From the NCBI GenBank assembly GCA_973895155.1, contig OZ316891.1, positions 27,255,561 to 27,319,560 of the forward strand: a stretch of 64,000 bases of DNA. Reading direction: 5' to 3'. The notes under the pieces are model-generated. The model was not told the DNA's origin and ran no database searches. It was given only the letters and a program-made list of their open reading frames with translations. Made by a program: the position numbers and the translations under genes. Positions 1 to 64,000 of this stretch are shown one piece after another; positions within the stretch are counted from its first letter, which is position 1, and the number at the start of each line of letters is the position of its first letter. Source of the DNA: Marsupella aquatica (lineage: Eukaryota; Plantae; Marchantiophyta).

Positions 1-508
1 AACTAGACTCCATGGTTACCTTAACCATAGTTACCGTATAGGATAACTCGGGGGAGACTATATATAGAGATGCACCCATTCATTCTATAGAGAGGAATCT
101 CATTATCATTTCCCGCATCATTCCTCAACAATGATGTGAATGTGGAGGGTTGTTATTCGAATTATATCATACACAGGATAAGTATGTTAATTTTTGTATG
201 TGCTCCTAATGGCCATTGGTGTATTGTTGTCACCGTTCCCCTCTTCACATGGTCATCAATTCATGAAAGTATTTTTTAGAAATCATTGGGGAAATAAAAG
301 AGTTAATAACACACAAAATTTCAAGAATCAAAACAAATACATACCTTTTGATATTTTTTGGTGAATAGATGTAACACATTGTAAGTACAACCCGGCCTAT
401 TGTCTGCCCAACTCCTAGACAAGTGATACCTCTTCACCTCATTACATTGACTCAAATCCTTGTTGTGTCTTAACTTTCCCAAACAAATACTAGACTGCAT
501 CCTCTGCA

Positions 509-646
509 CCTACCGGGGTTTCCGTTAAATACCACAAAAACACACAAGCACACCAATGCACCAAAGGCTTGTGGCCGTCCTACCGGGGTTTCCGTTAAAT
601 ACCACAAAAACACATAAGCACACCAATGCACCAAAGGCTTGTGGCC
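509..646. repeat. Tandem duplication, ~70-bp unit x2
   Basis: cctaccggggtttccgttaaataccacaaaaacac...aaaggcttgtggcc occurs twice in tandem, near-identical. Confidence 0.85.
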
Positions 647-655
647 ATTACTAGG

Positions 656-1001
656 TGTTAAGCATTTACTTTTAGTCTAGGGTTATAACTATAATCATAG
701 TTAGGGCTTATCTTAGTTGTAGACTAAGTTAGGTTAACAAAACTACACACTATATGCCCAAGCAGTGTTTGCTTGGATAACAGAGAACTTTAGCTTATTC
801 TTACGGACCTAGTTGAGAGATATGGAGATTTTGTATTGGGGAGACTTGATATGACAAACGGGCCTATAGTGCAATAAACATCTCGTGTGTTCCCGTGGGC
901 ATAGCCTCAAGCTGAGGTGAACCGTGTATCTCTCCATGTCAACTACTTGTGCGTTGGATGGTTCATGGGCTTGCCGTTGCGATTGTTGTCTATGTTCAAC
1001 A
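656..1001 (+). mobile_element. Solo LTR related to the Copia LTRs at 44657/51242 (opposite orientation)
   Basis: TGTTA...CAACA termini, 346 bp; its reverse complement matches tgttgagcatagacgac...ggcaagcccatgaaccatccaacgcac; flanks ctagg/ccagg look like a decayed 5-bp TSD. Confidence 0.8.
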
Positions 1002-2599
1002 CCAGGGAGACGACATCGCTAAAAATTATCCTCCTACCTAAACTTTCCTACCTAACACATGTGGCACATACATGTGCAACAACCCTTTCCTACCCACCTA
1101 GGGTGACCAACGGTGTCTTCATTAGCGTCTACCAACCTAACTCCTATCAACGTACTAATCTTCTAAACGGGTTGCCATGTTTGCCGGTCCCAGTCTTTCC
1201 TCTGGTGGCCACCAACCCATTGTGCACAAGGGACCCCTACAATTGTCGAAAGCAAAATTTTCTCAAAATATTGTTTTGAGAAAACTTTTGGGTGGCCTCT
1301 TCCTTCCTAATTGCAATCCCTAAACGGCTCCCAAAATGGACTTTCAAGGGCCAACATATGGCCATCGAGTTTTTGACGTTTGGCCATCGTAACAAGAATC
1401 TTTGTCTGTACGGCCACTGCCTCATCCTGGAAATTTAGTGGAGGCCACTGGACATGGCCTCTTGCCTGGGGTGGCCAACAGTTCCTCACCTAGCTGTCGT
1501 ACACATGGTCGTGTTGCGTCGAATCTCAATTTTTCAGCAAAATGCTCTAGCTTGTATCTTACTCATCTCGACTCCGTGTGGAGCGTGCCATACCTTGTTG
1601 GATTCATCTCGGCAAGTAGTTTCCAACAATCTTGTAAACTTATAACTCTAAGATTGTTAAAAAATTGACCTTTGTATAGCCAACGTCCGTACGGATGGCT
1701 TGCCCACCAATGGTCATCTTCTCCCTCTATCATAGCCAATTCACAAATTTTCCTTGAGGTGGCCTCCTCTGATGGCCTCCTCCAAGTCCTCAAGAGATAA
1801 CCACTCCCCATTTTTCCAATGACCTCCTTTTCCACGATGGCCACCTCCTTGCATCCTTTGGCAATGACCTCTTTTACTTCTACAATGACCTCCATCTATT
1901 TCTATGATGGCCCCCATCCTTTTGTATTGCACAATTTGGGAATGACCAACCTCATGCTTTACGATGGCCTCCCAATAAAAGTCTACATTGACTAAAAGCT
2001 AGGGGCTCTGGTGGCCATGATCTCCACAACACAATTACTAGGCCATCGAGGTTGCCATTTTATGGGCGCTAAAAGTTCCAGGGAGTATGTCATTTTGTAC
2101 AGAATTGAAGCGAGACTTGAAGTGAACCAGTCAACCAGTGGACCTTGGTTTTGCATGGGGATCATCAAGGGCTCCAAATTGAATTCAAACATGACCATGT
2201 TTGGAATAGTACTAGCAAAGCAATGTCTGCTTCAATTTCAGCATTTTCTACATTTTAGTTATTCTTCCTATTTTGAACTTTGTGTGGAGCCCCCGACCAG
2301 CCCCCACCCACCAGGATGCCCACAGCTTGGCCTCTTTGTACCCCCTCAATGGCTCCATGCCATCCTTGGACCAAATTTCACCACTGCCAGGACACCCCTC
2401 TCAACTCCGGCCTTCGGTTGTGGCATCAATTTATTAGAACTAACAATGTTTTTGAAAATCCAAACACTTTTGCTACACCGACTTGTCTTTTTACTTATAA
2501 ACACAATTATAAGTCATCACTAAGTTACTACCGGGTTTGGAGCCTTGTCACATGATTTCCAGAGCATCTCAAAGCAGAGCAAAGACGACAAGTTATGGA

Positions 2600-2790
2600 T
2601 GGGATTCAGAATTCTTTCCCAAAGTACATTGTCAATAATTTTACTACTAAGAGCAAAGAAATCTGGTATAGATATTAATTCCACATTCCAAATTGCGTAC
2701 TTGGGGATATGCAAGTTAATTTGCTGACTGGCCAAAGGATTCTGGCAGAGTACAAATTGTGAAAGAAGGGGAGCATACAATGAAGTCTTC
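2600..2790. repeat. Dispersed repeat, also present as two copies at ~14810-15130
   Basis: Shared gagcaaag..tctggtatagat..ttccacattccaaattgc..atatgcaagtt..ggccaaaggattct; minus-strand WNVE.SIP..LRS.IIDN.LWER peptide in both. Confidence 0.75.
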
Positions 2791-3429
2791 GGTTCTTCGT
2801 GCACATTTGGGAACCTTGTCTTATGTTTTCACCTTGAAAACGAAAGCAGACCCAACATCTAGGAATGTTGTCTTCACTCAATGAGAATTGAGAGTTGTAT
2901 ATCCAAAAAATGGAATCAGAGCATGGCAATGGTCCAGCCTACAAGTGCTAAAGGCTAGTTTCCATGGGGCTAGGAGTGACGAGTATAAATGTGTGTCAAA
3001 ATGTTTGGGCCAATAAAGCCTTCAAGGAATCACTCCTTGACCCCACCAAAGTCGTGTTGTAGTAGCCCAATGTCTGTTGTGGATGTGGCCTTCCTGCCAT
3101 ATAGAAAATGGTGAAAAGAACAAAAGGCGCAATATTGGGAAAGGATCAAAATGGCAACAAACCCAATAAAGGGGGGAAACAAAGGGAAATAAACCACAAA
3201 GATAGAGGAGCAAAGAAACCCAAGTGCAAAAAATACCAAGAGCCAAAGAGCCCGAAAACCCCAAAACAATGGCCAAAGAACAAGGACTGGAGTTATATCG
3301 AGCAACAAACCAAAAAGCTTGGTACAGCTCCAAAGTAAACCACATAGGAGGGTCATGAAGAGGGATTTGACTAGAAGCCCTACAGGACTATAGCTGGTCA
3401 TCTTTTGCACAAGTGCTCTGGTTGAGGCC

Positions 3430-3950
3430 ATGTTGTTGTTGTGATTCTACCATGATTGCAAGTGTTGTCCATGCACATACTATTATTGTTATGTAAAGTT
3501 GTATGAGTGGAAGTGTTAGTGGTTCAAAGACTGTTCTTGTTGCATTCAAGTTGTGGGTGTGGGAGATGGTCACAGCAACACCTACACATGAAAAGGGTAG
3601 AATAATAGAAGGCATGAGTTGTGCCTGGGAAGGAGACGTTGCAAGTCACCCTTTGAGGTGCAGCCCACAGGCACACACACAACATTGACAATTTCTCTTT
3701 GTGCTTGGATGCAAGACCGTTTTGAAAGATCCAATGATCCCAAAAATGTTGTTGCTTTTTCATGTTAAATAATAAGCAAACCATGTCCATCCAAAATTTG
3801 GCGAGGTTGCTTAATATGGAGTTGGATAGCGTAACCTCACTGAGGTTATGTTTTAGTGTTAGACCATGTAGGGTAAGGTGGCAAGCAACACTTACTAATG
3901 TGTAATACTTGATACTTGTGGCCAGGCGCACATAGGATCATAGCCCACAA
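3430..3950. repeat. Dispersed repeat (decayed TE fragment), second copy at ~19560-20190
   Basis: Long collinear match, e.g. gatggtcacagcaacacctacacatg...gaggtgcagcccacaggcacacac...ttttgaaagatccaatgat...gtagggtaaggtggcaagcaaca. Confidence 0.8.
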
Positions 3951-6900
3951 TAACCCATTGGATCCGGTATTGACATAGTTCATGATTATTAGCTATGGAA
4001 CTAAACCCTTAACTTGTTTGCTCTTGCTTTAGTATAACTGCTTGACTATCTCTACCCTACATCGATCCTACATCTCCAAAGGTGTCCCTCCCTAGCCTCA
4101 AAATCACATGGGTACTACTATGCCCTTGCTATCCCTAGCCTCCAAAGGAGTCACCCTCAATCATGCCAACCTATGTCCATAATACCTATATATGGACCAT
4201 TTTCCATATGTCTCTTACCCCCAATCCCTATAGTAGAAAGTGTAAACAATGGATCCATCATAGAGGATAACCTGCAAGGTTCCAAGTTAGTGGCCTGGCC
4301 GCTTAGACTTTGCTCCATAGTCTTAGACACATGCATGATTTGCTAATTAATATTTGAAGGATTCTGGAAAATAATATTGGATCACTTTTATTCTTGACAT
4401 TTTAATATAGCCAAGAATGATATTGCAAATGGAAGAATTTTGCATTCATAGTTGGGCTATGGGAACTTGAAGGGTAGAGTGACTCTCACCCACCAAATAC
4501 AATGGAGAGGATTAGATGTAGACTTGGCACAAATGAGAGAAGAAGGGATTATCTTTTAGAGATCTGATGTTTATCACATATACTATGGATTAACCCTCAC
4601 ATACTACCATTTGTTTTCAAATATTGATACATTGTGCCTGATATTCACAAGGGAACATATTACCCGTATAGACCTAGCTTCCAGCTTTGCAGAGGATCTG
4701 CAAACTCCGAGAGATCACCCATGATTGTGTCTCAAACTGCAGGTCTAAGAATGTTTCCAAGAATGCTCAACTATTGATTGTGAGTTTTGAATCAGTGAAC
4801 CGAACATCTCTCAAGCTCACCAAAAAAGCAAACCAATCGGGTGCTCATGGGGTTAACTAAGTGTATATTTTGGGGTACCACATGCAATCATAGCCTAATA
4901 TAAACAGACCTATTTTATTAATAACCTATTTTACTTTATAAAAAGTATATATTAAAGAATATTCTATAAACATGAGTTTATAATACCTTCTTTTGCCTTC
5001 TACGCTTTTAAATTTTTTTGTTAATTTTTACCTATTTTGGATCACACGTGGTTCCTAAGATTTTTTATAGTCAACCCCACGAGACCGGGTGCCCCTTCCT
5101 TCCCCTCAAGCACGTGTCATGATCTCTACGTAATCATTCATTGGCTCACTAATCCATGAGATCTCAACATAATCTCTTGCTCTTGATGGCCAGGTGAGCA
5201 TACCCCCACCATCTATTCTTCTGGATACCGGCCATCCCAAGACCACCTTTGGTCCTTTACATGCTGCCCCCACCCAAAGGCTTGTGGATATGCCCTTGGA
5301 TTGACACGTTGGCTTTGGAATGTTGACGACGAGGTTGACGACAATGGTATCTTCTGGTCTTTTGAGCCAACTTACAATTATGCCCGCAATTATGCCCATT
5401 TGTGTATCCCCGTGTTTACCTAGCCTTGGTGCGGGAAGCTTGGCTTTGGATAGGACTTCAAGTGTAGGCAAGTCCAAGCATATTGAACACATATCTAGGC
5501 ATTGTTGATGCCGCATGCAAGTTTTGGCCCTCCACTACTCCAAGCCGCTCAAGTACGTACTTAGGTTATGACAATAGTCCAAGCACAAAGCACATGACTA
5601 ACATCCAACTTGCATGGTGGCACTCTCTGGTCCAAGGACAAAGTTTCATCTAGGCGTTTCGCTTCAAAAGCTGTCAAATTCCAAGTGCTACAACATAAGG
5701 GCCCGATGTCCGTCAAGAATATGCCTTATAACGCTATGATCGGTTCAACACATTTCTCAACTCTAGGATACGTGTTGAGCATAGACGACACTCGTAACGG
5801 TAAGCACATGACACATCCACTGCGCAAGTAGTCGACACAAGAGATACGTGGTTCACCTCCTCGAGGTTACGTCCACAGGAACACACATGTAGTTTGCTAT
5901 GAAGAACCAAAAACACACTTAAAGGTCTTCAAACTCAGTATTCGTTCCCGTAAAGAACAAGATGGGGTTGGTTTGATAGATTTAAACAATAATAAAGAAC
6001 TAAAAATGTTTTTCACACATAGTAATCAAGTTTGATTACTTTAATAAAGTATTTTGAAGATCGCTCCACAGCGGTGAGTAGTTTACAATGATAACTCAGC
6101 ATCAGGTAACCATAAATTAATAAAAAAGGAATGATTAACAAAACACAAGGAAAAATATCTTAAAGTATGCTAAGGGAGTCTGGAATTTTTCAAGGTTACT
6201 CCTTAAACATAAGTAAAAATGAAAAGACTTAAGGATTCAAATCCATATTGCTTTTCAGATCTAAAATGCTTACTAGAGTACTCTTTTAAAGTGTCGTCAA
6301 CACGTCTTATCCTTTCTTTCTAAATGGTACTCAGATAAGATCTAAAAGGTAACTACTTCAACATTTAGATGGTACTAAGCAACATGAAAGAAAATCCATC
6401 AATTTCAATAAGACTTAAACTCAATGAGTTTACTCTAAGAACTCAAGAGATTGTAATGAGTCACCAATAAGGAATCTATCATTACAACTCAAAAGATTTG
6501 CACAAAAGGAATTTTAGTTCCTGTGTTTATAATCATAGGTAAAAACACAAGAAGGAGGAAAGTCTTCTCTAGGTGTCAAGCTTGATCTCGAACTCTTAAC
6601 ATTCATGATCAACTGGCAGAACACCAAGGAAAGGCAAAAATTGCTAGACTTTACCATCAACTACACTAGTGGTGGAGGGGTCTTATAGTAAAAACCTACA
6701 GGGTAAGAGGTCATAGGGTCGAAGAGACATGCCTCTTCATACTCCTCAAAAAGTCAAAATAGCAATTCAGTAAGTGGAAAGCCGGGAAATGGCTAAGTAA
6801 GAACCCGCAAAAGCATAAAAGCGTAAAGATGTAAACTCGTAAAAGCATAAAAACGTAAAGGCGTAATCCGGTGAATGCGGTAGACTTAAAGACTTACCAA

Positions 6901-7248
6901 ATTCAACTATTTTGAACTTTCTACTCCTGGCTCGGAAAATTCTGAAAATTTGCCAGTGAGTTTCTTTATGTATAGACTATATACTAAAGAAGTTTCATAG
7001 CTTTTAAAGCTCTATAACTCATTTTGAAAAATAGGAAAAGATGCACTATTCTTAAAACTAACTAAAAACACTTAGTTTCTGCCTCAAGCTTGTTGTCGGA
7101 TGTCTTTTGGTTCGAGTAGCTCCACTGCTGTAATAGTTCGATTCTATGTAACTTCCATCAGTTCAGCCTGGCGTGGGGATCCTTGAGAGTAGGGTAGGCA
7201 TCTCAGTTGTCTTTCAGGATACATCAGGGGCATTCTTCTCCTTAGATA

Positions 7249-9513
7249 TCATATGTCTATTCGAAGAGCTTCTCTATATATCCCAATCACGTCATAATTA
7301 TTGCAAGTAGTAGCATATACTTGGGGATAATGGTATAGGAAGTCATCAGAGTTCAGCATCCTGGAATAGAAAGGGTGAAGCCTCCATTTGACATCTCTAA
7401 AATACCGGTTGAAGTTGGCCAGAGTTTGAGAGGTGACATTGTTCCAGATCCTCTGTTTCTCAGCAAATGAGCTGGTTGAAACAAGGGTAACCTTGGGCTC
7501 TCGAGGAAGGTAAGCGTTCTGGGGAGAAGTAGATTTCTTACTCTGCATGAGAAAAGAAACCACAAAATCTAGGGCATAAGCTGCCAAATTTCCAAAATAT
7601 GCCAGAACTAAATCTGGATCCTTCACCTCTACATCACCCTGAAGTAGCATCACAACAAGAATGGGTCGGAAATAGAGAGAGTCAGTCCAGAACTCATCGA
7701 ATTGTGCCATCTCCAGTCTGGAAGTTCCAAAACACCTGAGGTCGAAGATATAACTGGCTTTTGTCTTCTTGAGATAGTAGTATTTCCAGAACTCTCCAAT
7801 CGATGGTCTGTTGGCTTGCATTATCTTATAGGTCTCCACATACCTGTGCACTTGGGACTCTGGATGTCTCGGGTATCTACTCTCGATGGTGGCATTCCGA
7901 GGTGTTTGAGTAGATGAGGTGACAACTGCTACTAAGTTTGGATTGGATCTTAAGGTAGTATCAACATATTCAAATCCCTGCCTTGGGGATGACTCAAGAG
8001 AATTATCATAAGATCTATAAGTTTCACCATCTGAGGGTGGATCAGAGTCTTCAGGTAGATCTTCTCTGTCGTAAGGGTGCTCATATTGTGATCGATTGTA
8101 GGTGGGTCCTTCTGTGGGTTCGTAGTTGGAATCAGGGCTGAAAGGTTGCGAACCTGGGCTAGGAGTAGGACTAGCAGTTGGACATTGTTGGATCAAGTTG
8201 CGGACCACAGATGCTATCTGTCGAGGTTCACACTGTAGTATTTCTAACAAGTCATCCACAATGGCCACACAGCTGGTACTATCTGCTAGTGGAACAGGTT
8301 CACTTGTTTCTAGGGGAGGGGGCTGTACAATGACAGGAGTACAGATCACAAACTCCATTGGTGCTGGTTCTCTTGGGGAAGAGGTCATTCTGACAGGACT
8401 TAGCTGGTCATGAAATGGTGATCCCAAACTAACAGCCTCCATTCTCAAATTATTAACAGCATCATATAGTCCATCATCACTGCAACTGAGAAGAGATGTC
8501 AACTTATCAATAAGTTGCTGATTCAATTCTTCTTTCGAAGGAGTGGACGAGCTGGTCCTTAGGATGACAGCAGTAGTTGGTGTAGCAACATCGTCTTGTT
8601 GATGAATGCTCCTTACTTCTTCAGCTTCTAGTGGATCTGCATCCGTAGTCCGGCTGGGGGAATTCTCATTACTTATTGGATGACAAACAACTTCCCTGCT
8701 ATGCATAGGAGAATGTGTAGGAACTTCTAATGAAGCATCCTGCAGAGGAACATCAACATTCTCTGCAACGTTCTGATCATTCGAATTCAATGGGGTGACA
8801 TGTACAATGTCCTCCATAGGAATTTCTTCTTCAATACCCAAGTCAATCAGGAGTAACCCCCTCTCTGTCTCTTCCTCCAGATATAAACAGTCATGGGTAT
8901 AATAGAGCTGAGAGAGATAATTCTGTAAGCAAGTGGTCCTCCCTGCTTCCAAGCTCCTTACTTGATCCTTCATTACATTAAACAGAAGTAGGGCCCAATT
9001 TACTTTTATAGCTCCACTATGAGCAGCTACAATGGTGTTAGCCAAGGCCACAGGACAGAGAGTTGGCTTTTTCGGATGAAGAATGGGTACCAGGAATTCC
9101 ATGAGCACTCTCAATTCAGGATAAGTACACTGGGACAAGTTCCAACCATTCTTGGCATTTCGAGTTCCTGAGAAGTATGGAGTAGATAAGTCCTACTTCT
9201 TGGAATATAACGCCTCTCCTTCTGACGGGCATCCAAAGGCGTAAGCAATTTGCTCAACAGTCCACAGGCTGGGGTGAGCTCGAATCGTTCGCTTGAATTC
9301 AATCGAGATGATAGTCCCCTCCACAAAATCCTGCAAGTAGGAGTCGAGCTTGACATTCCAGGGGATCCTGAGCAAGCGCTCCAATCCTAAGTGCTGTAAA
9401 GAGTCTTGTAGATTAGAAAGACTATCAGGCGCTCGTGGTATACGAGCTGCCACTACTTTTGAGACTGCTAGAGCTTCAATTTGATACTGTTCCTCAGCAC
9501 CCAGGTTCGCCAT
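7249..9513 (-). pseudogene. TE-associated uncharacterised protein; one frame broken by a single TAG at 9193-9195
   Basis: ORFs 9193-9756 and 7249-9138 are in the same frame. N-terminal IRAHPSLWT..KNGW..C..EFLVPILHPKKPT..LANTI..VNWA resembles accessory ORFs of bryophyte retroelements (from memory), followed by a P/S/E-rich linker. Confidence 0.55.
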
Positions 9514-9719
9514 AGCTGCAACAGTGATTTGCGTGCTGCAAAGGTTGCTTTCAAAGAGAAAGAGCAAGTGAATAGGGGTGGTGAAAATACAGGAGTGAGC
9601 GCCTGAACTCTCTGCTTGATTCCTATCAAGGTATGAAGTCCCCAATCCGTTTCTAAGTCCCGTTGCGAAGTTAGCCGTAGCGCCGTAACGTACACTTTCC
9701 TTAAACGCGTAAGGTGTAG

Positions 9720-9840
9720 GCCGTAACCCCGTATCGGCGTAAACACGTAAACCCATAAACCCATAAACCCGTAAACCCGTAAACCCATAATGCTTATACG
9801 CGTAAATGCGTAATTCCGTTATAAAGTATACCCGTAGTTT
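9720..9840. repeat. Short tandem aaaccc(g/a)t repeats; related tracts at ~6800-6880 and ~20480-20620
   Basis: aaacccataaacccataaacccgtaaacccgtaaacccat, 8-bp unit. Confidence 0.7.
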
Positions 9841-10363
9841 ACACTTGGCATTTTAACAGCAACAGCAGGCTTAAACACTGTAAAAAGTTTAAAATTTTCA
9901 GTAGTTTCAGGTTTTCTGTATTACCCAATACTCACAATACAAGAGAGCTTTACTGAACTCTAAGCTCGTCGGCCATACCAAATCTCCACAGTGTAAGCTC
10001 TCCTCATCTCTCAAGTGGCTCCATAATAATGAGCCTAAGTTCCACTTATCCAAGCAAACACCGCTTGGTATATAGTGTGCATCCTAGTTAACCTAACCAC
10101 ATCTTCGACTACGGTTAGTCTAACTATGGTTACATGTCGTAACCCTAGACCTTGAGTAAATACCTAACAATACAGGGTATGTCTTTTGACCAACTTCTTG
10201 AAATGATAATGTCCTATCTCTTGCTTCCTTGACTAGAAAGTTGTTGTAAGATGATCCACGATACCTTATCACACAAGCTATGTAGTGAGAACCTAAGGTT
10301 GTGTACCCCCTTGTGAGCCTTGCATCCAAACATAGCTAGATGACATATGTATTATAACCATAG

Positions 10364-10712
10364 TGTTGAGCAAAATAACCATCACTCATAAGACAACATG
10401 CACACATGCAACATCCACCAAATACAATAGTCAACACAGGATATATGTGGATCACCCCATTAGAGGTTACATCCACAGGAACACAAAAAAGAGCTTTACT
10501 GAACTCAAGCCCGCTGACTATATCGAGTGTCCACAAACTAAGCTCCTCCTATCTCCCAACTGGCTCCGTAACAATGATCATAAGTTTCATGCATTGGCTA
10601 AGTCCTGTTAGTGTATATAGTAGTGACACATCTAACCTTAGCCAAGCACATGACTATGGTTAGACTAACTCTGATTAGAAAGTAATTCTATACTAAGAAT
10701 AAATACCTAACA
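10364..10712 (-). mobile_element. Diverged solo LTR, same family
   Basis: tgttgagca...ccacaggaacac..gagctttactgaactc..ctccgtaacaatga..aaatacctaaca; 349 bp; TG...CA termini. Confidence 0.7.
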
Positions 10713-11434
10713 AGTAGCACCCGCTTTTAAATGCATTACCAAATATTTGTCTGTGTGGACAAATATTTAGACAAACAAAAGGAAAAAAAGGAAGAAACCA
10801 TTGTTTGTCTAGATGGGTGTCTAGAGCCCTCACTAGCTCAAGTTTACATAATTATGAGAGTTAAACTACTAGACCCACAAAAGTTGGGTGAAAAAGGACC
10901 CTCATTTGATCATTGTGATGGTTAGATTGCCACATCTAATATGAAGTCACCCTCACATCCATTTTTTTTTCACATATCCTTGAAACATTAGGCCTTCTTA
11001 GATCTGGCTGTATCATCACATATTCCCTAGGTCACCCAATATTTGTCCATGGATGGAAAAGACCCACATATACAACAAAGGAAGGAATTATTAAGATTAT
11101 TTTCCTCCAACCCAAAGTGCAATTTTAAGAGATCGCTCACTCTAAATAGGGTTTTTTACCTGGAGAGAGGGATGGATATATGTGCAATGTGTGGAAAACA
11201 TATGTAAATACAAGAATGCGTTTCACTAGAGCAACCCCACAGGTGATTACTTTTGGTTGATATAATCGACACATACTGTAAACCTAGAAAAAAAGTTGTC
11301 AAAATTGCATTTAAAGTGCCCAGTAGGCCTCGGTACTACGCAAAACCCCATTGGGTTTGAGATTCTCTTATACATCTGTAACTCTGAGGAGGTTCTTTTT
11401 GGCTCGAGAGGAAAGGTTTCGAGAGGGCGATAAA

Positions 11435-11530
11435 AAACCCTAGACCATCGAAGGGCCGACTCACAGGCTCGAGAGAGGAGGTCCTGCACATCGAGTCGAA
11501 ACCCTAGACCATCGAAACCCTAGACCATCG
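11435..11530 (+). promoter_or_regulatory. Three telo-box-like AAACCCTA motifs upstream of RPS7
   Basis: AAACCCTAGACCATCG at 11435, 11499 and 11515; telo-boxes are typical of plant ribosomal-protein promoters. Confidence 0.6.
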
Positions 11531-11637
11531 GAAGTCCGGCGTGGCGTTGCCCCTCTCGCTGTAGTGTTGTGCAGGAGCGTTGCCTTGTGCTCCTTCTTTC
11601 ACTCAGTCTCTTGCAGGACGCTAGGGCTGCTGCAATC

Positions 11638-12920
11638 ATGTTTACAGCACGCAGGAAGATCCAGAAGGAGAAGGGCCTTGAGCCTGATGAGTTCGAAGAA
11701 AATGTAGCCCAGGTGAGATTTCTTGGCTGTGATGGATGCGTTTTTGACGCTCGATGCTTGCTGAGCTGATGGATGATTTGTTTCTAGTTTTGACTTGTGG
11801 AATGGCGTATTGCCGTTGGAACGTATTTGCAGGCGTTGTTCGACCTGGAGACTACAAATCAGGAGTTGAAGAGTGACCTGCGAGATTTGTATATCAACTC
11901 TGCCAAGTAAGTGCTGTGTGTTTAGCCCGGTGCATCTTCGCTTTTGTTCTGGCGACATCTCTTGTGATTCCATTTTTGGTCGAGCCGAGTTGCTCATTTG
12001 GTGGCGTGGTGGTTTGCAGGGAGGTCGATGTTTCTTCTAACAGGAAGGCAATCATCATTCATGTTCCGTACCGATTGAGGAAAGCCTTCCAAAAAATTCA
12101 TGCAAGGCTCGTCCGTGAGCTTGAGAAGAAGTTTAGTGGCAAGGTATGTCCATCGCTCCCTGTTGGTGTACACGCTAGGGCATCTGATAGTCCCGGGTGC
12201 GATCAATCTTTGGGGAGTTTCCTAAATTTCCTTAGTTGAACGATGTTATTTAGGGTTTGACACCACTTGACCTGTGGGCACACCTCGTGCAGGATGTCGT
12301 GATCATTGCCACCAGGCGCATTCTCAAGCCCCCTAAGAAGGGAACTGCCGCTGTCCGACCCCGCAGCAGAACTTTGACTTCCGTGCATGAGGCAATTTTG
12401 GAAGATTTGGTTTACCCCACCGAAATCGTTGGCAAGCGCATCCGGTATCGACTCGACGGCTCCAGAATCATGCGGGTAAGTCTTCATTCATATCTTCTCC
12501 AGTGGTTAGGTCTAACGTGAGTTAGACCATACTTCCATAAACGTGTCTGCTCGAAATCCTAGAAATTCTACTTTCGCAGAGGTGGAGGAGCATATGGCGA
12601 CTAACCGCTGTACCCGAGGAAACTTGCCACAGTTTCTTTCCAAGCTCGCTTGTATGCCATGGTGATGAAGTAGTTTGTTATTCTCGAAGCGGCGAGTGGT
12701 GTACCCATCATTTCGTGATAAGATTCTATTCATGGTGTTGATGGAAAATCCTAATTCAATTTTAAAATCCATACGCCTACGTGAGCAGGTGTATCTGGAC
12801 CCTAAGGAGAGGAACACGACAGAGTATAAGCTGGAGACTTATGGAGGTGTTTACAAGCGGTTGACAGGGAAGGAGGTGACCTTCGAGTACCCTGTACAAG
12901 AGGCTGCCGCAGCAGCTTAG
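11638..12920 (+). CDS. RPS7: 40S ribosomal protein S7 (eS7); exons 11638-11712, 11833-11906, 12020-12143, 12293-12475, 12789-12920 (195 aa)
   Basis: [32 protein letters not shown]|[71 protein letters not shown]; all introns GT-AG with compatible phases. Confidence 0.97.
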
Positions 12921-14035
12921 AGTATAGCTGACCAGGAATCTCATCTCTGTTCTTTTCCTTACATTTGAGATATCTCTACGTTAGGTCCGGCCAGTCACAA
13001 GACAACAATGAAAAAGTGTTTTTTGAGGGTTCGTCTTCGCTGGTTCCTTAAACCAAATTGTAATGATTGATGTAGAGATCTGAGTAGTGAAAACTGAATG
13101 GATCATTTAGAGATTAGAATACGGAGTACTCAATTTTTCATTTAGAGCTTCAAAGCACGGAAGCTTTGCGCGGATTGATCATGTATTTCAATAACCAGCA
13201 AGCTAAGCAGTCTTGAGGTAAGCCCCAGCGGTACATGTGGAACTGAGTGTCAGACTCTTGGTTGCGTTCTCAGTCTACAGGTTCACTTGCAATATTTCAT
13301 CCAACAATGCCATACGTAATGTCCGCTTGTTTTCTCTAGCTTGGGAGTGAAGTCAATTCCCAAGCCAGTCAAGAGTAAGAACTCCAACAAAGTATCCAAA
13401 ATCTCTTTCCGGTTTTGTTCCCTCGACCTTGCCTTGTCTAACGATTGTTGCCTGCTGGCCCCGCTGTCCTGTTTTGACTAGAAGCCTATCTGTTTTAGTT
13501 CTTTCGACTACGCAATACATTCAGACGCTTCTCAATCACCACCTTTTCTTCGAATCATTCTTTCAGTCGAAGGAACTTTCTTCAAATAGATTGGCCTTTT
13601 TCTTGTGCCAGCTCTGAAATAAATTTCCTAGCCCGCACTTCTCTAACTACGTTTGTCTGATTGGAGTTTGAGTGTGTGAAGGGTTTATCGCATCACACTG
13701 GCTTTATAATTGCACTAATTTATACATGATGATGTGCTGGTAGGAGTGACCTGTGCTTTCTTACGAGAAGTTTTAGCGCTTTTGTCACCTGACTGAGTAC
13801 ACTTCGTGAGACTCTTCTCACTGAATTTGTTCTGTGTCCAACGAGCCTGGAAGGTTTTGAGCTCTATGGAGTCAAAAGTCCATTTGATGCCGTTCCCCCA
13901 GATCCATGAGTTGGCATCCCATCAGTTTCTGACGAAAACCAGCCCTAACAATCGCGGTCCAGAATTATTAAACCAGTGCTCAAGGAAAACAATGAACTCT
14001 GTTTAGTATTCAAAATTAGTTACAGGTGCTGAACC

Positions 14036-14281
14036 ATACATACGTTTGCTTGCTAGAGCAATTGGTAAACAAATGAGATAGTTCTCTGGTACGTCTCGAC
14101 CTTGTCTGTCTTTACGAACAGGCGACTTGGTTAGAGAAGAACACAAAGAGTCATCTCCTACATACATTTGCTTGCTAGAGCAATTGGTAAACAAATGAGA
14201 TAGTTCTCTGGTACGTCTCGACCTTGTCTGTCTTTACGAACAGGCGACTTGGTTAGAGAAGAACACAAAGAGTCATCTCCT
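14036..14281. repeat. Tandem duplication, ~122-bp unit x2
   Basis: tttgcttgctagagcaattggtaaac...gaacacaaagagtcatctcct repeated almost exactly. Confidence 0.9.
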
Positions 14282-15640
14282 TGCAGTGCTACTGTTCTTC
14301 CAGACATGGCAGCTTACGCAAGATCTGTTACGTAAACCTAACACCAGAACAACTACCAGGGTGTTCTAGCTTATGGATTTGAACTTTTAAACCACAGGCA
14401 GACATGGAATCTAGGGAACTTTTAAACCACACGGGCAGACATGGAATCCAGGAGTTCGGGCCTTACAGAAACCAACTGAAAGATCCTTTCCACCGCCAGT
14501 CACGGCTGAATGACGGGTGATGATTTACTTCTACAAAACTTGATGGGTCACGACGTCTCATAGTATGCACTCAAGGTTTCATCCCCAGAAGATTGCTCTC
14601 ATTCTCTCGTTCTCAAATCTTCAGACCAGAAAACCAAAGTGAGAGTCAAGAGTTCTGCTGCCATTACCACTGGTTTCGGCGACATTGTGGGATGTCAGTT
14701 CTTGTCCGTAGCTCAACTCAGAACCCGAGTTGCCAGAACTCTTGCCCTCTTGTCCGTAGCTCAACTCTGGCAAAGAGGGCAGCTTCTGGATAGGGTTCGG
14801 CATTCTTTTTCAAAGTAAATCGTCAACAATTTGACTCCTGAGAGCAAAGAGTTCTGGTATAGATTTGGATTCCACATTGCATACTTGAGGATATGCAAGT
14901 TTGCCGATAGGCGAGGATTCTAGTAGAGTACTAATTGAGCAAATCCCCGTCTAGCCAATGGCCGTCTTTCCCAAAGTATATTGTCAATAATTTGACTCCT
15001 GAGAGAAAGGGGTTCTGGTATAGATTTGGATTCCACATTCCAAATTGCATGGTTGAGGGTCTGCAAGTTTGCCGATAGGCCAAAGGATTCTTGCAGACTA
15101 CAAATTGAGCAAACCCACGTCCAGCCAATTGGCCGTGCAAATGATTCTTGCGGTACTTCCAGCTCTGGACATTCAAGCACAGTCAACTCAAATCAGGTTT
15201 TGAGCCCCCAGAAGAGCGATCCCAGGCAGGCTGTCCGGCGTGAAGGGGGAGAGTGGAAGCTATTAGAGAGAGAACATTGTGAGGATGGAGGTCAGACCGA
15301 GAGGGAGGTGAAAAGGGAGGCGAAGAAGGTTTGCCTGCTGGTTCGACGTCTCTGCACATCTCCACGGCGATTTCGCAAATGAATTTGGATGCTTCGGATA
15401 ATTTTGCTCCCGCTTTGAATAGTTTTGGTCCAGCCCGCTCCAGTAATTAGAGCTTTTCTTCGTGTATTCTGAACAAATCAGTCTTAAGCGCTCGTGGAGT
15501 TCATTTCGTTCTCCCTTTCTACGAACTGCTCGGTAGAGAAGCCGCTGCACGAAGACGATTGATCTCTGGTGTACAGAGAAACAAAATCGTGAGCGCAAAT
15601 GTACTCAAGCTCTTTGATGCAAATCGTTGAGCCCGGCAGT

Positions 15641-16672
15641 ATGGAGAACGGTTCCATAATGCAGGACTTCAAGGGCATCGTGCAGGCGATGCAGCGCATT
15701 GGAAGGGAGTCTTCCGGCGCAGTGGTGACATTCTTGGGAACCGTCGAAGGACTTCAGTGCTTTGCAACGATTGCCGCTGTGTAAGTGTTCTGACCACCTT
15801 CATCTTCTTATGACTGTCTTATGTATCTCCCGCAAAGGATTCCTGTTAAGTGGTAACCGAAATCGTGCCCTCAAGTCTATTCTGTCGGAAGCTACAGGGT
15901 CTCCCGACAACTGAGTTCTCTTTGGAAATGATTGTCCTGGCTATAACAATCCTGAAGGTCAGTCAGCATTTTGGAAAGCGATCCCTTGACTCTTTCCCCA
16001 TTGTCTCCTCTGAAGCAGTAAACCACTCGCCGATACCGGAGAAGTCCTGAGTGGTGGGGGTGCCCTCAAACCACATTCAGGAATTCTAAGTGGTGAGGAT
16101 TTTCCCATACCTCACAGCCCAGCTTCTGTGGTTTCCTCCAGCCGTTTTTAAGTCAGCAGGTCATTCTTCTGTAGAGGGTAGGAACACGAGGTCTTGTGCA
16201 AATCACAAAGTCATCCAGAAGTGGGGCCCAGATTGGTACCAAATGGGTGTCAAGAGCAAGCATTGGGTTATAATACGATAGGCATCTAATTGGGGATGGG
16301 AATATTGGGGCGAGTCTTCATTAACAAGAGTTCTTTATCTATTGCAGGAGCAACATTGGTTACTGGGTTCCCTTGATTATCTTGGTTGCTGCGGTCACCA
16401 AACTATATTTTCCTAAGATTCAGTTTCACCCTGACTTGCCCGCTCCTCTTGTTATGTACCTCGTGACGGCCCCGAGCCTTTTGCCCGAGCGCTTCACCAT
16501 GCCCGGCGAGCTCATTAGTTTGGGTATCTGTGTCTAGCTTATGTACGAGCACATCGAGTACGCCAGAGGAGTCCGCGATCCAGTCTCCCAGAGAGGATCA
16601 GCAGTCACTGTTGGTATCCTGCTCTTGTTTGTAGCCCCTGCATTCAGATTGATATTCAGATTGATCTTCTAA
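15641..16672 (+). pseudogene. COR413: COR413/WCOR413-like membrane protein, probably pseudogenised
   Basis: Exon 1 MENGSIMQDFKGIVQAMQRIG..LQCFATIAA then gtaagt. Last exon from 16348 reads SNIGYWVPLIILVAAVTKLYFP..DLPAPLVMYLVTAPS..LISLGICV*LMYEHI..GVRD..AVTVGILLLFVAP, following the COR413 pattern, with one internal TAG. Confidence 0.65.
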
Positions 16673-17075
16673 TATCGTGGTACATCAGCTGTTGAAAATA
16701 CGTTCTTCAAGTCCTTAGATTTTGTGCTGATCACTTGCATCCCGTTTATTGCGGTCCTGTCCGTTATTTGGATTTCTGCTCCATCGATTTGGACTGTTGT
16801 CCCGTGTACTGTGCGGCACCGCCAACCAGGTACATAGTAGGCCCCTTCCCCAGCCTGGCCAGGAACTTCCAAGTTTCAATTCCTCCGCACGATTTAACAT
16901 GCACATTGTAAAGAAGCTGTTCCCTCTGTCCTTCTCGGTTGTTCCCCTTTCGGAAGGGATTTTTTTGTTCTGACTGTATCTCTGCGGAGTCAAAATTAAT
17001 GTTTTTCATGGTCCATTTGGATTCTGTTTCTATCATCCTCATTAGGGGTTTCCATGATCGAAGAAATTCACATTC

Positions 17076-17813
17076 ATGGAAGAGGGGCCACATTCAATTG
17101 TGTCTCATTACAATGTCTTAGGCGCTGGAGCCCACTCCGCATACTCGGAGATCAGATCCAAGTACCTAGCAACGATTGTTGCACTGCATCCAGACAAACT
17201 TTCCTGCTCTATTGGACAATCGTTGAAGGCGATAAATTTCGCTTCCAATGGTCCAAGAGTTCTCTCCAGCAGGCGACATCATTTTGCCTAATAAACTAAA
17301 CTCCACGATCAGGGATTTAGATTTCGACGACCATAAATTCAACTGGTCTACAATCTCAAATGCTGGCAACTTCAAACCTGGTGAAGGAGGCGGTCTTCTC
17401 TCTCGATTTTTGATGGTTCAAAAGCGTGGGAGGTTGGTACAGGATCCTGAATCTCGAGCAAAATATGATAGTTTTCTACGGGCAGAACGATTAGCGGATG
17501 AAATCCATTTGCTAGAGATGGACAATTAGAGTGTGATGCGGGTCATGGACAGGAAGTGGAGTATTCATACCCTTGCCGATGTGGGGACTTGATCCTTGTC
17601 TCGCAAGATGAGCTGCAGATGGCAAGTCTCGACGTAAGCAAAGAGTCGTCGCAGGAGGCACGTATAGGAATGAGGGAAAGGTTAGAATCAAGAAGTAATT
17701 CATTAGTATTGCCTTGCCAATCAGGCTCCATTCATGTACGCGTACTCTTTTCCTTGATGTCGGAGATTTGGATCGGTGACAACACTAGGGTCGTACACAT
17801 TTTTTTCAAGTAA
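17076..17813 (+). pseudogene. DPH4: DPH4/DNAJC24-like (J-domain + CSL zinc finger), disrupted
   Basis: SHYNVLG..EIRSKY..LHPDK J-domain; DPESRAKYD; YSYPCRCGD..VLPCQSGS zf-CSL (last Cys lost); pieces in different frames with a stop at 17527-17529. Confidence 0.7.
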
Positions 17814-18034
17814 GTCTCTAGGGGAATTACCCCACTGCAAATGGGAGAACAGAAGACGAAGATTCAGTCGTGCACACCTCACAACACCAGTACTTCTCCT
17901 ATCAAGTACTGGTGTTGTTCCAAAATCAGTGGGAAGCCGTATTCTCTATCTGCTTTTCTCCGGTCCAAGACTCGTTAATCAACATCAATCACAATATAAG
18001 TCTCAAACGTCAATCGTTGCTTGAGGTAGAATCG

Positions 18035-18140
18035 AGGTATTCTATGTTGCGAGCAAAGAGGAGATTTTGATAGCGAGCAGATTTTGAGGTATTCTATGTT
18101 GCGAGCAAACAGGAGATTTTGATAGCGAGCAGATTTTGAT
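18035..18140. repeat. Tandem ~52-bp duplication within a GCGAGC-rich element
   Basis: gaggtattctatgttgcgagcaaa.aggagattttgatagcgagcagatttt x2. Confidence 0.75.
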
Positions 18141-21001
18141 GGCGAGACAATAATGGTTCCAAATTTCAGTTGCTTTTTGGTGCCCTTTACATTTTTTGTG
18201 TTTTTTTAAGGATTCCAGATTGCTAGCGAGCTCGCTAGCAAAAAGGGAGTCCCCAAAAGGGATGTTACCAACCAGGTAGTTGATAGCGAGTCACTTGCAT
18301 GTAGAAAAATAGGGGTCATGCAGGAATTTTTTTTGCTCGCGCGAGTAAAATTTTTACTGTTTGCTCGCACGTTACAATTACCCGGTAGAATCGAGGTTAA
18401 GCAACATAGGTTGTTCGGATAGATACTTCTCATTGCTTGATATATCCACTCTAGAGGGACATTGACAAAGTTTGATATATCCACTCCAGAGGGACGTTCA
18501 CATAGTTTGTGCTCTAAATTTGGAGCACAATCAATCCGTCTTTGGTGGATAAGAGTCGTTACTCTTGTGTGGGATATCACGCATGGAACTTCAAAATCTC
18601 TTAATCTTGAACGCAAAAAAAATCACGCCTTGATATGAAATGCTCTGGTGGCTGATCCTTTCGCCAGTCTGTAACTCTGCTCGATTCCTATTCCATGAAA
18701 TAAAAATTGGAGCGACACACCTATTGACATGAAGTAGACCGATCAACTTGTGGCCATCAATATTGGCCATGGAGTAGACCGATCAACTTGTGGCCATCAA
18801 TATTGGCGTATTAACGCTGATGACAGCGGATGATCCAAGCTCGTTGTGAGCAAAGTTGGTGTAGGCAAGTTTGTTTTGCCCCATAGTTTGGGTATAACTG
18901 AACTGCTAAATCTTGGGCACTGCATCAGATACTTTGGAAAAAGTACAAGTTCCTTCACTTAGATTGAAGAGGTCCTATCTTCTTGCAAGAAGTGGTTACA
19001 GCTTATACAGTGAAAGACTGCAAAATCAGGATCACCAGCAAGGAAGTATCTTGCTGGCGTGAGCCCAATACTGCAAATTTGAATTATTACTTGACCTTTT
19101 GGTAGTGCACTGAGAGTTGCCTTGCTGATCCTCATCAGTAAGTCCCTGTCCCAGTAAAGTACTAATCTCCAGCATATCACCTGGCACCTATGTTTTGCGT
19201 CCCTCATATGTAAGGATTTAGGCTTTCCATTTTAGAAAATTCAGTGTCCGCAGACTTTTGATTGTTTAGCAGAAACTATTTGCAAAACTTTCTCATGTGT
19301 TGTTCCAGCTTCAAGTACAAACTCCACCTGCCGCAGAAAGGTAAAGTGAAAAGAAGCTTGTTCACGATAGAGACAATATCTTGTATAATCCGGCAAACAG
19401 AGATGCTAAGATTCAAAGCTGTTAGACTTGAGCGTAAGTATAATTTGAACTATTGCAAGGGCTTTATGCTTGAGAAGTTTAGTCTGGGTCTTACCATTGT
19501 TGTAGTCTCTATTCTTTCTGCCCAGCTAGAGGGAATTCGGAATCCTTGAAGTCTTCCATATGCATGCCTTGCCACTTTGCCATGTACAACACTTTGCGGA
19601 AGTGTTGTACATGGCATGGGTGTTGTTGAGCAAAGTTGTCAGAGTGGAAGTGTTACTATTTCAAAGATTGTTGTTGTTGGATTCATGTTGTGGGTGCTCA
19701 AGATGGCCACAGCAACACCTACACATGGAAAGGATAAGGCACATTCAAGTTCCAACTAGGGAGGAGACATTGGACATCACCCTTGTTTGAGGTGCATGTT
19801 GTGGGTGCTCAAGATGGTCACAGCAACACCTACACATGGAAAGGATAAGGCACAAGTTGCAACTAGGGAGGAGACGTTGGATATCACCCTTGTTTGAGGT
19901 GCAGCCCACAGGCACACACAGCGTTAACCATTTCTCATCGTGCTTGGATGCAAAGACTGTTTTGAAAGATCCAATGATGCCAAAAATGTTGTTACTTTCT
20001 CTCGTTCATGATCAAACCATGTCCATCTGAATTTTGGCGAGGTTGCTTATTATAGATTTGGATTGGGTAACCCCGTTGAGGTTGTTTTTTAGTGGTAGAC
20101 CAGGTAGGGTAAGGTGGCAAGCAACAATTACTAATGTGTAATACTTGATACTTTTGGCCATGCGCCTGCAGGATCATGGCCCACAATTCTTGCATCAGAT
20201 ATACTACAAAACTTGAGAAGTGGTTTTCAGTGCTAATAGAGCATCTCCACTTGAGATTATTTTGCCAAATATTTTGTTAGATGTGCTGTGTAGAGATGGG
20301 AAATTATGGGCTTAAGCCCCTAACCGTTGAAAGGTGGCTTATAATTGTAAGCCAAAGTTTTAGTTTGAGTAAACCAATGTTTGAAATATATCTAAAGACA
20401 AAAGGATAGCTATCTAACTGTCTAGTCTGTCCGGTGGGATATGTAAGTAGTGAGTAAATTACAAAAGTAGAAATAAGTGGAGATTTTGAAGGTTTCAGGT
20501 TTACGAGTTTACAAGAGTTTACTGGTTTAGAGTATAAGAGTATCCGAGAGACTAATGGTTTATGAGTTTACAACTTTACAACTTTACGAGTATACGAGTA
20601 AACGTCTTTACGAATTGAAGGGTTACCCAATATTTGTCTGAGTGGACAGATAGGTAGACAAACAAAAGGAAAAAATGAAGGAACTATTCTTTGTCTAGAT
20701 GGGTGGCTATACCCCGATACTTGAGCTACAGTTGTGAAGGAAAATACGGGGAGAAATACGCGGAGTGCTTTTTACTTGGATGCGTGGTTTAAGCGCCTTG
20801 GACATTTTGAATGTGAGCCGCGCCCTCCCTTCAACGAAAATGGAATGCACATTGCAGAATACCGAATCAATTGCTCTTGTCTAGTATTTTGTTGCGCACA
20901 CTGTCAGTTCTTGTATTCTCAGCGTATACACTCAGGAGAATCACAAAAGGTCTGCTTGTCCGGAGTACATTTCTCACGCGTCCAAAGGAGATCAATCACA
21001 A

Positions 21002-21463
21002 TTGTTCGACCACAGCAGAAAAATGTCCGACACTGCATCAAACTTTTTGTCCGATCTTTTTGTGATGAAGTGTAGTACTGAAGATTGTCCTTTGCACCAT
21101 ATGGCGCAGGATGTGAAGAGACACATGGAGTTCTGTGATTCAATTCATAATCTCTTATTACTGTACCGATCTGCGTTCCTAGCCCAATCTGCATCCAGAT
21201 TGGTAATGTATCGAGAGAAATTGATTCATGTTCAGTTGGAGAACGTCAGATTGATAGATGTGAACAAGACATTGGTAGAGGAAAATAGACGCATCACATT
21301 TGTAAACGATGATCTATTATTTTCGTTAGGACAGAGAGGGGGACCAAACGACCCCACTCTTCTGGTCGAAGAAGCTACAGGGGAACCGAGCCAGTGGCAT
21401 GAAGGGGACACCAATGCGCCTGACATCACCCCAGACATCTTCGACCTCCCGACGTCAGCCTGA
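21002..21463 (+). CDS. Hypothetical protein (~150 aa, coiled-coil-like), probably TE-associated
   Basis: Open 153-codon frame with no recognisable domain; ends inside a tandem repeat. Confidence 0.3.
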   Translation: MFDHSRKMSDTASNFLSDLFVMKCSTEDCPLHHMAQDVKRHMEFCDSIHNLLLLYRSAFLAQSASRLVMYREKLIHVQLENVRLIDVNKTLVEENRRITFVNDDLLFSLGQRGGPNDPTLLVEEATGEPSQWHEGDTNAPDITPDIFDLPTSA

Positions 21464-21537
21464 CATCACCCCAGACATCTTCGACCTCCCGACGTCAGCC
21501 TGACATCACCCCAGACGCCTTCGACCTCCCGACGTCA
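21418..21537. repeat. Tandem 40-bp unit x3
   Basis: gcctgacatcaccccagacatcttcgacctcccgacgtca repeated three times. Confidence 0.9.
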
Positions 21538-23555
21538 ACATTTACCCTGTAAACGTTGAGGAGAGAGGGGAGCTGCTGCTTACGTTCACTAGGCTTACGT
21601 TCATTAAGCTGTTTTAGCAGCTTTTCTCTGAGAAGGAGATGAGAACCTTGATGGTAGGTGTCAATGCGATATTGTTGAAACTCGATGAATGCTGAGACAA
21701 CCCGACAAGCTCGGTCTCCACTTTTTGCGCCAGCATCGTCCCTACGAAGGTCTCTCAAGCAACGCTTGATTCAGCACGGCTTAGGCACTAGTGGAAATTG
21801 CTCGATTCAGTACGGCTTAGACACTAGGTGGAAGGGGAGGCCCTCACAATGGGACTTCTGTGGCTCGTCTCACAGCAGCTGTCACCAATTCTATATACCT
21901 TACCCTTTGATAGAACATGTTACGAAGGCTGTAAGAGTTCAATTTTTTTTAAGTTTGTGTTGCTTCGCACTGCATTATTTGCAGACATTATTTGCTGGCG
22001 TGATATTTTTTATATGGAGTATTATTGAAAAAAAATGTGAAGGATATCAATTACATGCAATTTGTATGTAAGCACGCATCTTTCTCGCGTCCATCTTAGA
22101 GCCTCCCCTACCTTGCAAAACAGAATCCAAATGGACGATGAAAAACCCTTCAGGTAAGTCTAGTCCGCCGTTGGGATCTTCTCGAGCTTATAGTCTTTCT
22201 TACAGTCCATCGCGACAATTACGTGTTCTCTCATTGTCTGTATACGTAAGGGTTGCTGTCGGAATCATGCATGATCTTCTCGACTATAGGCTTTCCTACA
22301 GTCCAACGCTTATGCTCGTCCTTTCATGCGATAATCATTGCAAGTTGCCACTTGTGCCACTTACAATTCTTTCGACAATGGCGAACCTGAATTTGATTTC
22401 CAACTATGAACAGAGTCGATTCTCCTGGAATGATACGTAAGTTTGAGATGTATCGGTGGATGTACAGAGTTGCCCATGACATGATCGTCTTCTCAGTTTG
22501 TACGCACACAGTTTGACCTCGAGTACGACTTACGCCTGTAAAACTATCCTTGGGTTGGATGTGCAAGAATTTTGCGACAAAAGTCGCAGACAGAGTCCTG
22601 CTTGTGTCATCCCGACGTTCCTCAGAAGAAAGTCCCTTACTCATCATGGGATTCCAATCCTACAGAAAGTTACGGTAGACGATTCATACTCGAAGTCAAA
22701 CGTGTGCCACCGATCAAACATACCTTCAAATGAATGTCATCATGGAGTAAATGCTTAGAGTAAGGTACCCCGGCATGTTTCCAGTTGCGCTTACTCCTCT
22801 ACATTGGCGTCAGTGTTGCTAAATCGTTTTAATTACTTGAACAATAAGGTAGGATGGCGCGCTGTATCGTCCTGAATTGAGGCAGATGTGCTAGTGGCGC
22901 CCTGTGGAAGCAGGACGACGATCACCATGATCGAAATTTTCGACAATTAATCCTTCCAATGTCATCAGGTACGTCGGTTTCATCACTAAACATCATAAAG
23001 GTCTTTCAGTCATTAGAAAGCAAGCATGCGATTGCATTGGATTTAAGGAGGAAGGTTCGCTCGGTAGAATTTCAGGTGACGTCCTAGCAGAATTTGCCAG
23101 CAGCTGCAGCTACAGAGCAAAACCTTCTCCCCTGGAGATGTCTAATTTTTCTCCATGGAAAATCACAATTATTTACTTTCTGAAACTGACACAAGCTAGG
23201 TCCAAGAGTACCACCAATCCTGATAGACTTTCAAGCGTTCAAGTGTCTTTGAGATAAATGAATGGACGCGTCACTAACTTGAAAGAAATTTCTCGGATTT
23301 CACTTCTCAAAGCCACCATGCCACTGACTTCGTTTGAACTATCGTTACTGCAGGAGAACCTCACTGTCTATCCGAAAATTCATCATCTATGGCAACGTGT
23401 ACAAGACATGCCAAAATACTTCACACGAGTTCTTCTTACACATTGTGTCCATTCCAGTTTGGTCATAGTTCTCTTCAGAGTTCCTGCATTTACCAGTGAA
23501 TCCTCACAAGGTTACCACATGTCCTTGCAAGAACCTCAAAAAGAAGAGTGTGATC

Positions 23556-26500
23556 ATGGAAAACAGCCGTACAAGTGCTGATAGTTTTGATAGTCTCCCT
23601 AGGACTGAACAGCAGGTTGCTACGTCAAGTGCAACACTGCTTTCAAATGAAGGAGTTCCCTTACAACCTCTAAATACCAGGCGTGCTGATCTTGGGTCGA
23701 TTGAGCGTGGACAAGAGGAGGTGGGAACATCCGATGAACCCACTGTGAGGTCGAAAATTAGCGAGCACGTGAGAAGATGGAGTAAAAGTCTAGATGAGGG
23801 GCTTCGGAGTCTTGATGAAGGCCTTCGTAGTAGAGGAAATGACATCATCGTGATGGTTTTCAGGGTGCAGAAGTTTTCTTGGATTGAGAAACATTTCACA
23901 TTCTATCGCGTTCATGATGCTTGGTACTCTGGGGTCCCTGGTCATATTCATTCTCCCACTATCCAACCCAAGGCAACTTGGCTTCGTGGCTCGCTTCGTG
24001 GACTGCTATGTACACATCCTTCTCCGTCTTACGTGGGTTTCAGACAATCAGGGCAGAAGATCTCACATATTTTCATACATTCTTCATTTGGTTTTTGATG
24101 AACATGGGAGCACCAGTTCTTATCTCCCTCTTACCCCTCTACATTAGGAGGCTCTACTTCTACCTCTGCATCAAACAAAATACTGAAGATGCTTACTATA
24201 ATGAGCCTGCAGATTCATGTAGGTCCCAAGCGCGCTAGAACCTTCAAAGCCTCGAAAATCAGTCATGATGGAGAAACGGAAGTTGTCAATGCTAAGGAGT
24301 ATCCACCGGATGTCATCCTTCATCTCAGTCCTTCGCAGGCGAGGGAGACAAATGCTACACAAGCAAAGAACGTAGGAATCAACCATCCCCACAGTCTTCA
24401 CGGAGAAGATGAGAAGCGGAGCTTTAGAACGTGTGTGGACAAACGAGAGGCGCTGAGAACCGTAGAATACAGAGCCCTTGTGGGCATCGGTAGAGTTGTT
24501 CTTTGTTTTTTTGTTGGAGTCCAAATCCTAGGGTTCATAATAGGTTCTCAACTCCTGCGGTTTGCTGATAACGCTGAAATTGTCCAAGAGGAAGGTGTGA
24601 ACCCACCGTTTTATGCATTCTCAAAATAATTCTGGCTACTACTTGACTAACGACAGCATGATAGCTTTCCAGAAGAGTTGTCTCTTCCTGATGCTGTACA
24701 CCATTCTACCATTATTGGGAAACACACTTTACCCACCAGCCTTGAGGCTATTGGTTTGGATCCATCACATGGCAGCTGGGGAAATGGAAAAGCCAGTATA
24801 TGAGTACCTTTTGCAACACCCTCGGAGATGCTTCACCAGCTTATTCCCAAGGTCTAAAACCATGTGGTTGGTTGTGGCATTTATTGCCTTTACAAGCATT
24901 CAACTCATCTTCTTGTGCACCTTGGAGTGGGACAAGGCTTTCGGTGGAACGAACTAAGCAAAAGCTAGTGGTTGGAATTTATGAATTTGAAGCAGTGGGC
25001 ACTCGGAGCTCTGGTGGTACTGTGGTTGATCTGGGTCGACTCGCACCAGCAATACTATTCCTCTTCGTAGTCATGATGTAAGTATAAAACTCTTCAGCCG
25101 TTACATTGAACATCCCCTGGGACCATGCCTTTCTCAATGATATTCTTAAAATATATGAGATTGATGTTGAGATGTACCAATAACATTTTAACATCCAACT
25201 GAGATGGACCATTTACCAGGCCTAAAAGTGTGAATGTGCAAAAAACACATACCAATTTATTTCAACATAGTGTTTCAGAATGGTCCATCTGAGTTCTTTA
25301 TCAAACCTGGTAATCCATTGGAGCGTCTATTTCTAAAACATATACTTGGAATAATAGTCTAATTAAAGAGAACAATATTGGCTTGGAAATATCAAGATAA
25401 GCTTGAAGAGACAGGTTAATCATGTATTTCAATCCATTCACAAGGGATACTCATGTCGGACTAAGTCTTGTTTGTAGCATGAAGTAACCGTTGTAATGCT
25501 GGTCTCAGCTTTTTATTGCCTGAACTCTTGTAGGACAGTTTATTGAAATGTTTGCTAGCTTGTTCAAGAGAATATGAATTTTCCTATTTGAAGAATAAAT
25601 GCCAATGATTCAGTGATGACATAGAAGACGCAATCTTTATTAATACACTCAACATGGCTATGCATGTCAAAGTAATTTACTCAGAGTAACCAAGTGCCCA
25701 TTATTGTCAAGATGTCTTATGTACTACCGGTATATATCAGCCTACCCTGTATTCTTATCTCTCCAAACGAGCAATGAAGTTAACGACTACGATGACAACG
25801 AGCTAGTGGAGTCTCAAAGTAGTAAGGGGCAGTTGAAGACACACAACAAATGCTGAAATGTAATAGTTTTTCAGTCCAGGACACTCCTTCCTAGACATAA
25901 CAGCTATTTGGTCTTCCCTATACTCTTTTTGTGTCTCTCCGAGAGCGAAAGCATCAAACAAGACCCATTGAACTTCTCTATTTAAAACATCGTCTTTGAA
26001 GTGGTCAGGTTCGTACTCTTTCCTTCAAACCACCCAATGTTTCGTTTAAACCAGAGGAAATCTCAAGTTATGCTCAACAATCTCTTGGGCAGGCGATTTT
26101 CACCCACTTATGAATGAGACTAGCCCAATCTACCTAGAATAACCCTGGTAATTAACCCAGATTAGGCTACCTCAAATTTTACTCATTTCTGAGAAAATTC
26201 TCAACTCTGTTTCAAGATGCTAGTGATGGATTGATAACAGAGTTTTATGTGGAAGACCGGATTGATTGCTTGGCTTGCAATGCATGCATTATGAGTCAAA
26301 CTTGAACAACAGGTGCAGTAGGTGCATGAACTTATGAGAGCTATCAGCCTCATTCCTTGACTATTGACAAGACCCATCATTGAATCTTCCTATCCTTTGC
26401 AGTGCCTATGGTAGGGTTGGGCTATCGATCGGATATCACTATGAATTACGCCTTGACAAGACAATCCCATGCGAGGAAGTGCCTTATAGCTTCTCTGGAA

Positions 26501-26607
26501 CATGGACTTCAACAGGGAAACTAGTCTTAGTTGTAGTTATGCTTTGTGGTCGACATGGAGGTTTGCCTGAAAACATTGACCCTGTCGTTCGCTTGCCTAC
26601 ATACTAA
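23556..26607 (+). pseudogene. HKT: HKT/Trk-family cation transporter, frameshifted with internal stops
   Basis: FTFYRVH; LLGNTLYPPALR; YLLQHPRRCFTSLF; TRSSGGTVVDLGRLAPAILFLFVVMM|YI; DPLNFSI*NIVFEVV|SAYGRVGLSIGY; SFSGTWTSTGKLVLVVVMLCGRH; several frame changes not at splice sites. Confidence 0.88.
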
Positions 26608-28010
26608 ACCTCTAACACCCACACTGCCACAAACTTCTAGGCCCATTAACAATACTTCTCTTCCCCAGGGTATGGCCCATTCTAATAATCAAGGTTGGGA
26701 AAGGGATTTCCTCCATACATAATATCAATTCCATAGCCGGATGTGGGAGAGCTATTCAGAATTGTTTTCAAATATGAAGCGATCAAGCGTGTATGAATTT
26801 CATCATTTTATGTGAAAATTATGATACATTTTGCCGATGAAGGCTGTCATTGCCTTGTAATAAAGCTGACTTGGATTCGGGTTTCTTCATGACACCAAGA
26901 TCTAACTTCGTTACAGCCCCACCGATTATTTGCAGTTACATTGAGAAATCATTTAGGTGTAGGACAACCATGTGCCGTGCCCAAATTGTCCATATTGACA
27001 GTGCTTCCATTCCGAAAAGGAGGGAGTGGAGCTTACCTTAGCTGAGCTTTTATCATGGACTTCAGGAGGATCCTTCATGGCGTGCACGGCCAGGATTTAG
27101 CTGCACTCAATGCGCCACCTACTTCCTCCTCTTCATCAAAGCAGTTGATTGGACATGAAGAACTCAGCTCTGCATTATCGAATCAAACTCTCACAATAAA
27201 GCCAGTGGAATATGTAAGGCGCTGCATGAGCTAGGTAAACAACTACGAATCGTCATAAAAGCAATTTCGAAGCAGACACATAACTTGATAACTCAGTTGA
27301 GTTCAGAATGATTCAGATTTAACTTCTAGTATTTCAGAAGCCTTTCCAAGTGGTATTCCATGGTTAGAAACATGCTGCCTTGTTCGTCCGAGGTAGAAAT
27401 TAAGCCAAGAAGGCAAGGTAACGCATTTCCGGAATTTCAGGTACAATTTCCTCACAGAATTCCGAGTAAGCAGCAGAAACTGCAAATCGACAGCACAGAA
27501 TTCTACAATCATCGGGATTCCACGAAGATGAAAACCGTGCGACCCAGGACCTCAAGCTCAAGGAGCATGGCGACACAGAAACACCAAGACACATCTAGCC
27601 TAAAATACAGAGTTCGGACGAGATCCCTCGCAAGGAAGAAAAGTGCACCAAAGGAAGCGCGGGCTTCAGCGTAACGATCCCTGACGACCTGAGGCGGTCC
27701 GCACTAGCATCCTCTTCTGTACCCTCTATTTTCGTATGCATCCCTCTCGGCTGCCACCTTAATTTGGTATGTGCCACTTACTACTCGGAACACCATGATT
27801 AACATCGGCACTTCCATCTCCGAGGAATCCGTTATCAATTTTTAAGCTGCCCCAACATCGTGAACTGCCAGAAATTTATTAACAATTTTCATGATCCCCC
27901 AACATCATGAGAAGTACGTACTTTCAGGGAATCAGGAAACATATCGGTCCAGATAAATATAACTTGCATGCTTAAAACACTAAACTCTTGACAACTAATT
28001 ATGTGGGATT

Positions 28011-28646
28011 TCAATCCTCCCGGACTAATTGACAAACGTCTCCGTATGTTTCTGGATCTACTTCCTCGAGAAAATCAACAGCTTCCATAAGGGCCGCAGA
28101 AGCAGAATGCACGACCGTATCCAGCGTCTTCCTCCATCTTTTATCGTGTTCTGTAAGTAATGTAGCGGTGGATAGCGATACTCCCAACAACGACGCCACA
28201 TCCTCAGCTGACTTAGAGCCTGCTTGAATAGAATTTCCCAGACAGCCCTTCAACTTTTTCACTGTCCGGGCCCTCGAGAGTACTCTGAAAGCCATAGGAT
28301 GAGTAGGCTGTATTGAACGCTTTCGACGAAGACAAATCACGGATCCCCACAGAGAGTCGGCAAACGCTGTTTCCAAGGTATTCCACGGTAGGCAAGAAGT
28401 ATCCACATCTTTCAAGTAGGTCGACATGTCCAAACCTTGCAAATATTGCACGGCCAATTTCGCAACTGAATGAAAACCTTCAGCATCACTTCCACAAGCT
28501 ACAATCCCGGCAGACGAAGTGCACTTCTGATGCATGTGCAACGGGGTGACAGTTTTGTCATCGTCTGAGGAAGTTCTTTGTGACACTGTAGTCGACATTG
28601 CACTGCTCACTGACTGCCCCACTTCCTCTTGGTGGAGAGAAACCAT
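28011..28646 (-). CDS. Hypothetical protein, 211 aa
   Basis: Uninterrupted ATG-started ORF with no domain recognised. Confidence 0.4.
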   Translation of the reverse strand: MVSLHQEEVGQSVSSAMSTTVSQRTSSDDDKTVTPLHMHQKCTSSAGIVACGSDAEGFHSVAKLAVQYLQGLDMSTYLKDVDTSCLPWNTLETAFADSLWGSVICLRRKRSIQPTHPMAFRVLSRARTVKKLKGCLGNSIQAGSKSAEDVASLLGVSLSTATLLTEHDKRWRKTLDTVVHSASAALMEAVDFLEEVDPETYGDVCQLVRED

Positions 28647-29541
28647 GTACGTATAGGCTCTGTGGTTAGAACGCTATGCCTCCAGCCTGAAACTACGAAG
28701 CCTCCGCCCCGCCTCCAGCAGACTTGCTCCGCCGAGCCTCAGTTCAGACTTCAGAGGGTGCGACACCTCCAGCTCTAAAGCCATAATCTAGGTCGACTCT
28801 CTTAGTTACCGGTGGATACACTGATTAGGGCATCTCCATTATTTCCGTGATATCCGGCCCTGACACGTTCCCGACACATTCAGAGTGCCATAACGTTGGG
28901 TCCTGACACAACATGGGGTATGGGGTAATTCATTTCCTTCTACAAGTCACGAAAAAGACAATTAATATTGTCCGTTGGTGCATCAGACAATCTCCGGTAG
29001 CTGCCGGTAGTTTTGTGTTTCGGAATAGTCTCCAACCACAGACTGGGTGTGAACAGTGTCCAACCAGACCCTGGGGAGTTAAGGCGACGCATTGGGTCTG
29101 AAAGGTGATCCGGGCAGATATCGGGTGCGGATGCCGTAGTTGGTGTTTAGCTTTCGATGAAAAGGGCTGTTAAGGTGGACGGCCATGACTTGATTAGGAA
29201 ATTTCAATAGCCAAGATTGCAATACAAGACCCTAATCCAATCGACGTCCCACATTGCAGTTCGTAAGAAATCGATGTCCCTCATACGCCCTTTTGTATGC
29301 CCGGGAGGCTTGTTGAAGAAGCCAGTTTTTTAAGGGTCTGGATATTTCCCACATAGTCTATCAACGGCCCACATCTGCCAATGGGCTGGCAAAGGACGGA
29401 GAGTACAGTAGCTAGCAATCACACATTTCAAATTTTTGCTGTTTCGAAAGAGTATAAGGAGAACAGAGTCCAAAGTGCTGGTCTGCTCAAACAGTTTTTT
29501 ACATTTCTGAACACATTGCAAAGTAAGATTGCACATGTAGT

Positions 29542-30132
29542 GTGCTGCCATTCTGCACAATTTCCTACTCACTGGAGACGGGCGGAGGTTCTTCGATAAG
29601 AGAATTTCACAGAGCTATGAGGGGCGAGATGAGGGGTGGGCAGACAGTCACGTTTGGTCCATTGTTGGGGTACATTGTGAATTTCGATGCGCCGAATCCT
29701 TATCCCATGAAGTTCAATTACATGGCCTGTACCGATATGAATGAGAAGAAGAACGCTACCTGTTTCAAAATGACCGAAGGACCTTACAAATGCGGGCATA
29801 ACTCCATGGAGAGCGGGTGTTGGATGGATCAGTTTAGGTTCGATTTGTTTTTCGTTGATAGTGGAGTTGCAAAAGATTGCCCCCCGTTGCGTGCCACTGT
29901 ATTTGAAGCAGGACGGGCCTTGCTGAGGAATATCAGTGCAGGTGATTTCAGCTTGTTGGAGGAGGAAGCTCAAGTCGCGATGGTCCGAGGCATTATTGAC
30001 AAGATGCCATTTGTTGAGATTGTCGTTCGTGTGCAGGATCATGGTGCTGTGATCCAACGTTTGTCATTTTTTAAGGGAAGGAGTTGTTGTTCGTCATACG
30101 CCTCGCTCACGTCGGAAATCTGTCATCTCTAG
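29542..30132 (+). CDS. RPA70 C-terminal-like OB-fold/zinc-ribbon protein
   Basis: YMAC..CFK..KCGH..FRFDLFFVDS..ATVFEAGRALL..SAGDF follows the Rep_fac-A_C pattern (Y.AC..C.K..C..Y/F...D....T.F..A..LL..SA.EF). Confidence 0.55.
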   Translation: MLPFCTISYSLETGGGSSIREFHRAMRGEMRGGQTVTFGPLLGYIVNFDAPNPYPMKFNYMACTDMNEKKNATCFKMTEGPYKCGHNSMESGCWMDQFRFDLFFVDSGVAKDCPPLRATVFEAGRALLRNISAGDFSLLEEEAQVAMVRGIIDKMPFVEIVVRVQDHGAVIQRLSFFKGRSCCSSYASLTSEICHL

Positions 30133-30731
30133 GCTCCCCCGAGATGAATCCAATTCTAATGGAGACAGCGTTGTAGTGTCACAAAATCCTGGGCGGGCGT
30201 CTAGCAGCACCTTCGATGCCTCTTATTTCCAGGCCTTGAAAGCAGGGGTGAAGGACATGGAGTCTCTTCTGCAATCCATAGATATTGGTGAGATTGAGTA
30301 GGGCCTCGAATACAGCAAAGTCTACTTTCAATGTTCTTCATGGCATCGAGTTCCCAATGCAGACCTATGTTACACTTACCCACTTTTGAATTACATGAAT
30401 GAAATTTGGGTATTCCCTGTTTATCTATTTTGCGTTGAAATCGAAAAGCATGCATCTAGGAGTTTCAGTGAGTGTTCTCGTGGCTGTATTTCATATGTTG
30501 TTTGGGCCACATCTATATACTCTAGCCATTAGGTCTTTCCTCCACGAAGAGCGAGACTTTCAGCAACGGCCACCATAGCTCTAATGTCCTGTCCGAAAAT
30601 GTAGCCGACGGCCAAATTTTCAGGAGAACGTAGCGACTGTATTAGCCATGCCCTTTCTGTGTGTGCGTTGTGTTGCCAGGGCAGTCCCTTTGTAGTACAC
30701 GGTATGTATAGGCACCTCCCATAGGTGAACA

Positions 30732-31703
30732 ATGTCATTTCAGGCTGTCGCTCTGCATCGAAGGTTGTGTTCAACTTTGCCATTCTCTGTTACAATGTCA
30801 CGTGAAGGGAGTCCAGAGCTGGAACAACGTCTCGCCATTGAGGGCTTCCATTACACAAAGGTTAAGGATAGAGTGGGATATCACAGGTTCTTCGTATGTG
30901 CAATGGGCTCCTGTCATCAAAAATACAAGTATGGAGGTAGGATGGAACAGCATGTTCGTCTGCACTTTTTTGAGAAGCAAAATAAGGAGTTGTGGCGCGA
31001 TCCCGTGTGGACACTCACTACAAGAGTGAAGGACATGTGGAATCTAAGGAAAATCTACGTTCGCTCTTGCATTATTGCCAAGGCAAACCTGGTGTTTCCA
31101 GTGAGGCCATCGCCTCCCAATCCTGGGGTTATGCCTCCATTGATAGAGTGTATGAAGCATGTAGTCCTTCCTGACCTGCACATGCATGCCTGGGATTCCT
31201 TGTTGGATATCAAGGCATTTCGTCAATTGAGAGCTCTAATTCGCAAGGCTGGGACTAGTAACTTGCTTTCTGAATGGCTGCCTCGTGTGTGTGAGTCAGT
31301 CAATGCCACTGACAAACAAATTGGTAGTGAATATTACTTCTCACAGCTGCACCTGAATGTGGTTGCTCATGCTCTGGGCCCCATCACAGCGCAAAGTTTC
31401 AAGAATATGGATGAACCTTCTAAGGTCATCCTTAAGAAACATTCTGAACTTGCCCTGTTGTGGATTGAAGCCAAGAAGAAGGTGCTGCCCAAACAACTTA
31501 TGAAATCTGGAAACGAGATCACAAAGTCAGTACATTGCAGAGGATTTGGGACAACTTCTACCAGGCTCATCGTAAAGCCTTTCCAGATTATTCGCATGAC
31601 ACAACAGTCTAACTTACATGTACTCCCTAACACCTCTAACATTGTGTATGTTTTGGCTTCTGCAAGTACATTGAAAGATGTGGGGAAAGATGTTGGTTTG
31701 TGA
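30732..31703 (+). CDS. Hypothetical protein with an N-terminal C2H2-like finger
   Basis: 323-codon ORF; FVCAMGSCHQKYKYGGRMEQHVRLH fits C-x4-C-x12-H-x3-H. Confidence 0.5.
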   Translation: MSFQAVALHRRLCSTLPFSVTMSREGSPELEQRLAIEGFHYTKVKDRVGYHRFFVCAMGSCHQKYKYGGRMEQHVRLHFFEKQNKELWRDPVWTLTTRVKDMWNLRKIYVRSCIIAKANLVFPVRPSPPNPGVMPPLIECMKHVVLPDLHMHAWDSLLDIKAFRQLRALIRKAGTSNLLSEWLPRVCESVNATDKQIGSEYYFSQLHLNVVAHALGPITAQSFKNMDEPSKVILKKHSELALLWIEAKKKVLPKQLMKSGNEITKSVHCRGFGTTSTRLIVKPFQIIRMTQQSNLHVLPNTSNIVYVLASASTLKDVGKDVGL

Positions 31704-32952
31704 ACGCTGCAACTTTTCTGTTTTGAGTGTTATTTCTTTTTTACAGGGAGAGCTGGAGGTGGATATCCATGATGATTCAGATGGTCCCAACAAAGTTGAA
31801 TACGATCGTGCTCCTCGCCCATACCGACCTCCAAACCACCCTGACCACATTCAAGATAACAACAGATTTCAAAGGGAGCACACATCATCTACCTTGTAGT
31901 CCCGAGTGGAGTTCTCCCATGGTACAATGGAGCGGCCTATCAACCTCAGTGATTGTGAATCACCAGAGGTCTTGCCAGAACTGACCTTAGGGAAAAGATG
32001 TCTTCCTCCTCATAGCTGCAAGGCTCGGGCTAGACAGATTAAATGAGAATTTTGATCTTAAAGTCCTGAAGTAAATAGAGGGAAAAGTTTGCTTCCACAG
32101 TCGCTTGCAAACGATGTAGACTCAGTAATGAAAAGGTTCAATTCCAGTTGTTATCGAGAGTTGTTTCATACAGCCAAACACTTGTAATTTCTATTTCAAT
32201 AAAGAAGTAAGTTCACTGAACATTCAAATTCGACCTCTTTACTGCATGATTCAAATTGAAGAATTGACATTCTGCTACTTTTGCTAGTTCTCTTTGTCAT
32301 TGGCCACTTGCTTCTGGTAGGACAGTGCTGATGCATTCCAAAACTGAAGGTCGTAGACATTGTTGGAGGGGCCGCCCATCTTTAAGGGGACATTTTGTGC
32401 CCATTCCGACATCCCATCGATATATTTTGCAGGCACATTCAAATCTAAGACTTGGAATGCTCTAACATTGTCAATTGGACTTGGACTCTGGATCACTGTT
32501 GTCTTCATAGACATGGACTGCTTCTGTTTTGTATGAACCCCTTTTCCCTTCTTTTCCTTTTCAGAAATTGTTGTGTTGTCTTGCATCACAATCACCTTCT
32601 GTTTAGTTCTACGAGTTTGTTTTCCTCCTGTGTTGTGATCTCTCGCTACCCTATCCAAAAAGTCTTGAGTGCTTTCCTTCAACACCACGATCTTCTTGAA
32701 TGGCAAAGCATTGAGTAAAGAGTTCTCCTACTCCATGACTTCCTTTTGTTCTCGTGTCTGCCTCTTTGCTAATGGCCGCTTTTGTCCTTTGTAAATATTA
32801 TCAACAATGCTTAGGTGCCTTTTCTGGCTGTTCTCCGGGTCTACTCGCTTCAAGGTCCTTGCCTTTGCACTTTGGAAGGCACGATCTTGCTTCCTTGCAT
32901 TCCGTGCCACGATGTTCTTTACTTCATGCCTCCAATTCTTTAGTTTTGTCAT

Positions 32953-33282
32953 TGTCACACCATTTAGAGTGGTAGTAAAGTATATCGTACTATCTAGGGT
33001 ATAGAGGTTTTGTATGTGTGCTATATGAGCACTTTGTGTTTAGTTTGAGTTGGTGTGAGGGATAGTTATCCCCTTGTGTTGGCTCAAAGGCCTCATCTTT
33101 CAATGTTGAGCCTTTGAGCATGAGCTTGGTGGCTATGGTGTGGCTGACCAGGTTGTGTGCATGTAACGTGGATTCCTTGAAGCACAAGGTGCGTTGGGCT
33201 TGACATATATGTGTGATTGAGTCGGACAGGAACGTTGTTGGATTAGCACTGATCATTATTCAATTTTATCCGTTGAAGATTA
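32953..33282 (+). repeat. Terminal repeat A1 (copy A2 at 42371-42700)
   Basis: First 265 bp differ from A2 at 1 site; last 65 bp at 10 sites. Confidence 0.95.
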
Positions 33283-33869
33283 CATTGAAAGATCACTGCA
33301 AGTTGATTCGAAGTTGTTTCAAAGCTTGCTGTATTGCAGAGTTGATCCATGGTAGCTTGGATTGTTGAGATCTTGCTGGTTGATTTGTGGCGGGATTTGT
33401 GGTAGCTCAAGTCAGATCAGCCGTTGGTAGATTGGAGATTGTGAGCTATTGATTGCTCTGAGAGTACAGCTTGGTGTTGTTTGAAGCTCTCTGATAGTTT
33501 GTTCATTGAAGTCCTCTCTGGAGTTGATTACCGGGATTGACATTTGGAGCTTCTCGAAGCTATGAGGGATTGATCGAAGATCAGAAGGCGTCTCAAGTGG
33601 TAGTTGCTACATTGTGTTTTTGGAGTTTAGTCCTTACCGATTGCATTGCAGCATCGCAAAGGCTATTGCGGATTTGAGATTCGTTGATGGATAGTACACT
33701 TTTACAAAGAAAGTGACAATCAAATGTTGGTGAATTGTGCTGTTGGTGTCACGATGGAGTCCGCGTTGCGACGAGGTGCGGCGACAACCTAGGGCACAAG
33801 GAAAATGACAATATTGTTGAACAATGTTTTGGTCCGAGAATTGCAGCGTGTTTTGTGGCGCGCCTTGTT

Positions 33870-34452
33870 TTGGACTGGGATCATCCGAGTCCAATTGTGG
33901 GTTGTCTCTTGAGAATCATTTTGACTCAAAGTTGGATTTGGATTGGGATCATCCGAGTCCAATCGTGGGTTGTCTCTTGAGACCTCATTTTCACTCAAAG
34001 TCGGATTTGGATTGGGATCATCCGAGTCCAATTGTGGGTTGTCTCTTGAGACCGCATTTTGACTCACAGTTGAATTTGGACTGGGATCATTCCAATCCAA
34101 CTATACATTGGTAACTTCGGACCCCATTTGGACTTGAAGTTGAAGTTGGATTGGGATCATCCCAATCCAACTGTACATTGACAATGTTGGAGACTTGATT
34201 TTGGGCGAAGGTGAATTTGGATTGGGATCATCCCAATCCAACTGAATGTTGGCGTGTCCAGAGACCTCATCTGGACCTTGAAGTGGATTTGGATTGGGAT
34301 CATCCGAGTCCAACTGTGTGTTGGCGTGTCCAGAGACCTCATTTGGACCTTGAAGTGGATTTGGATTAGGATCAACCCAATCCAACTGTATCTTGGCAAC
34401 TTCACCTGTGTAGAGGACGTGAAGGACTTGGATTGGGATCATCCCACTCCAA
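33870..34452. repeat. Array of nine 25-bp palindromes TTGGATTGGGAT-C-ATCCCAATCCAA with 67-72 bp period
   Basis: Copies start at 33870, 33938, 34007, 34076, 34146, 34217, 34289, 34361, 34428; an isolated reversed copy lies at 37604-37628. Confidence 0.92.
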
Positions 34453-35068
34453 CTTGTGGACCGGGCGTCCGGATGACTGTTGAATGGATTTGAATTGGAA
34501 GTTCACCCCGACGTAGCGAAATGTGGTGGGTGTGAAGGGCTCCCTCAGGCTCATCTCGGCGACTCGTGATGAGGGGCGTGAGGGCAGAACAAGAGCTAGA
34601 TCGGAGCGGGCCGCAAGGTAGCTTGCGGGTACGTGAGGAGTAGTTGACAATTGGTTGGTTTGGAGTGCCTAAGTTGGTGCATAACTCCAAGGGGGGAGGT
34701 CACCCATCCCAAAGCTATTCCTCCTACGCGTGCTTAACCATGGAGTTCTTATGGCATGCAGTGTACACACAAGCTTTCACAACTTGTTGTCTAAGTTAAA
34801 GGGCCAGGGGGCTTTATATACTTATTAGTTTGTCTAGAGACCTGTTTTGGGCCAAATCAAAAGCTACTTAGAGGTTTTTGATATTTCTGAATCCATCTAG
34901 ATGCATAGATTGGATCAATTTTGCATGGATTCTTAGCTACAACCTTGGGGCATTGTGAAGCCTATTATGAAGGTGATGGTGATGATTTAGGGCAGATTTG
35001 TTATCACGGATTCTTCGGGTGCTACGGGGCTGTTTGGGGGACAGAGGACCGGTTTCACTCGAAGTGGG

Positions 35069-37400
35069 GTGCCATTTCGACCAACAACATTGATAGCAAT
35101 TGCAAGTGCAACTTCAGATAGTGATTCTAACGAGGACTCTGGGACCAGTTCTCCTTGTCATCGGGTGATTGCACCTTTGTTGTGGGATATGGAAGAGATG
35201 TACGGGGCTACAAAGGGCCCACGACGATACTCTGGTGCAGTTGGCACGATCGATCTGGATGACTTCATCCAGGAGTTTGATGCGTGGTGCGATATGCAGT
35301 CATTGCGTAATGCCACATTGTTTACCCCTTTCATGGTATGGAAGAGATTATTTCAGCATTTGGAGGGGCCACCCATGGATGATTACCATGAGTTTTGGAA
35401 GGCTCATTTGGTCGAGATTGAGGCATGGAGGCAGCATTGGTCGCCTAATTATGTGTCCATCACGTATGGCACTAGAGCAGCTGCCCAACCCATTGCTACA
35501 GCTGTTGCTTCTTCTAGTAGCACTAGCCAGAGTGGCACACCATCTACCAGTACCACTCCATCAACATCCATCGCTACTCCTACCGGTGTGATTGTGACAG
35601 GGGTTGGAGTTGCGCCAACATTTAACCCCGTGGTGGAGTTCTTTGAAGTATTAAAGCAAAACTATCAGGGTGTGAGGACTGATAAGTTGAAGGGTCTCCA
35701 GGATTTTTAGCGCAAGACTGGAGAGAGTCTACGTGAGGCATACACTCGTATGCGTAGATTAATCACTGTCACCAAGGGAGTGACAGAGGCTCAGGCAGTC
35801 CAATTTTGGTATGCAATTCTGGATAGAGAATTGCAACGTAGAGTGAGAGATGTCACTTTGCTTAGGGATGCAAATCCCACATTGGCAGTTGTTTTTACAC
35901 TTTCTGAGCGAAATATGGTGAATGAGAAGGTGGTGACTTTTGGATTGCCAAGGAAGCACCAAAGGCTGCATCTACATCTACACCACAGCCTACTGCACGG
36001 AAGAGCCAAAGGGAGAAGCCTATTGCACGAGAGTCTACCAGTCAGAGACTTGTGCCTTCCTATGCAGGACAGTAGTTAAGATGTTGGACCTGTGGTGGGG
36101 ATCATGCACAGCGGTGCCTAATCATAGAGGGTCAAGAGGAGCCTCAGCACCTGATCAGCGGCAGTGTGATCATTGTGGAGCTCCTGGACACACCAAGGAT
36201 AGGTGTTTTTTACTCCATCTTGAGTTACAGAGAGGAGGACAACGCACACATGATCAGGGAAGAGGAGGTAGAGGTGGTGGTCGTGGCCGAGGTATGCCAC
36301 ATGTAGCAAGGCAGGGAGGTGATACTGCTCCTGCTGTGACCACAGATCCTAAGGATGCTAAGATTGCTCAATTGGAGCAACAACTAGCTGCTAGTTCTCA
36401 AGTCAGACTTGCTTCTAGGATGGGGCTTCCACATCTTATGGAGCTGATGGGGACCTTGTCACCATGGGATTCATGTGTGGCACTGCACATATTGATGCAT
36501 CAGCAGCTTTGACACGTGGAGCAGCCAAAGCTTTTGAGCCCCAAGGAGCAGTAGTGGAGCTAGATCCATAGAGGGGGGATGCATGTCGGCAGACAAAGCT
36601 TCCTCAATCTTTTACATTGTTAGAGACAGTTCAGACTGCCTCTATGAACCTGGTTCGAACAAACCCTAGTGTGGGTAAGTTGGCAGAATCAGGTAGTGAT
36701 GCAGCAGGGATGATTGGTACCTTGTTGGGGGCGGCTACTACCATAGTGTGCACCCCATTATTTTCAGCGATAGACATGTTGAACTTGGAAGTTGGTCCTG
36801 CATAAGTGTTCAAATTGGCAGCTACACTCTGTGAGGACACTCCAGTTGTTGCTACCCATGCAGAAGCAACTTGCAGTGTTGAAGCAGTGAAGACCATGCC
36901 ACCTACTGCTACTAGTGAGACCTGGCATGTAGCAGCAGCAAGGTTGGTGGATTTACCAGCACGCCCTGCATTTGAGAGGACTAGGTTTAAACCTAGTGTT
37001 GTGTCATTGGATAATCGGAGTGGTATCTTTCGATTAGTTGGGCCTTCTGGAATGGTGTACCAGCCAGAGAGAGTGTTACTGGATACTGGTGCTCAGCCCT
37101 TGATGTTGGGAAAGTCTGCCATATGTGGATTGGGATTGCGTCTAGAGGATTTGGAGGATTGTCCCTTTCCCATTTAGACTTCATTGGGGGGACCTACACC
37201 TACACCTACATAGCACATCACCAGGAGACCAATTGATTTGAGGATTCAAGAAGGTCATGCGACAGATAGCTCACAAATACAAGCGCGAGCTATTTTGACT
37301 AAGGCAGAGTCATATGATGTGTTAGTGGAATATACAGTGCTCTACCCCATGGGATTTATTCTTGATTTTTGGGATGAATCAGTGTCATATAGACCTGATT
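35069..37400 (+). pseudogene. Gag-like region with CCHC knuckle plus aspartic protease
   Basis: RRYSG..DLDDFIQEFDAWC; ESLREAYTRMRRLI; CDHCGAPGHTKDRC; RVLLDTGAQPLMLG; YDVLV; several stops and frameshifts. Confidence 0.8.
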
Positions 37401-37816
37401 GGCAGTCAGGAGATGCTCGATTGAGCAGGTTGCCAGTGCAATTTAGTGGACCTGTGGGAGGCCCTAAATCCATACTATTGTCTTTGGCAGCATTCAGTGG
37501 TGTGATGACTGGACCTGATGATTTGATTGAGGGTAGTGCGCATGCAGCAGATGTTCCATCAGTGGAGGAGTCACATGAGGAGCAGATGGTGCGAAGGAGC
37601 AACCTGGATTGGGATGATCCCAATCCAACTAGTGTTGTGCCACCAGTATGGGGTACTGCACAGGCCTTGCCGCAGAGGGCAGCACAATTGGTACATGATG
37701 CATGGCGTCATGCTTTTACACCACAATCCGGAGTAGAGCAGTCTCCTACAAGTGGGCCAGTGACTCTTTCACTATTCGATACCACTCCTATTGCATGGCA
37801 GTATCTACCAGAGGGT

Positions 37817-38770
37817 ATTTGTTTGTTGGATCTATTTGGTGGGATTAGCACTGGATTGGCTGCTATTCTTGAGGCAGGAATTCCTGTGCGTCGCTACTTG
37901 TATGTGGAGACAGATGAGACAGCACGGAGAGTCTCATTGCACCATGTGGCTATGTTGGTGGATTATTATCCATAGTTGTTGCCAGTGGATACTATTCATG
38001 GCTATCAACATGCACTGCCTGCTGATATTTCACTGTTGGGGGCGGATCATTTGGATCGCGTTGGCCCCATTGATTTGGTGATTGCTGGTTGGCCATGTCA
38101 AGGCCAATCTAGAGCTGGAGTTGGACATGGACTTCATGATCCACGCTCTGCATTGTTTTGGGAGATGTTACGGGTATTGCGTCATCTCCAGTTACATCAA
38201 ACACATTCCCCTGTCTACATTTTGGAAAGTGTGCCATTATTGGGTGATGAGCGTCATCGACTTGTTGCTAGTGTTCATCAGGTCAGATCTTGGATTGGGC
38301 CTGTTGTGTTATTGGATGCTGCACATGTGGGTTCTCGTGCACATCGTCCACGCTTGTGGTGGACTAATTTGTTACCTTGTGAAGTGTTGAAGCGAGCATT
38401 TGATAGCATTCCTCGCTCAGCATCCTTGGTGGTGGATGATATTTTGGATCCAGGGCGTTGTGCACAACAAGTGACCCAGTCTGACAGGCCTCCATTGGCA
38501 GTGGTCAATGTAGTTGGTCGCCCGCGTTGTGCATTACCCACTTGTGTGAGTCATTCTGCTTCATATGCATTTAGAGCAGGTGGGCCTGGACTTGTGTGGG
38601 ATACAGCGCTACAGCAGTTAGTGGACCCTATTGCTGATGAAAGAGAGCGTGCTATGGGATTTTTGATAGGCACTACTGTAGTTGCCTCAGTGTCAGAGAG
38701 TTCACGCCGCCAAGTCCTTGGTCAAGCCATGGATTTGAATTGCTTGACTTGGATTATCAGCTTGGGATTA
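37817..38770 (+). pseudogene. Retroelement-encoded C5 cytosine DNA methyltransferase domain
   Basis: Motif I LLDLFGGISTG, II YVETD, IV IAGWPCQGQSRAG, RSALF, VI ILESV, VIII RAHRPRLWW, IX ERERAMGF, X RRQVLGQAM; a single in-frame TAG at 37973-37975. Confidence 0.92.
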
Positions 38771-39002
38771 GCTGAACAGTTGCGGATGCGCTCTGCTGGT
38801 GTTACTGATCGTCCATTAGTGAGCTTGCAGTCCACTGAGACAGTGATGACCACAATTGGGGGCGGGCAGACAGTCCATGGACCTATGGCAGGATTGGGCC
38901 AAGGCTGGACAGATTGTTGAGCAGGAAGGGACTACTCAATCTACTGCTAAATAGCAATCATCGGTTATCTCTTCTACCCTAAAAAAAGATATTAGGGATC
39001 TA

Positions 39003-40571
39003 GTGGAGAGTTGGGAGCCACAGATTGGTCCTAAGTTGACAGGGGAGGAGAGACATCGCATGCATCGATTCCTGAAGAGTTATTGGAATTGTTTTGCATT
39101 CAGCATGAAGGATTTGGGGACATTGAAGGGCCCTGGTATTCAGATTGAATTGGCTAGTGATGCACCAATCTTTCGTAGACCATACCGCTATATTGACATG
39201 GAGAGAGCTCTGATTCAGAGTAGAACTCAGGATTTGTTGGAGGCTGGTTTGGTGGAGAAATCATATAGGGAGTATGCATCTGCCATAGTGATGCCAGCCA
39301 AGAAGGATGTGCATGGTAATTACACGGATAAGCGCATGTGTGGTGATTACTGACCTATTAATCGTCAGACAAAATATGATCGATATGCCATGCCCACACC
39401 TGAGGAGATCTTTGATGTAGTGGGGCATGCAAAGGTTTTTAGTTCATTGGATCTGAGGGCAGGGTACCATCAGCTTCCAATCAAACATTCTAACAGGTCC
39501 AAGACAGCATTATGGGGAATTGATTCTTATGGCAAGGATCGTTTATATCAGTGGTTGTTCTTACCATTTGGGTTGAAGAATGCACCAGCTGAGTTCCAAA
39601 GAGTCATGGATCGAATTCTTGCAAGTTTGTATTTTGTTAGATGTTATATTGATGATATTTTGGTTTATTCTTCTACTATGGAAGAACATCAACGACACTT
39701 GCAGATTGTGTTTGAGAGGTTGAGGGAACATGGATTGAAGCTCCATCCTGGCAAGTGTAAGTTCTTTCAAGAACAGATTGAGTATTTGGGCCACACTATA
39801 TACCCAGGGGGATTGGGTGTACAACAGACTAAAGTGGAGGCTATTACACAGATTCCTCGTCCTACTGATGTGAGTAGAGTTCATGCATTTTTGGGATTGG
39901 CGAGCTACTACAAGAGGTACGTTAAAGGATTTAGCCAGCTTGCTAAACCTTTAACCATACTCACTAAGTTGGATCAGGAATGGATTTGGGGTGATGATCA
40001 GGAGCATGCCTTTCAGGAGTTGAAAGAAAGATTGGCATCATCCCCTATTTTGAGAAGACCCATTTTAGGGAGAATATTTCAGCTACACACTGATTGGAGT
40101 GGAGTAGGACTTGGAGCAGTGCTAACTCAAAAAGATGATGAAGGGCATGAGTTTGTTGTGGCATATGCCAGTAGATCAAACAATTTAGCAGAGGCTAAGT
40201 ATAGCTCTTATGAGGGAGAGTGTTTGGCAACAGTGTGGGCTGTGGCACACTTCCGTTGTTACTTGTTTGGTAATCCTTTCACTTTGATCACTGATCATCA
40301 GCCTCTCAAGTGGTTAATGGAGTCTGACAAGCTTACTGGAAAGCTTGCAAGATGGGCATTGTTGTTGCAAGAATATGATTTCCAGGTTGTACATAGACCT
40401 GGAAAGGTGAACTTGGATGCAGATGGGTTGAGCCGCAATCCATGTACCAGTCAGCAGGATGAGACTGGAGCCAGATGGCATGGTGAGCCAGATAAGGAGA
40501 TTTGCCAGGATGGCATGCATCTACCTTCCTTTGTTGGGTTCCAGCATGCAGTGGATCTGTGGATGTTGTAG
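39003..40571 (+). pseudogene. Ty3/Gypsy reverse transcriptase + RNase H
   Basis: RMCGDY*, LDLRAGYHQ, PFGLKNAP, YIDDILVYS, YLGH, TDWS..LGAVL, ECLA, TDHQPL, ADGLSR. Confidence 0.95.
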
Positions 40572-40750
40572 ATGATGAGTCTTCAGATGTGGATGTTGGT
40601 GAGGTAACTTCTGGACAACAAGATATTCACAATGATGTGAGAATGTTGGAATATCTATGCAGTGGTTCTATTGTTGGCAATGTTGATGCCAAGGAACGTG
40701 ACAGGGTTCTACAGAGAGCCAAGAGGTTTTGATGGGAAGGAAACCATCTT

Positions 40751-42064
40751 TTGAGAGTACTATGTGATGGTAAGGTGTTGGTGGTACCAAAACCATCACA
40801 ACGAGCACATTTGGTGCGACATGCGCACGAGGAGTTAGGGCACTTTGGTGTCAAGCGCAATTATAGCTTGCTGCAGACACAGTATTGGTGGCGTGGTATG
40901 CACACTGATGTTCAGCAATTGATAGCTAAGTGTGTGGTTTGTGATCGAGTGCGAGCATCATTTAATACTCCCACTCCCCAATTGCATCCGTTGCCAATCA
41001 TGGGTTTGGGATATCGATGGAGTTTGGACTTTGCTAGTCCATTGCCTCTTACCCAACGTCATAATCGGTATGTTTTGGTTATGGTGGAGCACTTCTCCAA
41101 GTGGATTGAACTAGTGGCATTGCTAGACAAAGCTAGTGGAGGAGTGGCTACCACATTTTTGGATTGAGTACTCAATCACTTTGAAGCACCAGCTGAGGTG
41201 TTGACTGATCAGGGCATAGAATTCCGTGGAGATTTTGAGAGTTTGTATGAGCAAGCTCTGATTGACCATCGTACTACTTCTCGCGATCATCTTGAGGCAG
41301 ATGGATTGGCAGAGAGAGTTGTACAAACTATGAAGAGAGGACTGCGCAAGTATGGCTTGCAGGTTGGTCATTTGGGAGACTGAGATCTCCAACTACCTTG
41401 GTTAGCTATGGGCTACCGTTTCAGTCGGCAAACATCACTTGCATCCTTGTCACCCTATTTCTTGCTCTATGGTAGAGAGCCAGATTTGCCAACGGCTATT
41501 CATCGTGATGTTGCAACTATTGTGGATTTGGATGATCCAGATATTTGGGTAAAGGTTTGTTTAGAGAGGGCACAAGTTTTTTAGAGAGTCATGCCCATGG
41601 CCTTTGACAACCTTGCTATTGCCCATCATCGTGATACTTTGTGGTATGCTACTATTCGTGGAGGAGGTTATCGCACGAGGATTAGGAGATTCCATCCTGG
41701 CGATTATGTCTATTTGCAGCAGACAGCACCAACGACGCTTGATGTGACCGCAGGGCGGACAATCTTGCGTGTGCGTGAAGTGTTGCCTTCTGGAGTCCTT
41801 ATATTGGAAGGGCGTGATGGTATGGTTTGGAAGGATCACGTGCGTAATTGTGCGCCATGTCACCTTCCAAACATTGATGGCATTGTGGATCCAAGCTTGG
41901 CACATGTTTGTGCTAGCTTGAAGTGTATGTTGTGTGGGTCTGCTCAGGAAGCAGCTACTATGTTGATTTGTGATAGGTGTTCTAGAGGATGGCACTTGTT
42001 GTGTTTGACACCACCCTTGCACATGATTCCTAGCGGATCATGGTTTTGTCCTCAATGTCGGTGA
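40751..42064 (+). pseudogene. DDE integrase with HHCC finger and C-terminal PHD finger
   Basis: HEELGHFG..CVVC; WSLDF; TDQGIEF; DGLAERVVQTMK; then CMLC..ICDRCSRGWHLLCLTPPL..GSWFCPQC (C4HC3). Confidence 0.93.
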
Positions 42065-42232
42065 TGCCGACCAGTTATCATTTGTGTTCTTGTGGAAGAT
42101 ATAGATTGCAGGTAGGTGATCGATGGGGCTCACTTGCACCCGGCCTCCTGATCTTTGCACCTAAAAAAGTGTATATTAACCTTGTAGAACTCATGGCTAG
42201 TTAGAGACCTCACTCCCAGCTAGGGGGGCGAT

Positions 42233-42837
42233 TGTGGGTTTTGGGCATGTGTGGACATTGGTTCCATTTGTACTCCATTCTCTTATGTTTGTGTTATTGG
42301 ATTGTGACTATGCTTGGATATGTGTAACAAGGGATGTATGTTGTGTAGCGATGTGTATGTGCACGACAGCTGTCATACCATTTAGAGTGGTAGTAAAGTA
42401 TATCGTACTATCTAGGGTATAGAGGTTTTGTATGTGTGCTATATGAGCACTTTGTGTTTAGTTTGAGTTGGTGTGAGGGATAGTTATCCCCTTGTGTTGG
42501 CTCAAAGGCCTCATCTTTCAATGTTGAGCCTTTGAGCATGAGCTTGGTGGCTATGGTGTGGCTGACCAGGTTGTGTGCATGTAACGTGGATTCCTTGAAG
42601 CACAAGGTGCGTTGGGCTTGACATATATGTGTGATCGAGTCGGATGGGAATGTTGTTGGATTAGCACTGATCGTTGTTTGATTTCATCCATTGAAGATTA
42701 TTGTGGGTTTGGGGCATGTGTGGACATTGGTTCCATTTGTACTCCATTCTCTTATGTTTGTGTTATTGGATTGTGACTATGCTTGGATATGTGTGACAAG
42801 CGATGTATGTTGTGTAGCGATGTGTATGCGCACAACA
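42233..42837 (+). repeat. 3' block B1-gc-A2-t-B2
   Basis: 136-bp B (tgtgggttt...gcac(g/a)aca) occurs twice, with ~5 differences, flanking A2. Confidence 0.95.
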
Positions 42838-44129
42838 TCATTGCAATGCTACGAACATTCAGGTCCCCATCACAAATCAGAAGTGTGTCTCCCACTACTT
42901 CTCTGAAATCATCGTCCATGAAAGTTGCCACAACATCTGATCTGTCACCCTATTTTTGTGTTGCGACGTCATCTCCTCCATCAGTATTTTGTCCATGGGG
43001 AGAGTGATGTTGAAACATGGAGGCATTTCCACGTCCTCAAAAAATTTATCGAAGGCAGGTCTTTCGAATGTGCAAGTAGGTGCCACCATGATGCCAAATC
43101 GTGTGCCAAATCTTTGCAGAATGTCAATTTATGTCATCCCCTTCATACTCAGAATCTTGAACACCTAGTGTTTACAAGTGTTCCCCTGGATGGAGCTATC
43201 ACAAGTGCAAACACAGTCCTCACTGTCGTAGTTCTCCAGTATGTGATTGTCTGTCTTCGATGGCGTCTAGGACTTCACCATTGTTGTTGCACTCTCAGTG
43301 AAGAAAGTCACATCACCATCTGGGATTGTCCTGGCTCTAAGAATAGCCGACCACACATAGTTCTCAATGTTCTTGTTTCTCACCCTGCCTTGCCACTTCA
43401 TACACGACAAGCACCAGAAAAATGTTCTAGCTCATTCACAAGCTGTGTCACTAGCCACACCACCTTCCGTCCTAGCTTGAAAGGCTTCTCCGTCCTCAAA
43501 TGCAACTTAAGAGTAGCATGCCACCGCTCAACTGCTCCATTGGTGTCCTGGTTGCCATGTTTGAACTTCCTGAAATTTCCACCCACCTCTCCACTCTATG
43601 GTGCCACTCTTTCTCATAGTATGCAACAAAGTCCTTCTGCGTGCAAATCCACCTTCTCATGAAGTTATGGGACATGTTCACAGCATCTGCAAAACAAATA
43701 AACAAAATAAGTGCACAATTCACAAGTGTGAAAAAACCCTGCCACCAAACATCACCATTAAACACCTTGGCAGTGCACAGCCCAGGAAAGAAATGTCAAC
43801 CCCAAGTGTACCTGTTGGAAGTGCACCATGATGTTGCCCAACTCCTTATTCACCTCGGCCCTTGAAATTGGGTCCAGAATTTTCTTCAAGATGTTTTTGT
43901 ATTGGGCACGTCAAACATGCCATAAACACAATACAATAGGGACTCCAGGCCATAGTGATCTGCCAAAGGATGCAAACCCATACACTCATGAGGTATAAAC
44001 ACTTCAAATTAGAGGGTTGGGGACAATTTGGCTATGTTAAGATTGGAGGGAGGGTAAGGGGTGCTAAAATAGGCTACCAAGGGAGGGACAACACATATTG
44101 GAACTGACTTCCGATTCCTCATAATGGGC

Positions 44130-44640
44130 TACTGCTTATTCTACTGGGAAGTTATGGAGGGGTTTGGAAAAAGTGGTTTTTCCTAGGAGGGCTCCAAAGT
44201 GGGGGGTTTGGGGACATTCTAAGCAAAAGATACAAAGGGACTAAAGGGCCAGGAAAATTGGGGTATCGTACCAAGGGATGCTCATCTTGAAAAAATAACT
44301 TCAGATTTGGAATAGGGGGGCTTCTTATTCTATTGGGTGAATTGGGGACTGATTGGAGGGGTTTGGAAAAAGTGGTTTTTCCCAGGAGGGCTCCAAAGTG
44401 GGGGGTTTTGGGACCTTCTAAGCAAAAAATACAAAGGGACTAATGGGCCGGGAAAACTGGGGTATCGTACCAAGGAATGCTCATCTTGAAAAAATAACTT
44501 CAGATTTGGAATCAGGGGGGCTGCTTATTCTATTGGGTGAATTGGGGATTGATTGGAGGGGTTTGGAAAAAGTGGTTTTTTCCATGAGGGCTCCAAAGTG
44601 GGGGGTTTTGGGACCTTCTAAGCAAAAAATACAAAGGGAG
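44130..44640. repeat. ~199-bp tandem repeat (~2.5 units) in the MULE intron; a diverged unit continues at 51590-51720
   Basis: ggaggggtttggaaaaagtggttttt..gagggctccaaagtggggg..ttctaagcaaaa.atacaaaggga at ~44157, 44355 and 44554. Confidence 0.85.
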
Positions 44641-44656
44641 AACGAAAGGTTTGGAA

Positions 44657-47600
44657 TGTTGAGCATAGACGACATTCGCAACGGCAAGCCCATGAACCAT
44701 CCAACGCACAATAGTCAAACAGAGAGATACGTGGTTCACCTCCACATGAGGCTACGTCCACGGGAACACACAAGAGCTTTACTGCACTCTAGGCCGACCG
44801 GCCATACCAAGCATCCACAGCACAAACTCTCCCTATCTCTCAACTAGCTCCGTAACAATGAGCCTAAGTTTCACCAGGGTCTGGCATCAGCCCTGGCTAT
44901 ATGCACAACAGCACTACCGCTAACATTAGTTAAGCCCTAACCCAAGTTAGCCTAACTATAGTTAGCTCATGAGTCACAAGACTAGAGCAATTTCTAACAA
45001 ACTCCTCCTTGACTCTTGTCTTGGGGACTGGACTAAATGCTACCATATGGAATCCTCAGCGGGAAATTCTAGACAATCATCAAACCAGGTCTCCCCCTAA
45101 AAACCACAAGGGTTAACTAAGGGTTAACTAGAACTAAGCCGTAGCCAAACAGGAATGAGTAATCCATATACATATAGTCACACATTGCTAAATAACTCTA
45201 CTTGCACTACAACTGCAAAACCTGCAAAGTAGCACGGTGTCTTGAGAAACTTTCCAAAGGAATCACTTTGGTAAAGGCATCAGCGAGATTGAGCTTTCCA
45301 TCAATCTTGACTAGCTCAAAAGTTTTATCAGACATTGCTTGCCTGATAAAATGGTACCTGATATCAATGTGCTTCACCCTGCTATCCATCACCTGGTTAG
45401 CAGCCAGGTGAAGAGCACTCTGACTATCATAGTTTAGAGTCATTGCGCCATGCTCTAAACCCATCTCCGTGATCAACTTATCCAACCAAATTGCTTCCTT
45501 TGCTACTTCTGCTACTGCAACATACTCTGCTTCTGTAGTAGACTGAGATATACACTTCTGCAAGGTAGATTTCCAACTGATACATCCTCCTCCAAGAGTT
45601 AAAAAAACCCAGTTGTAGACCTCCTTGTATCTAGATAGCCTCCATAGTCAGAATCTACATAGCCAACTAACATTCTATTTTATCTATTATCAATAGTAAT
45701 CCATAGTCCTGTGTTCCCTTCACATACTTGAGAATCCATTTCACAGTTTCCCAATGTATCTTCCCTGGATTTGACATGAATCAGCTAACCTTGTCCATCG
45801 CTAGGGCCAAGTCAGGCCTAGTACAAGTCATCAAATACATCAGACTGCCTACTACCTTCTCATAAGGAATCTTAGCCATCAGACCTTTCTCCACAGCATC
45901 CGTAGGAGAGAAAGCCGATGATAACTTGAAATGTGAAGCTAAAGGAATACTCACTGGCTTACAATTTTCCATGTTGGATCGTGCAAGTATTTTCCTTGGA
46001 TATTGGCCTTGACTCATGCACAACTATCCAGTATCAGAGTTCCTAAAAATCTCCATCCCTAAGATCCTCTTGGCCTTACCAAGATCCTTCATCCTGAATT
46101 CAACACTGAATTTTGCCTTGAGATTGTCAACCTTAGATTGATCTTTAGCCACAATCAGCATGTCATCCACATAGATCACTAGAATGATGAAACCAAACAC
46201 ATCATTCTTGACTGATTTTGTATACACACAAGGATCATACACCATTCTTGTAAAACCTTGAGCAAACATGAAATCATCAAACTGCTTGTTCCACTGTCTG
46301 GGAGACTGCTTCAATCCATACAAAGATTTGAGCAATCTGCAAACTAAGTTCTCTTGGCCCTTCTTCATAAAGCCTAGTGGTTGTCTCATGAAGATCATCT
46401 CTTCTAAGTTGCCATAGAGAAAAGCAGTAACAACATCCATCTGATTCATCACCAGACAAAAAACACAACAAGTTGACACAAGATCCGAATTGTGAAATAC
46501 TTAGCCACCGGTGAAAAGACCTCATTGTAATCCACTCCTTTCTCCTGAGTAAATCCCTTGGCAATAAGCCTTGCCTTGTAGATCTTATCTCCACCCTCTG
46601 AAGGATTGTCCTTAAACTTGTAAATCCACTTGCTGTCCACCACTTGCTGACCTCTTGGAAGCTCCACCAGCTCCCATGTCTTGTTGTCACTCAAAGATTG
46701 CAGCTCCCTCTACATTGCTGCATTCCACTCATGCTTCTGCTCTGAAGCACAAGCCTCATTGTATGAAGAAGGCTCTCCTTCTTCCAAGATCAAAGCCATA
46801 TCATCTTCATCAGGTGCAATGTCAATATCGTCTAGCTTAGATGAGTCTGCCCATTGACCATACCTGGTAGGAGCTCTAGTAGAGCGACTGGAAGTTCTTC
46901 TAGTAGATGATTCAAACTGATCTGCTGCTGTTGCTGGCTGAATTTGTGGTACCCTAGCAACAATCTGCTCCTCTTGTTCCATCACAAGAACCAGCTCCAA
47001 GCCTGGAGCTTCTCCATCTCTCCTGTCATGAACTACATCATGACTAATCTCCCCCTCAACCCGGTCCAGGATGGGAGATTTCCCCTTGTCAGTATGGGAG
47101 TCCTGAGAACTCTCCCCCTTCTTTGATGATCTGGACTCATTAAAGGACACATCTCTACTGACAATTAACTTACAAGTTACTGGATCCCATAACCTATAAC
47201 CCTTCACCCTTTCTGATAGCCAAGGAAAATGCACTTCTTTGACTTGGACTCCAGCTTGGATCGAAGCTGGGAAGGTGTAAGCACATAAGCATCACATCCA
47301 AAATCCTCAAATGTGAGTAATCTGCTGGACGCCCGTACCTCATTTCAAATGGCATCTTGAATCCAATAGAACTAGATGGAGAAAAATTTACCAAATAAGC
47401 TGTAGTGTTGACAACTTCAACCCAAAACTCATGTGGTAAGCATGATTGACTCAACATACTTCTCAAGCGGTCCAATAGTGTTGGTTGAGTCTCTCAAAAA
47501 CACCATTCTGCTAAGGAGTATAACTTGTTGTGAGATGATTGGTAATCCCCTGCTCCTTACAATACGTTCCAAATTCCCTGAAACTGTATTCATCACTGTT

Positions 47601-50600
47601 ATCCGATCGAAGATATCTCACCTTATTACCAGATTGATTCTCAACTTGGGCTTTCCACTCCTTAAAAGTGGCAAAAACATCAGACTTATTGTGTAGAAAG
47701 TATATCCACACATACCTTGAGTAATCGTCTATGAATGTGACATAGTATAGCCGTCCAGAATGTGAGGGAGTAGGGGCTGGACCCCACACATCACTATGTA
47801 CATACTCAAGTATCTCCTTGCTGGTGTGAGTTCCAACTCCGAAGGGTTTCCTATGCTGCTTCCCAAGCACACAATGCTCACAAAATTCCAACTTACAAGA
47901 TTGCAAATTAGAAAGTAATCATTTTTTCTGAAGAATAACCAAACCTTTTTCACTCATGTGGCCCAAACTGAAGTGCCACAGCCGGGCCGTCTCCTCATGA
48001 GATAAGGTTACATTGGTTTCATCATAGACTACACTGCCCTCCAAAACGTATAGATTGCTATGTCTCTTTCCCTTCAATACAACTTTAGTACCAATTGAAA
48101 CCTGAAGGACACCATTAGCAGAACTCCACTGATGACCATTTGCTTCTAAAACTCTAAGTGAAATGAGATTTTTCATCATCTGGGAATATGTATCACATTC
48201 CTCAATGTTCTCACAACACCATCAAACATCTAAAATCTAACAGATCCAAGTCCAACAACTTGACATGGGATTCCATTTCCCATCAACACTGAACCATTGG
48301 AATCCATGTAAGAACTGAACAATTCTCTCCTAGAGCAAATGTGAAAAGTACATGCACTATCTAGAATCCAGTCATCACTACTTGGATTTGACACTACGTT
48401 GAGAGTATAACCTTGACATCACAATATGTCATCATCATCGAGCAAATCTACCTCATGTGAGTTGGATGCCACGTTAGCAGATGCAGTAGGGTTCTTTACT
48501 CGAAAATCCCTTTTCATGTGGCCAGGCTTGCCACAATTCCAACATGCAAGAGGCTTCCTCTCTTGCAATTTCCCTCTGGATTTAGATCTTCCCCGTGATG
48601 TAGATCTAAACCTAATCTGCCCATTCGTGCATTGAACTACTCTTCCCCTATTCACATTGAGCGCAGTGCCAGAAGAAGATGCTGCCTGTGATTGACCCAG
48701 CTTCTTCTGAGCATCATCAGACAGTAATGAGCTCACCACCTCATTATACGAAATGGACTTCAGATCTCTACACAAGAGCACCTGTTTCAAGCCCTAATAA
48801 GACAGTGGTAAGGAGCTTAGCAGAAGCAAGGCCTTATCCTCATCTTCAACTTCTTTTCCCAGGTTTGACAGATCCACCGCTAGACTGTCAAATTCATCCA
48901 GGTGATCCTGCAGCTTGCTCCCTTCCTTGAGCCTAAGGCTCATCAAGAGAGACTTGAGCCTGAGGCTCATCAAGAGAGACTTCTTGTTAAGCCGGTCTGA
49001 CGCATCTTCCCGATAGTACTTCTCTCTTAGAGCCTTGAACAGTGACGCGCAATCTGCATAATCATCCAGCTGCTTGATGATGTGCAGCTTGAGATATAGC
49101 ATCACCACATTGACAGCAATCACCTGCTCCTATCTCCATTGCTTCTGTGAGATCTCCTCTTCTCCATCATATTGCTCTCGCAAAGAGAGTAGATGAGCTA
49201 AGCCCATGGCCCGAAGGACACCCTTCACTTGCTTCTCCCATAGCAAGTAATCAGTACGACCATCGTACTTCTCCACCTCAAACTTCACTCCTCCAAAACT
49301 AGCCATCTCCCTCTTCTTTCCCACTACCGACAACTCTGGTAGTAGTACAACTTCCTCCATTGCACGCCGCACCGGTGATCGTACCGGTGATACTAGTTCC
49401 TCCTCAAATGGTAGGAGCTCCTCCTCAGACTCTCCGTCTAACCGTTGCGATCCTGAAGCTCCACCAATGCCAATTCTTCCAATATCCTCCGAGTCACTCA
49501 TATGAAACAATCACAAAAAAATGTCTTTTTTTGAAATTTCTTGTAAAACTCAAAACTCAACACCGCCATGTAGCCACGAAGCTAGGAGTCCAATACTGAA
49601 AGCCGAAATCAAAATCAAAATTCAACGCAAAAGTTATTCAAATTTTGGTCGGGTGGGTAAAACCTTGGGAAACTCCCCCGTTTTGATCACCTCGGAGAAT
49701 AACTAAAATACCAAGTACAACCCATCGTCGGAATCGTGATGTGATTGGTGCGCCGCGTTGCTAACTCCAGTGGCAACATCCTCGCCGAAAAAGAACCAAA
49801 AAAATTACCATTTGGCGAACAGAATCTTCGTCGGACGGCCAAAAAACAGCTCTCTGTTTTTTGGGAATATTCCCGCACAGTCCATCAGGTCCCAAGGGGG
49901 TCGTTCCCCTTGTCAGAGCGGTTAGAACGAAGGTGACTGGTCCCGGGACAGCCAAAGCATCAAACCGGGGAAAAAACAAAAAATGGGCCCTTAAAAGGGG
50001 GGTTTAAGCCCCTTAAACATAAATACGCCTTAAAAAATGCGCATTCGCGTCACGCGACGCGAGGCGGACGAGACAGGGTACAAGGATACAGGAGGACGAA
50101 TACAAATAAAAGGGTCAGGCCCGGGCCAAATACGCGTGGGGGAGCAGGCCGGCAAGGGCGAGGGCAGGTGATTGGCCGCCAGCGGCAGGCACAGCCGCTT
50201 TGTGGCAGCAGGCAGCACGATGGCGAGGGCGTATACGGGCTCGCTTAGGGTCCGGGGCGCGGGGCCTTGCGGGCTCGCAAAGGAAGTATGGGTTGGAGGG
50301 CCAGCCGTCGCAAGGGCGTAAACGGTGGTCGCGGGGGGGGGGGCGCGGGGAGGTAGTGCCGGGTGGCAGCAATCGCACCGGCCGGCACTACGCAAGGGCC
50401 TTGTAATACGGGGTGCAAGGAGGGGAGGAAAATGAATACACGGGGGGAGGAGTTAGGGCCCGAGGTACGAGGTGTGTGTATACACCTCGTATACACACAC
50501 AGGGACCAAACCCCCTATAAAATGCAAAAAAATGCCCCTAGGATAAATGAATGAAAAAACTCACTTGAAAAGCCGTTGATTTAAGTGAGAAAAGTGAACA

Positions 50601-51584
50601 CCGTCAACGGGAAATGTTGCCGAATTGCACCGACATAGTCTGCAACTCCAGCAGAGTAAAAAACTTCCGCCGCAACGCCTTCACTCCGCGTCAAGTGCCA
50701 ATCCCGGGCTCAAAATGACCGCCTCACCGCGATCAACCCGTTGAGCCGTAGCACTTTGTGTTTCTTCCACCGAGTATGACGTCACAAAGAGAAACCCGGT
50801 TCAGATGAGAACAAGCTCCATAGCTTGTGAAAAAACCTGAACGCCTCCTTCACTCGTCACGTCGCACTTGGTAACAACTCGGTAGCAATCCAGCTACCAA
50901 AACGACCAGCTCGCATCAACCTTCAACTTGAGCTATAATGTGCGATCCCTCCCGCACCGCATAGCTCACACCGTTGAAAAATGCAAACTCTGGTCTCTTC
51001 CCCAAAAAGCTGTCGAACACGAATAAAACCTGAACGATGCAAATTTCAATTCCTCCGCACTACGGATACCGATCAGCGAGTTCTAACCACCGTTAGAACG
51101 CCCTCTCACTAACCTATCTGCTCAACCACACACATTCAAGTTTTATGCGACGAAACTCCAAATGTACCATCGACAATGAACGCTGAAAAAAACCTGTCAC
51201 GAAAAAACCTTGTCACCTCCCAGGCATGCTCTAATACCACTTGTTGAGCATAGACAACATTCGTAACGACAAGCCCATGAACCATCCAACGCACTATAGT
51301 CGAACAAAGAGATACGTGGTTCACCTCCACATGAGGCTACGTCCACAGGAACACACAAGAGCTTTACTGCACTCTAGGCCGACCAGCCATACCAAGCATC
51401 CACAACACAAGCTCTCCCTATCTCTCAACTAGCTCCATAACAATGAGCCTAAGTTCCACTAGGGTCTGGCATCAGCCCTGGCTATATGCACAACAGCACT
51501 ATCGCTAACATTAGTTAAGCCCTAACCCAAGTTAGCCTAACTGTAGTTAGCTCATGAGTCACAAGACTAGAGCAATATCTAACA
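44657..51584 (-). mobile_element. Full-length decayed Ty1/Copia LTR retrotransposon
   Basis: 343-bp LTRs 44657-44999 and 51242-51584 (~16 differences); TSD TGGAA both sides; PBS tggtattagagc (tRNA-iMet type) 51228-51239; PPT at 45000-45010; gag CWNCGKPGH, PR WILDS, LWH..LGH, INT VHSDVWGP, RT YVDDML, RH STTEAEY/KHIDIRYHF in Copia order. Confidence 0.97.
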
Positions 51585-54324
51585 TGGAATGCCCTTATTG
51601 TACTGGGCGAACTGCCAAAACGGTGGAGGGGTTTGGAGAAACTAATTTTTCCGAACTCCTGAGGGGCTCGAAACTGGGGCATAGTAGGGCACAAATACAA
51701 AGGGGGAATATGGGGCTTCACTAGGACAACAAAAAAGTAGGGAGTAAGCAAAAACTTCAAAGGGAGGAAAACTTTAGCAATAAGGACAAAAACCAATGAC
51801 TCTGAGGAGCGTCTCTTACATCAAGGCATTGTGCTCTTCATCAGCACAATCAACAAGAAATGTTGAGGGCATCCACGGGTCCTATAATTTGAGAACTTCA
51901 GTCCTCGTTCGTTCAACAGCTCCTTTGGCAGCCTGAAGAACAATCCACAAATCTGTTTTTGCCTTGGATTCTGTCATTTGGCTCCTGGTAAAATAGTACA
52001 TTGCCACCATTTGCCTCAACCCACAACTTCAAACCCATAGAATCGTCTGAACTCCAATGTTTGTATAATTGTCTGTTCACCTCCCTTTGCACATTGTGTA
52101 TATCTTTAAGGGACAAACACATATCTTTGGACCAAATGACCTGACCATCATCTGTTGGATGTCTGTCCGATACTGAACTCTGAGTTCCTCTCTGTGCATT
52201 TTCATGATGCCTCGGGGAGACACCCTAGTCCTTAGCAGCCTCTCAATACTTTCCTTGAGCTCCATTGAGATCCGTGGAGCAATGTGAGCACAATGTTGTA
52301 ATGTTGTTGGGTCATGCAAACCATGGCATATTTCTTGTGCATTGTCCTTGTGTTGGTTGCAATGCATCCGTAGCAGCACATCATGAGGTCGTTCCCTATA
52401 CTTGAAGATGGCAGTGAAGTGCCATCTACACCCCCTTCTGAAACTAGCTCCAATTTCTGTAGTCCTTCTCATAGGAACCTGTCTTGTGCTTCCGTCTTTC
52501 CTTTGGAGAGCAATGCTTGGCTTCACATTGTTCCTGTCATCTCTCGGACCATAGCTACACCAGTACCTGACTTCTATGGTTCCAGCATTTTCATTCCTTC
52601 TTTCGGTACCCTGCACTTTGAAACAAGTGTTGAAACCAGGCCTGCTTTCTTCGCCCTTCAGAAAATCAAGAAGCCTTGACTTGGGAATCCAAGCTTCTTT
52701 CTTCACCCACTCCAAGTTGTCACTCAGAAATTTCCCAGGCCCAGGAACCTGAGTTTGGTCACACATGAACCGTGGGAGCTTTGTACCATAGGGCCATGAC
52801 ACGGAGTTTGGCACATCGTCAACCGTCCTATGTACATTAAAGTGAAGACGTCGATGCTCTGCCATTTGTATCTGAAAGTCCACAACAATGGAAATGAAAG
52901 AAATTAATGAAGCTCAACTGACAATTCTAGCAATGTGGAAATGCTGGCAGGGACTCTTTGTTGGATGGACGCGCACTGGTGTGCAAGGGTACCTTGATGA
53001 GAGGTACAGCAGCACCTGTCGTGTTTAATAGTCGTGAAATTTTATAATTGGCCTGGGCAGACGAGACAGACATCCCTGCAGCACTCACTCTGCACATAGT
53101 GTGGATATCCTCACGTGAATGCCTCCAGTTCCTTACAAAATGAAGATCCTCATCAGTGTCGATTCTTTGATTGGGCTGGACCTCTACGGAGAGCAGTTAG
53201 TAGTTGATCTCAAATCGTGCTTTTCATTCCCGCCATTTGGAATTGCCATTGATGTTGTGTGATTTTGGGTGGATCATTAGTGCTAATAGCATTCACTGTT
53301 CATGAGCCCATTATTTCCAAACAGTTGGTTCAAACCATGCAGCTAGTTTTGCGACTGTTGCTAAACTCAGATTCCTGCTGTTTTCCTCAACATGGCCCAA
53401 CTTTCACTAGGTGGACAATAGCACACTGACTACCCTTCACTCGTTTACCACATTCTCTTTCAAAGAAATAGATGCTGAGGGCCTAATATGCACATTGTTA
53501 CAAAGTGGCAAGGCATGCATATGGAAGACTTATAGGATTCCAAATTCCCTCTAGTTGGGTGGAAAGAATAGAGACTGCAACAATATCACTAATTTCACTA
53601 ACTCTGGAGATTCTTTTGTCCAAAGTTGAAGAATGAAATTTCCAAAACATTCATTTCAAAAATCCAAAAACGTGATCTGAAATTTCCAAAACCCAAAATT
53701 GAAGTTTCCAAAAGCATACTTTTAAATTTCCAAAACCTAGTCCCATTGGATGAATTACGAATTCAAAGACAATGAAAAAAGTACTCCTTCAAATGAATGA
53801 CTGAAATTACTCTTTATAATAAATGGGGCACTAACGGTGATGCCATACATATATTTTGATATCCCTTCATGGGACTTCATTGTTGGGTTTTTTGCTAACT
53901 ACAACATCGTCTTCCGCTAAAGTGACTACAAAGTTGACTAGACAACTACACATATTTGACTAGACAGCTACACTAATCATATCAAGAATATCTGTTCACG
54001 AACTAACAAATGAAGGATAGCTTCATCACAGACACCTATTTCTCCTCCTTCCTAAACTCTGTCCATCTTCCAAAACCTCGTCATAGACACCCATTTCTCC
54101 TCCTTCCTAAACTCTGTCCATCTTCCAAAACCCCTGCCAAAGCCTCCCCTCTCCCCTTTGCGTTCCGCCATAGTCCAATTGTGTCCGCCTTCAAGCCAAA
54201 ACAACTCCTCTTCTCCTCTCCTTTGACATTGGGCCAAACCGAAAGGAATGATTCCAGGGTTACGCATTGCCCTTTACCCCTCCCTCCAAATGGGGCTAAT
54301 TCTAATCTATATGAAACATATTCA

Positions 54325-55389
54325 CTAAATTCTATCCGTAATCTGAAGTACTAAGTCCTGCCTACTCTTTACTCTTGTGTTTATTCTACAGAATTTTGAT
54401 GTTTGTCTGTGAACTTCGCTGACTACCTTCACAAACTCCCTAAAATTTGTGGCGAATAGCCCATGCGCAGCTCCTAGGCCTTTTGTGCATTGATTAGTTT
54501 CATGCTCAGTGAAGTCTTCCTTACGAGACATCCACAATATGATCTCTATGTGCCGAGGAGTAAGTTCTGAAGTTGTCAGTTGAAGAACATCATATTTGCG
54601 CACTGGCCACGATGCAAAAAGCGAATTAGATTCCTCAAACCCCTGCAGTTGAGTGTATATATGTTGATATTTTTTCCGGTCTTCAGCTAAATTCAGACTG
54701 GACCATTTTGGAGTGTTTCGCCACAAATACACACGCACATCTCTTGCCAAGGCCAACTCTTGCAACACTGGTTGAAGTTTGTTGCTTATAAACGTATCTG
54801 CAAGAAAACCATTCTTATTGCCGTTGAAGCAATCACAAAACAACATCGAGTATTTGGGGTTAAAGAAACTTCTATGAGGTAAATCATCAAGAAGGATGGT
54901 GTTGTTGTCATTATAAGGTGCGCTTGTCCGATCTCCATTTAAAATGAGGTCATCCCAAATATTTTTCAGTAATTTCACAAAGCAATTTTTCCCTTTGTTT
55001 CTTCCAGCCCCATAAAATATCCCAGTTGACAAGGCTTCCACTTCAGTTCTCACAAAGACAAATCGATGCTTCTTGTTGGGAAACACTTTCTCCAAAATCT
55101 CATGCACATTATGATATACGACATAGGCCCATATCCCCACATCAAATGTCTGAAGACACCATTCAACGAAGCGCCGCATTCCCGGTCTTACATAGATGAT
55201 TCTATTCTTTAGAAACAATGTCTCCCCGTTTTCAGTATTTATATCCCTAAGAGACTTTGCTCGCACTCCCAATATTTGCACAATATGTAAGACGACATTC
55301 ATGTCAAGTACGAGCAGTTTACGAGGAACGGTGTTTTGTATAATAGTTGCCATATCGTATGTTACAATATCTGCAGAGTGACAAAACAA
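54325..55389 (-). CDS. FCP1/NIF-like HAD phosphatase domain protein
   Basis: KLLVLDMNVVL, YVRPGMRRFVEWC..FDVGIW, VKLLKNIW, NTILLDDLPHRSFFNP. Confidence 0.8.
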   Translation of the reverse strand: MFCHSADIVTYDMATIIQNTVPRKLLVLDMNVVLHIVQILGVRAKSLRDINTENGETLFLKNRIIYVRPGMRRFVEWCLQTFDVGIWAYVVYHNVHEILEKVFPNKKHRFVFVRTEVEALSTGIFYGAGRNKGKNCFVKLLKNIWDDLILNGDRTSAPYNDNNTILLDDLPHRSFFNPKYSMLFCDCFNGNKNGFLADTFISNKLQPVLQELALARDVRVYLWRNTPKWSSLNLAEDRKKYQHIYTQLQGFEESNSLFASWPVRKYDVLQLTTSELTPRHIEIILWMSRKEDFTEHETNQCTKGLGAAHGLFATNFREFVKVVSEVHRQTSKFCRINTRVKSRQDLVLQITDRI

Positions 55390-55501
55390 TAAATGAACAT
55401 CAATATCGTAAAGTCAATGCAAGAGCATAACATCAATTACGACGCATTGCAGCGTATGGAAAATCTGACGATAACCTATTCCACACAAGAATCACGTAGA
55501 T

Positions 55502-55770
55502 CTAACTCAAATGGTGACGATAAAGGCAGCTTAGAACAATATTCCTCCTTTCAGCATCCATGTCCTCGGCTTTGAAATCAATAGGCTTCTCCCTACTCCG
55601 GTAATCGGCAAATTTCATGACAAACACTCCGCAGTTGTAGTCATCGGTTTGAAGAGGGATGTCTTTACAATAGTTTCTCGGCCATGACAAAAGCATTTAG
55701 TTCCTTATGAGTTCTGACATGGCTTCATCGTCTAGATATCTTGCTAGGTTCTCAAGAACTTCAAACACGA
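55502..55770 (-). pseudogene. Ulp1/C48 SUMO-protease C-terminal fragment
   Basis: LENLARYL..DIPLQTDDYNCGVFVMKFA (oxyanion Gln and catalytic Cys). Confidence 0.75.
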
Positions 55771-56112
55771 TGACCGACCAAACGAGAAGTGTGACGACCA
55801 AACGAGAAGTGTGTTTTGATTTTGGCAAAAAATGGCAAAAAATATCTTAAATTGATATCAGACACACAAATTCTTGGATGAATGCAAAATTGGATCCAAC
55901 ATCGGATTCCAAATCGAGATACTTTTTGACAAAAAATGGCAAATCATCGAAATCTTTGATTTTAGAACAATTTATCCTGAAACAACTTTTCAAACAGAAA
56001 ACCCATAAAACAATGATTTTCAAGTCCTATTTCCGCACGCTAAATCAATTTCCCAGGAAAACCGTCAATACCACAAATCTCCATTTGATGAACAAATCAT
56101 TCCAACCAAAAT

Positions 56113-57891
56113 GGGATACGCTGTATCCCGTTTCAGATTCATCCCACTAAAATTAAACAAAAACAAGCTAAGTTGATCATTTGGCGCCTTAAGTTACCAT
56201 ACCGATTAAACTAGATTTGAATATTTACCAAAAGTAAAACTACGTACTGCAGAAAATTTACTAGCGACCACAGTCGACCAACGCAGTCAGTTAAGTTAAC
56301 CCAAGCAGATGGCTAGATATATTGTAGACCGTTTATTTCCCAACCACTGACCTCCATCTAAGAAATTAGAGGTATGAATACCAATAGGGATCCATGGATC
56401 CCGTTTTATTTCCCAAGTCCCAAAACAACTCAGCCAAAAGTCGGGGTGAATACGAAATGGGATCCACGGATCCCATTTGGTATTCAACCTTCCAAATTTG
56501 CCCTTGTCAAACACCTACGTCGAAAAATCAGCGTTTGAATGCCAATCGGGATCCATGGATCCCAAAATCCGATCCAACTCAAGAAACAAATAATTTTGGA
56601 ATACTCTTTTCTCTGAAAGATCAATTTCATTCTTGTTTAGAATGTGTACGGACCAATGAGTGAACGCCACGTGGACATCTTCCCAAAAACTATATAAGAA
56701 CAAGCTCGCATGTGATTCGATCTTCATTTTTTACGACTCATTTAGGTTCCTGAATAGTGAGTCTCTATTTTTTGTAGATTGTAGTCACTGGAACGTTCTC
56801 TTCCCCATAGGAATCCTTAGTCCTATAGAACCTTGATACTATCGATGGTGTCTTCAGGCGATGAGTCGATTTATAGTTCTGATGCATCTTCGCCAGATGT
56901 TGTTCGCAAATTCATTCCATCTTGTTTGATGAAGGAGCTTCCAGTCTCACATAGAGTTTTGCCAGAGATGTCATTTTCATCAGATTCAGAGAGTTCAGGG
57001 TCTGATTCCGAGTCTGGGAGAAGTGTTGTTAGAGCTCCAACATCTTATTATGTTTCTCCAAGCAAACCACTTAAACGGCGTTTGCTTGGGAGAAAGTCCA
57101 CTATCATACCCTTAGGTCAGACTAGTTCACCACGAACCCCACCAGATGCACCCAAACGGAGGCCTCAATTTCTAATGCCAAGAACGATGTTACCATGTAG
57201 GCCCGCCAAGAGATCTCCTTTGGTTTTTCCAATGTCGCATTCTCCTGGAGTCTAGATAGCTTTGTCCAGTGTGCAATCACAATTTGAGCAAATGAGAAGT
57301 CCGACGGTGCTAGAAGTGCCGGCCGCACGAAGAATGCCCAGAGGGATCCCTACTCAAAGTTTGCGGAATGGAGAGCGTGAATTGCCAATTTTGTCTCCTT
57401 CGCTACCAAATTCCATTAGTGGAATACCAAGTGGGATCCGTGGATCCCATTTGGTATTCCCTCCTAAAATTTTACCAAATGGCGAGCCGGAATTGCAAAG
57501 TGGGCAACCTTCGCCTGCTCTTTCGGGGGGAGGAATGCAAAAGAGGATCCGTGGATCCCACTTGGTATCCCCCCTGGAATTTTACCAAACGGCGAGCCCG
57601 AAGTGCAAAGCGGACAACCTTTGCCTGCTGATTCGAGGAGAGGAATTTGGAACGGGATCCGTGGATCCCACTTGGTATCCCCTCCTGGAATTTTACCAAA
57701 TGTCGAGCCTGAGTTGCGAAACGGACAAACTTTGTTAGCTGCTTTGGGCGGAGGAATGAGAAAGGGGATCCATAAATCGCATTTTGTTTTACACAACAAA
57801 AAATTGTCAAGCGCTGCCGTAGAACCGCAAGTGGGGCAGCTCTCACTTCGAAGTCCGAGTGGATGAATACAAGTCGGGATCCATGGATCCC
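56113..57891. repeat. Dispersed and tandem palindromes GGGATCC-NN-GGATCCC, some extended to ~40-bp hairpins; ~110-bp tandem unit at 57420-57800
   Basis: Cores at 56113 (variant), 56387, 56459, 56548, 57433, 57544, 57654, 57765 (degenerate), 57876; a further variant at 62908. Confidence 0.9.
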
Positions 57892-57908
57892 ATTCCGTAT
57901 TCCCATCG

Positions 57909-60900
57909 GTGATATCGCCTAGTGGTCAATCAAACGCCAACTTTGGGCTTTGGAGCCCTTTGGCGCAAATGCAGTGTGAGGTTGTTGGATCTTTGGTAGG
58001 ACGACCAGTTCAGAAGGGAGGAAGGAGATCAAGTGTCGCAAATGCTGTAGGTGTCCATCAAATTCCTCACAGGTTGTTGCGAAGTGCGTTGCCGCAAACT
58101 TGCCCCAACAATTCAAGGCTAGAAGGGAAACTGACGGTTGTTCAGAGACTATTCAATGGTCAAGATGATCCCTCAAGTCGAGATGAGACACCAAGGCAAG
58201 GATTACGACAAGTGGTGGATACTCCGATAGAAGCAAGGAATATAGGTAGAAGATTTCAAACAAGAAATCTCCAGGTACCACTTGCTTTTCCAGAAGAATC
58301 TGAAGAGGAATTGGAGGTGTCTGCCGATGCCGTAGAGGATGCTGTAGAGACTGTGGTAATTTCAAATATTGTTAAAGAGATCCTTGGTCTAGAGAGTGTT
58401 CACGAACCAGTCTTAGAAAATGTAGAGAGTGAAAGTAATACTGGAGAAGATCAAGATACTTTTGTTTTAACTTCAATGAGTCCCATGGAAACTAGTGGAG
58501 GTGTGAATTCTCCTGACACAATACAGGATAGAGTAGAGGTGAGAAGACCAAGCAAAAAAATTAGAGACCAGATGATTCGAAAAGATAGACTTATCAATGC
58601 GAACTTGAAAAAACAAAAAATTAAAGATATTTTTAAGTATTCCTGTTGTGACAAGTTTTGCTTGAGGTCTTTAGGTCTAGAAGAATGTTGGAGACAACAC
58701 AAGTATTATTTTGGTCTCTCACACTCACAAAAAAATATTCTTTTGCGAGGATGTATTATGAGTAATTATAATACTTCCCGTGGATATAGTGTGAATGGAC
58801 AAATTATTTGTAGAGGAGGTTTCAAGAAACTATATTCCATAGGGAATAATAGGTTGGCTACAATCCATGCAAACATGTTCACCAGGATTGAACGAGATAC
58901 TTTCTGCAAGGAAGACTCACCTTCATTTCTCAACTTGGTGGAATGGTTGAAAGATTTCTTTCAAAAAAACATGGATAGTCTTCCCCATAAAGAAATTCAT
59001 CACTTGCCAGACAATTGGACAAAGCAAGAGATTCATGAAATCTTTCTGGCCGAAACAATCTTGCGAGAAGAGCAATATGTTACATATTCTTATTTCTTGC
59101 GCGTTTGGAAGATTTTTTTTTCGAATGTGCGGATTCCCAAAAGGAGTCGGTTTTCCACTTGTGGTCCATGTACCGAATTCAAGGCTCTTCGAGACAAAGC
59201 AACAACAGAAGAAGATAAAAGTAAGTTCACTGTAACCTCACATTTTGTGCCTAAGTAAGATATTGACAAGTTAGACACAATGATGAATAGATAATTTATT
59301 GATTATGTATTATTGTATTATTGCAGGAAAGTATATCAATGCTCTTATGGAGCATCGAAGAGTACAATCACTCGAGAGGATGAAGTTGGCAAAGCATCAA
59401 AAAAAATGCTATGATGAACCCAACAAGTATTTGGGTATTTGTATTGACGGTATGGATCAAAAGAAAACTGAGCTGCCACATTTTATTCGCTATCCAAAGA
59501 ACATGGATGAGAAATATTTCATCCCGATACATGTTGTGGGTTGTCTTATCTTTAATAGAAAGCTTGCAGCCAAAGTATTTCTGACCTACCCCAACATCCA
59601 CAATGATGCAAATCTCACCATTCATGTTATTTAAAATATTTTGAATACATGGGATGGGATACTGCCACGGGTATTATATCTTCAATTGGATAATACCACT
59701 AGGGAGAACAAAAATAAGTTCTTGATGGCTTATCTACACATGTTGGTAGATTTAAAGGTTTTTGACAAGATAAAAGTTGGTTTTTTGTTGGTTGGTCATA
59801 CGCATGACCAAATAGATCAGATGTTTAGCAAGTTCTCATCTAGATTAAATAAGCATAAGGCATTTCACTTAGATACTCTCGTGGATATTATACAACTGGC
59901 ATATTCTCCTCAAGCAAATGTAATTTTTGTGGATGAAGTTGCGGACTTTAGAAAGTTTGTGAATGAGACCGACCAACCAAATGAAAATGGAGTTTCAGGT
60001 CTCATAACTATTCAAAGGCAATTCAGATTCAAGCGAGGCATTTTAGATGACAACGAAGTGACCATGTTTCATGGGAAATATCTATCTACAACCTCTGATT
60101 GGGGAGATGTGGTAGCGTTTGTGAACTACATCCCCACTTCGAGAATGTGGGTTGCAGCACAAATGTCACTAAAGTCAGCAAAAGGTGTTGAACGGGATGA
60201 TGATCTGATGGACTCAAATGGTGCATTATCTATTCTGGTGAAATATCAAAATTCTGGTTTTGTATCATTTCAGTATTAATGTGTATGGTATAGATGAATG
60301 CTTTGTGACCTTCTTTGTAGTCTATGATGTTTGAATCTGTGAATTCATATTAGTGTACATGGTATAGAAGATGACTTTCTGAAAATTTGTGTGAGGTTCT
60401 AATGTTAACATGGTGAATGGTGACCTTATAGAGTGAGTTCATTCCAAGTACACAATAAAACATGAATGGAATGTGTTATTTGTGCACAAGAGTGAGTTCA
60501 TTCCAAGTAGTATAGTGGGGTCTTCATCACTCATTTCCAGTTGACATGAAAGACTTGTACATACCCCACAAAGTGTCTACTTTAGTCGTTTTATAAACCC
60601 ACAAAGTATACTTAAAGACTAGCCTCCATAACCTTTTGAGTCATTCCCAATGACTCACCATCGCAGTCCATAAAAGACTGAAAAAGACTCACCAAACCTA
60701 CCCACACAAAGACTACAATAGACTGAAAATCCAGTCTATAAAACGACTTATAAACCAGTTCTATAAAGGACTCAGTTGATTATAGTAACAAAACATACGA
60801 CTCATAGTCCTATACAGGACTGGAGTCCTTCCCAGTCGTTTCCAAGTCCTATACGGTATTGAATAGTTGTTTTATGGGGTCTAAATACCCCCCGGTTTCT

Positions 60901-61560
60901 ACTAGTGAAAAGCAATTCAGGAGGGATTCAATTACTTTGACGATGAAGATAAACTATGGTGGATGACATTCTTTGAGAAACAAAATCATAATGTTATCAA
61001 AACCCACTTAGAGGAGGGTGAGTGGTTATTTGAATGGGTTTGGCCACAACGAAATGTCCACTCTTGGTGGTGTGTCAACAAATCAGATTTTGACGTCCGA
61101 AGGTGTTGACCCAACTCTAGTTGATAAAGTTGTAGGACCACACAGGATTATGTACTCAGGCCCTCGGCGAAAGCCAGTTGAACTTGGGGATTTCAAAGAT
61201 ATGGAAGTGAACAACAAATGGTCAATGATATGCGTAGCAGCACACAAAGATCCAGGAGGCAAGTTGTTTTGGATGGTGAAGGTGTCAAAGATTTTGACAA
61301 AAAGAGATGATATTCCGGAAAGAATCAAAATCACATGGTACACAACTGAGGCAAGTGCTAAGACTACAATTGATGGAAAATATTTTCCAGAGAAAGATAA
61401 TGTATCTAATAGACTCCTTCAAGATGAACTTGTCTTGTCATCAACAGCAATATATGCATACAATTTTGCACTTTTGACAAATAATCAAATAGCAGCAAAA
61501 ACAAAAAAGATTATAGAGGCTGCTATTTTAGAGAGAGGTTCTGTATCTTCAGAAGATTGA
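57909..61560 (+). mobile_element. Sola-like (DUF7869-type) DDD transposase gene with intron 59222-59326, one internal stop and an insertion
   Basis: CCDKFC..CRGGFKKLY; VRIPKRSRFSTCGPC; ICIDGMDQ; YLQLDNTTRENKN; VGFLLVGHTHDQIDQMFS; continues after 60907 as KAIQEGF..WWMTFFEK. Confidence 0.72.
60252..60907. mobile_element. Insertion in the transposase with one CACTA-type terminus
   Basis: Right end ggtttctactagtg is the reverse complement of CACTAGTAGAAACC; short subterminal repeats; removing it plus one AAA restores VKYQKAIQEG; no matching left TIR seen. Confidence 0.5.
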
Positions 61561-61749
61561 GTTTCATTTACTAATTAAATTACGTAGATACATGCATTAA
61601 TTTGATAACTCTATCTCTTATCACTTTTCTTAGGTGACATGCTTGTGTGGGGTTGTACCAATCTCTTGTCAGTGACATATAATTATAATCACATGAATAA
61701 ATAATCTCATATAAAAAATAAATAGTAGAAGAGAAAGTTAAGTCTTCAC

Positions 61750-62233
61750 CTTTTCAATGTCGATTCGATTAGACGAGTTTCATGCAGACCAGCAAGTGAG
61801 TCTAGATGATACATTTGGATCAAAGATTGAGATTGATCCAAACATATGACAACCAAACTCCAATGCCCACTCATGTGAATTGGCATAAGAATAACCTAAA
61901 TCTTGGAAAATGGAGGCTTGTAATATCCCCACATTTTCTGTATAGATTCTGCTAAAGATTTATGTGTTGATTCTGTTTCAATCCTTGAAACCATCCAAGG
62001 ATAAAAAAGGAGGATAATGTGTTTACCATTGGAGCAAGATCTCCATATTCTTCAATTTGGGACTCTGGGTAAAATTCCATAATTTTGTCACCCAAATATT
62101 GATCGGGTTCAAGTTGTTCCAGTGTTTCTTGATTGAGAAGATGACCAATAGAAGGGTTGTGCACAAATCTATGAAGAACACATTTGAATTCAATAACCTC
62201 CTTTGATGGACCCTGCAAGGACATTATTGTCAC
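61750..62233 (-). pseudogene. Ulp1/C48 SUMO-protease N-terminal/catalytic fragment
   Basis: LEPDQYLGDKIMEFY..SSFF; ILMPIHMSGHWSLVVIC..YHLDSL (catalytic His and Asp); internal stops. Confidence 0.75.
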
Positions 62234-62319
62234 ATAAGAACATATAAATCTCTTTCAGTATTTTCGAAAGTTCATATACAATTTGGGGCAATCTCATTTG
62301 CGACAACTATCTCAAATCT

Positions 62320-62874
62320 CTACACCTCAAGGAATGAGCCAAGATCTAGTGGTGGAGCTTCTGCTTCCTCTTCCCCCTCCTCCTCCTCCTCATCAACATC
62401 ATCATCATTCTCGGCCGCAGTTGTAATGATGCAAATTCTGGTGGTGAGAGTGCTCGTCATACCATCAATTGGTGGTTGTATCTCAAAACTCATCGGCCTT
62501 GTACCCTCCTCAATTGCTTCCTCATTCAAGTCCCATGATTCATCCAACGTGACTAGTCGAGTCTGGATGCAGTCTATTTGCTGAGCACTCAACTCTACTG
62601 CTGTCACATGTCGCTTTGCCAACAAAGCCCCACACGAAGTAGACCCACTTCCGGCACATAAATCAGCAATCCAATCTCCTTCACTAAAATGTTTGATAAA
62701 CCAGTCTACGAGGGCTATCGGCTTTTGATACGGATTCACTACTTCCCCTAATGGTGTTACACATTTCTTGGTAACACAGGGTACCTTGATGATGTTGATT
62801 CTTTTCTCATCATGCTCAAAATTATACATTTCCCTGGTCCTGATACCACCTTCATTATAGTATCCGATGGACAT
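62320..62874 (-). pseudogene. C-terminal half of a beta-class N4C/N6A DNA methyltransferase (N6_N4_Mtase-like) with acidic tail
   Basis: NPYQKPIALVDWFIKHFSEGDWIADLCAGSGSTSCGALLAKRHVTAVE matches HP.QKP..L...I...S..GD.VLD.F.GSG.T..A....R..IG.E; no DPPY/SPPY motif visible. Confidence 0.78.
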
Positions 62875-62959
62875 GAATCAGCCAAAAACGAGGGTTGAAT
62901 CCCAAATGGGATACGCGTATCCCATTCGGTATTCAACCTCTGGAATGCACGTTTGAACA

Positions 62960-64000
62960 ACTTACCACATCCAAGAGTTTACCGCTCCATCTTTCAAGCT
63001 CCAAAGACTGCGTCTCCTTTGGAAACATTTGTTTACAGGTTGCCCAGTCTGGTTGGCCAAACAATTGTACAAAGAGTTTACTGATCTTCACAAGCTTCTT
63101 GTAACTTTCAGCCTCTTTTGCCATCTGCTCAAGATTAATCATTCTATCCTTGACTCAAAGAAGAAGGGATTCCAAAAACCTGTCCTGCTCAATCCCTTGG
63201 ATCGCTCTCCAAGGCGTCAAAGCGAGCCCCCCTGCTAGCTTGTTCAAAGGTTTCACGACGGGTGTGGCCTTTTGCTTCCCTTTCTTCAGTATCTTCACCG
63301 AGGATTTTTGTTTGTTCTGCCCCTTTATCTCGAATCTATTCCACATGTCAAAGATCTGGTCTTGGAGGTCCCAAACTTTTCCAGATCTAAATAATATCTG
63401 AAAAAGAGGTTCGTGCTTCTTCAGTGTTTTCCCAACCCCTGGAATGAAGCCATCAAGACATACCTCCGACGCGCAGGCCTCTCGAGTCTCTTTTGTTTTT
63501 TGCATGCCTCTAGCAAGGAAGACCTTATGCATTGTTCGGATTTGATCAATATTGTTCATCTTTTTTCGATACTCCTGGTCAATATTGTGTTGAATACTGA
63601 GTTTTTGAACATCGTCCCTTGTAAGCCTTGCATAGACCCATGCTTGAAGTTCATTGAAGATTTCTCGACCATAAGCCTCAAACAGTTCTCTTTTAGCTCG
63701 CGCTCCATGATTACCCCCAATTACCCGATATCTCCAGGTCGATGCCTTGGCCGGGTCCCAATCTGCAACCGACGGACAATCTTCCGGAATAACAAACAAC
63801 ACAAATGGCATAGTGAAATTTGTTGGATTCAACTTCATCAAAGTTTTGATATTCTCCACGTGCAAACGATCAACAGTCCGAACCAACGTGGAGTTCTGAT
63901 CATTCATGTCATCGACCAGGAGGAGGTTTGTTGTTTTCAGAATGACGGTGGTCTTCTAAACTCTTTTTGTCTCCATTAAGTGAGACACTTCTTCCCTTAC
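62960..64000 (-). pseudogene. ParB/Srx-like domain protein (5' end beyond window), upstream of the MTase remnant
   Basis: VRTVDRLHVENIK..M..P..YRVIGGNHGARAKREL..HN resembles the ParB-fold nucleotide-binding motif; ORFs 63155-63907 and 62933-63142 share a frame, separated by one TGA. Confidence 0.62.

Follow-up and report, generated by a model that had tools for sequence, protein, structure and literature searches.

The Klebsormidium nitens element KnitGypsy-Dnmt3 (de Mendoza et al., 2018; PMC5890265) combines a Gypsy domain set with a Dnmt3-type domain in Pol and DIRS-like A...B-A-B repeats, and in all three respects it resembles the element analyzed here. The legend to Fig. 4c describes its repeats as "the same as a DIRS retrotransposon", and the legend to Fig. 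1e gives A-coding-B-A-B as the DIRS repeat order; the original prediction for our locus had missed this mention of the layout (PMC5890265). The passages of that paper concerned with the element treat it as an acquisition by K. nitens, give no target site duplication (TSD), primer site, att site, PHD finger, or mechanism, and report no activity of its DNA methyltransferase (DNMT) in yeast, which the authors consider inconclusive (PMC5890265).

Split direct repeats in the order A1-B1-A2-B2 occur in PAT, TOC, Kangaroo, Ngaro, and VIPER, in agreement with the prediction that such a layout typifies tyrosine-recombinase retroelements, and the PAT group also has a methyltransferase domain (PMC4157794). 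All of these carry a tyrosine recombinase (PMC4157794), whereas our element has an HHCC-DDE integrase, a protease, TG..CA ends, and a 4-bp TSD. Tf1/Sushi elements and Tcn1 resemble its clade in lacking a tRNA site and in having a predicted RNA 5' end that is complementary over 11-12 nt to a site after the LTR, but bear ordinary LTRs at both ends (PMC7175516, PMC6317226); Tcn1 elements are chromoviruses, whereas the clade has a PHD finger, a DNMT, and D-34-E spacing instead.

The integrase of foamy virus makes cuts in both strands of a CA-AT-TG type junction, and this staggered cut after CA, in a palindrome with a 2-nt centre, is of the kind proposed below (PMC1180852). In foamy virus, however, the palindrome is the LTR-LTR joint and its cleavage is a side route that leads back to the normal linear form, whereas in the clade described here it lies inside the LTR and cutting it is apparently the normal route. 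HIV-1 integrase reportedly cleaves the 2-LTR circle junction with the same type of staggered cut. In IS3/IS911, IS30, and IS21, which are bacterial DNA transposons without an RNA step, a DDE enzyme cuts abutted ends with a short spacer in a circle.

A decayed Gypsy-type element with split repeats

We analyzed a 64,000-nt stretch of Marsupella aquatica DNA (the window), in which the layout A...B-A-B with two unlike ends was confirmed at 32953-42837 and proved to be family-wide. Its features are as follows:

32949-32952, plus strand: left TSD, TCAT (flanking repeat and empty site)
32953-33281, plus strand: A1, left end, starting with TG; putative second half of the LTR defined by reverse transcription (RT), with the rest of U3, R, and U5
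33095-33106, plus strand: predicted transcript 5' end and self-primer, exact complement of 33282-33293
33282-33293, plus strand: predicted primer-binding site (Tf1-type), directly after A1
33869-34397, plus strand: tandem array in the 5' leader, unit 69-72 bp, about 7.4 copies, palindromic core
35189-36392, plus strand: Gag-like region with two zinc-knuckle-like motifs, stops, and frameshifts (tblastn of Marchantia P0003)
36960-37400, plus strand: aspartic protease (LLDTG), broken, approximate limits (weak Pfam Asp_protease_2, E 0.014)
37817-38780, plus strand: Dnmt3-like C5 cytosine methyltransferase domain, one in-frame stop (PF00145, E 2.9e-9)
39006-40499, plus strand: reverse transcriptase and RNase H, one in-frame stop
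40790-41900, plus strand: integrase with HHCC finger, D-D-E core, lineage-specific C-terminal part, and in-frame stops
41924-42064, plus strand: PHD finger and stop codon (PF00628, E 3.3e-11)
42222-42230, plus strand: polypurine tract, directly before B1
42231-42368, plus strand: B1, ending with CA; putative first half of the RT-defined LTR
42365-42374, no strand: palindrome GACA-GC-TGTC, intact right/left end junction; predicted integrase cutting site
42371-42699, plus strand: A2
42700-42837, plus strand: B2, right end, ending with CA, joined blunt to A2
42838-42841, plus strand: right TSD, TCAT
42838-43595, minus strand: upstream part of the interrupted host, a decayed multi-copy transposase-like frame with a SWIM-like motif (MULE-like, weak), extending left of 32949

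Aligned without gaps, the A copies (32953-33282 and 42371-42700) are identical at 319 of 330 positions and the B copies (42231-42368 and 42700-42837) at 133 of 138, with no further copy of either elsewhere in the window. The predicted order A...B-gc-A-B was correct apart from an extra t between A2 and B2: since A ends at 33281 and B starts at 42231, that joint is blunt. With its GC spacer at 42369-42370, B1-gc-A2 is, as had been claimed, an intact junction of the right and left element ends. Separate inheritance of A1 and A2, considered on account of their clustered differences, was rejected; the mismatches concentrate at CpG sites (8/11), so CpG decay accounts for the clustering.

The element runs from TG at the start of A1 to CA at the end of B2 and has TCAT on both flanks, as expected. 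At this locus the TSD is also readable as 6 bp, since TG comes next in the host as well as in the element; the relatives settle it at 4 bp. Integration in a single event was likewise borne out by the host reading frame, which is open across the flanks (translated separately, with one TCAT skipped), and by an empty site in at least two contigs of sequencing run X1, which depart from the window at 32954 and continue into right-flank-like sequence. The MULE label of the host is weak, its sole basis being a SWIM match below the cut-off (E 0.011).

This is a dead copy in which all domains are decayed. It encoded Gag, protease, a Dnmt3-like methyltransferase, RT, RNase H, a DDE integrase, and a PHD finger; the Asp_protease_2 match is stronger in intact relatives. 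The methyltransferase, which was overlooked in the predicted domain set, lies between protease and RT, and its motif VI reads ESV, versus ENV or ENT in relatives; its closest homologue, P0001, matched DNMT3A best in the PDB (E 3.6e-11). This domain likely methylates new cDNA, and the PHD finger likely reads chromatin. The HHCC and D-D-E residues of the predicted integrase are present, with 34 residues from the second D to E, as in 25 of 27 scored clade proteins, versus 35-36 in the scored outgroup integrases except the sister P0241. No Pfam match to a tyrosine recombinase was found in 12 plus-strand pieces of the window or in eight long open reading frames (ORFs) of four intact relatives, a scan that covered the plus strand of the window element and left aside two minus-strand ORFs in L146 and L155; in L105 and L161 no further ORF reaches 250 aa.

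The Pol order PR-RT-RH-IN is that of Ty3/Gypsy (Metaviridae), and RT-RH of the relative P0065 matched Ty3 best in the PDB (E 1e-91), with a caulimovirus-type polyprotein and retroviral RTs ranking below it. In the RT-RH tree, the clade comprises 77 of 179 sequences (support 0.999) among unnamed Gypsy-like outgroups. TG..CA ends and a TSD of 4-6 bp also agree with Ty3/Gypsy, whereas identical LTRs at the inserted ends and D-D-35-E spacing (34 residues here) do not occur. The chromodomain of the Tf1/Sushi chromovirus branch is replaced by the PHD finger; among 120 relatives listed, one has PF00385 besides PHD. Membership in Troyka, to which a link had been suggested, was rejected: as described, Troyka has CG..CG ends, a 3-bp TSD, ordinary LTRs, and animal hosts only, resembles our element only in the order Gag-PR-RT-RH-IN, and its description mentions neither split repeats nor PHD (Kojima, 2025; PMC12440569). 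The named relatives are green plants, the charophytes Coleochaete and Closterium falling within the clade, which is widespread from chlorophyte algae to mosses and liverworts; protein searches found no relative named from Klebsormidium.

Ends and joints of other copies

Whether other insertions share the layout was answered by four sequencing runs and 86 related loci, in which the same ends recur. Among the matches listed, the A to B joint recurs in the four runs (two studies), as does B with mixed flanks after it, the latter in at least 19, 35, and 32 contigs of X1, X2, and X3; contig depths were not taken as copy numbers. The B end is readable in 54 of 86 loci, and among these 20 distinct insertions run from B across the palindrome and on into A (B2 was seen in 14), and 24 pass from a single B directly into host DNA. 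The other 32 loci end too early (10), have disrupted or unreadable ends (12), or are too distant for B to be defined (10); L139 and L144, in the second group, look like B-A-B, and the exact palindrome is present in five of the third.

The palindrome spacer measures 2 nt in 20 of 20 cases (GC in 10, transition variants of GC in nine, CC in one). Exact GACAGCTGTC occurs in 15 of 86 element loci, even at 45-51% protein identity, versus 0 of 80 phage loci; a DNMT-based scan of viral contigs had found only phage methylases (26-35% identity), which served as background, and an integrase-based scan gave no match. Eight complete elements, including that of the window, have an exact 4-bp TSD (five), one with a single mismatch (two), or none (one). 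At 12 sibling insertions the A|B joint is blunt in seven, lacks 2 nt in three, carries a larger deletion in one, and holds a 17-nt insert with a purine-tract remnant in one.

These copies bear on whether the locus is a one-off rearrangement, tandem insertion, or assembly artefact, or an ordinary A-B LTR element that lost its 5' B. The window copy is indeed old and broken, and in the collapsed contigs L105 and L161 the primer site is preceded by B-A, the order expected of an ordinary B-A LTR. However, the layout recurs in three other complete elements from two families with TSDs of their own and in the 14 distinct 3' ends, and B adjoins A1 in none of 12 distinct 5' ends, none of which revealed the ordinary identical LTRs that would have contradicted the prediction. 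These observations already refute such an origin, and B-A-B is the end of L162, which shares its assembly with L161, the empty site exists in X1, and Klebsormidium has the layout (PMC5890265); we regard it as almost certainly wrong.

Copies with B-A-B and with a single B did not differ in age proxies (identity, p 0.48; CpG count, p 0.84; low power), which gives no support for later recombination. A...B copies could also be B1-B2 recombinants or assembly collapses.

Priming signals and a possible route of integration

As predicted, no tRNA-type primer site follows A1, and the window contains no tRNA genes; a self-priming site had nevertheless been overlooked. The 12 nt at 33095-33106, inside A1, have their exact reverse complement at 33282-33293, and a comparable 11-mer occurs at 76 of 63,588 window positions. 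With the better of A1 and A2 taken where both were present, nine of 14 A copies have a complement of 11/11 and three have one of 10/11, in five different sequence classes, and control 11-mers matched the self-primer score 0-1 times in 200 (88 for L105). L156 did not pass this test (7/11), and L102 gave a weak result (eight pairs plus three G-U); the anchors of L142, L156, L161, and L105 were chosen after inspection. Among distant loci without an anchor, L123 and L149 have self-primer candidates of 16 and 14 nt, and nothing clear was found in L152, L155, L163, and L166. The families display compensating changes at a putative Tf1-type self-priming site after A.

The self-primer is predicted to be the RNA 5' end from TATA spacing in the relatives, where in 7 of 13 copies a TATA box precedes the primer site by 31-36 nt; the window copy has none at the expected place. 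The primer pairing did not appear in minimum free energy folds of the leader, whole-leader folding being no test of an 11-nt duplex. The purine tract adjoins B1 in relatives too. Since that tract precedes B and the self-priming site follows A, the RT-copied unit would be B-A, and the inserted ends map to the conserved palindrome GACA-GC-TGTC inside this predicted unit. With primer site and purine tract where an LTR unit B-A needs them, RT looks conventional, and the oddity would be the position of the integrase cut.

The original prediction favored a PAT/Ngaro-like route, in which RNA runs from A1 into B2, B1-gc-A2 serves as the template restoring both ends, and the integrase acts in the recombinase role. 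The shared A1-B1-A2-B2 layout (PMC4157794), the mostly precise A|B joints, and the intact end junction in B1-gc-A2 are consistent with it. However, a minus strand primed right after A1 can transfer only to A2, skipping B2; the purine tract abuts B1 in relatives, 24 insertions have no A2-B2, the RT groups with Ty3-type enzymes, and the A1/A2 differences give no sign of separate inheritance. We consider this route distinctly improbable. Of the interpretation as a whole, the DDE integration event, the missing tRNA primer, and the common layout held, the Troyka link did not, and PAT/Ngaro-like end regeneration proved weaker than the alternative below.

We think it probable, from the arrangement of these signals, that a two-LTR cDNA (B-A...B-A) is joined end to end and cut by integrase at an internal palindrome. 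The transcript would start inside A1 near 33095 and end in A2; its 5' end, as the covarying sequence suggests, would pair with the site after A1 and prime the minus strand as in Tf1, and plus-strand synthesis would be primed by the purine tract where B begins, so that both ends would read B-gc-A. Joining of the two blunt cDNA ends would produce the A|B joint, and integrase may then nick after each CA of CA-GC-TG, with loss of GC. Strand transfer would yield the 4-bp TSD, which, like the ends, is observed. A cut at the palindrome copy next to the primer site would give A...B-A-B, the only product that keeps terminal redundancy and so could serve another round; cutting of both copies, or a one-LTR circle, would leave A...B, likely a dead end. 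The end of L083 (B-A-primer site-inverted half A-CA, 172/181 identical) is as expected had the plus strand folded back and been cut at a half-site.

The precision of most joints would also be consistent with copying from a template, and inheritance could account for the minus-2 variant. The one complete element without a TSD counts against the end-joined circle, as does the absence of A-B-A...B from 12 distinct 5' ends, versus four complete and two probable A...B-A-B (p 0.016 for 0/6): a circle with two equal palindromes should yield some, so the model needs an unexplained bias.

RT can jump from end to end. The same priming and internal cut might operate with no free circle, either by a jump in which RT leaves the end of A and resumes where B starts, via 1-2 shared bases, or by host repair joining free ends after integrase inserts the internal ends. 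A|B joints overlap by A or AT, and this could explain the use of only one of two palindromes; joint variants fit either route, and sequence does not separate jump or repair from the circle. We judge it rather unlikely.

Implications for the clade

LTR elements and retroviruses are thought to integrate via the ends made by RT, and for retroviruses the end-joined circle is a dead end. According to the genome record, the predicted RT ends and the integration ends of this clade differ in place, and we know of no established case of integration via an internal cut of end-joined cDNA in retrovirus-like elements. The layout alone has appeared in print once, in the KnitGypsy-Dnmt3 legend, which gives no mechanism. 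Tentatively, and slightly short of an even call, we propose that across the clade, from chlorophyte algae to mosses and liverworts, the integrase attachment site moved from the cDNA ends into the LTR, making the end-joined circle an obligatory substrate, with self-priming and with its own Dnmt3-like enzyme perhaps marking which site gets cut.

The clade has probably been missed or mislabelled in algal and bryophyte genomes, because LTR-finding software requires two equal ends, and hosts are credited with too many methyltransferases owing to its Dnmt3-like domains. It provides a link from LTR elements to split-repeat recombinase elements. If the circle route is true, which could be approached with short DNA substrates, these elements would be a natural case of circles as true precursors, long debated for retroviruses.

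Repeats, target site and interrupted host

The original prediction placed split direct repeats, in the order A...B-A-B, at the ends of the Gypsy-type retroelement at 32953-42837, and this arrangement was borne out by the ungapped alignments of both repeat pairs and by the TCAT at both flanks. The repeats and the tandem arrays of the window are:

32953-33282, A1 (319/330 bases identical to A2)
33869-34397, leader, tandem array of 69-72 bp units with a palindromic core
37600-37630, additional copy of the array core, inside pol, before the methyltransferase domain
42231-42368, B1 (133/138 bases identical to B2)
42371-42700, A2
42700-42837, B2
56364-57907, similar palindrome-cored array family

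No further copy of A or B was found in the window. All 11 differences between A1 and A2 are transitions, eight of them at CpG, and cluster in the CpG-rich part of A, so the A pair and the B pair fit one age. The minus-strand host frame resumes when one TCAT is left out, and two contigs of sequencing run X1 represent related host copies in which the site is empty. The host, predicted to be a MULE, resembles a decayed DNA transposon with multiple copies, but its MULE identity is weakly supported. A second copy of the primer-binding-site 11-mer, at 31669-31679, lies outside the element, probably by chance. The window also holds a Copia-type LTR element (44657-51541; LTRs ~95% identical across 300 compared bases) and related LTR pieces at 786-1001 and 9936-10046.

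Layout across related copies

An integrase-based scan yielded the best 80 of 508 metagenome loci and six loci from prokaryote genome bins (86 in all). The latter (L161-L166) carry this eukaryotic element on contigs likely binned by contamination; both ORFs of L161 are open where covered. The B end is readable at 54 of the 86 loci: at 26 (20 distinct insertions, B2 visible in 14) B is followed by a 2-nt spacer and A, and at 28 (24 distinct insertions) it runs directly into host DNA. Besides the window element, L095, L097 and L134 are complete A...B-A-B elements, and L089, L090, L102 and L142 are complete A...B elements. B adjoined A1 at none of 12 distinct 5' ends. In four sequencing runs (contigs only; two studies, two organisms), the end of A and the start of B meet at the identical position in other copies; in three of these runs (19, 35 and 32 contigs) the end of B leads into mixed flanks, and cover extends from A into the leader. 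The A...B-A-B layout is a family trait. Of the eight complete elements, the window copy included, five have an exact 4-bp target-site duplication, two have one with a single mismatch, and L102 has none. Deletions in L112, L113 and L116 either span the B1-A2 junction or reach from the PHD region into A2.

Priming, internal palindrome and proposed route

In the window and in relatives, a G-rich tract adjoins B. The exact complement of a 12-mer within A stands directly 3' of A1, a pairing that agrees with Tf1 self-priming as described in the passages covered of PMC7175516; those covered of Neumann et al. (2019; PMC6317226) report self-priming in Tcn1 and TAR and contain no split-repeat lineage. 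The unit that reverse transcription would duplicate is B-gc-A, since it begins after the purine tract and stops before the primer site. Pairing is kept with different letters in the L097 and L134 families, L161 and L105, the last two being two compensating changes apart. In a self-priming test of 14 copies, with four anchors chosen after inspection, nine paired at 11/11 and three at 10/11 positions, L102 formed eight pairs plus three G-U, and L156 failed; in the 12 copies with 10 or 11 paired positions, control 11-mers scored as high 0-1 times in 200. Seven of 13 copies have a TATA box 31-36 nt upstream of the primer site, and one copy with a deletion has it at 23 nt; it is missing from the expected place in five, among them the window copy.

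The inserted ends, TGTCA.. and ..GACA, are the halves of the palindrome GACA-GC-TGTC in the middle of B-A, where the spacer measures 2 nt in 20/20 insertions. The exact 10-mer occurs at 15 of the 86 element loci, including distant ones at 45-51% identity, and at none of 80 phage loci (1.02 Mb). The A|B joint varies among 12 siblings (blunt in seven, 2 nt short in three, a larger deletion in one, and a 17-nt insert with a purine-tract remnant in one).

A...B-A-B is a circular permutation of B-A...B-A. Alongside the observed anatomy, conservation, covariation and target-site duplications of the element group, the simplest route, whose intermediates and activities we infer and which we favour with moderate confidence, is that conventional self-primed reverse transcription would make B-A...B-A, the cDNA ends would be joined, the integrase would make a staggered cut at the internal palindrome, and the opened molecule would insert with a 4-bp duplication. 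IS circle transposition offers an analogy for a circle route. Foamy virus integrase performs such a staggered cut on circle junctions, according to the part of PMC1180852 covered. The A...B form would arise if both palindromes were cut, or from a one-LTR circle; A...B copies could instead be B1-B2 recombinants or assembly collapses, and age proxies gave no separation of the two forms. The weak point of the circle route is the absent mirror product A-B-A...B, with none found against four complete and two probable A...B-A-B elements (p 0.016 for 0/6). At the element end in L083 (1166-1798), B-A-primer site runs into the first half of A in inverted orientation (172/181 identical, which marks the inverted part as an aged genomic feature) and then CA; this one case fits a plus strand folded back at the primer complement, cut at the half-site and integrated.

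Clade, coding content and earlier accounts

The element codes for a Gag-like region, protease, C5 methyltransferase, RT, RNase H, HHCC-DDE integrase and PHD; with 12 in-frame stops in matched segments and four frame changes within two ORFs, the window copy is dead. The methyltransferase, which the original prediction did not mention, is Dnmt3-like, since DNMT3A is the first PDB match of its closest homologue, P0001; the first PDB match of another relative, P0065, is Ty3. An RT-RH tree of 179 sequences, midpoint-rooted with unnamed outgroups and thus defining the clade and not its placement, puts the window element within a clade of 77 (support 0.999) with the methyltransferase, PHD and a D-34-E integrase as hallmarks. 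Named members come from Marchantia, Calypogeia, Sphagnum, Coleochaete, Closterium, Volvox africanus, Chlamydomonas eustigma and Monoraphidium, the closest to the window element being liverwort and moss proteins. In P0241, the sister of the clade in the RT tree, the place between protease and RT is taken by an adenine methylase of Dam type; PHD stands ahead of the integrase, which is D-34-E. Algal-type members (P0039, P0040, L146, L152, L155) have the C5 methyltransferase between RNase H and the integrase, the window copy and bryophyte-type members between protease and RT, so that this domain was either relocated or acquired twice. Additional long ORFs 3' of the PHD in L152 (10364-11830) and L155 (11450-13831) gave no Pfam match; the Pol C-terminus of L152 has a weak adenine-methylase match.

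The suggested Troyka affiliation was rejected, as Troyka is a separate group in the part of PMC12440569 covered. PAT and Ngaro share the repeat layout, but theirs comes with a recombinase (PMC4157794, in part). Searches of openly accessible full-text literature found no description of elements of this kind with an internal att site or a permuted LTR. One legend in the covered part of De Mendoza et al. (2018; PMC5890265), the only source with the name KnitGypsy-Dnmt3 in the literature searched, gives the element of that name DIRS-like repeats and Gypsy domains. The layout is real and family-wide, and has been in print once, without explanation.

What the first reader, a model, noticed from the sequence alone, without database searches (positions are those of the whole stretch)
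33870..34452. CRISPR-like geometry: nine conserved 25-bp palindromes with faster-evolving 42-47 bp spacers in the element leader
Seen: TTGGATTGGGAT-C-ATCCCAATCCAA (with variants such as ..ATCCGAGTCCAA) recurs every 67-72 bp. The spacers are related in groups but diverge much more than the palindrome. A tenth, reversed copy sits alone at 37604-37628 in coding sequence just before the DNMT domain. Inference: selection on the palindrome, for example as a dimeric-protein binding site, an RNA hairpin for packaging, dimerisation or priming (there is no PBS), or a target of the element's MTase.
Basis: partly seen in the sequence, partly recalled or inferred. Interest (0 to 1): 0.72.

Follow-up and report, generated by a model that had tools for sequence, protein, structure and literature searches.

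The report
Palindrome array in a retrotransposon leader
A jumping gene that carries its own DNA-methylating enzyme has nine spaced copies of a 25-letter palindrome in front of its genes, likely a row of protein landing sites like those known in other transposons rather than anything CRISPR-like, and one copy likely slipped into its protein-coding part.

Summary
The array is real: nine 25-bp near-palindromes at 33870-34452 with 42-47 bp spacers, and a tenth at 37604. The palindrome is far better kept than the spacers (9 changes in 25 columns against 75 in 47; 0 of 20,000 shuffles). It lies in the leader of a decayed Gypsy element of the published KnitGypsy-Dnmt3 kind (Dnmt3-like domain in pol, A-coding-B-A-B ends), probably from a bryophyte. 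It is not CRISPR, shows no hairpin covariation and is unlikely to be a peptide repeat. None of 80 related loci (mostly one family) has such an array, so this group of elements does not need it for priming, packaging or integration. The tenth copy is an in-frame 6-7 residue insertion in the protease-DNMT linker of one subfamily; 'reversed' is not established. Best reading (0.5): a tandem-amplified array of symmetric DNA-binding sites, like the gypsy/ZAM 5'-UTR arrays or VANDAL target arrays. Selection is inferred, the binding protein is unknown, and homogenisation by template switching or an RNA role remain open.

The parts
32953..42837 (+). Whole decayed Gypsy-type retrotransposon with a Dnmt3-like methylase; TG...CA ends; A-coding-B-A-B repeats
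   Evidence: self-BLAST, Pfam, ends
32949..32952 (.). Left copy of the 4-bp target-site duplication (TCAT)
42838..42841 (.). Right copy of the 4-bp target-site duplication (TCAT)
32953..33282 (+). Terminal repeat A, 5' copy (96.7% identical to the 3' copy)
33083..33118 (+). Predicted hairpin in repeat A; its outer arms also lie at the aligned place in repeat A of relatives, with a different inner part
33283..34990 (+). Leader between repeat A and the gag-like frame (about 1.7 kb; about 1 kb and without an array in relatives)
33870..34452 (.). Array of nine 25-bp near-palindromes starting at 33870, 33938, 34007, 34076, 34146, 34217, 34289, 34361, 34428, with related 42-47 bp spacers
34991..36512 (+). 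gag-like region, broken by stops and frameshifts
   Evidence: 41-60% identity to bryophyte proteins
36806..37400 (+). Protease-like region (LLDTG motif read from the sequence), broken; limits approximate
   Evidence: no Pfam hit
37604..37628 (.). Tenth palindrome, in frame, inside a subfamily-specific replacement (about 37590-37630) of the protease-DNMT linker
37826..38750 (+). Dnmt3-like C5 methyltransferase domain, interrupted by a stop at 37973-37975; end approximate
39354..40571 (+). Reverse transcriptase and RNase H
40733..42064 (+). Integrase (zinc-binding and core, broken) followed by a PHD finger
42231..42368 (+). Repeat B, first copy
42367..42372 (.). Internal B|A junction CA-GC-TG: both element ends joined by two extra bases
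42371..42700 (+). Terminal repeat A, 3' copy
42700..42837 (+). Repeat B, second copy (96.4% identical), ending in CA

Best explanation
The array is a lineage-specific tandem repeat in the leader of a Gypsy-Dnmt3 retrotransposon, and its 25-bp palindrome is likely a symmetric landing site for a dimeric DNA-binding protein that would tune the element's transcription or chromatin. Shown: a unit of about 70 bp was repeated nine times; spacers drifted by substitutions and indels while the palindrome kept its sequence; unit number and spacer make-up differ between family copies; related elements with the same ends have no array. Inferred: purifying selection on the double-stranded sequence, multiplication by slippage or reverse-transcriptase template switching, and a regulatory (enhancer, insulator or anti-silencing) effect through a host factor. 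Also inferred: the tenth copy is a leader unit copied into the variable protease-DNMT linker by a template switch and kept because it left the frame open. The binding protein is not identified.
For: Repeat against spacer: 9 changes in 25 columns against 75 in 47, with 0 of 20,000 best-window shuffles as low. Among one unit per spacer group, columns with a transversion are 2 of 25 against 20 of 47 (p 0.003), so methyl-C mutability does not explain it. Sequence is kept better than pairing: covariation 0.065 against 0.063 shuffled, and pair 8/18 is unpaired in 5 of 10 copies. Contigs of 4 runs from 2 studies cover the array and show joints that skip whole units. 0 of 80 related loci hold three or more similar palindromes. 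The tenth copy is a 6-7 residue insertion; its peptide is absent from all 54 protein relatives. It is bridged by contigs in two runs, and 0 of 40 listed substitutions lie inside it. Precedent: 19 of 49 Drosophila LTR-element 5'-UTRs are tandemly repeated and some bind host proteins (PMC8872304); VANDAL target motifs accumulate by tandem repeats (PMC5735166).
Against: No binding, expression or methylation data. Among the 12 differences listed in the array between this copy and other copies, 4 are in palindromes (225 bp) and 8 in spacers (358 bp), about equal per base (40 rows shown, 223 hidden; mostly CG/CHG decay contexts). One minor variant lacks most of the array (joints 33913 or 34050 to 34620). 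Periods of 6.4-6.9 helical turns are not phased. Palindromes can convert one another without selection. The 80 relatives are nearly one family (53 of 57 leaders in one cluster). The direction of copying between leader and pol is not shown.
Confidence: 0.5

Rival explanations
1. No function: a tandem repeat whose palindromes homogenise each other because every arm can pair with every other arm during reverse transcription or repair, so template switching and conversion act on the palindrome but not on the spacers.
For: Units 6 and 7 have 94% identical spacers, but unit 7 carries the palindrome type of units 1-3, which fits conversion. The copy in pol shows that the motif moves by template switching. 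Relatives lack the array. Differences listed across copies are about even.
Against: Conservation has a sharp edge and no indel in 10 copies. Self-correction within one palindrome should let copies drift apart in symmetric pairs, which is seen at only one pair.
Confidence: 0.22
2. The palindromes act in the element's RNA as self-complementary hairpin-to-duplex switches for genome dimerisation or packaging, like Ty1 PAL1/PAL2.
For: The array folds at z = -6.8, as any palindrome array would. On the sense strand 4 departures are G-U wobbles and 1 is a two-sided change. PAL1/PAL2 in the Ty1 5'UTR are needed for dimer formation (PMC6844567 abstract).
Against: Covariation is no higher than shuffles (345 of 500 reach it); 9 of 110 cells are unpaired, 5 of them at one pair. 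Relatives with the same ends have no array. A better-conserved hairpin candidate lies in repeat A.
Confidence: 0.2
3. The array is the remains of a repeat protein frame (LDWDHP on the sense strand or LDWDDP on the antisense strand), and the same peptide was gained in pol.
For: With the 1-bp insertion that other copies show in unit 1, 7 of 9 palindromes share one phase. Several recurrent variants are synonymous in the sense frame (sequence). Stops in this copy may be decay.
Against: Units of 70, 71 and 67 bp are gap-free in other copies (records 28 and 30; record 13 over unit 8), so palindromes 5 and 9 are read in another frame yet keep the same DNA. No third-position bias in spacers. No protein relatives for either frame.
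Confidence: 0.05
4. The palindrome is the sequence-specific target of the element's own methyltransferase.
For: Other copies read C at arm position 6, a CHG context, where this copy reads T, so the arms hold methylatable sites.
Against: The domain is Dnmt3-like (through the closest relative), a class with 2-3 base preferences (recalled). 5 of 9 leader copies have no CG. The same decay is seen across the leader. Relatives keep the methylase without the array.
Confidence: 0.03

Closest known systems
KnitGypsy-Dnmt3 of Klebsormidium nitens (PMC5890265; section 9 and passages read)
   Same: Dnmt3-like domain inside a Gypsy pol; DIRS-like repeat layout with Gypsy domains.
   Different: Probably a bryophyte host (named relatives: Calypogeia, Marchantia, Riccia, Sphagnum); C-terminal PHD finger; leader palindrome array and its copy in pol, which the passages and three supplement texts searched do not mention.
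Tandem 5'-UTR arrays of Drosophila gypsy, ZAM, Tirant, accord and Idefix (PMC8872304; passages read)
   Same: Same position between the 5' repeat and gag; polymorphic tandem organisation; host-protein binding with enhancer, silencer or insulator effect.
   Different: Here the kept motif is a 25-bp dyad; no partner or activity is known; one copy lies in coding sequence.
VANDAL/VANC target-motif arrays of Arabidopsis (PMC5735166; passages and section 9 read)
   Same: Family-specific motif accumulated by tandem repeats in non-coding parts, with gain and loss of units between copies.
   Different: VANDALs are DNA transposons that encode the binding protein and use 8-9 bp non-palindromic motifs; no VANC-like gene was found here.
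Ty1 PAL1/PAL2 dimerisation palindromes (PMC6844567; abstract read)
   Same: Self-complementary sequences in the 5' leader of a retrotransposon.
   Different: Two palindromes needed for mobility, against nine spaced, imperfect copies that relatives lack.
CRISPR arrays
   Same: Conserved palindromic repeat with regular spacers of similar length.
   Different: Spacers are homologous to each other, the setting is a eukaryotic retrotransposon, and no Cas domain, Rfam CRISPR family or prokaryotic or viral match was found.

Membership tests
CRISPR array | Regularly spaced conserved repeats | tested here: met
CRISPR array | Unique spacers acquired from foreign DNA | tested here: not met
   spacers align to each other at 42-94%
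CRISPR array | cas genes nearby, or a known CRISPR repeat family | tested here: not met
   no Cas family among 28 frames scanned, of 64 listed; 17 Rfam hits, all miRNA models below gathering score; 0 matches in prokaryote and viral contigs
Gypsy-Dnmt3 retrotransposon (KnitGypsy-Dnmt3 kind) | Gypsy domain order with RT-RNase H before integrase | tested here: met
Gypsy-Dnmt3 retrotransposon (KnitGypsy-Dnmt3 kind) | Dnmt3-like C5 methylase inside pol | tested here: met
   Pfam DNA_methylase; best PDB hits of the 76%-identical relative P0002 are DNMT3A
Gypsy-Dnmt3 retrotransposon (KnitGypsy-Dnmt3 kind) | DIRS-like A-coding-B-A-B repeats | tested here: met
   same in 6 of 16 relatives self-compared
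Gypsy-Dnmt3 retrotransposon (KnitGypsy-Dnmt3 kind) | Common descent with the Klebsormidium elements (RT or DNMT tree) | not tested
   no Klebsormidium sequence was among the fetched proteins; no tree was built
Protein-binding 5'-UTR tandem array (gypsy/ZAM type) | Tandem array between the 5' repeat and gag, polymorphic between copies | tested here: met
Protein-binding 5'-UTR tandem array (gypsy/ZAM type) | Sequence-specific protein binding with enhancer, silencer or insulator effect | not testable with these tools
   needs binding and reporter assays
VANDAL/VANC anti-silencing system | Element-encoded protein that binds the motif | tested here: inconclusive
   no extra gene with relatives in the leader; binding by Gag, DNMT or integrase is untested
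RNA dimerisation palindrome (Ty1 PAL type) | Pairing kept by compensatory change | tested here: not met
   only 10 copies from one element, so power is low
RNA dimerisation palindrome (Ty1 PAL type) | Needed for dimer formation | not testable with these tools
   needs in vitro RNA work

The most novel reading that the evidence does not exclude
The palindrome is a subfamily barcode: a retrotransposon that carries a Dnmt3 writer and a PHD reader uses an array of dyad sites, plus one planted inside pol, to mark its own copies for sequence-specific escape from silencing or for self-methylation. That would be a VANC-like self-recognition system in a retroelement, with sister subfamilies carrying other barcodes.
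Probability: 0.12. Interest if true: 0.8.

Novelty: new variant of a known kind. Interest (0 to 1): 0.42.

Why it matters
How retrotransposons that carry their own cytosine methylase use it, and how they tell their own copies from host DNA, is open. A 25-bp dyad kept in nine copies, specific to one subfamily and also planted in pol, is a concrete bait for finding a binding protein. The work also places the split-repeat Gypsy-Dnmt3 elements in bryophytes and shows 4-bp target duplications with an internal end-to-end junction, which bears on how an integrase element with DIRS-like ends replicates. If the array proves neutral, it is a clear example of palindrome-biased homogenisation.

Tried and rejected
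No whole genome is held, so there is no genome-wide motif map and no full-length family copies. The palindrome pattern found 0 matches in viral contigs, prokaryote genomes and the 80 fetched loci at 3 mismatches. Rfam gave only miRNA models below their cut-offs. No RNA holder was listed, which is no evidence on expression. The peptide-repeat idea was my early favourite; it was dropped. The protein searches with the two array frames were empty, which is weak evidence. A 16-nt match between spacer 2 and the end of repeat A in relatives has E 0.25 and is not used. mis-sliced 7 loci whose match lies near the contig start; the count was redone. Earlier scan notes returned nothing. Paper searches found no description of this array; most subscription papers are not covered, and supplements of the bioRxiv preprint were not seen. 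A MITE or excision-footprint origin was considered; the 4-bp direct repeat around the tenth copy is not present as a target in relatives' linkers as far as the protein alignment shows, so it was not pursued. Likeness to plant transcription-factor motifs is recalled only and untested.

Full report
Observation. The 25-mer occurs ten times in the window within three mismatches, nine times at 33870-34452 and once at 37604; 100 shuffles give none. Periods are 67-72 bp. Repeats are 91% alike on average and spacers 63%, in groups. On a tree of the eight complete units the palindrome needs 9 changes in 25 columns and the spacer 75 in 47; 0 of 20,000 column shuffles gave so conserved a 25-column window. 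Taking one unit per spacer group (5 of 8), columns with a transversion are 2 of 25 against 20 of 47 (p 0.003). Only 2 of 9 leader copies are perfect palindromes. The orientation of the tenth copy cannot be read from a palindrome. Its flanks lean to the same orientation as units 6 and 9 (p about 0.01 each, uncorrected), and BLAST scores both orientations equally.

The element. The array lies in the leader of a 9.9-kb decayed retrotransposon (32953-42837). Its order is gag-like, protease-like, C5 methylase, RT, RNase H, integrase, PHD finger. Its repeats run A-coding-B-A-B, it ends TG...CA, and it has a 4-bp target duplication. Named protein relatives come from Calypogeia, Marchantia, Riccia and Sphagnum, so the host is probably a bryophyte. 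The closest relative's methylase matches DNMT3A best. This is the layout published for KnitGypsy-Dnmt3, whose repeats are 'the same as that of a DIRS retrotransposon' with Gypsy domains (PMC5890265, section 9). Common descent with it was not tested.

Other copies of the same family. Contigs of four runs from two studies cover the whole leader (30 of 30 bins each). Several joints skip whole units or join halves of different spacers, and one minor form lacks most of the array, so unit number varies. Other copies read C where this one reads T at arm position 6 of palindromes 5, 6 and 9, and G for A at position 24 of palindrome 7. These are CHG and CG contexts, so this copy has decayed as methylated DNA does, and its perfect palindromes may partly be products of decay. 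Against my reading: of the 12 listed differences in the array, 4 lie in palindromes (225 bp) and 8 in spacers (358 bp), about even.

The tenth copy. Its peptide is absent from all 54 protein relatives, and an alignment of 17 of them shows a 6-7 residue insertion in the variable protease-DNMT linker wherever they cover it. Contig depth drops about ten- to a hundred-fold over 37590-37629 in all four runs, with loose ends at both borders. Depth is no copy number, but the pattern says that most sister copies have another linker. Two contigs bridge the site without gaps (X2 record 14, X4 record 29). None of the 40 listed substitutions lies inside the 25 bp (3 rows hidden; one contig has a 1-bp deletion). 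So the copy belongs to a subfamily and is not private to this insertion. In 20 relatives the longest word shared by leader and coding region is 10-14 nt; here it is 26. I infer a template-switch capture of a leader unit; the reverse direction is not excluded.

Relatives. Of 80 metagenome loci with Gag at 43-58% identity, 57 have at least 1 kb upstream and 46 have the element's 5' end located. One of the 57 has a tandem array (L027, 53 bp by 4.5, not palindromic, no 5' end located), and 0 of 80 have three similar palindromes. Six of 16 self-compared loci show the same A-coding-B-A-B ends. So the array is not needed for this group's replication. The sample is narrow: 53 of the 57 leaders form one cluster.

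What it is not. It is not CRISPR: spacers are homologous, and there is no Cas domain, Rfam family or prokaryotic match. It is probably not a peptide repeat: units of 70, 71 and 67 bp are gap-free in other copies (one record, 29, does differ by 6 gaps), spacers show no codon bias and neither frame has protein relatives. For that idea, 7 of 9 palindromes do share a phase once unit 1 has the length seen in other copies. An RNA hairpin is possible by energy but has no covariation support: 345 of 500 shuffles reach the score, and one arm pair is broken in 5 of 10 copies.

Mechanism. The pattern of sequence kept, pairing tolerated to slip, spacer length free and copy number variable fits best a row of symmetric double-stranded DNA sites for a dimeric protein, multiplied by tandem duplication (0.5). 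Precedents are the tandem 5'-UTR arrays of Drosophila gypsy and ZAM, which bind host proteins (PMC8872304, passages), and VANDAL arrays of VANC target motifs (PMC5735166, passages and section 9). Selection, binding and any regulatory effect are inferred. Palindrome-biased conversion without function (0.22) and an RNA dimerisation role like Ty1 PAL1/PAL2 (0.2; PMC6844567, abstract) remain live.

Novelty. Leader arrays in Gypsy elements and Gypsy-Dnmt3 elements are both known; a preprint also lists the latter as 'streptophytes (Gypsy-DNMT3)' (10.64898/2026.05.21.726589, passages). A 25-bp dyad array with a copy captured in pol was not found in eight paper searches or in three supplement texts of PMC5890265. 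I rate it a new variant of a known kind, interest 0.42.

Noticed in passing
window 42367-42372 and element ends; L001, L024, L043, L051, L061, L070, L077, L080: The internal B|A junction joins the element's two ends (CA and TG or TA) with exactly two extra bases in the window and in all 8 relatives seen, reading CA-GC-TG in the window, L001, L043 and L077. Four-bp target duplications are present in the window and in L024, L051, L077 and L070/L080 (these two probably the same insertion). This looks like a stored circle junction that an integrase would process; mechanism untested.
   Followed up: partly
window 33083-33118 and 42501-42536; repeat A of many loci: A hairpin with the same 7-bp outer arms lies at the aligned place in repeat A of the window and of relatives, with a 22-nt against a 9-nt inner part. 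It is a better candidate than the array for a group-wide RNA or single-stranded DNA signal.
   Followed up: partly
window 41585-42064: The integrase ends in a PHD finger; PHD domains also occur in relatives P0034, P0051 and P0055. The element thus pairs a methylase with a likely histone reader.
   Followed up: no
window 33985-34000: 16-nt exact match between spacer 2 and the end of repeat A in about a dozen relatives (E 0.25); may be chance.
   Followed up: partly
L014, L015, L022, L047, L051, L052, L075, L076, L079, about 150-170 bp before the gag match: A subgroup of relatives has a different single palindrome built of 4-bp repeats in its leader.
   Followed up: no
window 45200-47300, minus strand: Pieces of a copia-type element (RVT_2 and retroviral SH3 hits).
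   Followed up: no
window 44155-44639 and 57433-57771: Other tandem repeats of 199 bp (2.4 copies) and 110 bp (3.1 copies).
   Followed up: no
window 54325-55413 (minus) and 59635-60279 (plus): Frames with NIF-like phosphatase and DUF7869 hits.
   Followed up: no

Follow-up and report, generated by a model that had tools for sequence, protein, structure and literature searches.

Layout of the element

The window, i.e., the whole stretch of 64,000 nucleotides that was analyzed, contains on its plus strand a Ty3/Gypsy element of 9.9 kb (32953-42837). A leader is followed by gag, protease, reverse transcriptase (RT), RNase H and integrase in the order of Ty3/Gypsy elements, with a C5 DNA methyltransferase (DNMT) domain between protease and RT and a PHD finger at the C terminus. 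The features are listed below.

32949-32952, plus strand: left target-site duplication TCAT, identical to the four bases at 42838-42841
32953-33282, plus strand: repeat A1, the left element end, starting with TGTCA
33848-34458, plus strand: tandem repeats of about 69 nt in the 5' leader (repeat analysis)
35189-36400, plus strand: gag, interrupted by stops and frame changes, with remnants of zinc knuckles
36980-37429, plus strand: aspartic protease (LLDTG) with two decay stops, at 37175 and 37211
37796-38785, plus strand: DNMT3-like C5 methyltransferase domain (predicted), between protease and RT
37826-37855, plus strand: C5 motif I (motif reading)
37973-37975, plus strand: decay TAG inside the DNMT domain, the sole stop in the domain frame
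38081-38104, plus strand: C5 motif IV with PCQ (motif reading)
38096-38098, plus strand: catalytic Cys, inside the PCQ of motif IV
38216-38236, plus strand: C5 motif VI, reading ESV, with the lesion at 38228-38230
38336-38368, plus strand: C5 motif VIII (motif reading)
38705-38734, plus strand: C5 motif X (motif reading)
38890-38902, plus strand: frame break of the window copy, near the end of ORF1
38952-38960, plus strand: conserved in-frame stop with context TAG CAA TCA, a likely read-through site
39012-39855, plus strand: RT (YIDD) with a decay stop at 39351
39987-40376, plus strand: RNase H (domain search)
40790-41890, plus strand: integrase (H2C2 finger, DDE core), containing decay stops
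41924-42064, plus strand: PHD finger (E 2.1e-10) and final stop of ORF2
42123-42147, plus strand: 3' untranslated motif common to four distant families
42219-42228, plus strand: polypurine-tract-like GCTAGGGGGG, immediately ahead of B1
42231-42368, plus strand: repeat B1, ending with CACGACA
42369-42370, plus strand: GC spacer, the center of the palindromic B1/A2 junction GACA-GC-TGTC
42371-42700, plus strand: repeat A2
42700-42837, plus strand: repeat B2, ending with ACA, the right element end
42838-42841, plus strand: right target-site duplication TCAT

The window copy is dead. Compared with open relatives, it carries 12 decay stops, seven in ORF1 and five in ORF2, and about five frame changes. 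Hence, the statement in an earlier note on this DNA that a single TAG is the only break in the frame applies to the methyltransferase domain but not to the element. That note had missed the PHD finger, the split organization of the terminal repeats and the conserved stop. Among the relatives, P0210 shows a weak match to Retrotrans_gag (E 0.006), and ORF1 of locus L053 matches Asp_protease_2 with an E of 2e-4, which is below the cut-off.

The leader repeats are built on a hairpin-like core, which recurs once in the linker between protease and DNMT (37606-37626). The read depth of the leader is far below that of the coding region in four public runs, and leaders may thus differ among subfamilies. 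The 3' untranslated motif, GATGGGGC...GCACCC.GCC, is located upstream of the purine tract, is kept in the window, L076, L050, and L053, and may act as a signal for priming or packaging. The CpG ratio of the element is 0.41, that of its flanks 0.59 and 0.53, and that of the intact ORFs of L050 and L053 0.52-0.75, a depletion that cannot separate self-methylation from methylation by the host.

The methyltransferase domain

As reported in the earlier note, the domain lies between protease and RT, in frame with the protease-side ORF, and carries a nearly complete set of C5-methyltransferase motifs including a PCQ with the catalytic Cys. Motifs I, II, IV, VI, VIII, IX, and X follow each other in one frame and in canonical order, and the match to PF00145 (E 2.8e-9) passes the curated cut-off of Pfam. 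The motifs that define this class are found throughout the family, with a stop and the ESV in the window copy. The window domain scored 338.5 bits with a profile built from six algal relatives alone. Of 200 shuffles of its residues, 108 obtained any score, and the highest was 2.4 bits.

Several comparisons agree on the class of the enzyme. DNMT3A came out on top of a single-sequence search of the PDB (E 1e-12), and in a profile search it was found at E 6e-19, vs. 8e-9 for a DRM-type entry and 3e-5 for HaeIII. An AlphaFold2 model of the domain (mean pLDDT 73.9, pTM 0.81), in which residues 226-264 are poorly predicted, had DNMT3A as its best Foldseek match (E 1.7e-16), and DNMT3A/B/C rank first in the PDB searches by sequence and by fold alike. 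Since its motif order is unrearranged, the domain is not a DRM. On these grounds, it is classified as a DNMT3-like, unrearranged C5 methyltransferase, closer to DNMT3 than to DRM. A search of viral contigs for relatives returned just six weak phage-type methyltransferases (E 2e-6 or weaker).

Sibling copies were taken from reads and metagenomes. A metagenome scan yielded 133 confirmed stretches carrying the domain, the best 80 of which were analyzed; 60 domains contained in one segment were aligned, the other 20 loci being split or partial. The catalytic Cys is present in 60/60 of these domains, and motif VI has its Glu in 59/60 and its Asn in 60/60. Thus, the ESV mentioned in the earlier note is correctly read in the window copy but is not a trait of the family; from the alignment, it is considered a lesion private to this copy.

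The stop between ORF1 and ORF2

Among the best 80 of the 133 metagenome stretches, 57 loci hold both the DNMT and the start of RT, and in 55 of them an in-frame stop is located 17-24 codons ahead of RT. In the remaining two, L026 and L080, a Tyr codon takes its place. The stop is kept across families that are <80% identical in DNA, although 51 of the 55 lie at codon -17 and come nearly all from one family, so that the number of independent cases is about six. The codon following the stop is CAR in 54/55 loci, whereas only 6/228 decay stops within the DNMT domain are followed by CAR. In the four public read runs, no variants of at least 5% are listed at 38952-38960.

The sequence CARYYA after a stop is a read-through context, known from tobacco mosaic virus and SIRE1. 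The contexts found are TAG CAA TCA in the window and L050, TAG CAG TTA in L053 and L055, and TAG CAA CCA in L008. The commonest context, CAA CCC (47 of the 55 stops), is that of the peat-moss-type family and comes near to CARYYA but lacks its final A, and L070 has TAG TAG CCA. A strict match to CARYYA is restricted to five loci and the window.

L053 is naturally open and consists of 1369 codons, one TAG, and 1047 codons, with ORF1 and ORF2 abutting in one frame. Other open relatives stop soon after the DNMT, i.e., Mp4g09160 at 1278 and P0210 at 1329 amino acids. According to these reading frames, the domain is not placed inside pol, as the earlier note had assumed, but closes the gag-protease ORF, and the conserved stop separates it from RT, RNase H, and integrase. 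This stop is likely leaky, and its read-through would yield RT-RNase H-integrase-PHD. As the tail of the gag-protease ORF ahead of the stop, the enzyme would therefore be made at the capsid level. In L050, which is otherwise open, gag and protease lie in overlapping frames (504-2606 and 2477-4660), which could reflect a programmed frameshift or a single lesion.

Split terminal repeats and element ends

The element starts with TGTCA and ends with ACA, and its ends are arranged as A1-coding-purine tract-B1-GC-A2-B2. A1 and A2 are identical at 319/330 positions (11 differences), and B1 and B2 at 133/138 (five differences). The split A-coding-B-A-B layout is complete in the window, L048, and L076 and partial in L004, L020, and L038. 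In the nine loci with both ends scored, from which L052 was omitted because of a damaged end, the 4-bp target duplication is exact in seven and has one mismatch in two. The TG...CA ends and the length of the duplication are those of Ty3/Gypsy elements (4-6 bp). A pair of complete and identical LTRs, the first followed by a tRNA primer site, is not found, however: the repeats are split, and no TGG is present within 60 nt past A1 in the window. The combination of split repeats, a DDE integrase and target duplications does not fit the standard model of LTR replication. Programs that detect LTR elements by a pair of full LTRs would likely overlook or misannotate elements of this kind.

The sequence of the B1/A2 junction, CACGACA-GY-TGTCA, is nearly a palindrome and contains a CpG, which lies four bases inward from the end. 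It is common to the window, L050, and L053, the DNMTs of the latter two being about 50% identical in protein to that of the window. Judged by its sequence, the junction looks as if two integrase ends had been joined via the pair of bases removed by integrases during trimming. We also considered an intermediate that is circular and could be cut at one or the other of two equivalent junctions. This model predicts permuted copies and was rejected; a permuted B-GC-A start was found at 0/23 recovered 5' ends, the left end always being an A that adjoins the coding region. Fifteen loci end straight after B1 (A-coding-B only), several of them with intact duplications. Recombination between B1 and B2, cutting at both junctions and assembly collapse are indistinguishable here as the origin of these loci.

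Relatives and selection

The order gag-protease-DNMT-RT-RNase H-integrase-PHD recurs through the 80 loci, as far as each contig reaches. The domain is thus no one-off capture, which was one of the doubts raised in the earlier note. In four public runs, the read depth of the DNMT is of the same order as that of RT and far above that of the flanks, which fits a multi-copy family but does not represent a copy number; runs with a small share were left out. The 61 sequences in the domain alignment form 53 groups at 99% DNA identity and only seven at 80%, and most of them, therefore, belong to one family. In the tree, this dominant metagenome family groups with the Sphagnum protein.

When proteins were searched with the domain, 139 of about the same length and another 57 of greater length were obtained. 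Among them are Mp4g09160 (71% identical to the window DNMT) and Mp8g17980 (69%) of Marchantia polymorpha and proteins of M. paleacea, Calypogeia fissa (70%), Riccia sorocarpa, Sphagnum troendelagicum, and S. fallax. The earlier note did not know such elements as established in land plants. A literature search, with Repbase and most subscription journals outside its reach, indeed found no paper on land-plant copies, but the proteins of Marchantia, Calypogeia, Riccia, and Sphagnum do carry the domain. Of note here are the land-plant range, the predicted capsid-level placement and the unusual ends; for the kind of element, a precedent exists since 2018.

Neutral evolution, the second doubt, is contradicted by the substitution rates. 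In the stop-free, unsaturated pair L053/L055 (dS 0.25), the dN/dS of the DNMT is 0.14, and between families it is 0.13-0.29, with most dS values near saturation. Decayed copies within one family show 0.45-0.88 for the DNMT and 0.31-0.51 for RT, as expected of decay after insertion. These ratios indicate that the domain is under purifying selection, but it evolves faster than RT (dN between L050 and L053 0.17 vs. 0.07). The DNMT and RT trees, partly quick trees without an outgroup, recover the same main groups, and the window DNMT falls in a clade with liverwort and moss copies with a support of 100. A bryophyte, or else another seed-free land plant, is the most likely host. The peat-moss-type loci L001 and L004 are 73% identical to Marchantia copies in the DNMT and 73-88% in RT, which is close for a moss-liverwort pair and possibly due to horizontal transfer.

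A profile search extended the family to 460 clusters (50% identity, E below 1e-30); domain orders were read in the best 150 of these, and names were looked up for 30 proteins. Within these 150, the order protease-DNMT was found in Klebsormidium nitens (GAQ93235.1, partial), Mesostigma, and Closterium. The K. nitens domain is 36% identical to that of the window and forms a long branch at an unresolved fork of an unrooted quick tree. In Closterium and some unnamed elements (P0246, P0363, P0329, P0224, and P0362), the predicted proteins run from protease through DNMT to RT with no intervening stop; those of Closterium are gene models, in which splicing could be hidden. Another 30 of the 150 clusters have the order RT-RNase H-DNMT-integrase-PHD. 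This position of the DNMT3-like domain, between RNase H and integrase, occurs in relatives from the chlorophytes Scenedesmus and Hariotina and, in part, Cymbomonas (P0283, P0189, P0315, and unnamed proteins). Within one PHD-bearing lineage, the domain has changed its position.

Comparison with known systems

The kinship to DNMT-carrying retroelements of charophyte algae to which the earlier note pointed is borne out by KnitGypsy-Dnmt3 of Klebsormidium nitens (de Mendoza 2018, PMC5890265). As described in the text of that paper, this element, like that of the window, is a Gypsy element with an unrearranged Dnmt3-like domain after the protease, split (DIRS-like) repeats, and purifying selection. 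In KnitGypsy-Dnmt3, however, the DNMT is described as sharing one ORF with RT and RNase H, whereas in the window family, in the same frame, a stop intervenes in nearly all loci. The hosts differ as well, i.e., Klebsormidium vs. liverworts and mosses. The text does not mention a PHD finger, a 4-bp duplication or a junction palindrome for KnitGypsy-Dnmt3, its Figure 4c having been compared by legend only, and the word Marchantia is absent from the supplements examined. SymbioDIRS-Dnmt3 of Symbiodinium shares the Dnmt3-type domain and the A-coding-B-A-B repeats with the window element but uses a tyrosine recombinase (PMC5890265); its protease, DDE integrase and target duplications set the window element apart. 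Identity with DIRS/PAT elements was rejected: rve and Integrase_H2C2 matches are present, and no recombinase match was found.

EpiLTRs of Cymbomonas and Euglena (bioRxiv 10.64898/2026.05.21.726589) resemble the window element in being LTR elements that encode both a C5 methyltransferase and a chromatin reader. As far as described in the preprint, they combine a DNMT4-sister enzyme with DAM and a chromodomain, whereas a DNMT3-like enzyme and a PHD finger are found here. A DAM or chromodomain match was found neither in the window element nor in L053, and this identity was also rejected. Phygy of Physcomitrium is another non-chromovirus Ty3/Gypsy lineage of a bryophyte with 4-bp duplications (Neumann et al., 2019, PMC6317226). 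Its NCGN targets, tRNA-Trp primer site and lack of an extra domain do not fit the window element, and a target duplication of the NCGN type was found in 0/10 scored. Neither methyltransferase nor PHD is listed in the text of that Ty3/Gypsy survey. Troyka, considered as a candidate group with split LTRs, proved unrelated (PMC12440569); its CG...CG ends and 3-bp duplications do not match the TG...CA ends and 4 bp found here.

In non-flowering plants, the catalytic domain of host DNMT3 is likewise of the unrearranged DNMT3 type (Yaari et al., 2019, PMC6453930); the window domain differs in being intronless, multi-copy, and located within a retroelement ORF. The DAM-retrotransposon preprint of 2026 and Sarre 2025 (PMC12344493) name only "streptophytes" in their available text, and their supplementary trees might include bryophyte copies. 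A PHD finger has been described in a Gypsy element of Chlamydomonas (10.1101/2022.06.16.496473).

Possible roles of the methyltransferase

The hypothesis that a retroelement DNMT methylates the element's own cDNA was already proposed for the earlier elements (PMC5890265), and the question has been open since 2018, partly because dinoflagellates and Klebsormidium are hard to manipulate. With some reservation, we favor such a role here. ORF1 would encode Gag, protease, and the DNMT3-like methyltransferase, and RT, RNase H, integrase, and PHD would be made solely by reading through the conserved stop. Particles would take up an excess of the methyltransferase, the protease would release it and, being catalytically active in intact copies, it would methylate cytosines, probably in CG, in newly made cDNA. 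The copy would then insert pre-marked, and the gain may be that a new insertion, already methylated, looks like host heterochromatin or starts quiet. This proposal builds on the domain order, the DNMT3-like sequence and fold, the conserved stop, the purifying selection and the integrase-type ends. Consistent with it, SymbioDIRS-Dnmt3 domains methylate CG in yeast (PMC5890265). Against it count the failure of the isolated KnitGypsy-Dnmt3 domain to methylate in yeast, a result called inconclusive by its authors (PMC5890265), the CAA CCC context, the exceptions L070, L026, and L080, and the faster evolution of the DNMT than of RT; the CpG ratios favor neither self-methylation nor host methylation. 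Since M. polymorpha has annotated relatives with an open ORF1, Mp4g09160 and Mp8g17980, and met1 mutants exist, the question of self-methylation becomes directly testable. In Mpmet mutants, many transposons are de-repressed (10.1101/363937).

More tentatively, this proposal can be extended to a scenario that we regard as conceivable but doubtful. A Gypsy lineage present throughout green plants would have kept a DNMT3 since before land plants, and the land-plant branch would have put it under capsid-level expression by a leaky stop. Many enzymes per particle would then methylate the cDNA prior to insertion, including the CpG at the ends, and the integrase would cut the palindromic junction of the split repeats instead of ordinary LTR ends. 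If this is true, model plants such as Marchantia would harbor elements that set the marks for their own silencing.

Alternatively, an active enzyme might act in trans or at the insertion site, where the Gag-level product would methylate host chromatin or resident copies and the PHD finger would pick the chromatin. As the DNMT lies in the abundant ORF1, most of its molecules would not be fused to RT, and the PHD finger is tied to the family in all lineages seen. The conserved stop predicts an abundant, non-limiting enzyme, which raises the chance that the host methylome is touched, and such spill-over has been raised before (PMC5890265). In the chlorophyte relatives, however, the position of the domain between RNase H and integrase ties it to the cDNA machinery. 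Furthermore, Gag fusion proteins are expected to be drawn into particles, and action in trans, therefore, seems unlikely.

Still less probable is a direct part in replication, in which the methyltransferase would mark the CpG or CHG site of the palindromic junction between B and A and thereby decide which junction or end the integrase uses. The conservation of this junction and its CpG in families with only about half of the DNMT residues in common would fit, as would the constant left end without permuted copies, but the order of strand synthesis can give the same asymmetry, and we know of no DNMT3-type enzyme that acts as a site-specific regulator of integrase.

It is improbable that ORF2 is made by splicing, reinitiation or an internal promoter and that the stop merely terminates ORF1. 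Ogre elements do join GAG-PROT to RT-RH-INT via splicing (PMC6317226), but their spacers and those of Bianca measure 172-274 bp, whereas here ORF1 runs into ORF2 in the same frame, just one codon separating the two, and the sequence that follows the stop is under constraint.

That the domain is retained for a function other than catalysis, or for one directed at RNA, e.g., to bind or shield nucleic acid within the particle, appears even more improbable. Such a function would agree with the inactivity of the Klebsormidium relative in yeast (PMC5890265) and with the poorly predicted segment of the model, but not with the conservation, across green-plant lineages, of the catalytic Cys, the ENV and the residues of motif VIII. 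Finally, that a host DNMT3 gene was captured only once, or neutrally, is suggested by a dead copy that has lost one residue of motif VI but is refuted by the sibling loci, the 460 clusters and dN/dS values far below 1; the DNMT read depth resembling that of RT and the main groups shared by the DNMT and RT trees also speak against it.

Other features in the window

On the minus strand at 62320-63979, a broken ORF contains a GGNH motif, which we take to be ParB-like. Past a stop and a frame change, it is followed by an N6/N4 methyltransferase-like ORF, for which the match to PF01555 (E 1.3e-5) is just under the cut-off. A search found no longer homologue, and the locus is possibly a second mobile methyltransferase. 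A Copia remnant with RVT_2, rve, and a zinc knuckle lies on the minus strand at 44657-51541, between direct repeats of 300 nt. At 54325-60279, a NIF-phosphatase-like ORF on the minus strand and DUF7869 ORFs on the plus strand are located around repeats with the palindrome GGGATCCGTGGATCCC; together, these features probably constitute a DNA transposon.

Follow-up and report, generated by a model that had tools for sequence, protein, structure and literature searches.

A decayed member of a multi-copy, spliced ParB-methyltransferase gene family of plants beside a likely transposase gene in Marsupella aquatica

Layout of the locus and decay of the window copy

The minus strand at the right end of the window (the whole stretch of 64,000 nucleotides of Marsupella aquatica DNA that was analysed) holds two frames: 63955–63158 with the sequence VIGGNHGARA, and 62877–62320 with PYQKP and DLCAGSGST. 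They belong to a single ParB-methyltransferase (ParB-MTase) gene, whose 5' part lies beyond the right end of the window. The features of this gene and its surroundings are collected in Table 1.

Table 1. Features in the right-hand part of the window (positions are those of the window).
Feature	Position	Strand	Evidence or remark
Eight GAT(A/C)C-N2/3-G(G/T)ATC palindromes upstream of the DUF7869 gene, candidate parS-like sites	56110–57902		partly in 111-bp tandem units
DUF7869 gene, likely DDD/E transposase, tail-to-tail with the ParB-MTase gene	57867–61560	+	PF25273, E 1.8e-38; 5' boundary provisional
High-copy insert of ~650 bp in the DUF7869 gene, with a CACTA-like right end	60257–60907		depth jump; joints 60248 to 60908
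Three putative Ulp1/C48 SUMO-protease-like exons	62212–62027, 61895–61750, 61664–61580	-	Peptidase_C48; splice phases
C-terminal half of a beta-class amino-MTase (PYQKP, motif I DLCAGSGST) and acidic tail	62320–62872	-	PF01555; P0139
Intron start and deletion junction, carrying the hairpin 62885–62939	62873–62965	-	missing residues; contig loose ends
ParB/Srx-fold exon and the helical region after it	62966–64000	-	open 63955–63158; fold match; P0003 alignment

The ParB frame is interrupted by an in-frame TGA at 63157–63155 (minus strand) and then runs on to a GT donor at 62965 (GTAAGT, phase 0, picked by eye); relative P0003, which aligned at 47% with 63952–62951 (minus strand), has an arginine opposite the stop. 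The window copy lacks ~165 residues of the complete protein, motifs IV–VII among them: neither residues 488–653 of P0021 nor residues 1–101 of P0139 had a counterpart in the window. This agrees with the first-pass annotation, which could not see the DPPY/SPPY half, since no motif IV was found between the ParB and MTase parts. Loose ends of diverged contigs lie at 62872 and 62959, and three contigs of run X4 depart from the window sequence at 62872; their loose end is in frame and, by eye, resembles the part of P0139 that immediately precedes the break, so that close copies retain the segment deleted here. Diverged contigs of other copies also carry three additional bases at 62679. With one in-frame stop and motifs IV–VII deleted, the window copy of the gene is dead; it is a fossil which can perform none of the binding or methylating steps proposed below.

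Downstream of the MTase exon, the region 61895–61749 (minus strand) matched Peptidase_C48 (E 4.8e-8), while the preceding exon, scanned as 62215–61955, gave no domain match. The His and Asp motifs of an Ulp1 protease are present in this copy and the Gln/Cys segment is absent. The Ulp1 splice sites, chosen by eye, have phases 0, 0 and 2, and with them the reading frame of the MTase exon, which ends at 62326, is kept throughout; its donor (62325) is a weak one. In a second copy (record 14 of contig X2) 62319–62544 and 61786–62116 are conserved and the middle has diverged, and a loose end of diverged contigs at 61669 suggests that other copies differ from the window there. No C48 domain turned up in any of the 40 ParB-part relatives that were scanned. 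Because of this and of the weak donor, the predicted in-frame fusion of the Ulp1 domain to the MTase has about an even chance of being real. A second Ulp1/C48 fragment, this one with the Gln/Cys motif (E 1.2e-7), is present to the left of the element, followed by a NIF phosphatase open reading frame (E 1.2e-9), both within 54328–55790 (minus strand); the two are probably cargo of another element. A single Ulp1 gene split by the DUF7869 element was rejected as an explanation of both fragments, as those at 55.5–55.8 kb and 61.6–62.2 kb overlap, by eye, in the homologous region.

The rest of the window is rich in other mobile elements. A Gypsy-type retrotransposon at 34991–42064 (plus strand) has a C5 cytosine methyltransferase (PF00145, E 2.9e-9) upstream of the reverse transcriptase and terminates in a PHD finger, all in broken frames; it resembles the DNMT-bearing retrotransposons. 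At its start eight units of 69–72 bp (33848–34454) each carry a different palindrome (core GGGATCATCCC), a further copy of the unit being located inside the element at 37600–37630. Copia fragments (RVT_2 and retroviral SH3) occupy 46024–47291 (minus strand), and three long open reading frames free of convincing Pfam matches, at 52077–52913 (minus), 7249–9852 (minus) and 30729–31703 (plus), are likely further transposable element genes.

The two domains and the gene family

The ParB exon (63955–63158) had no Pfam match. Its AlphaFold model, built on 34 sequences, reached a pLDDT of 88.9, and all seven Foldseek matches at E<=1e-3 were ParB/Noc proteins; in VIA the exon model superimposed on Myxococcus ParB 7bnk with Z 11.3 and rmsd 2.4 over 95 aligned residues, and the whole model more weakly on a pNOB8-like ParB (Z 9.6, rmsd 3.7, 181 aligned). 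The predicted structure thus has the ParB/Srx N-terminal fold and bears out the ParB-like domain that had been read from the letters. Of the VIGGNH..R signature on which that reading relied, VIGGNHGARA is present, but its arginine is not conserved (R in 10 of 83 aligned relatives); the conserved positions of the ParB part are R26 (45/51), H83 (74/85) and N124 (76/80). The CTP motif of ParB proteins is GxxRxxA with a catalytic arginine. At the putative place of this arginine (position 84) the 85 aligned relatives have mostly S (46), G (11) or T (7), with L in 6. The domain therefore resembles the ParB/Noc/KorB CTPases in its N-terminal fold and in having a 16-bp palindrome nearby, and differs from them in the S/G/T at the putative catalytic position and in that no ParA partner was seen. 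Given this substitution, simple binding to a site and sliding gated by CTP are equally probable. In the ESM Atlas the ParB part (63158–63955, minus strand) is placed near fungal clusters of DUF3723 (0.96, with 185 features in common), a hint that DUF3723 may be ParB-like as well, and also near a cluster of mainly eukaryotic members, among whose known phyla Porifera is the most frequent.

The MTase half (62877–62320) scored E 1.3e-5 and 25.7 bits against PF01555, just below the cut-off of 26.7, and E 3.6e-12 against PHROG DNA methyltransferases; it is 57% identical to P0139, an unbroken MTase reading frame with DIPYG. The phmmer matches of this half to PPR proteins were rejected as repeat artefacts. 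The SAM motif I (DxxxGxG) appears as DLCAGSGST, and its D and both G residues are invariant in alignment A4. In the full-length relatives P0021, P0027 and P0139 the fold is present with motif IV N-terminal to motif I. The model of P0021 (pLDDT 75.6, pTM 0.48) had CcrM, M.BceJIV and M1.HpyAVI as its first structural matches and N4CMT at rank 14, and the family profile likewise ranked M1.HpyAVI, M.BceJIV, M.RsrI and CcrM above N4CMT and PvuII. The Pfam and PHROG matches, P0139 and the modelled structure of P0021 together support the earlier identification of the SAM-binding half of a beta-class amino-MTase.

Motif IV of the plant relatives is D-[I/F/L/A]-P-[Y/H] (DIPY, DFPY, DLPY, DAPY, DIPH) instead of DPPY, so that the canonical (D/N/S)PP(Y/F) form is lacking in them, as is the entire motif in the window copy; some decayed copies read DFPC or DALY, and the Riccia gene model P0024 is devoid of the motif IV segment. 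DPPY is kept in ten distant proteins (such as P0067, P0073, P0136 and P0145), locus L033 has DPPF, and 21 of 37 phage/bacterial loci have DPPY/F. The same locus L033 carries two MTase C-halves on opposite strands (1776–2390 and 3082–3564). From Chara to Ginkgo, at an overall identity of ~30%, the proteins retain PYQKP, DxxxGxG and, in motif IV, the D, the second P and the aromatic residue. Whether paralogues possess a motif IV, a check proposed with the first annotation, has thus been answered by the full-length relatives, which keep one; the window copy has lost the segment by deletion. A motif IV beginning with D favours 6mA without proving it, and 4mC is compatible with D as well (M.BamHI); from the sequence, the predicted product of the intact MTase is probably 6mA. 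The leading proline of motif IV in N4CMT makes its contact through the main-chain carbonyl, and Asp31 and Pro32 of CcrM are described as forming equivalent bonds (PMC10406627). Since this contact uses the main chain, I, F, L or A in place of the first proline may, by analogy, be tolerated. A search of the openly accessible literature found nothing on DLPY, DIPY or DFPY variants of motif IV.

The ParB part, taken as the query of an exhaustive search, gave 127 relatives, 46 of them at E<=1e-10; a word-index search for longer relatives had found none among 1434 candidates, a blank which, given the 127, reflects its limit of sensitivity. Both domains occur in one protein, as seen in spliced loci and in the six of 40 scanned relatives (out of the 127) with PF01555 above the cut-off. 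Many matches were ParB-only, often reading frames cut at introns or decayed copies. Of 30 relatives looked up among the 127, 21 had an organism name and every one was eukaryotic: Chara (8), Riccia (4), Adiantum (4), Ginkgo (2) and animals (3). Full-length spliced relatives came from Chara, Ginkgo, Adiantum and metagenome contigs, those of Riccia being partial only. One Chara gene model (P0006) has two ParB-MTase units in tandem. The animal relatives (P0054, P0085 and P0108) are from Haliotis, Branchiostoma and Exaiptasia. In Haliotis a ParB-like part is joined to a Tudor-like end, conserved across four species; the Branchiostoma protein reads DGNHR and so keeps the arginine; in Exaiptasia the MTase is eroded in both motifs.

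The metagenome scan, covering at least 593 stretches, gave at least 25 loci, 12 of eukaryotic type among the matches listed, with exon-like breaks at common places wherever the contig covers these. In a tree of the C-terminal half (116 columns) the 22 eukaryote-type rows formed one clade (95/94) apart from the 37 phage/bacterial rows; this clade includes L035, which was labelled prokaryotic at first and proved to be spliced. The tree is unrooted and its outgroup is whatever the search patterns caught, for which reason the donor is left unnamed. In a quick tree of 47 rows the copies of Chara (8), Riccia (4) and Adiantum (3) each made a group of their own. A pattern scan for the ParB part, which reaches close relatives only, found no relative in 55 viral-contig stretches and none in seven from GTDB genomes; what the viral contigs yielded were 24 loci of distant, generic MTases, the best at E 2e-9.

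The DUF7869 gene, palindromes and mobility

The DUF7869 gene aligned with P0147 in three pieces at 53–64% and is itself broken by a TAA at 59632 and by the ~650-bp insert, which corresponds to a gap in the P0147/P0148 alignment. The insert shows a possible 3-bp duplication of an A-run, and its left end has no matching repeat. Judging from copy number and acidic motifs, DUF7869 is likely a transposase, which we take to be perhaps of the Sola1 type. The DUF7869 profile produced nothing useful against PDB, the feature search of the Atlas gave no usable match, and no paper using the term DUF7869 was found in the openly accessible literature searched. Sola1 DNA transposons have a Sola1-type transposase, terminal inverted repeats and a 4-bp target duplication. 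They occur in moss, and their transposase is placed among the RNase H-like transposases (PMC9033089, PMC5751038).

Several observations are consistent with the ParB-MTase gene being cargo of a DUF7869 element, as we infer. It lies on the strand opposite to the DUF7869 gene, is multi-copy, and the 3' ends of the two genes are ~20 bases apart when the Ulp1 exons are counted. All 30 bins of 56000–64000 were covered by diverged contigs in all four runs (666–3696 contigs per run, two organism labels), many below 95% identity, this depth not being a copy number and X1 being perhaps the source itself. In Riccia, R1sor_010795 (DUF7869) adjoins R1sor_010796 (ParB-MTase family); this is one of four Riccia family tags against 25 listed transposase tags, with a rough chance expectation of 0.8% that disregards clustering of transposable elements. 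None of the nine family tags of Chara or the four of Adiantum stood beside a listed transposase, only one transposase being listed in each species; the transposase list was drawn from 380 word-sharing candidates. No contig among those listed spans both genes, and tblastn of the transposase, Ulp1 and NIF pieces against 49 loci gave no match at E 0.01, most of the eukaryotic contigs being below 5 kb. Terminal repeats and a target duplication of the element were not visible in the window, beyond which its right end lies. The relatives and the contig coverage are in line with the earlier proposal of a transposon-borne amino-MTase family, with paralogues that keep a motif IV and a probable carriage in a multi-copy DNA transposon.

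The hairpin of 50 bp, which had been singled out at the junction of the two parts, is a real fold (~62885–62939, z -2.45, two of 200 shuffles as good), but it is not unique and proved to be a member of the palindrome family of the element: 62878–62939 is 82% like 56430–56490, and its palindrome, at 62908 inside the MTase gene, is the ninth of the set. The pattern GGGATMCNNGKATCCC had eight matches against a chance mean of 0.43, and GATNC-N2/3-GNATC occurs nine times in 55701–64000, whereas the 55.7 kb before it contain a single site (1.8 expected). As a contig with 10% differences and the second organism label covers 62886–63077, the junction palindrome either belongs to the intron by origin or stems from an old deletion derivative. 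Locus L032, from another clade of the ParB tree, has five GATAC-N3-GTATC sites upstream of its gene where 0.1 were expected; they first surfaced in an unbiased palindrome scan, the pattern being chosen after the sites had been seen. The other 10 of the 11 eukaryotic loci scanned have 0–1 palindromes, most of them with little flank. We infer from these sequence patterns that the palindromes would be parS-like sites recognised by the ParB part.

Proposed function, alternatives and known systems

The locus holds a decayed ParB-MTase gene, one of many copies of a spliced gene in plants, beside a likely transposase. We lean slightly towards the reading that intact copies would bind the GAT(A/C)C palindromes and would methylate the DNA of the element, the probable target being N6 of adenine. 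The ParB-MTase gene would travel as cargo of the DUF7869 element, its ParB part would recognise the palindromes of the element as parS-like sites, and its MTase would write 6mA at or around them. The mark might then keep the element licensed for transcription or transposition, with the fused Ulp1 domain perhaps removing SUMO from silencing proteins; an association of 6mA with active transcription has been described for several eukaryotes (PMC4738411). A wider version, in which streptophyte transposons from Chara to gymnosperms mark themselves by means of a ParB-type clamp that loads at the GAT(A/C)C palindromes and recruits the 6mA writer fused to it, an Ulp1 domain of the protein in this lineage taking SUMO off silencing proteins, is put forward only tentatively.

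On a rival reading the cargo is the same, but the MTase of land plants and charophytes has lost its activity and serves as a module for DNA binding or scaffolding; what counts would then be the ParB part (and Ulp1), for example in pairing the element ends at the palindromes. The drift of DPPY to DIPY, DFPY, DAPY and DIPH, with DFPC or DALY in some copies, the erosion of both motifs in the Exaiptasia relative, the many ParB-only matches and the description of DIRS1-borne MTase domains as likely inactive (PMC4738411) would all fit such a module. However, the residues of motif IV and motif I listed above, together with PYQKP, persist from Chara to Ginkgo at some 30% overall identity, and the ParB-only matches are often intron-cut frames or decayed copies. 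We regard a dead module as unlikely, if still worth serious thought. It is less probable again that the MTase gene is mobile in another element, with the DUF7869 gene a chance or nested neighbour in a region dense with transposable elements. The window is full of nested elements, a second Ulp1 fragment sits just left of the transposase region, accessory genes of red algae are described as moving between element families (bioRxiv 2025.02.11.637652), and most family tags have no listed transposase beside them; against this stand the palindrome that precedes the transposase and recurs within the MTase gene, the closeness of the two 3' ends and the adjoining pair in Riccia.

The first-pass annotation saw in the gene a possible source or relative of plant 4mC writers, and this finds no support. 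The family shares with DN4MT1 the beta class, the bacterial type and the occurrence in early land plants, and N4CMT is among the structural matches, but the intact motifs IV start with D, no member being seen with S there, versus TSPPY in DN4MT1 (bioRxiv 10.1101/2021.02.12.428880) and SPPY in N4CMT (PMC10406627), and the main text of the DN4MT1 preprint has no ParB. Domestication as a host methylation gene is opposed by copies that are numerous, lineage-expanded and often broken, so that both a close kinship to DN4MT1 and a host role appear very improbable. Bacterial or phage ParB-MTase DNA, present as a contaminant or recent insertion, is the least credible origin and largely refuted: the domain pair is described as typical of phage loci (PMC4738411) and PHROG profiles matched, yet the relatives have common introns, the named ones are all eukaryotic, they form a separate clade, the context is one of retrotransposons, and the ParB patterns, within their reach of close relatives, were missing from the viral and GTDB stretches.

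The reading we prefer, an element-borne ParB-MTase acting on its own palindromes, has published counterparts. ParB and N4C/N6A MTase accessory genes of algal transposons have been described, a precedent absent from the first-pass annotation, and the accessory protein of Ectocarpus Sola1-1_Ec32 is proposed to bind and modify its own element (PMC12477816). As in Sola1-1_Ec32, where the gene lies opposite the transposase of a large DNA transposon, a single protein here combines a ParB-like domain with an amino-MTase, its gene being on the strand opposite to a likely transposase; set against that description, the present family differs in its streptophyte hosts, drifted motif IV, palindrome family and possible Ulp1 extension. 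The red-algal Plavaka genes PAG2/PAG3 also combine a transposon-borne PF01555 MTase with a ParB-like domain, inverted repeats next to the ParB-like PAG3 gene of Bostrychia being proposed as its sites, and the best match reported for PAG3, 7BNR, was among the top matches here too (bioRxiv 10.1101/2025.02.11.637652). In Plavaka (EnSpm-type), as described, these are separate genes, the MTase with SET and the ParB with a 2OG oxygenase, in contrast to the one protein beside DUF7869. With CcrM, M.BceJIV, M1.HpyAVI and M.RsrI the family shares the fold, motif IV before motif I and the QKP motif, and it is set apart from prokaryotic 6mA MTases and phage ParB-MTase loci by being a spliced eukaryotic gene in a separate clade with D-[IFLA]-P-[YH]. 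MpDN4MT1 of Marchantia and N4CMT of bdelloid rotifers are likewise eukaryotic beta-class amino-MTases of bacterial type; they are host genes with SPPY which make 4mC, N4CMT carrying a chromodomain (PMC8885841), and neither main text mentions ParB.

In the openly accessible literature searched, no description of land-plant ParB-MTase members was found and the accounts of ParB with MTase in DNA transposons are algal. The ParB-MTase class itself is in print for algae, and what is added here is the transposase linkage, the conserved palindrome half-site and the possible Ulp1 fusion. The algal idea is a proposal, which this family extends to land plants, offering intact proteins and a candidate site, whose GAT(A/C)C half-site is found again in an element where the ParB is a distant one. 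Should the enzyme prove active, part of the 6mA of plants would be set by a mobile enzyme dedicated to it, and eukaryotes would possess a programmable writer of the ParB/parS-like kind; were the wider version true as well, land plants would harbour a transposon-encoded system of adenine methylation and anti-silencing that follows the bacterial parS/ParB logic.
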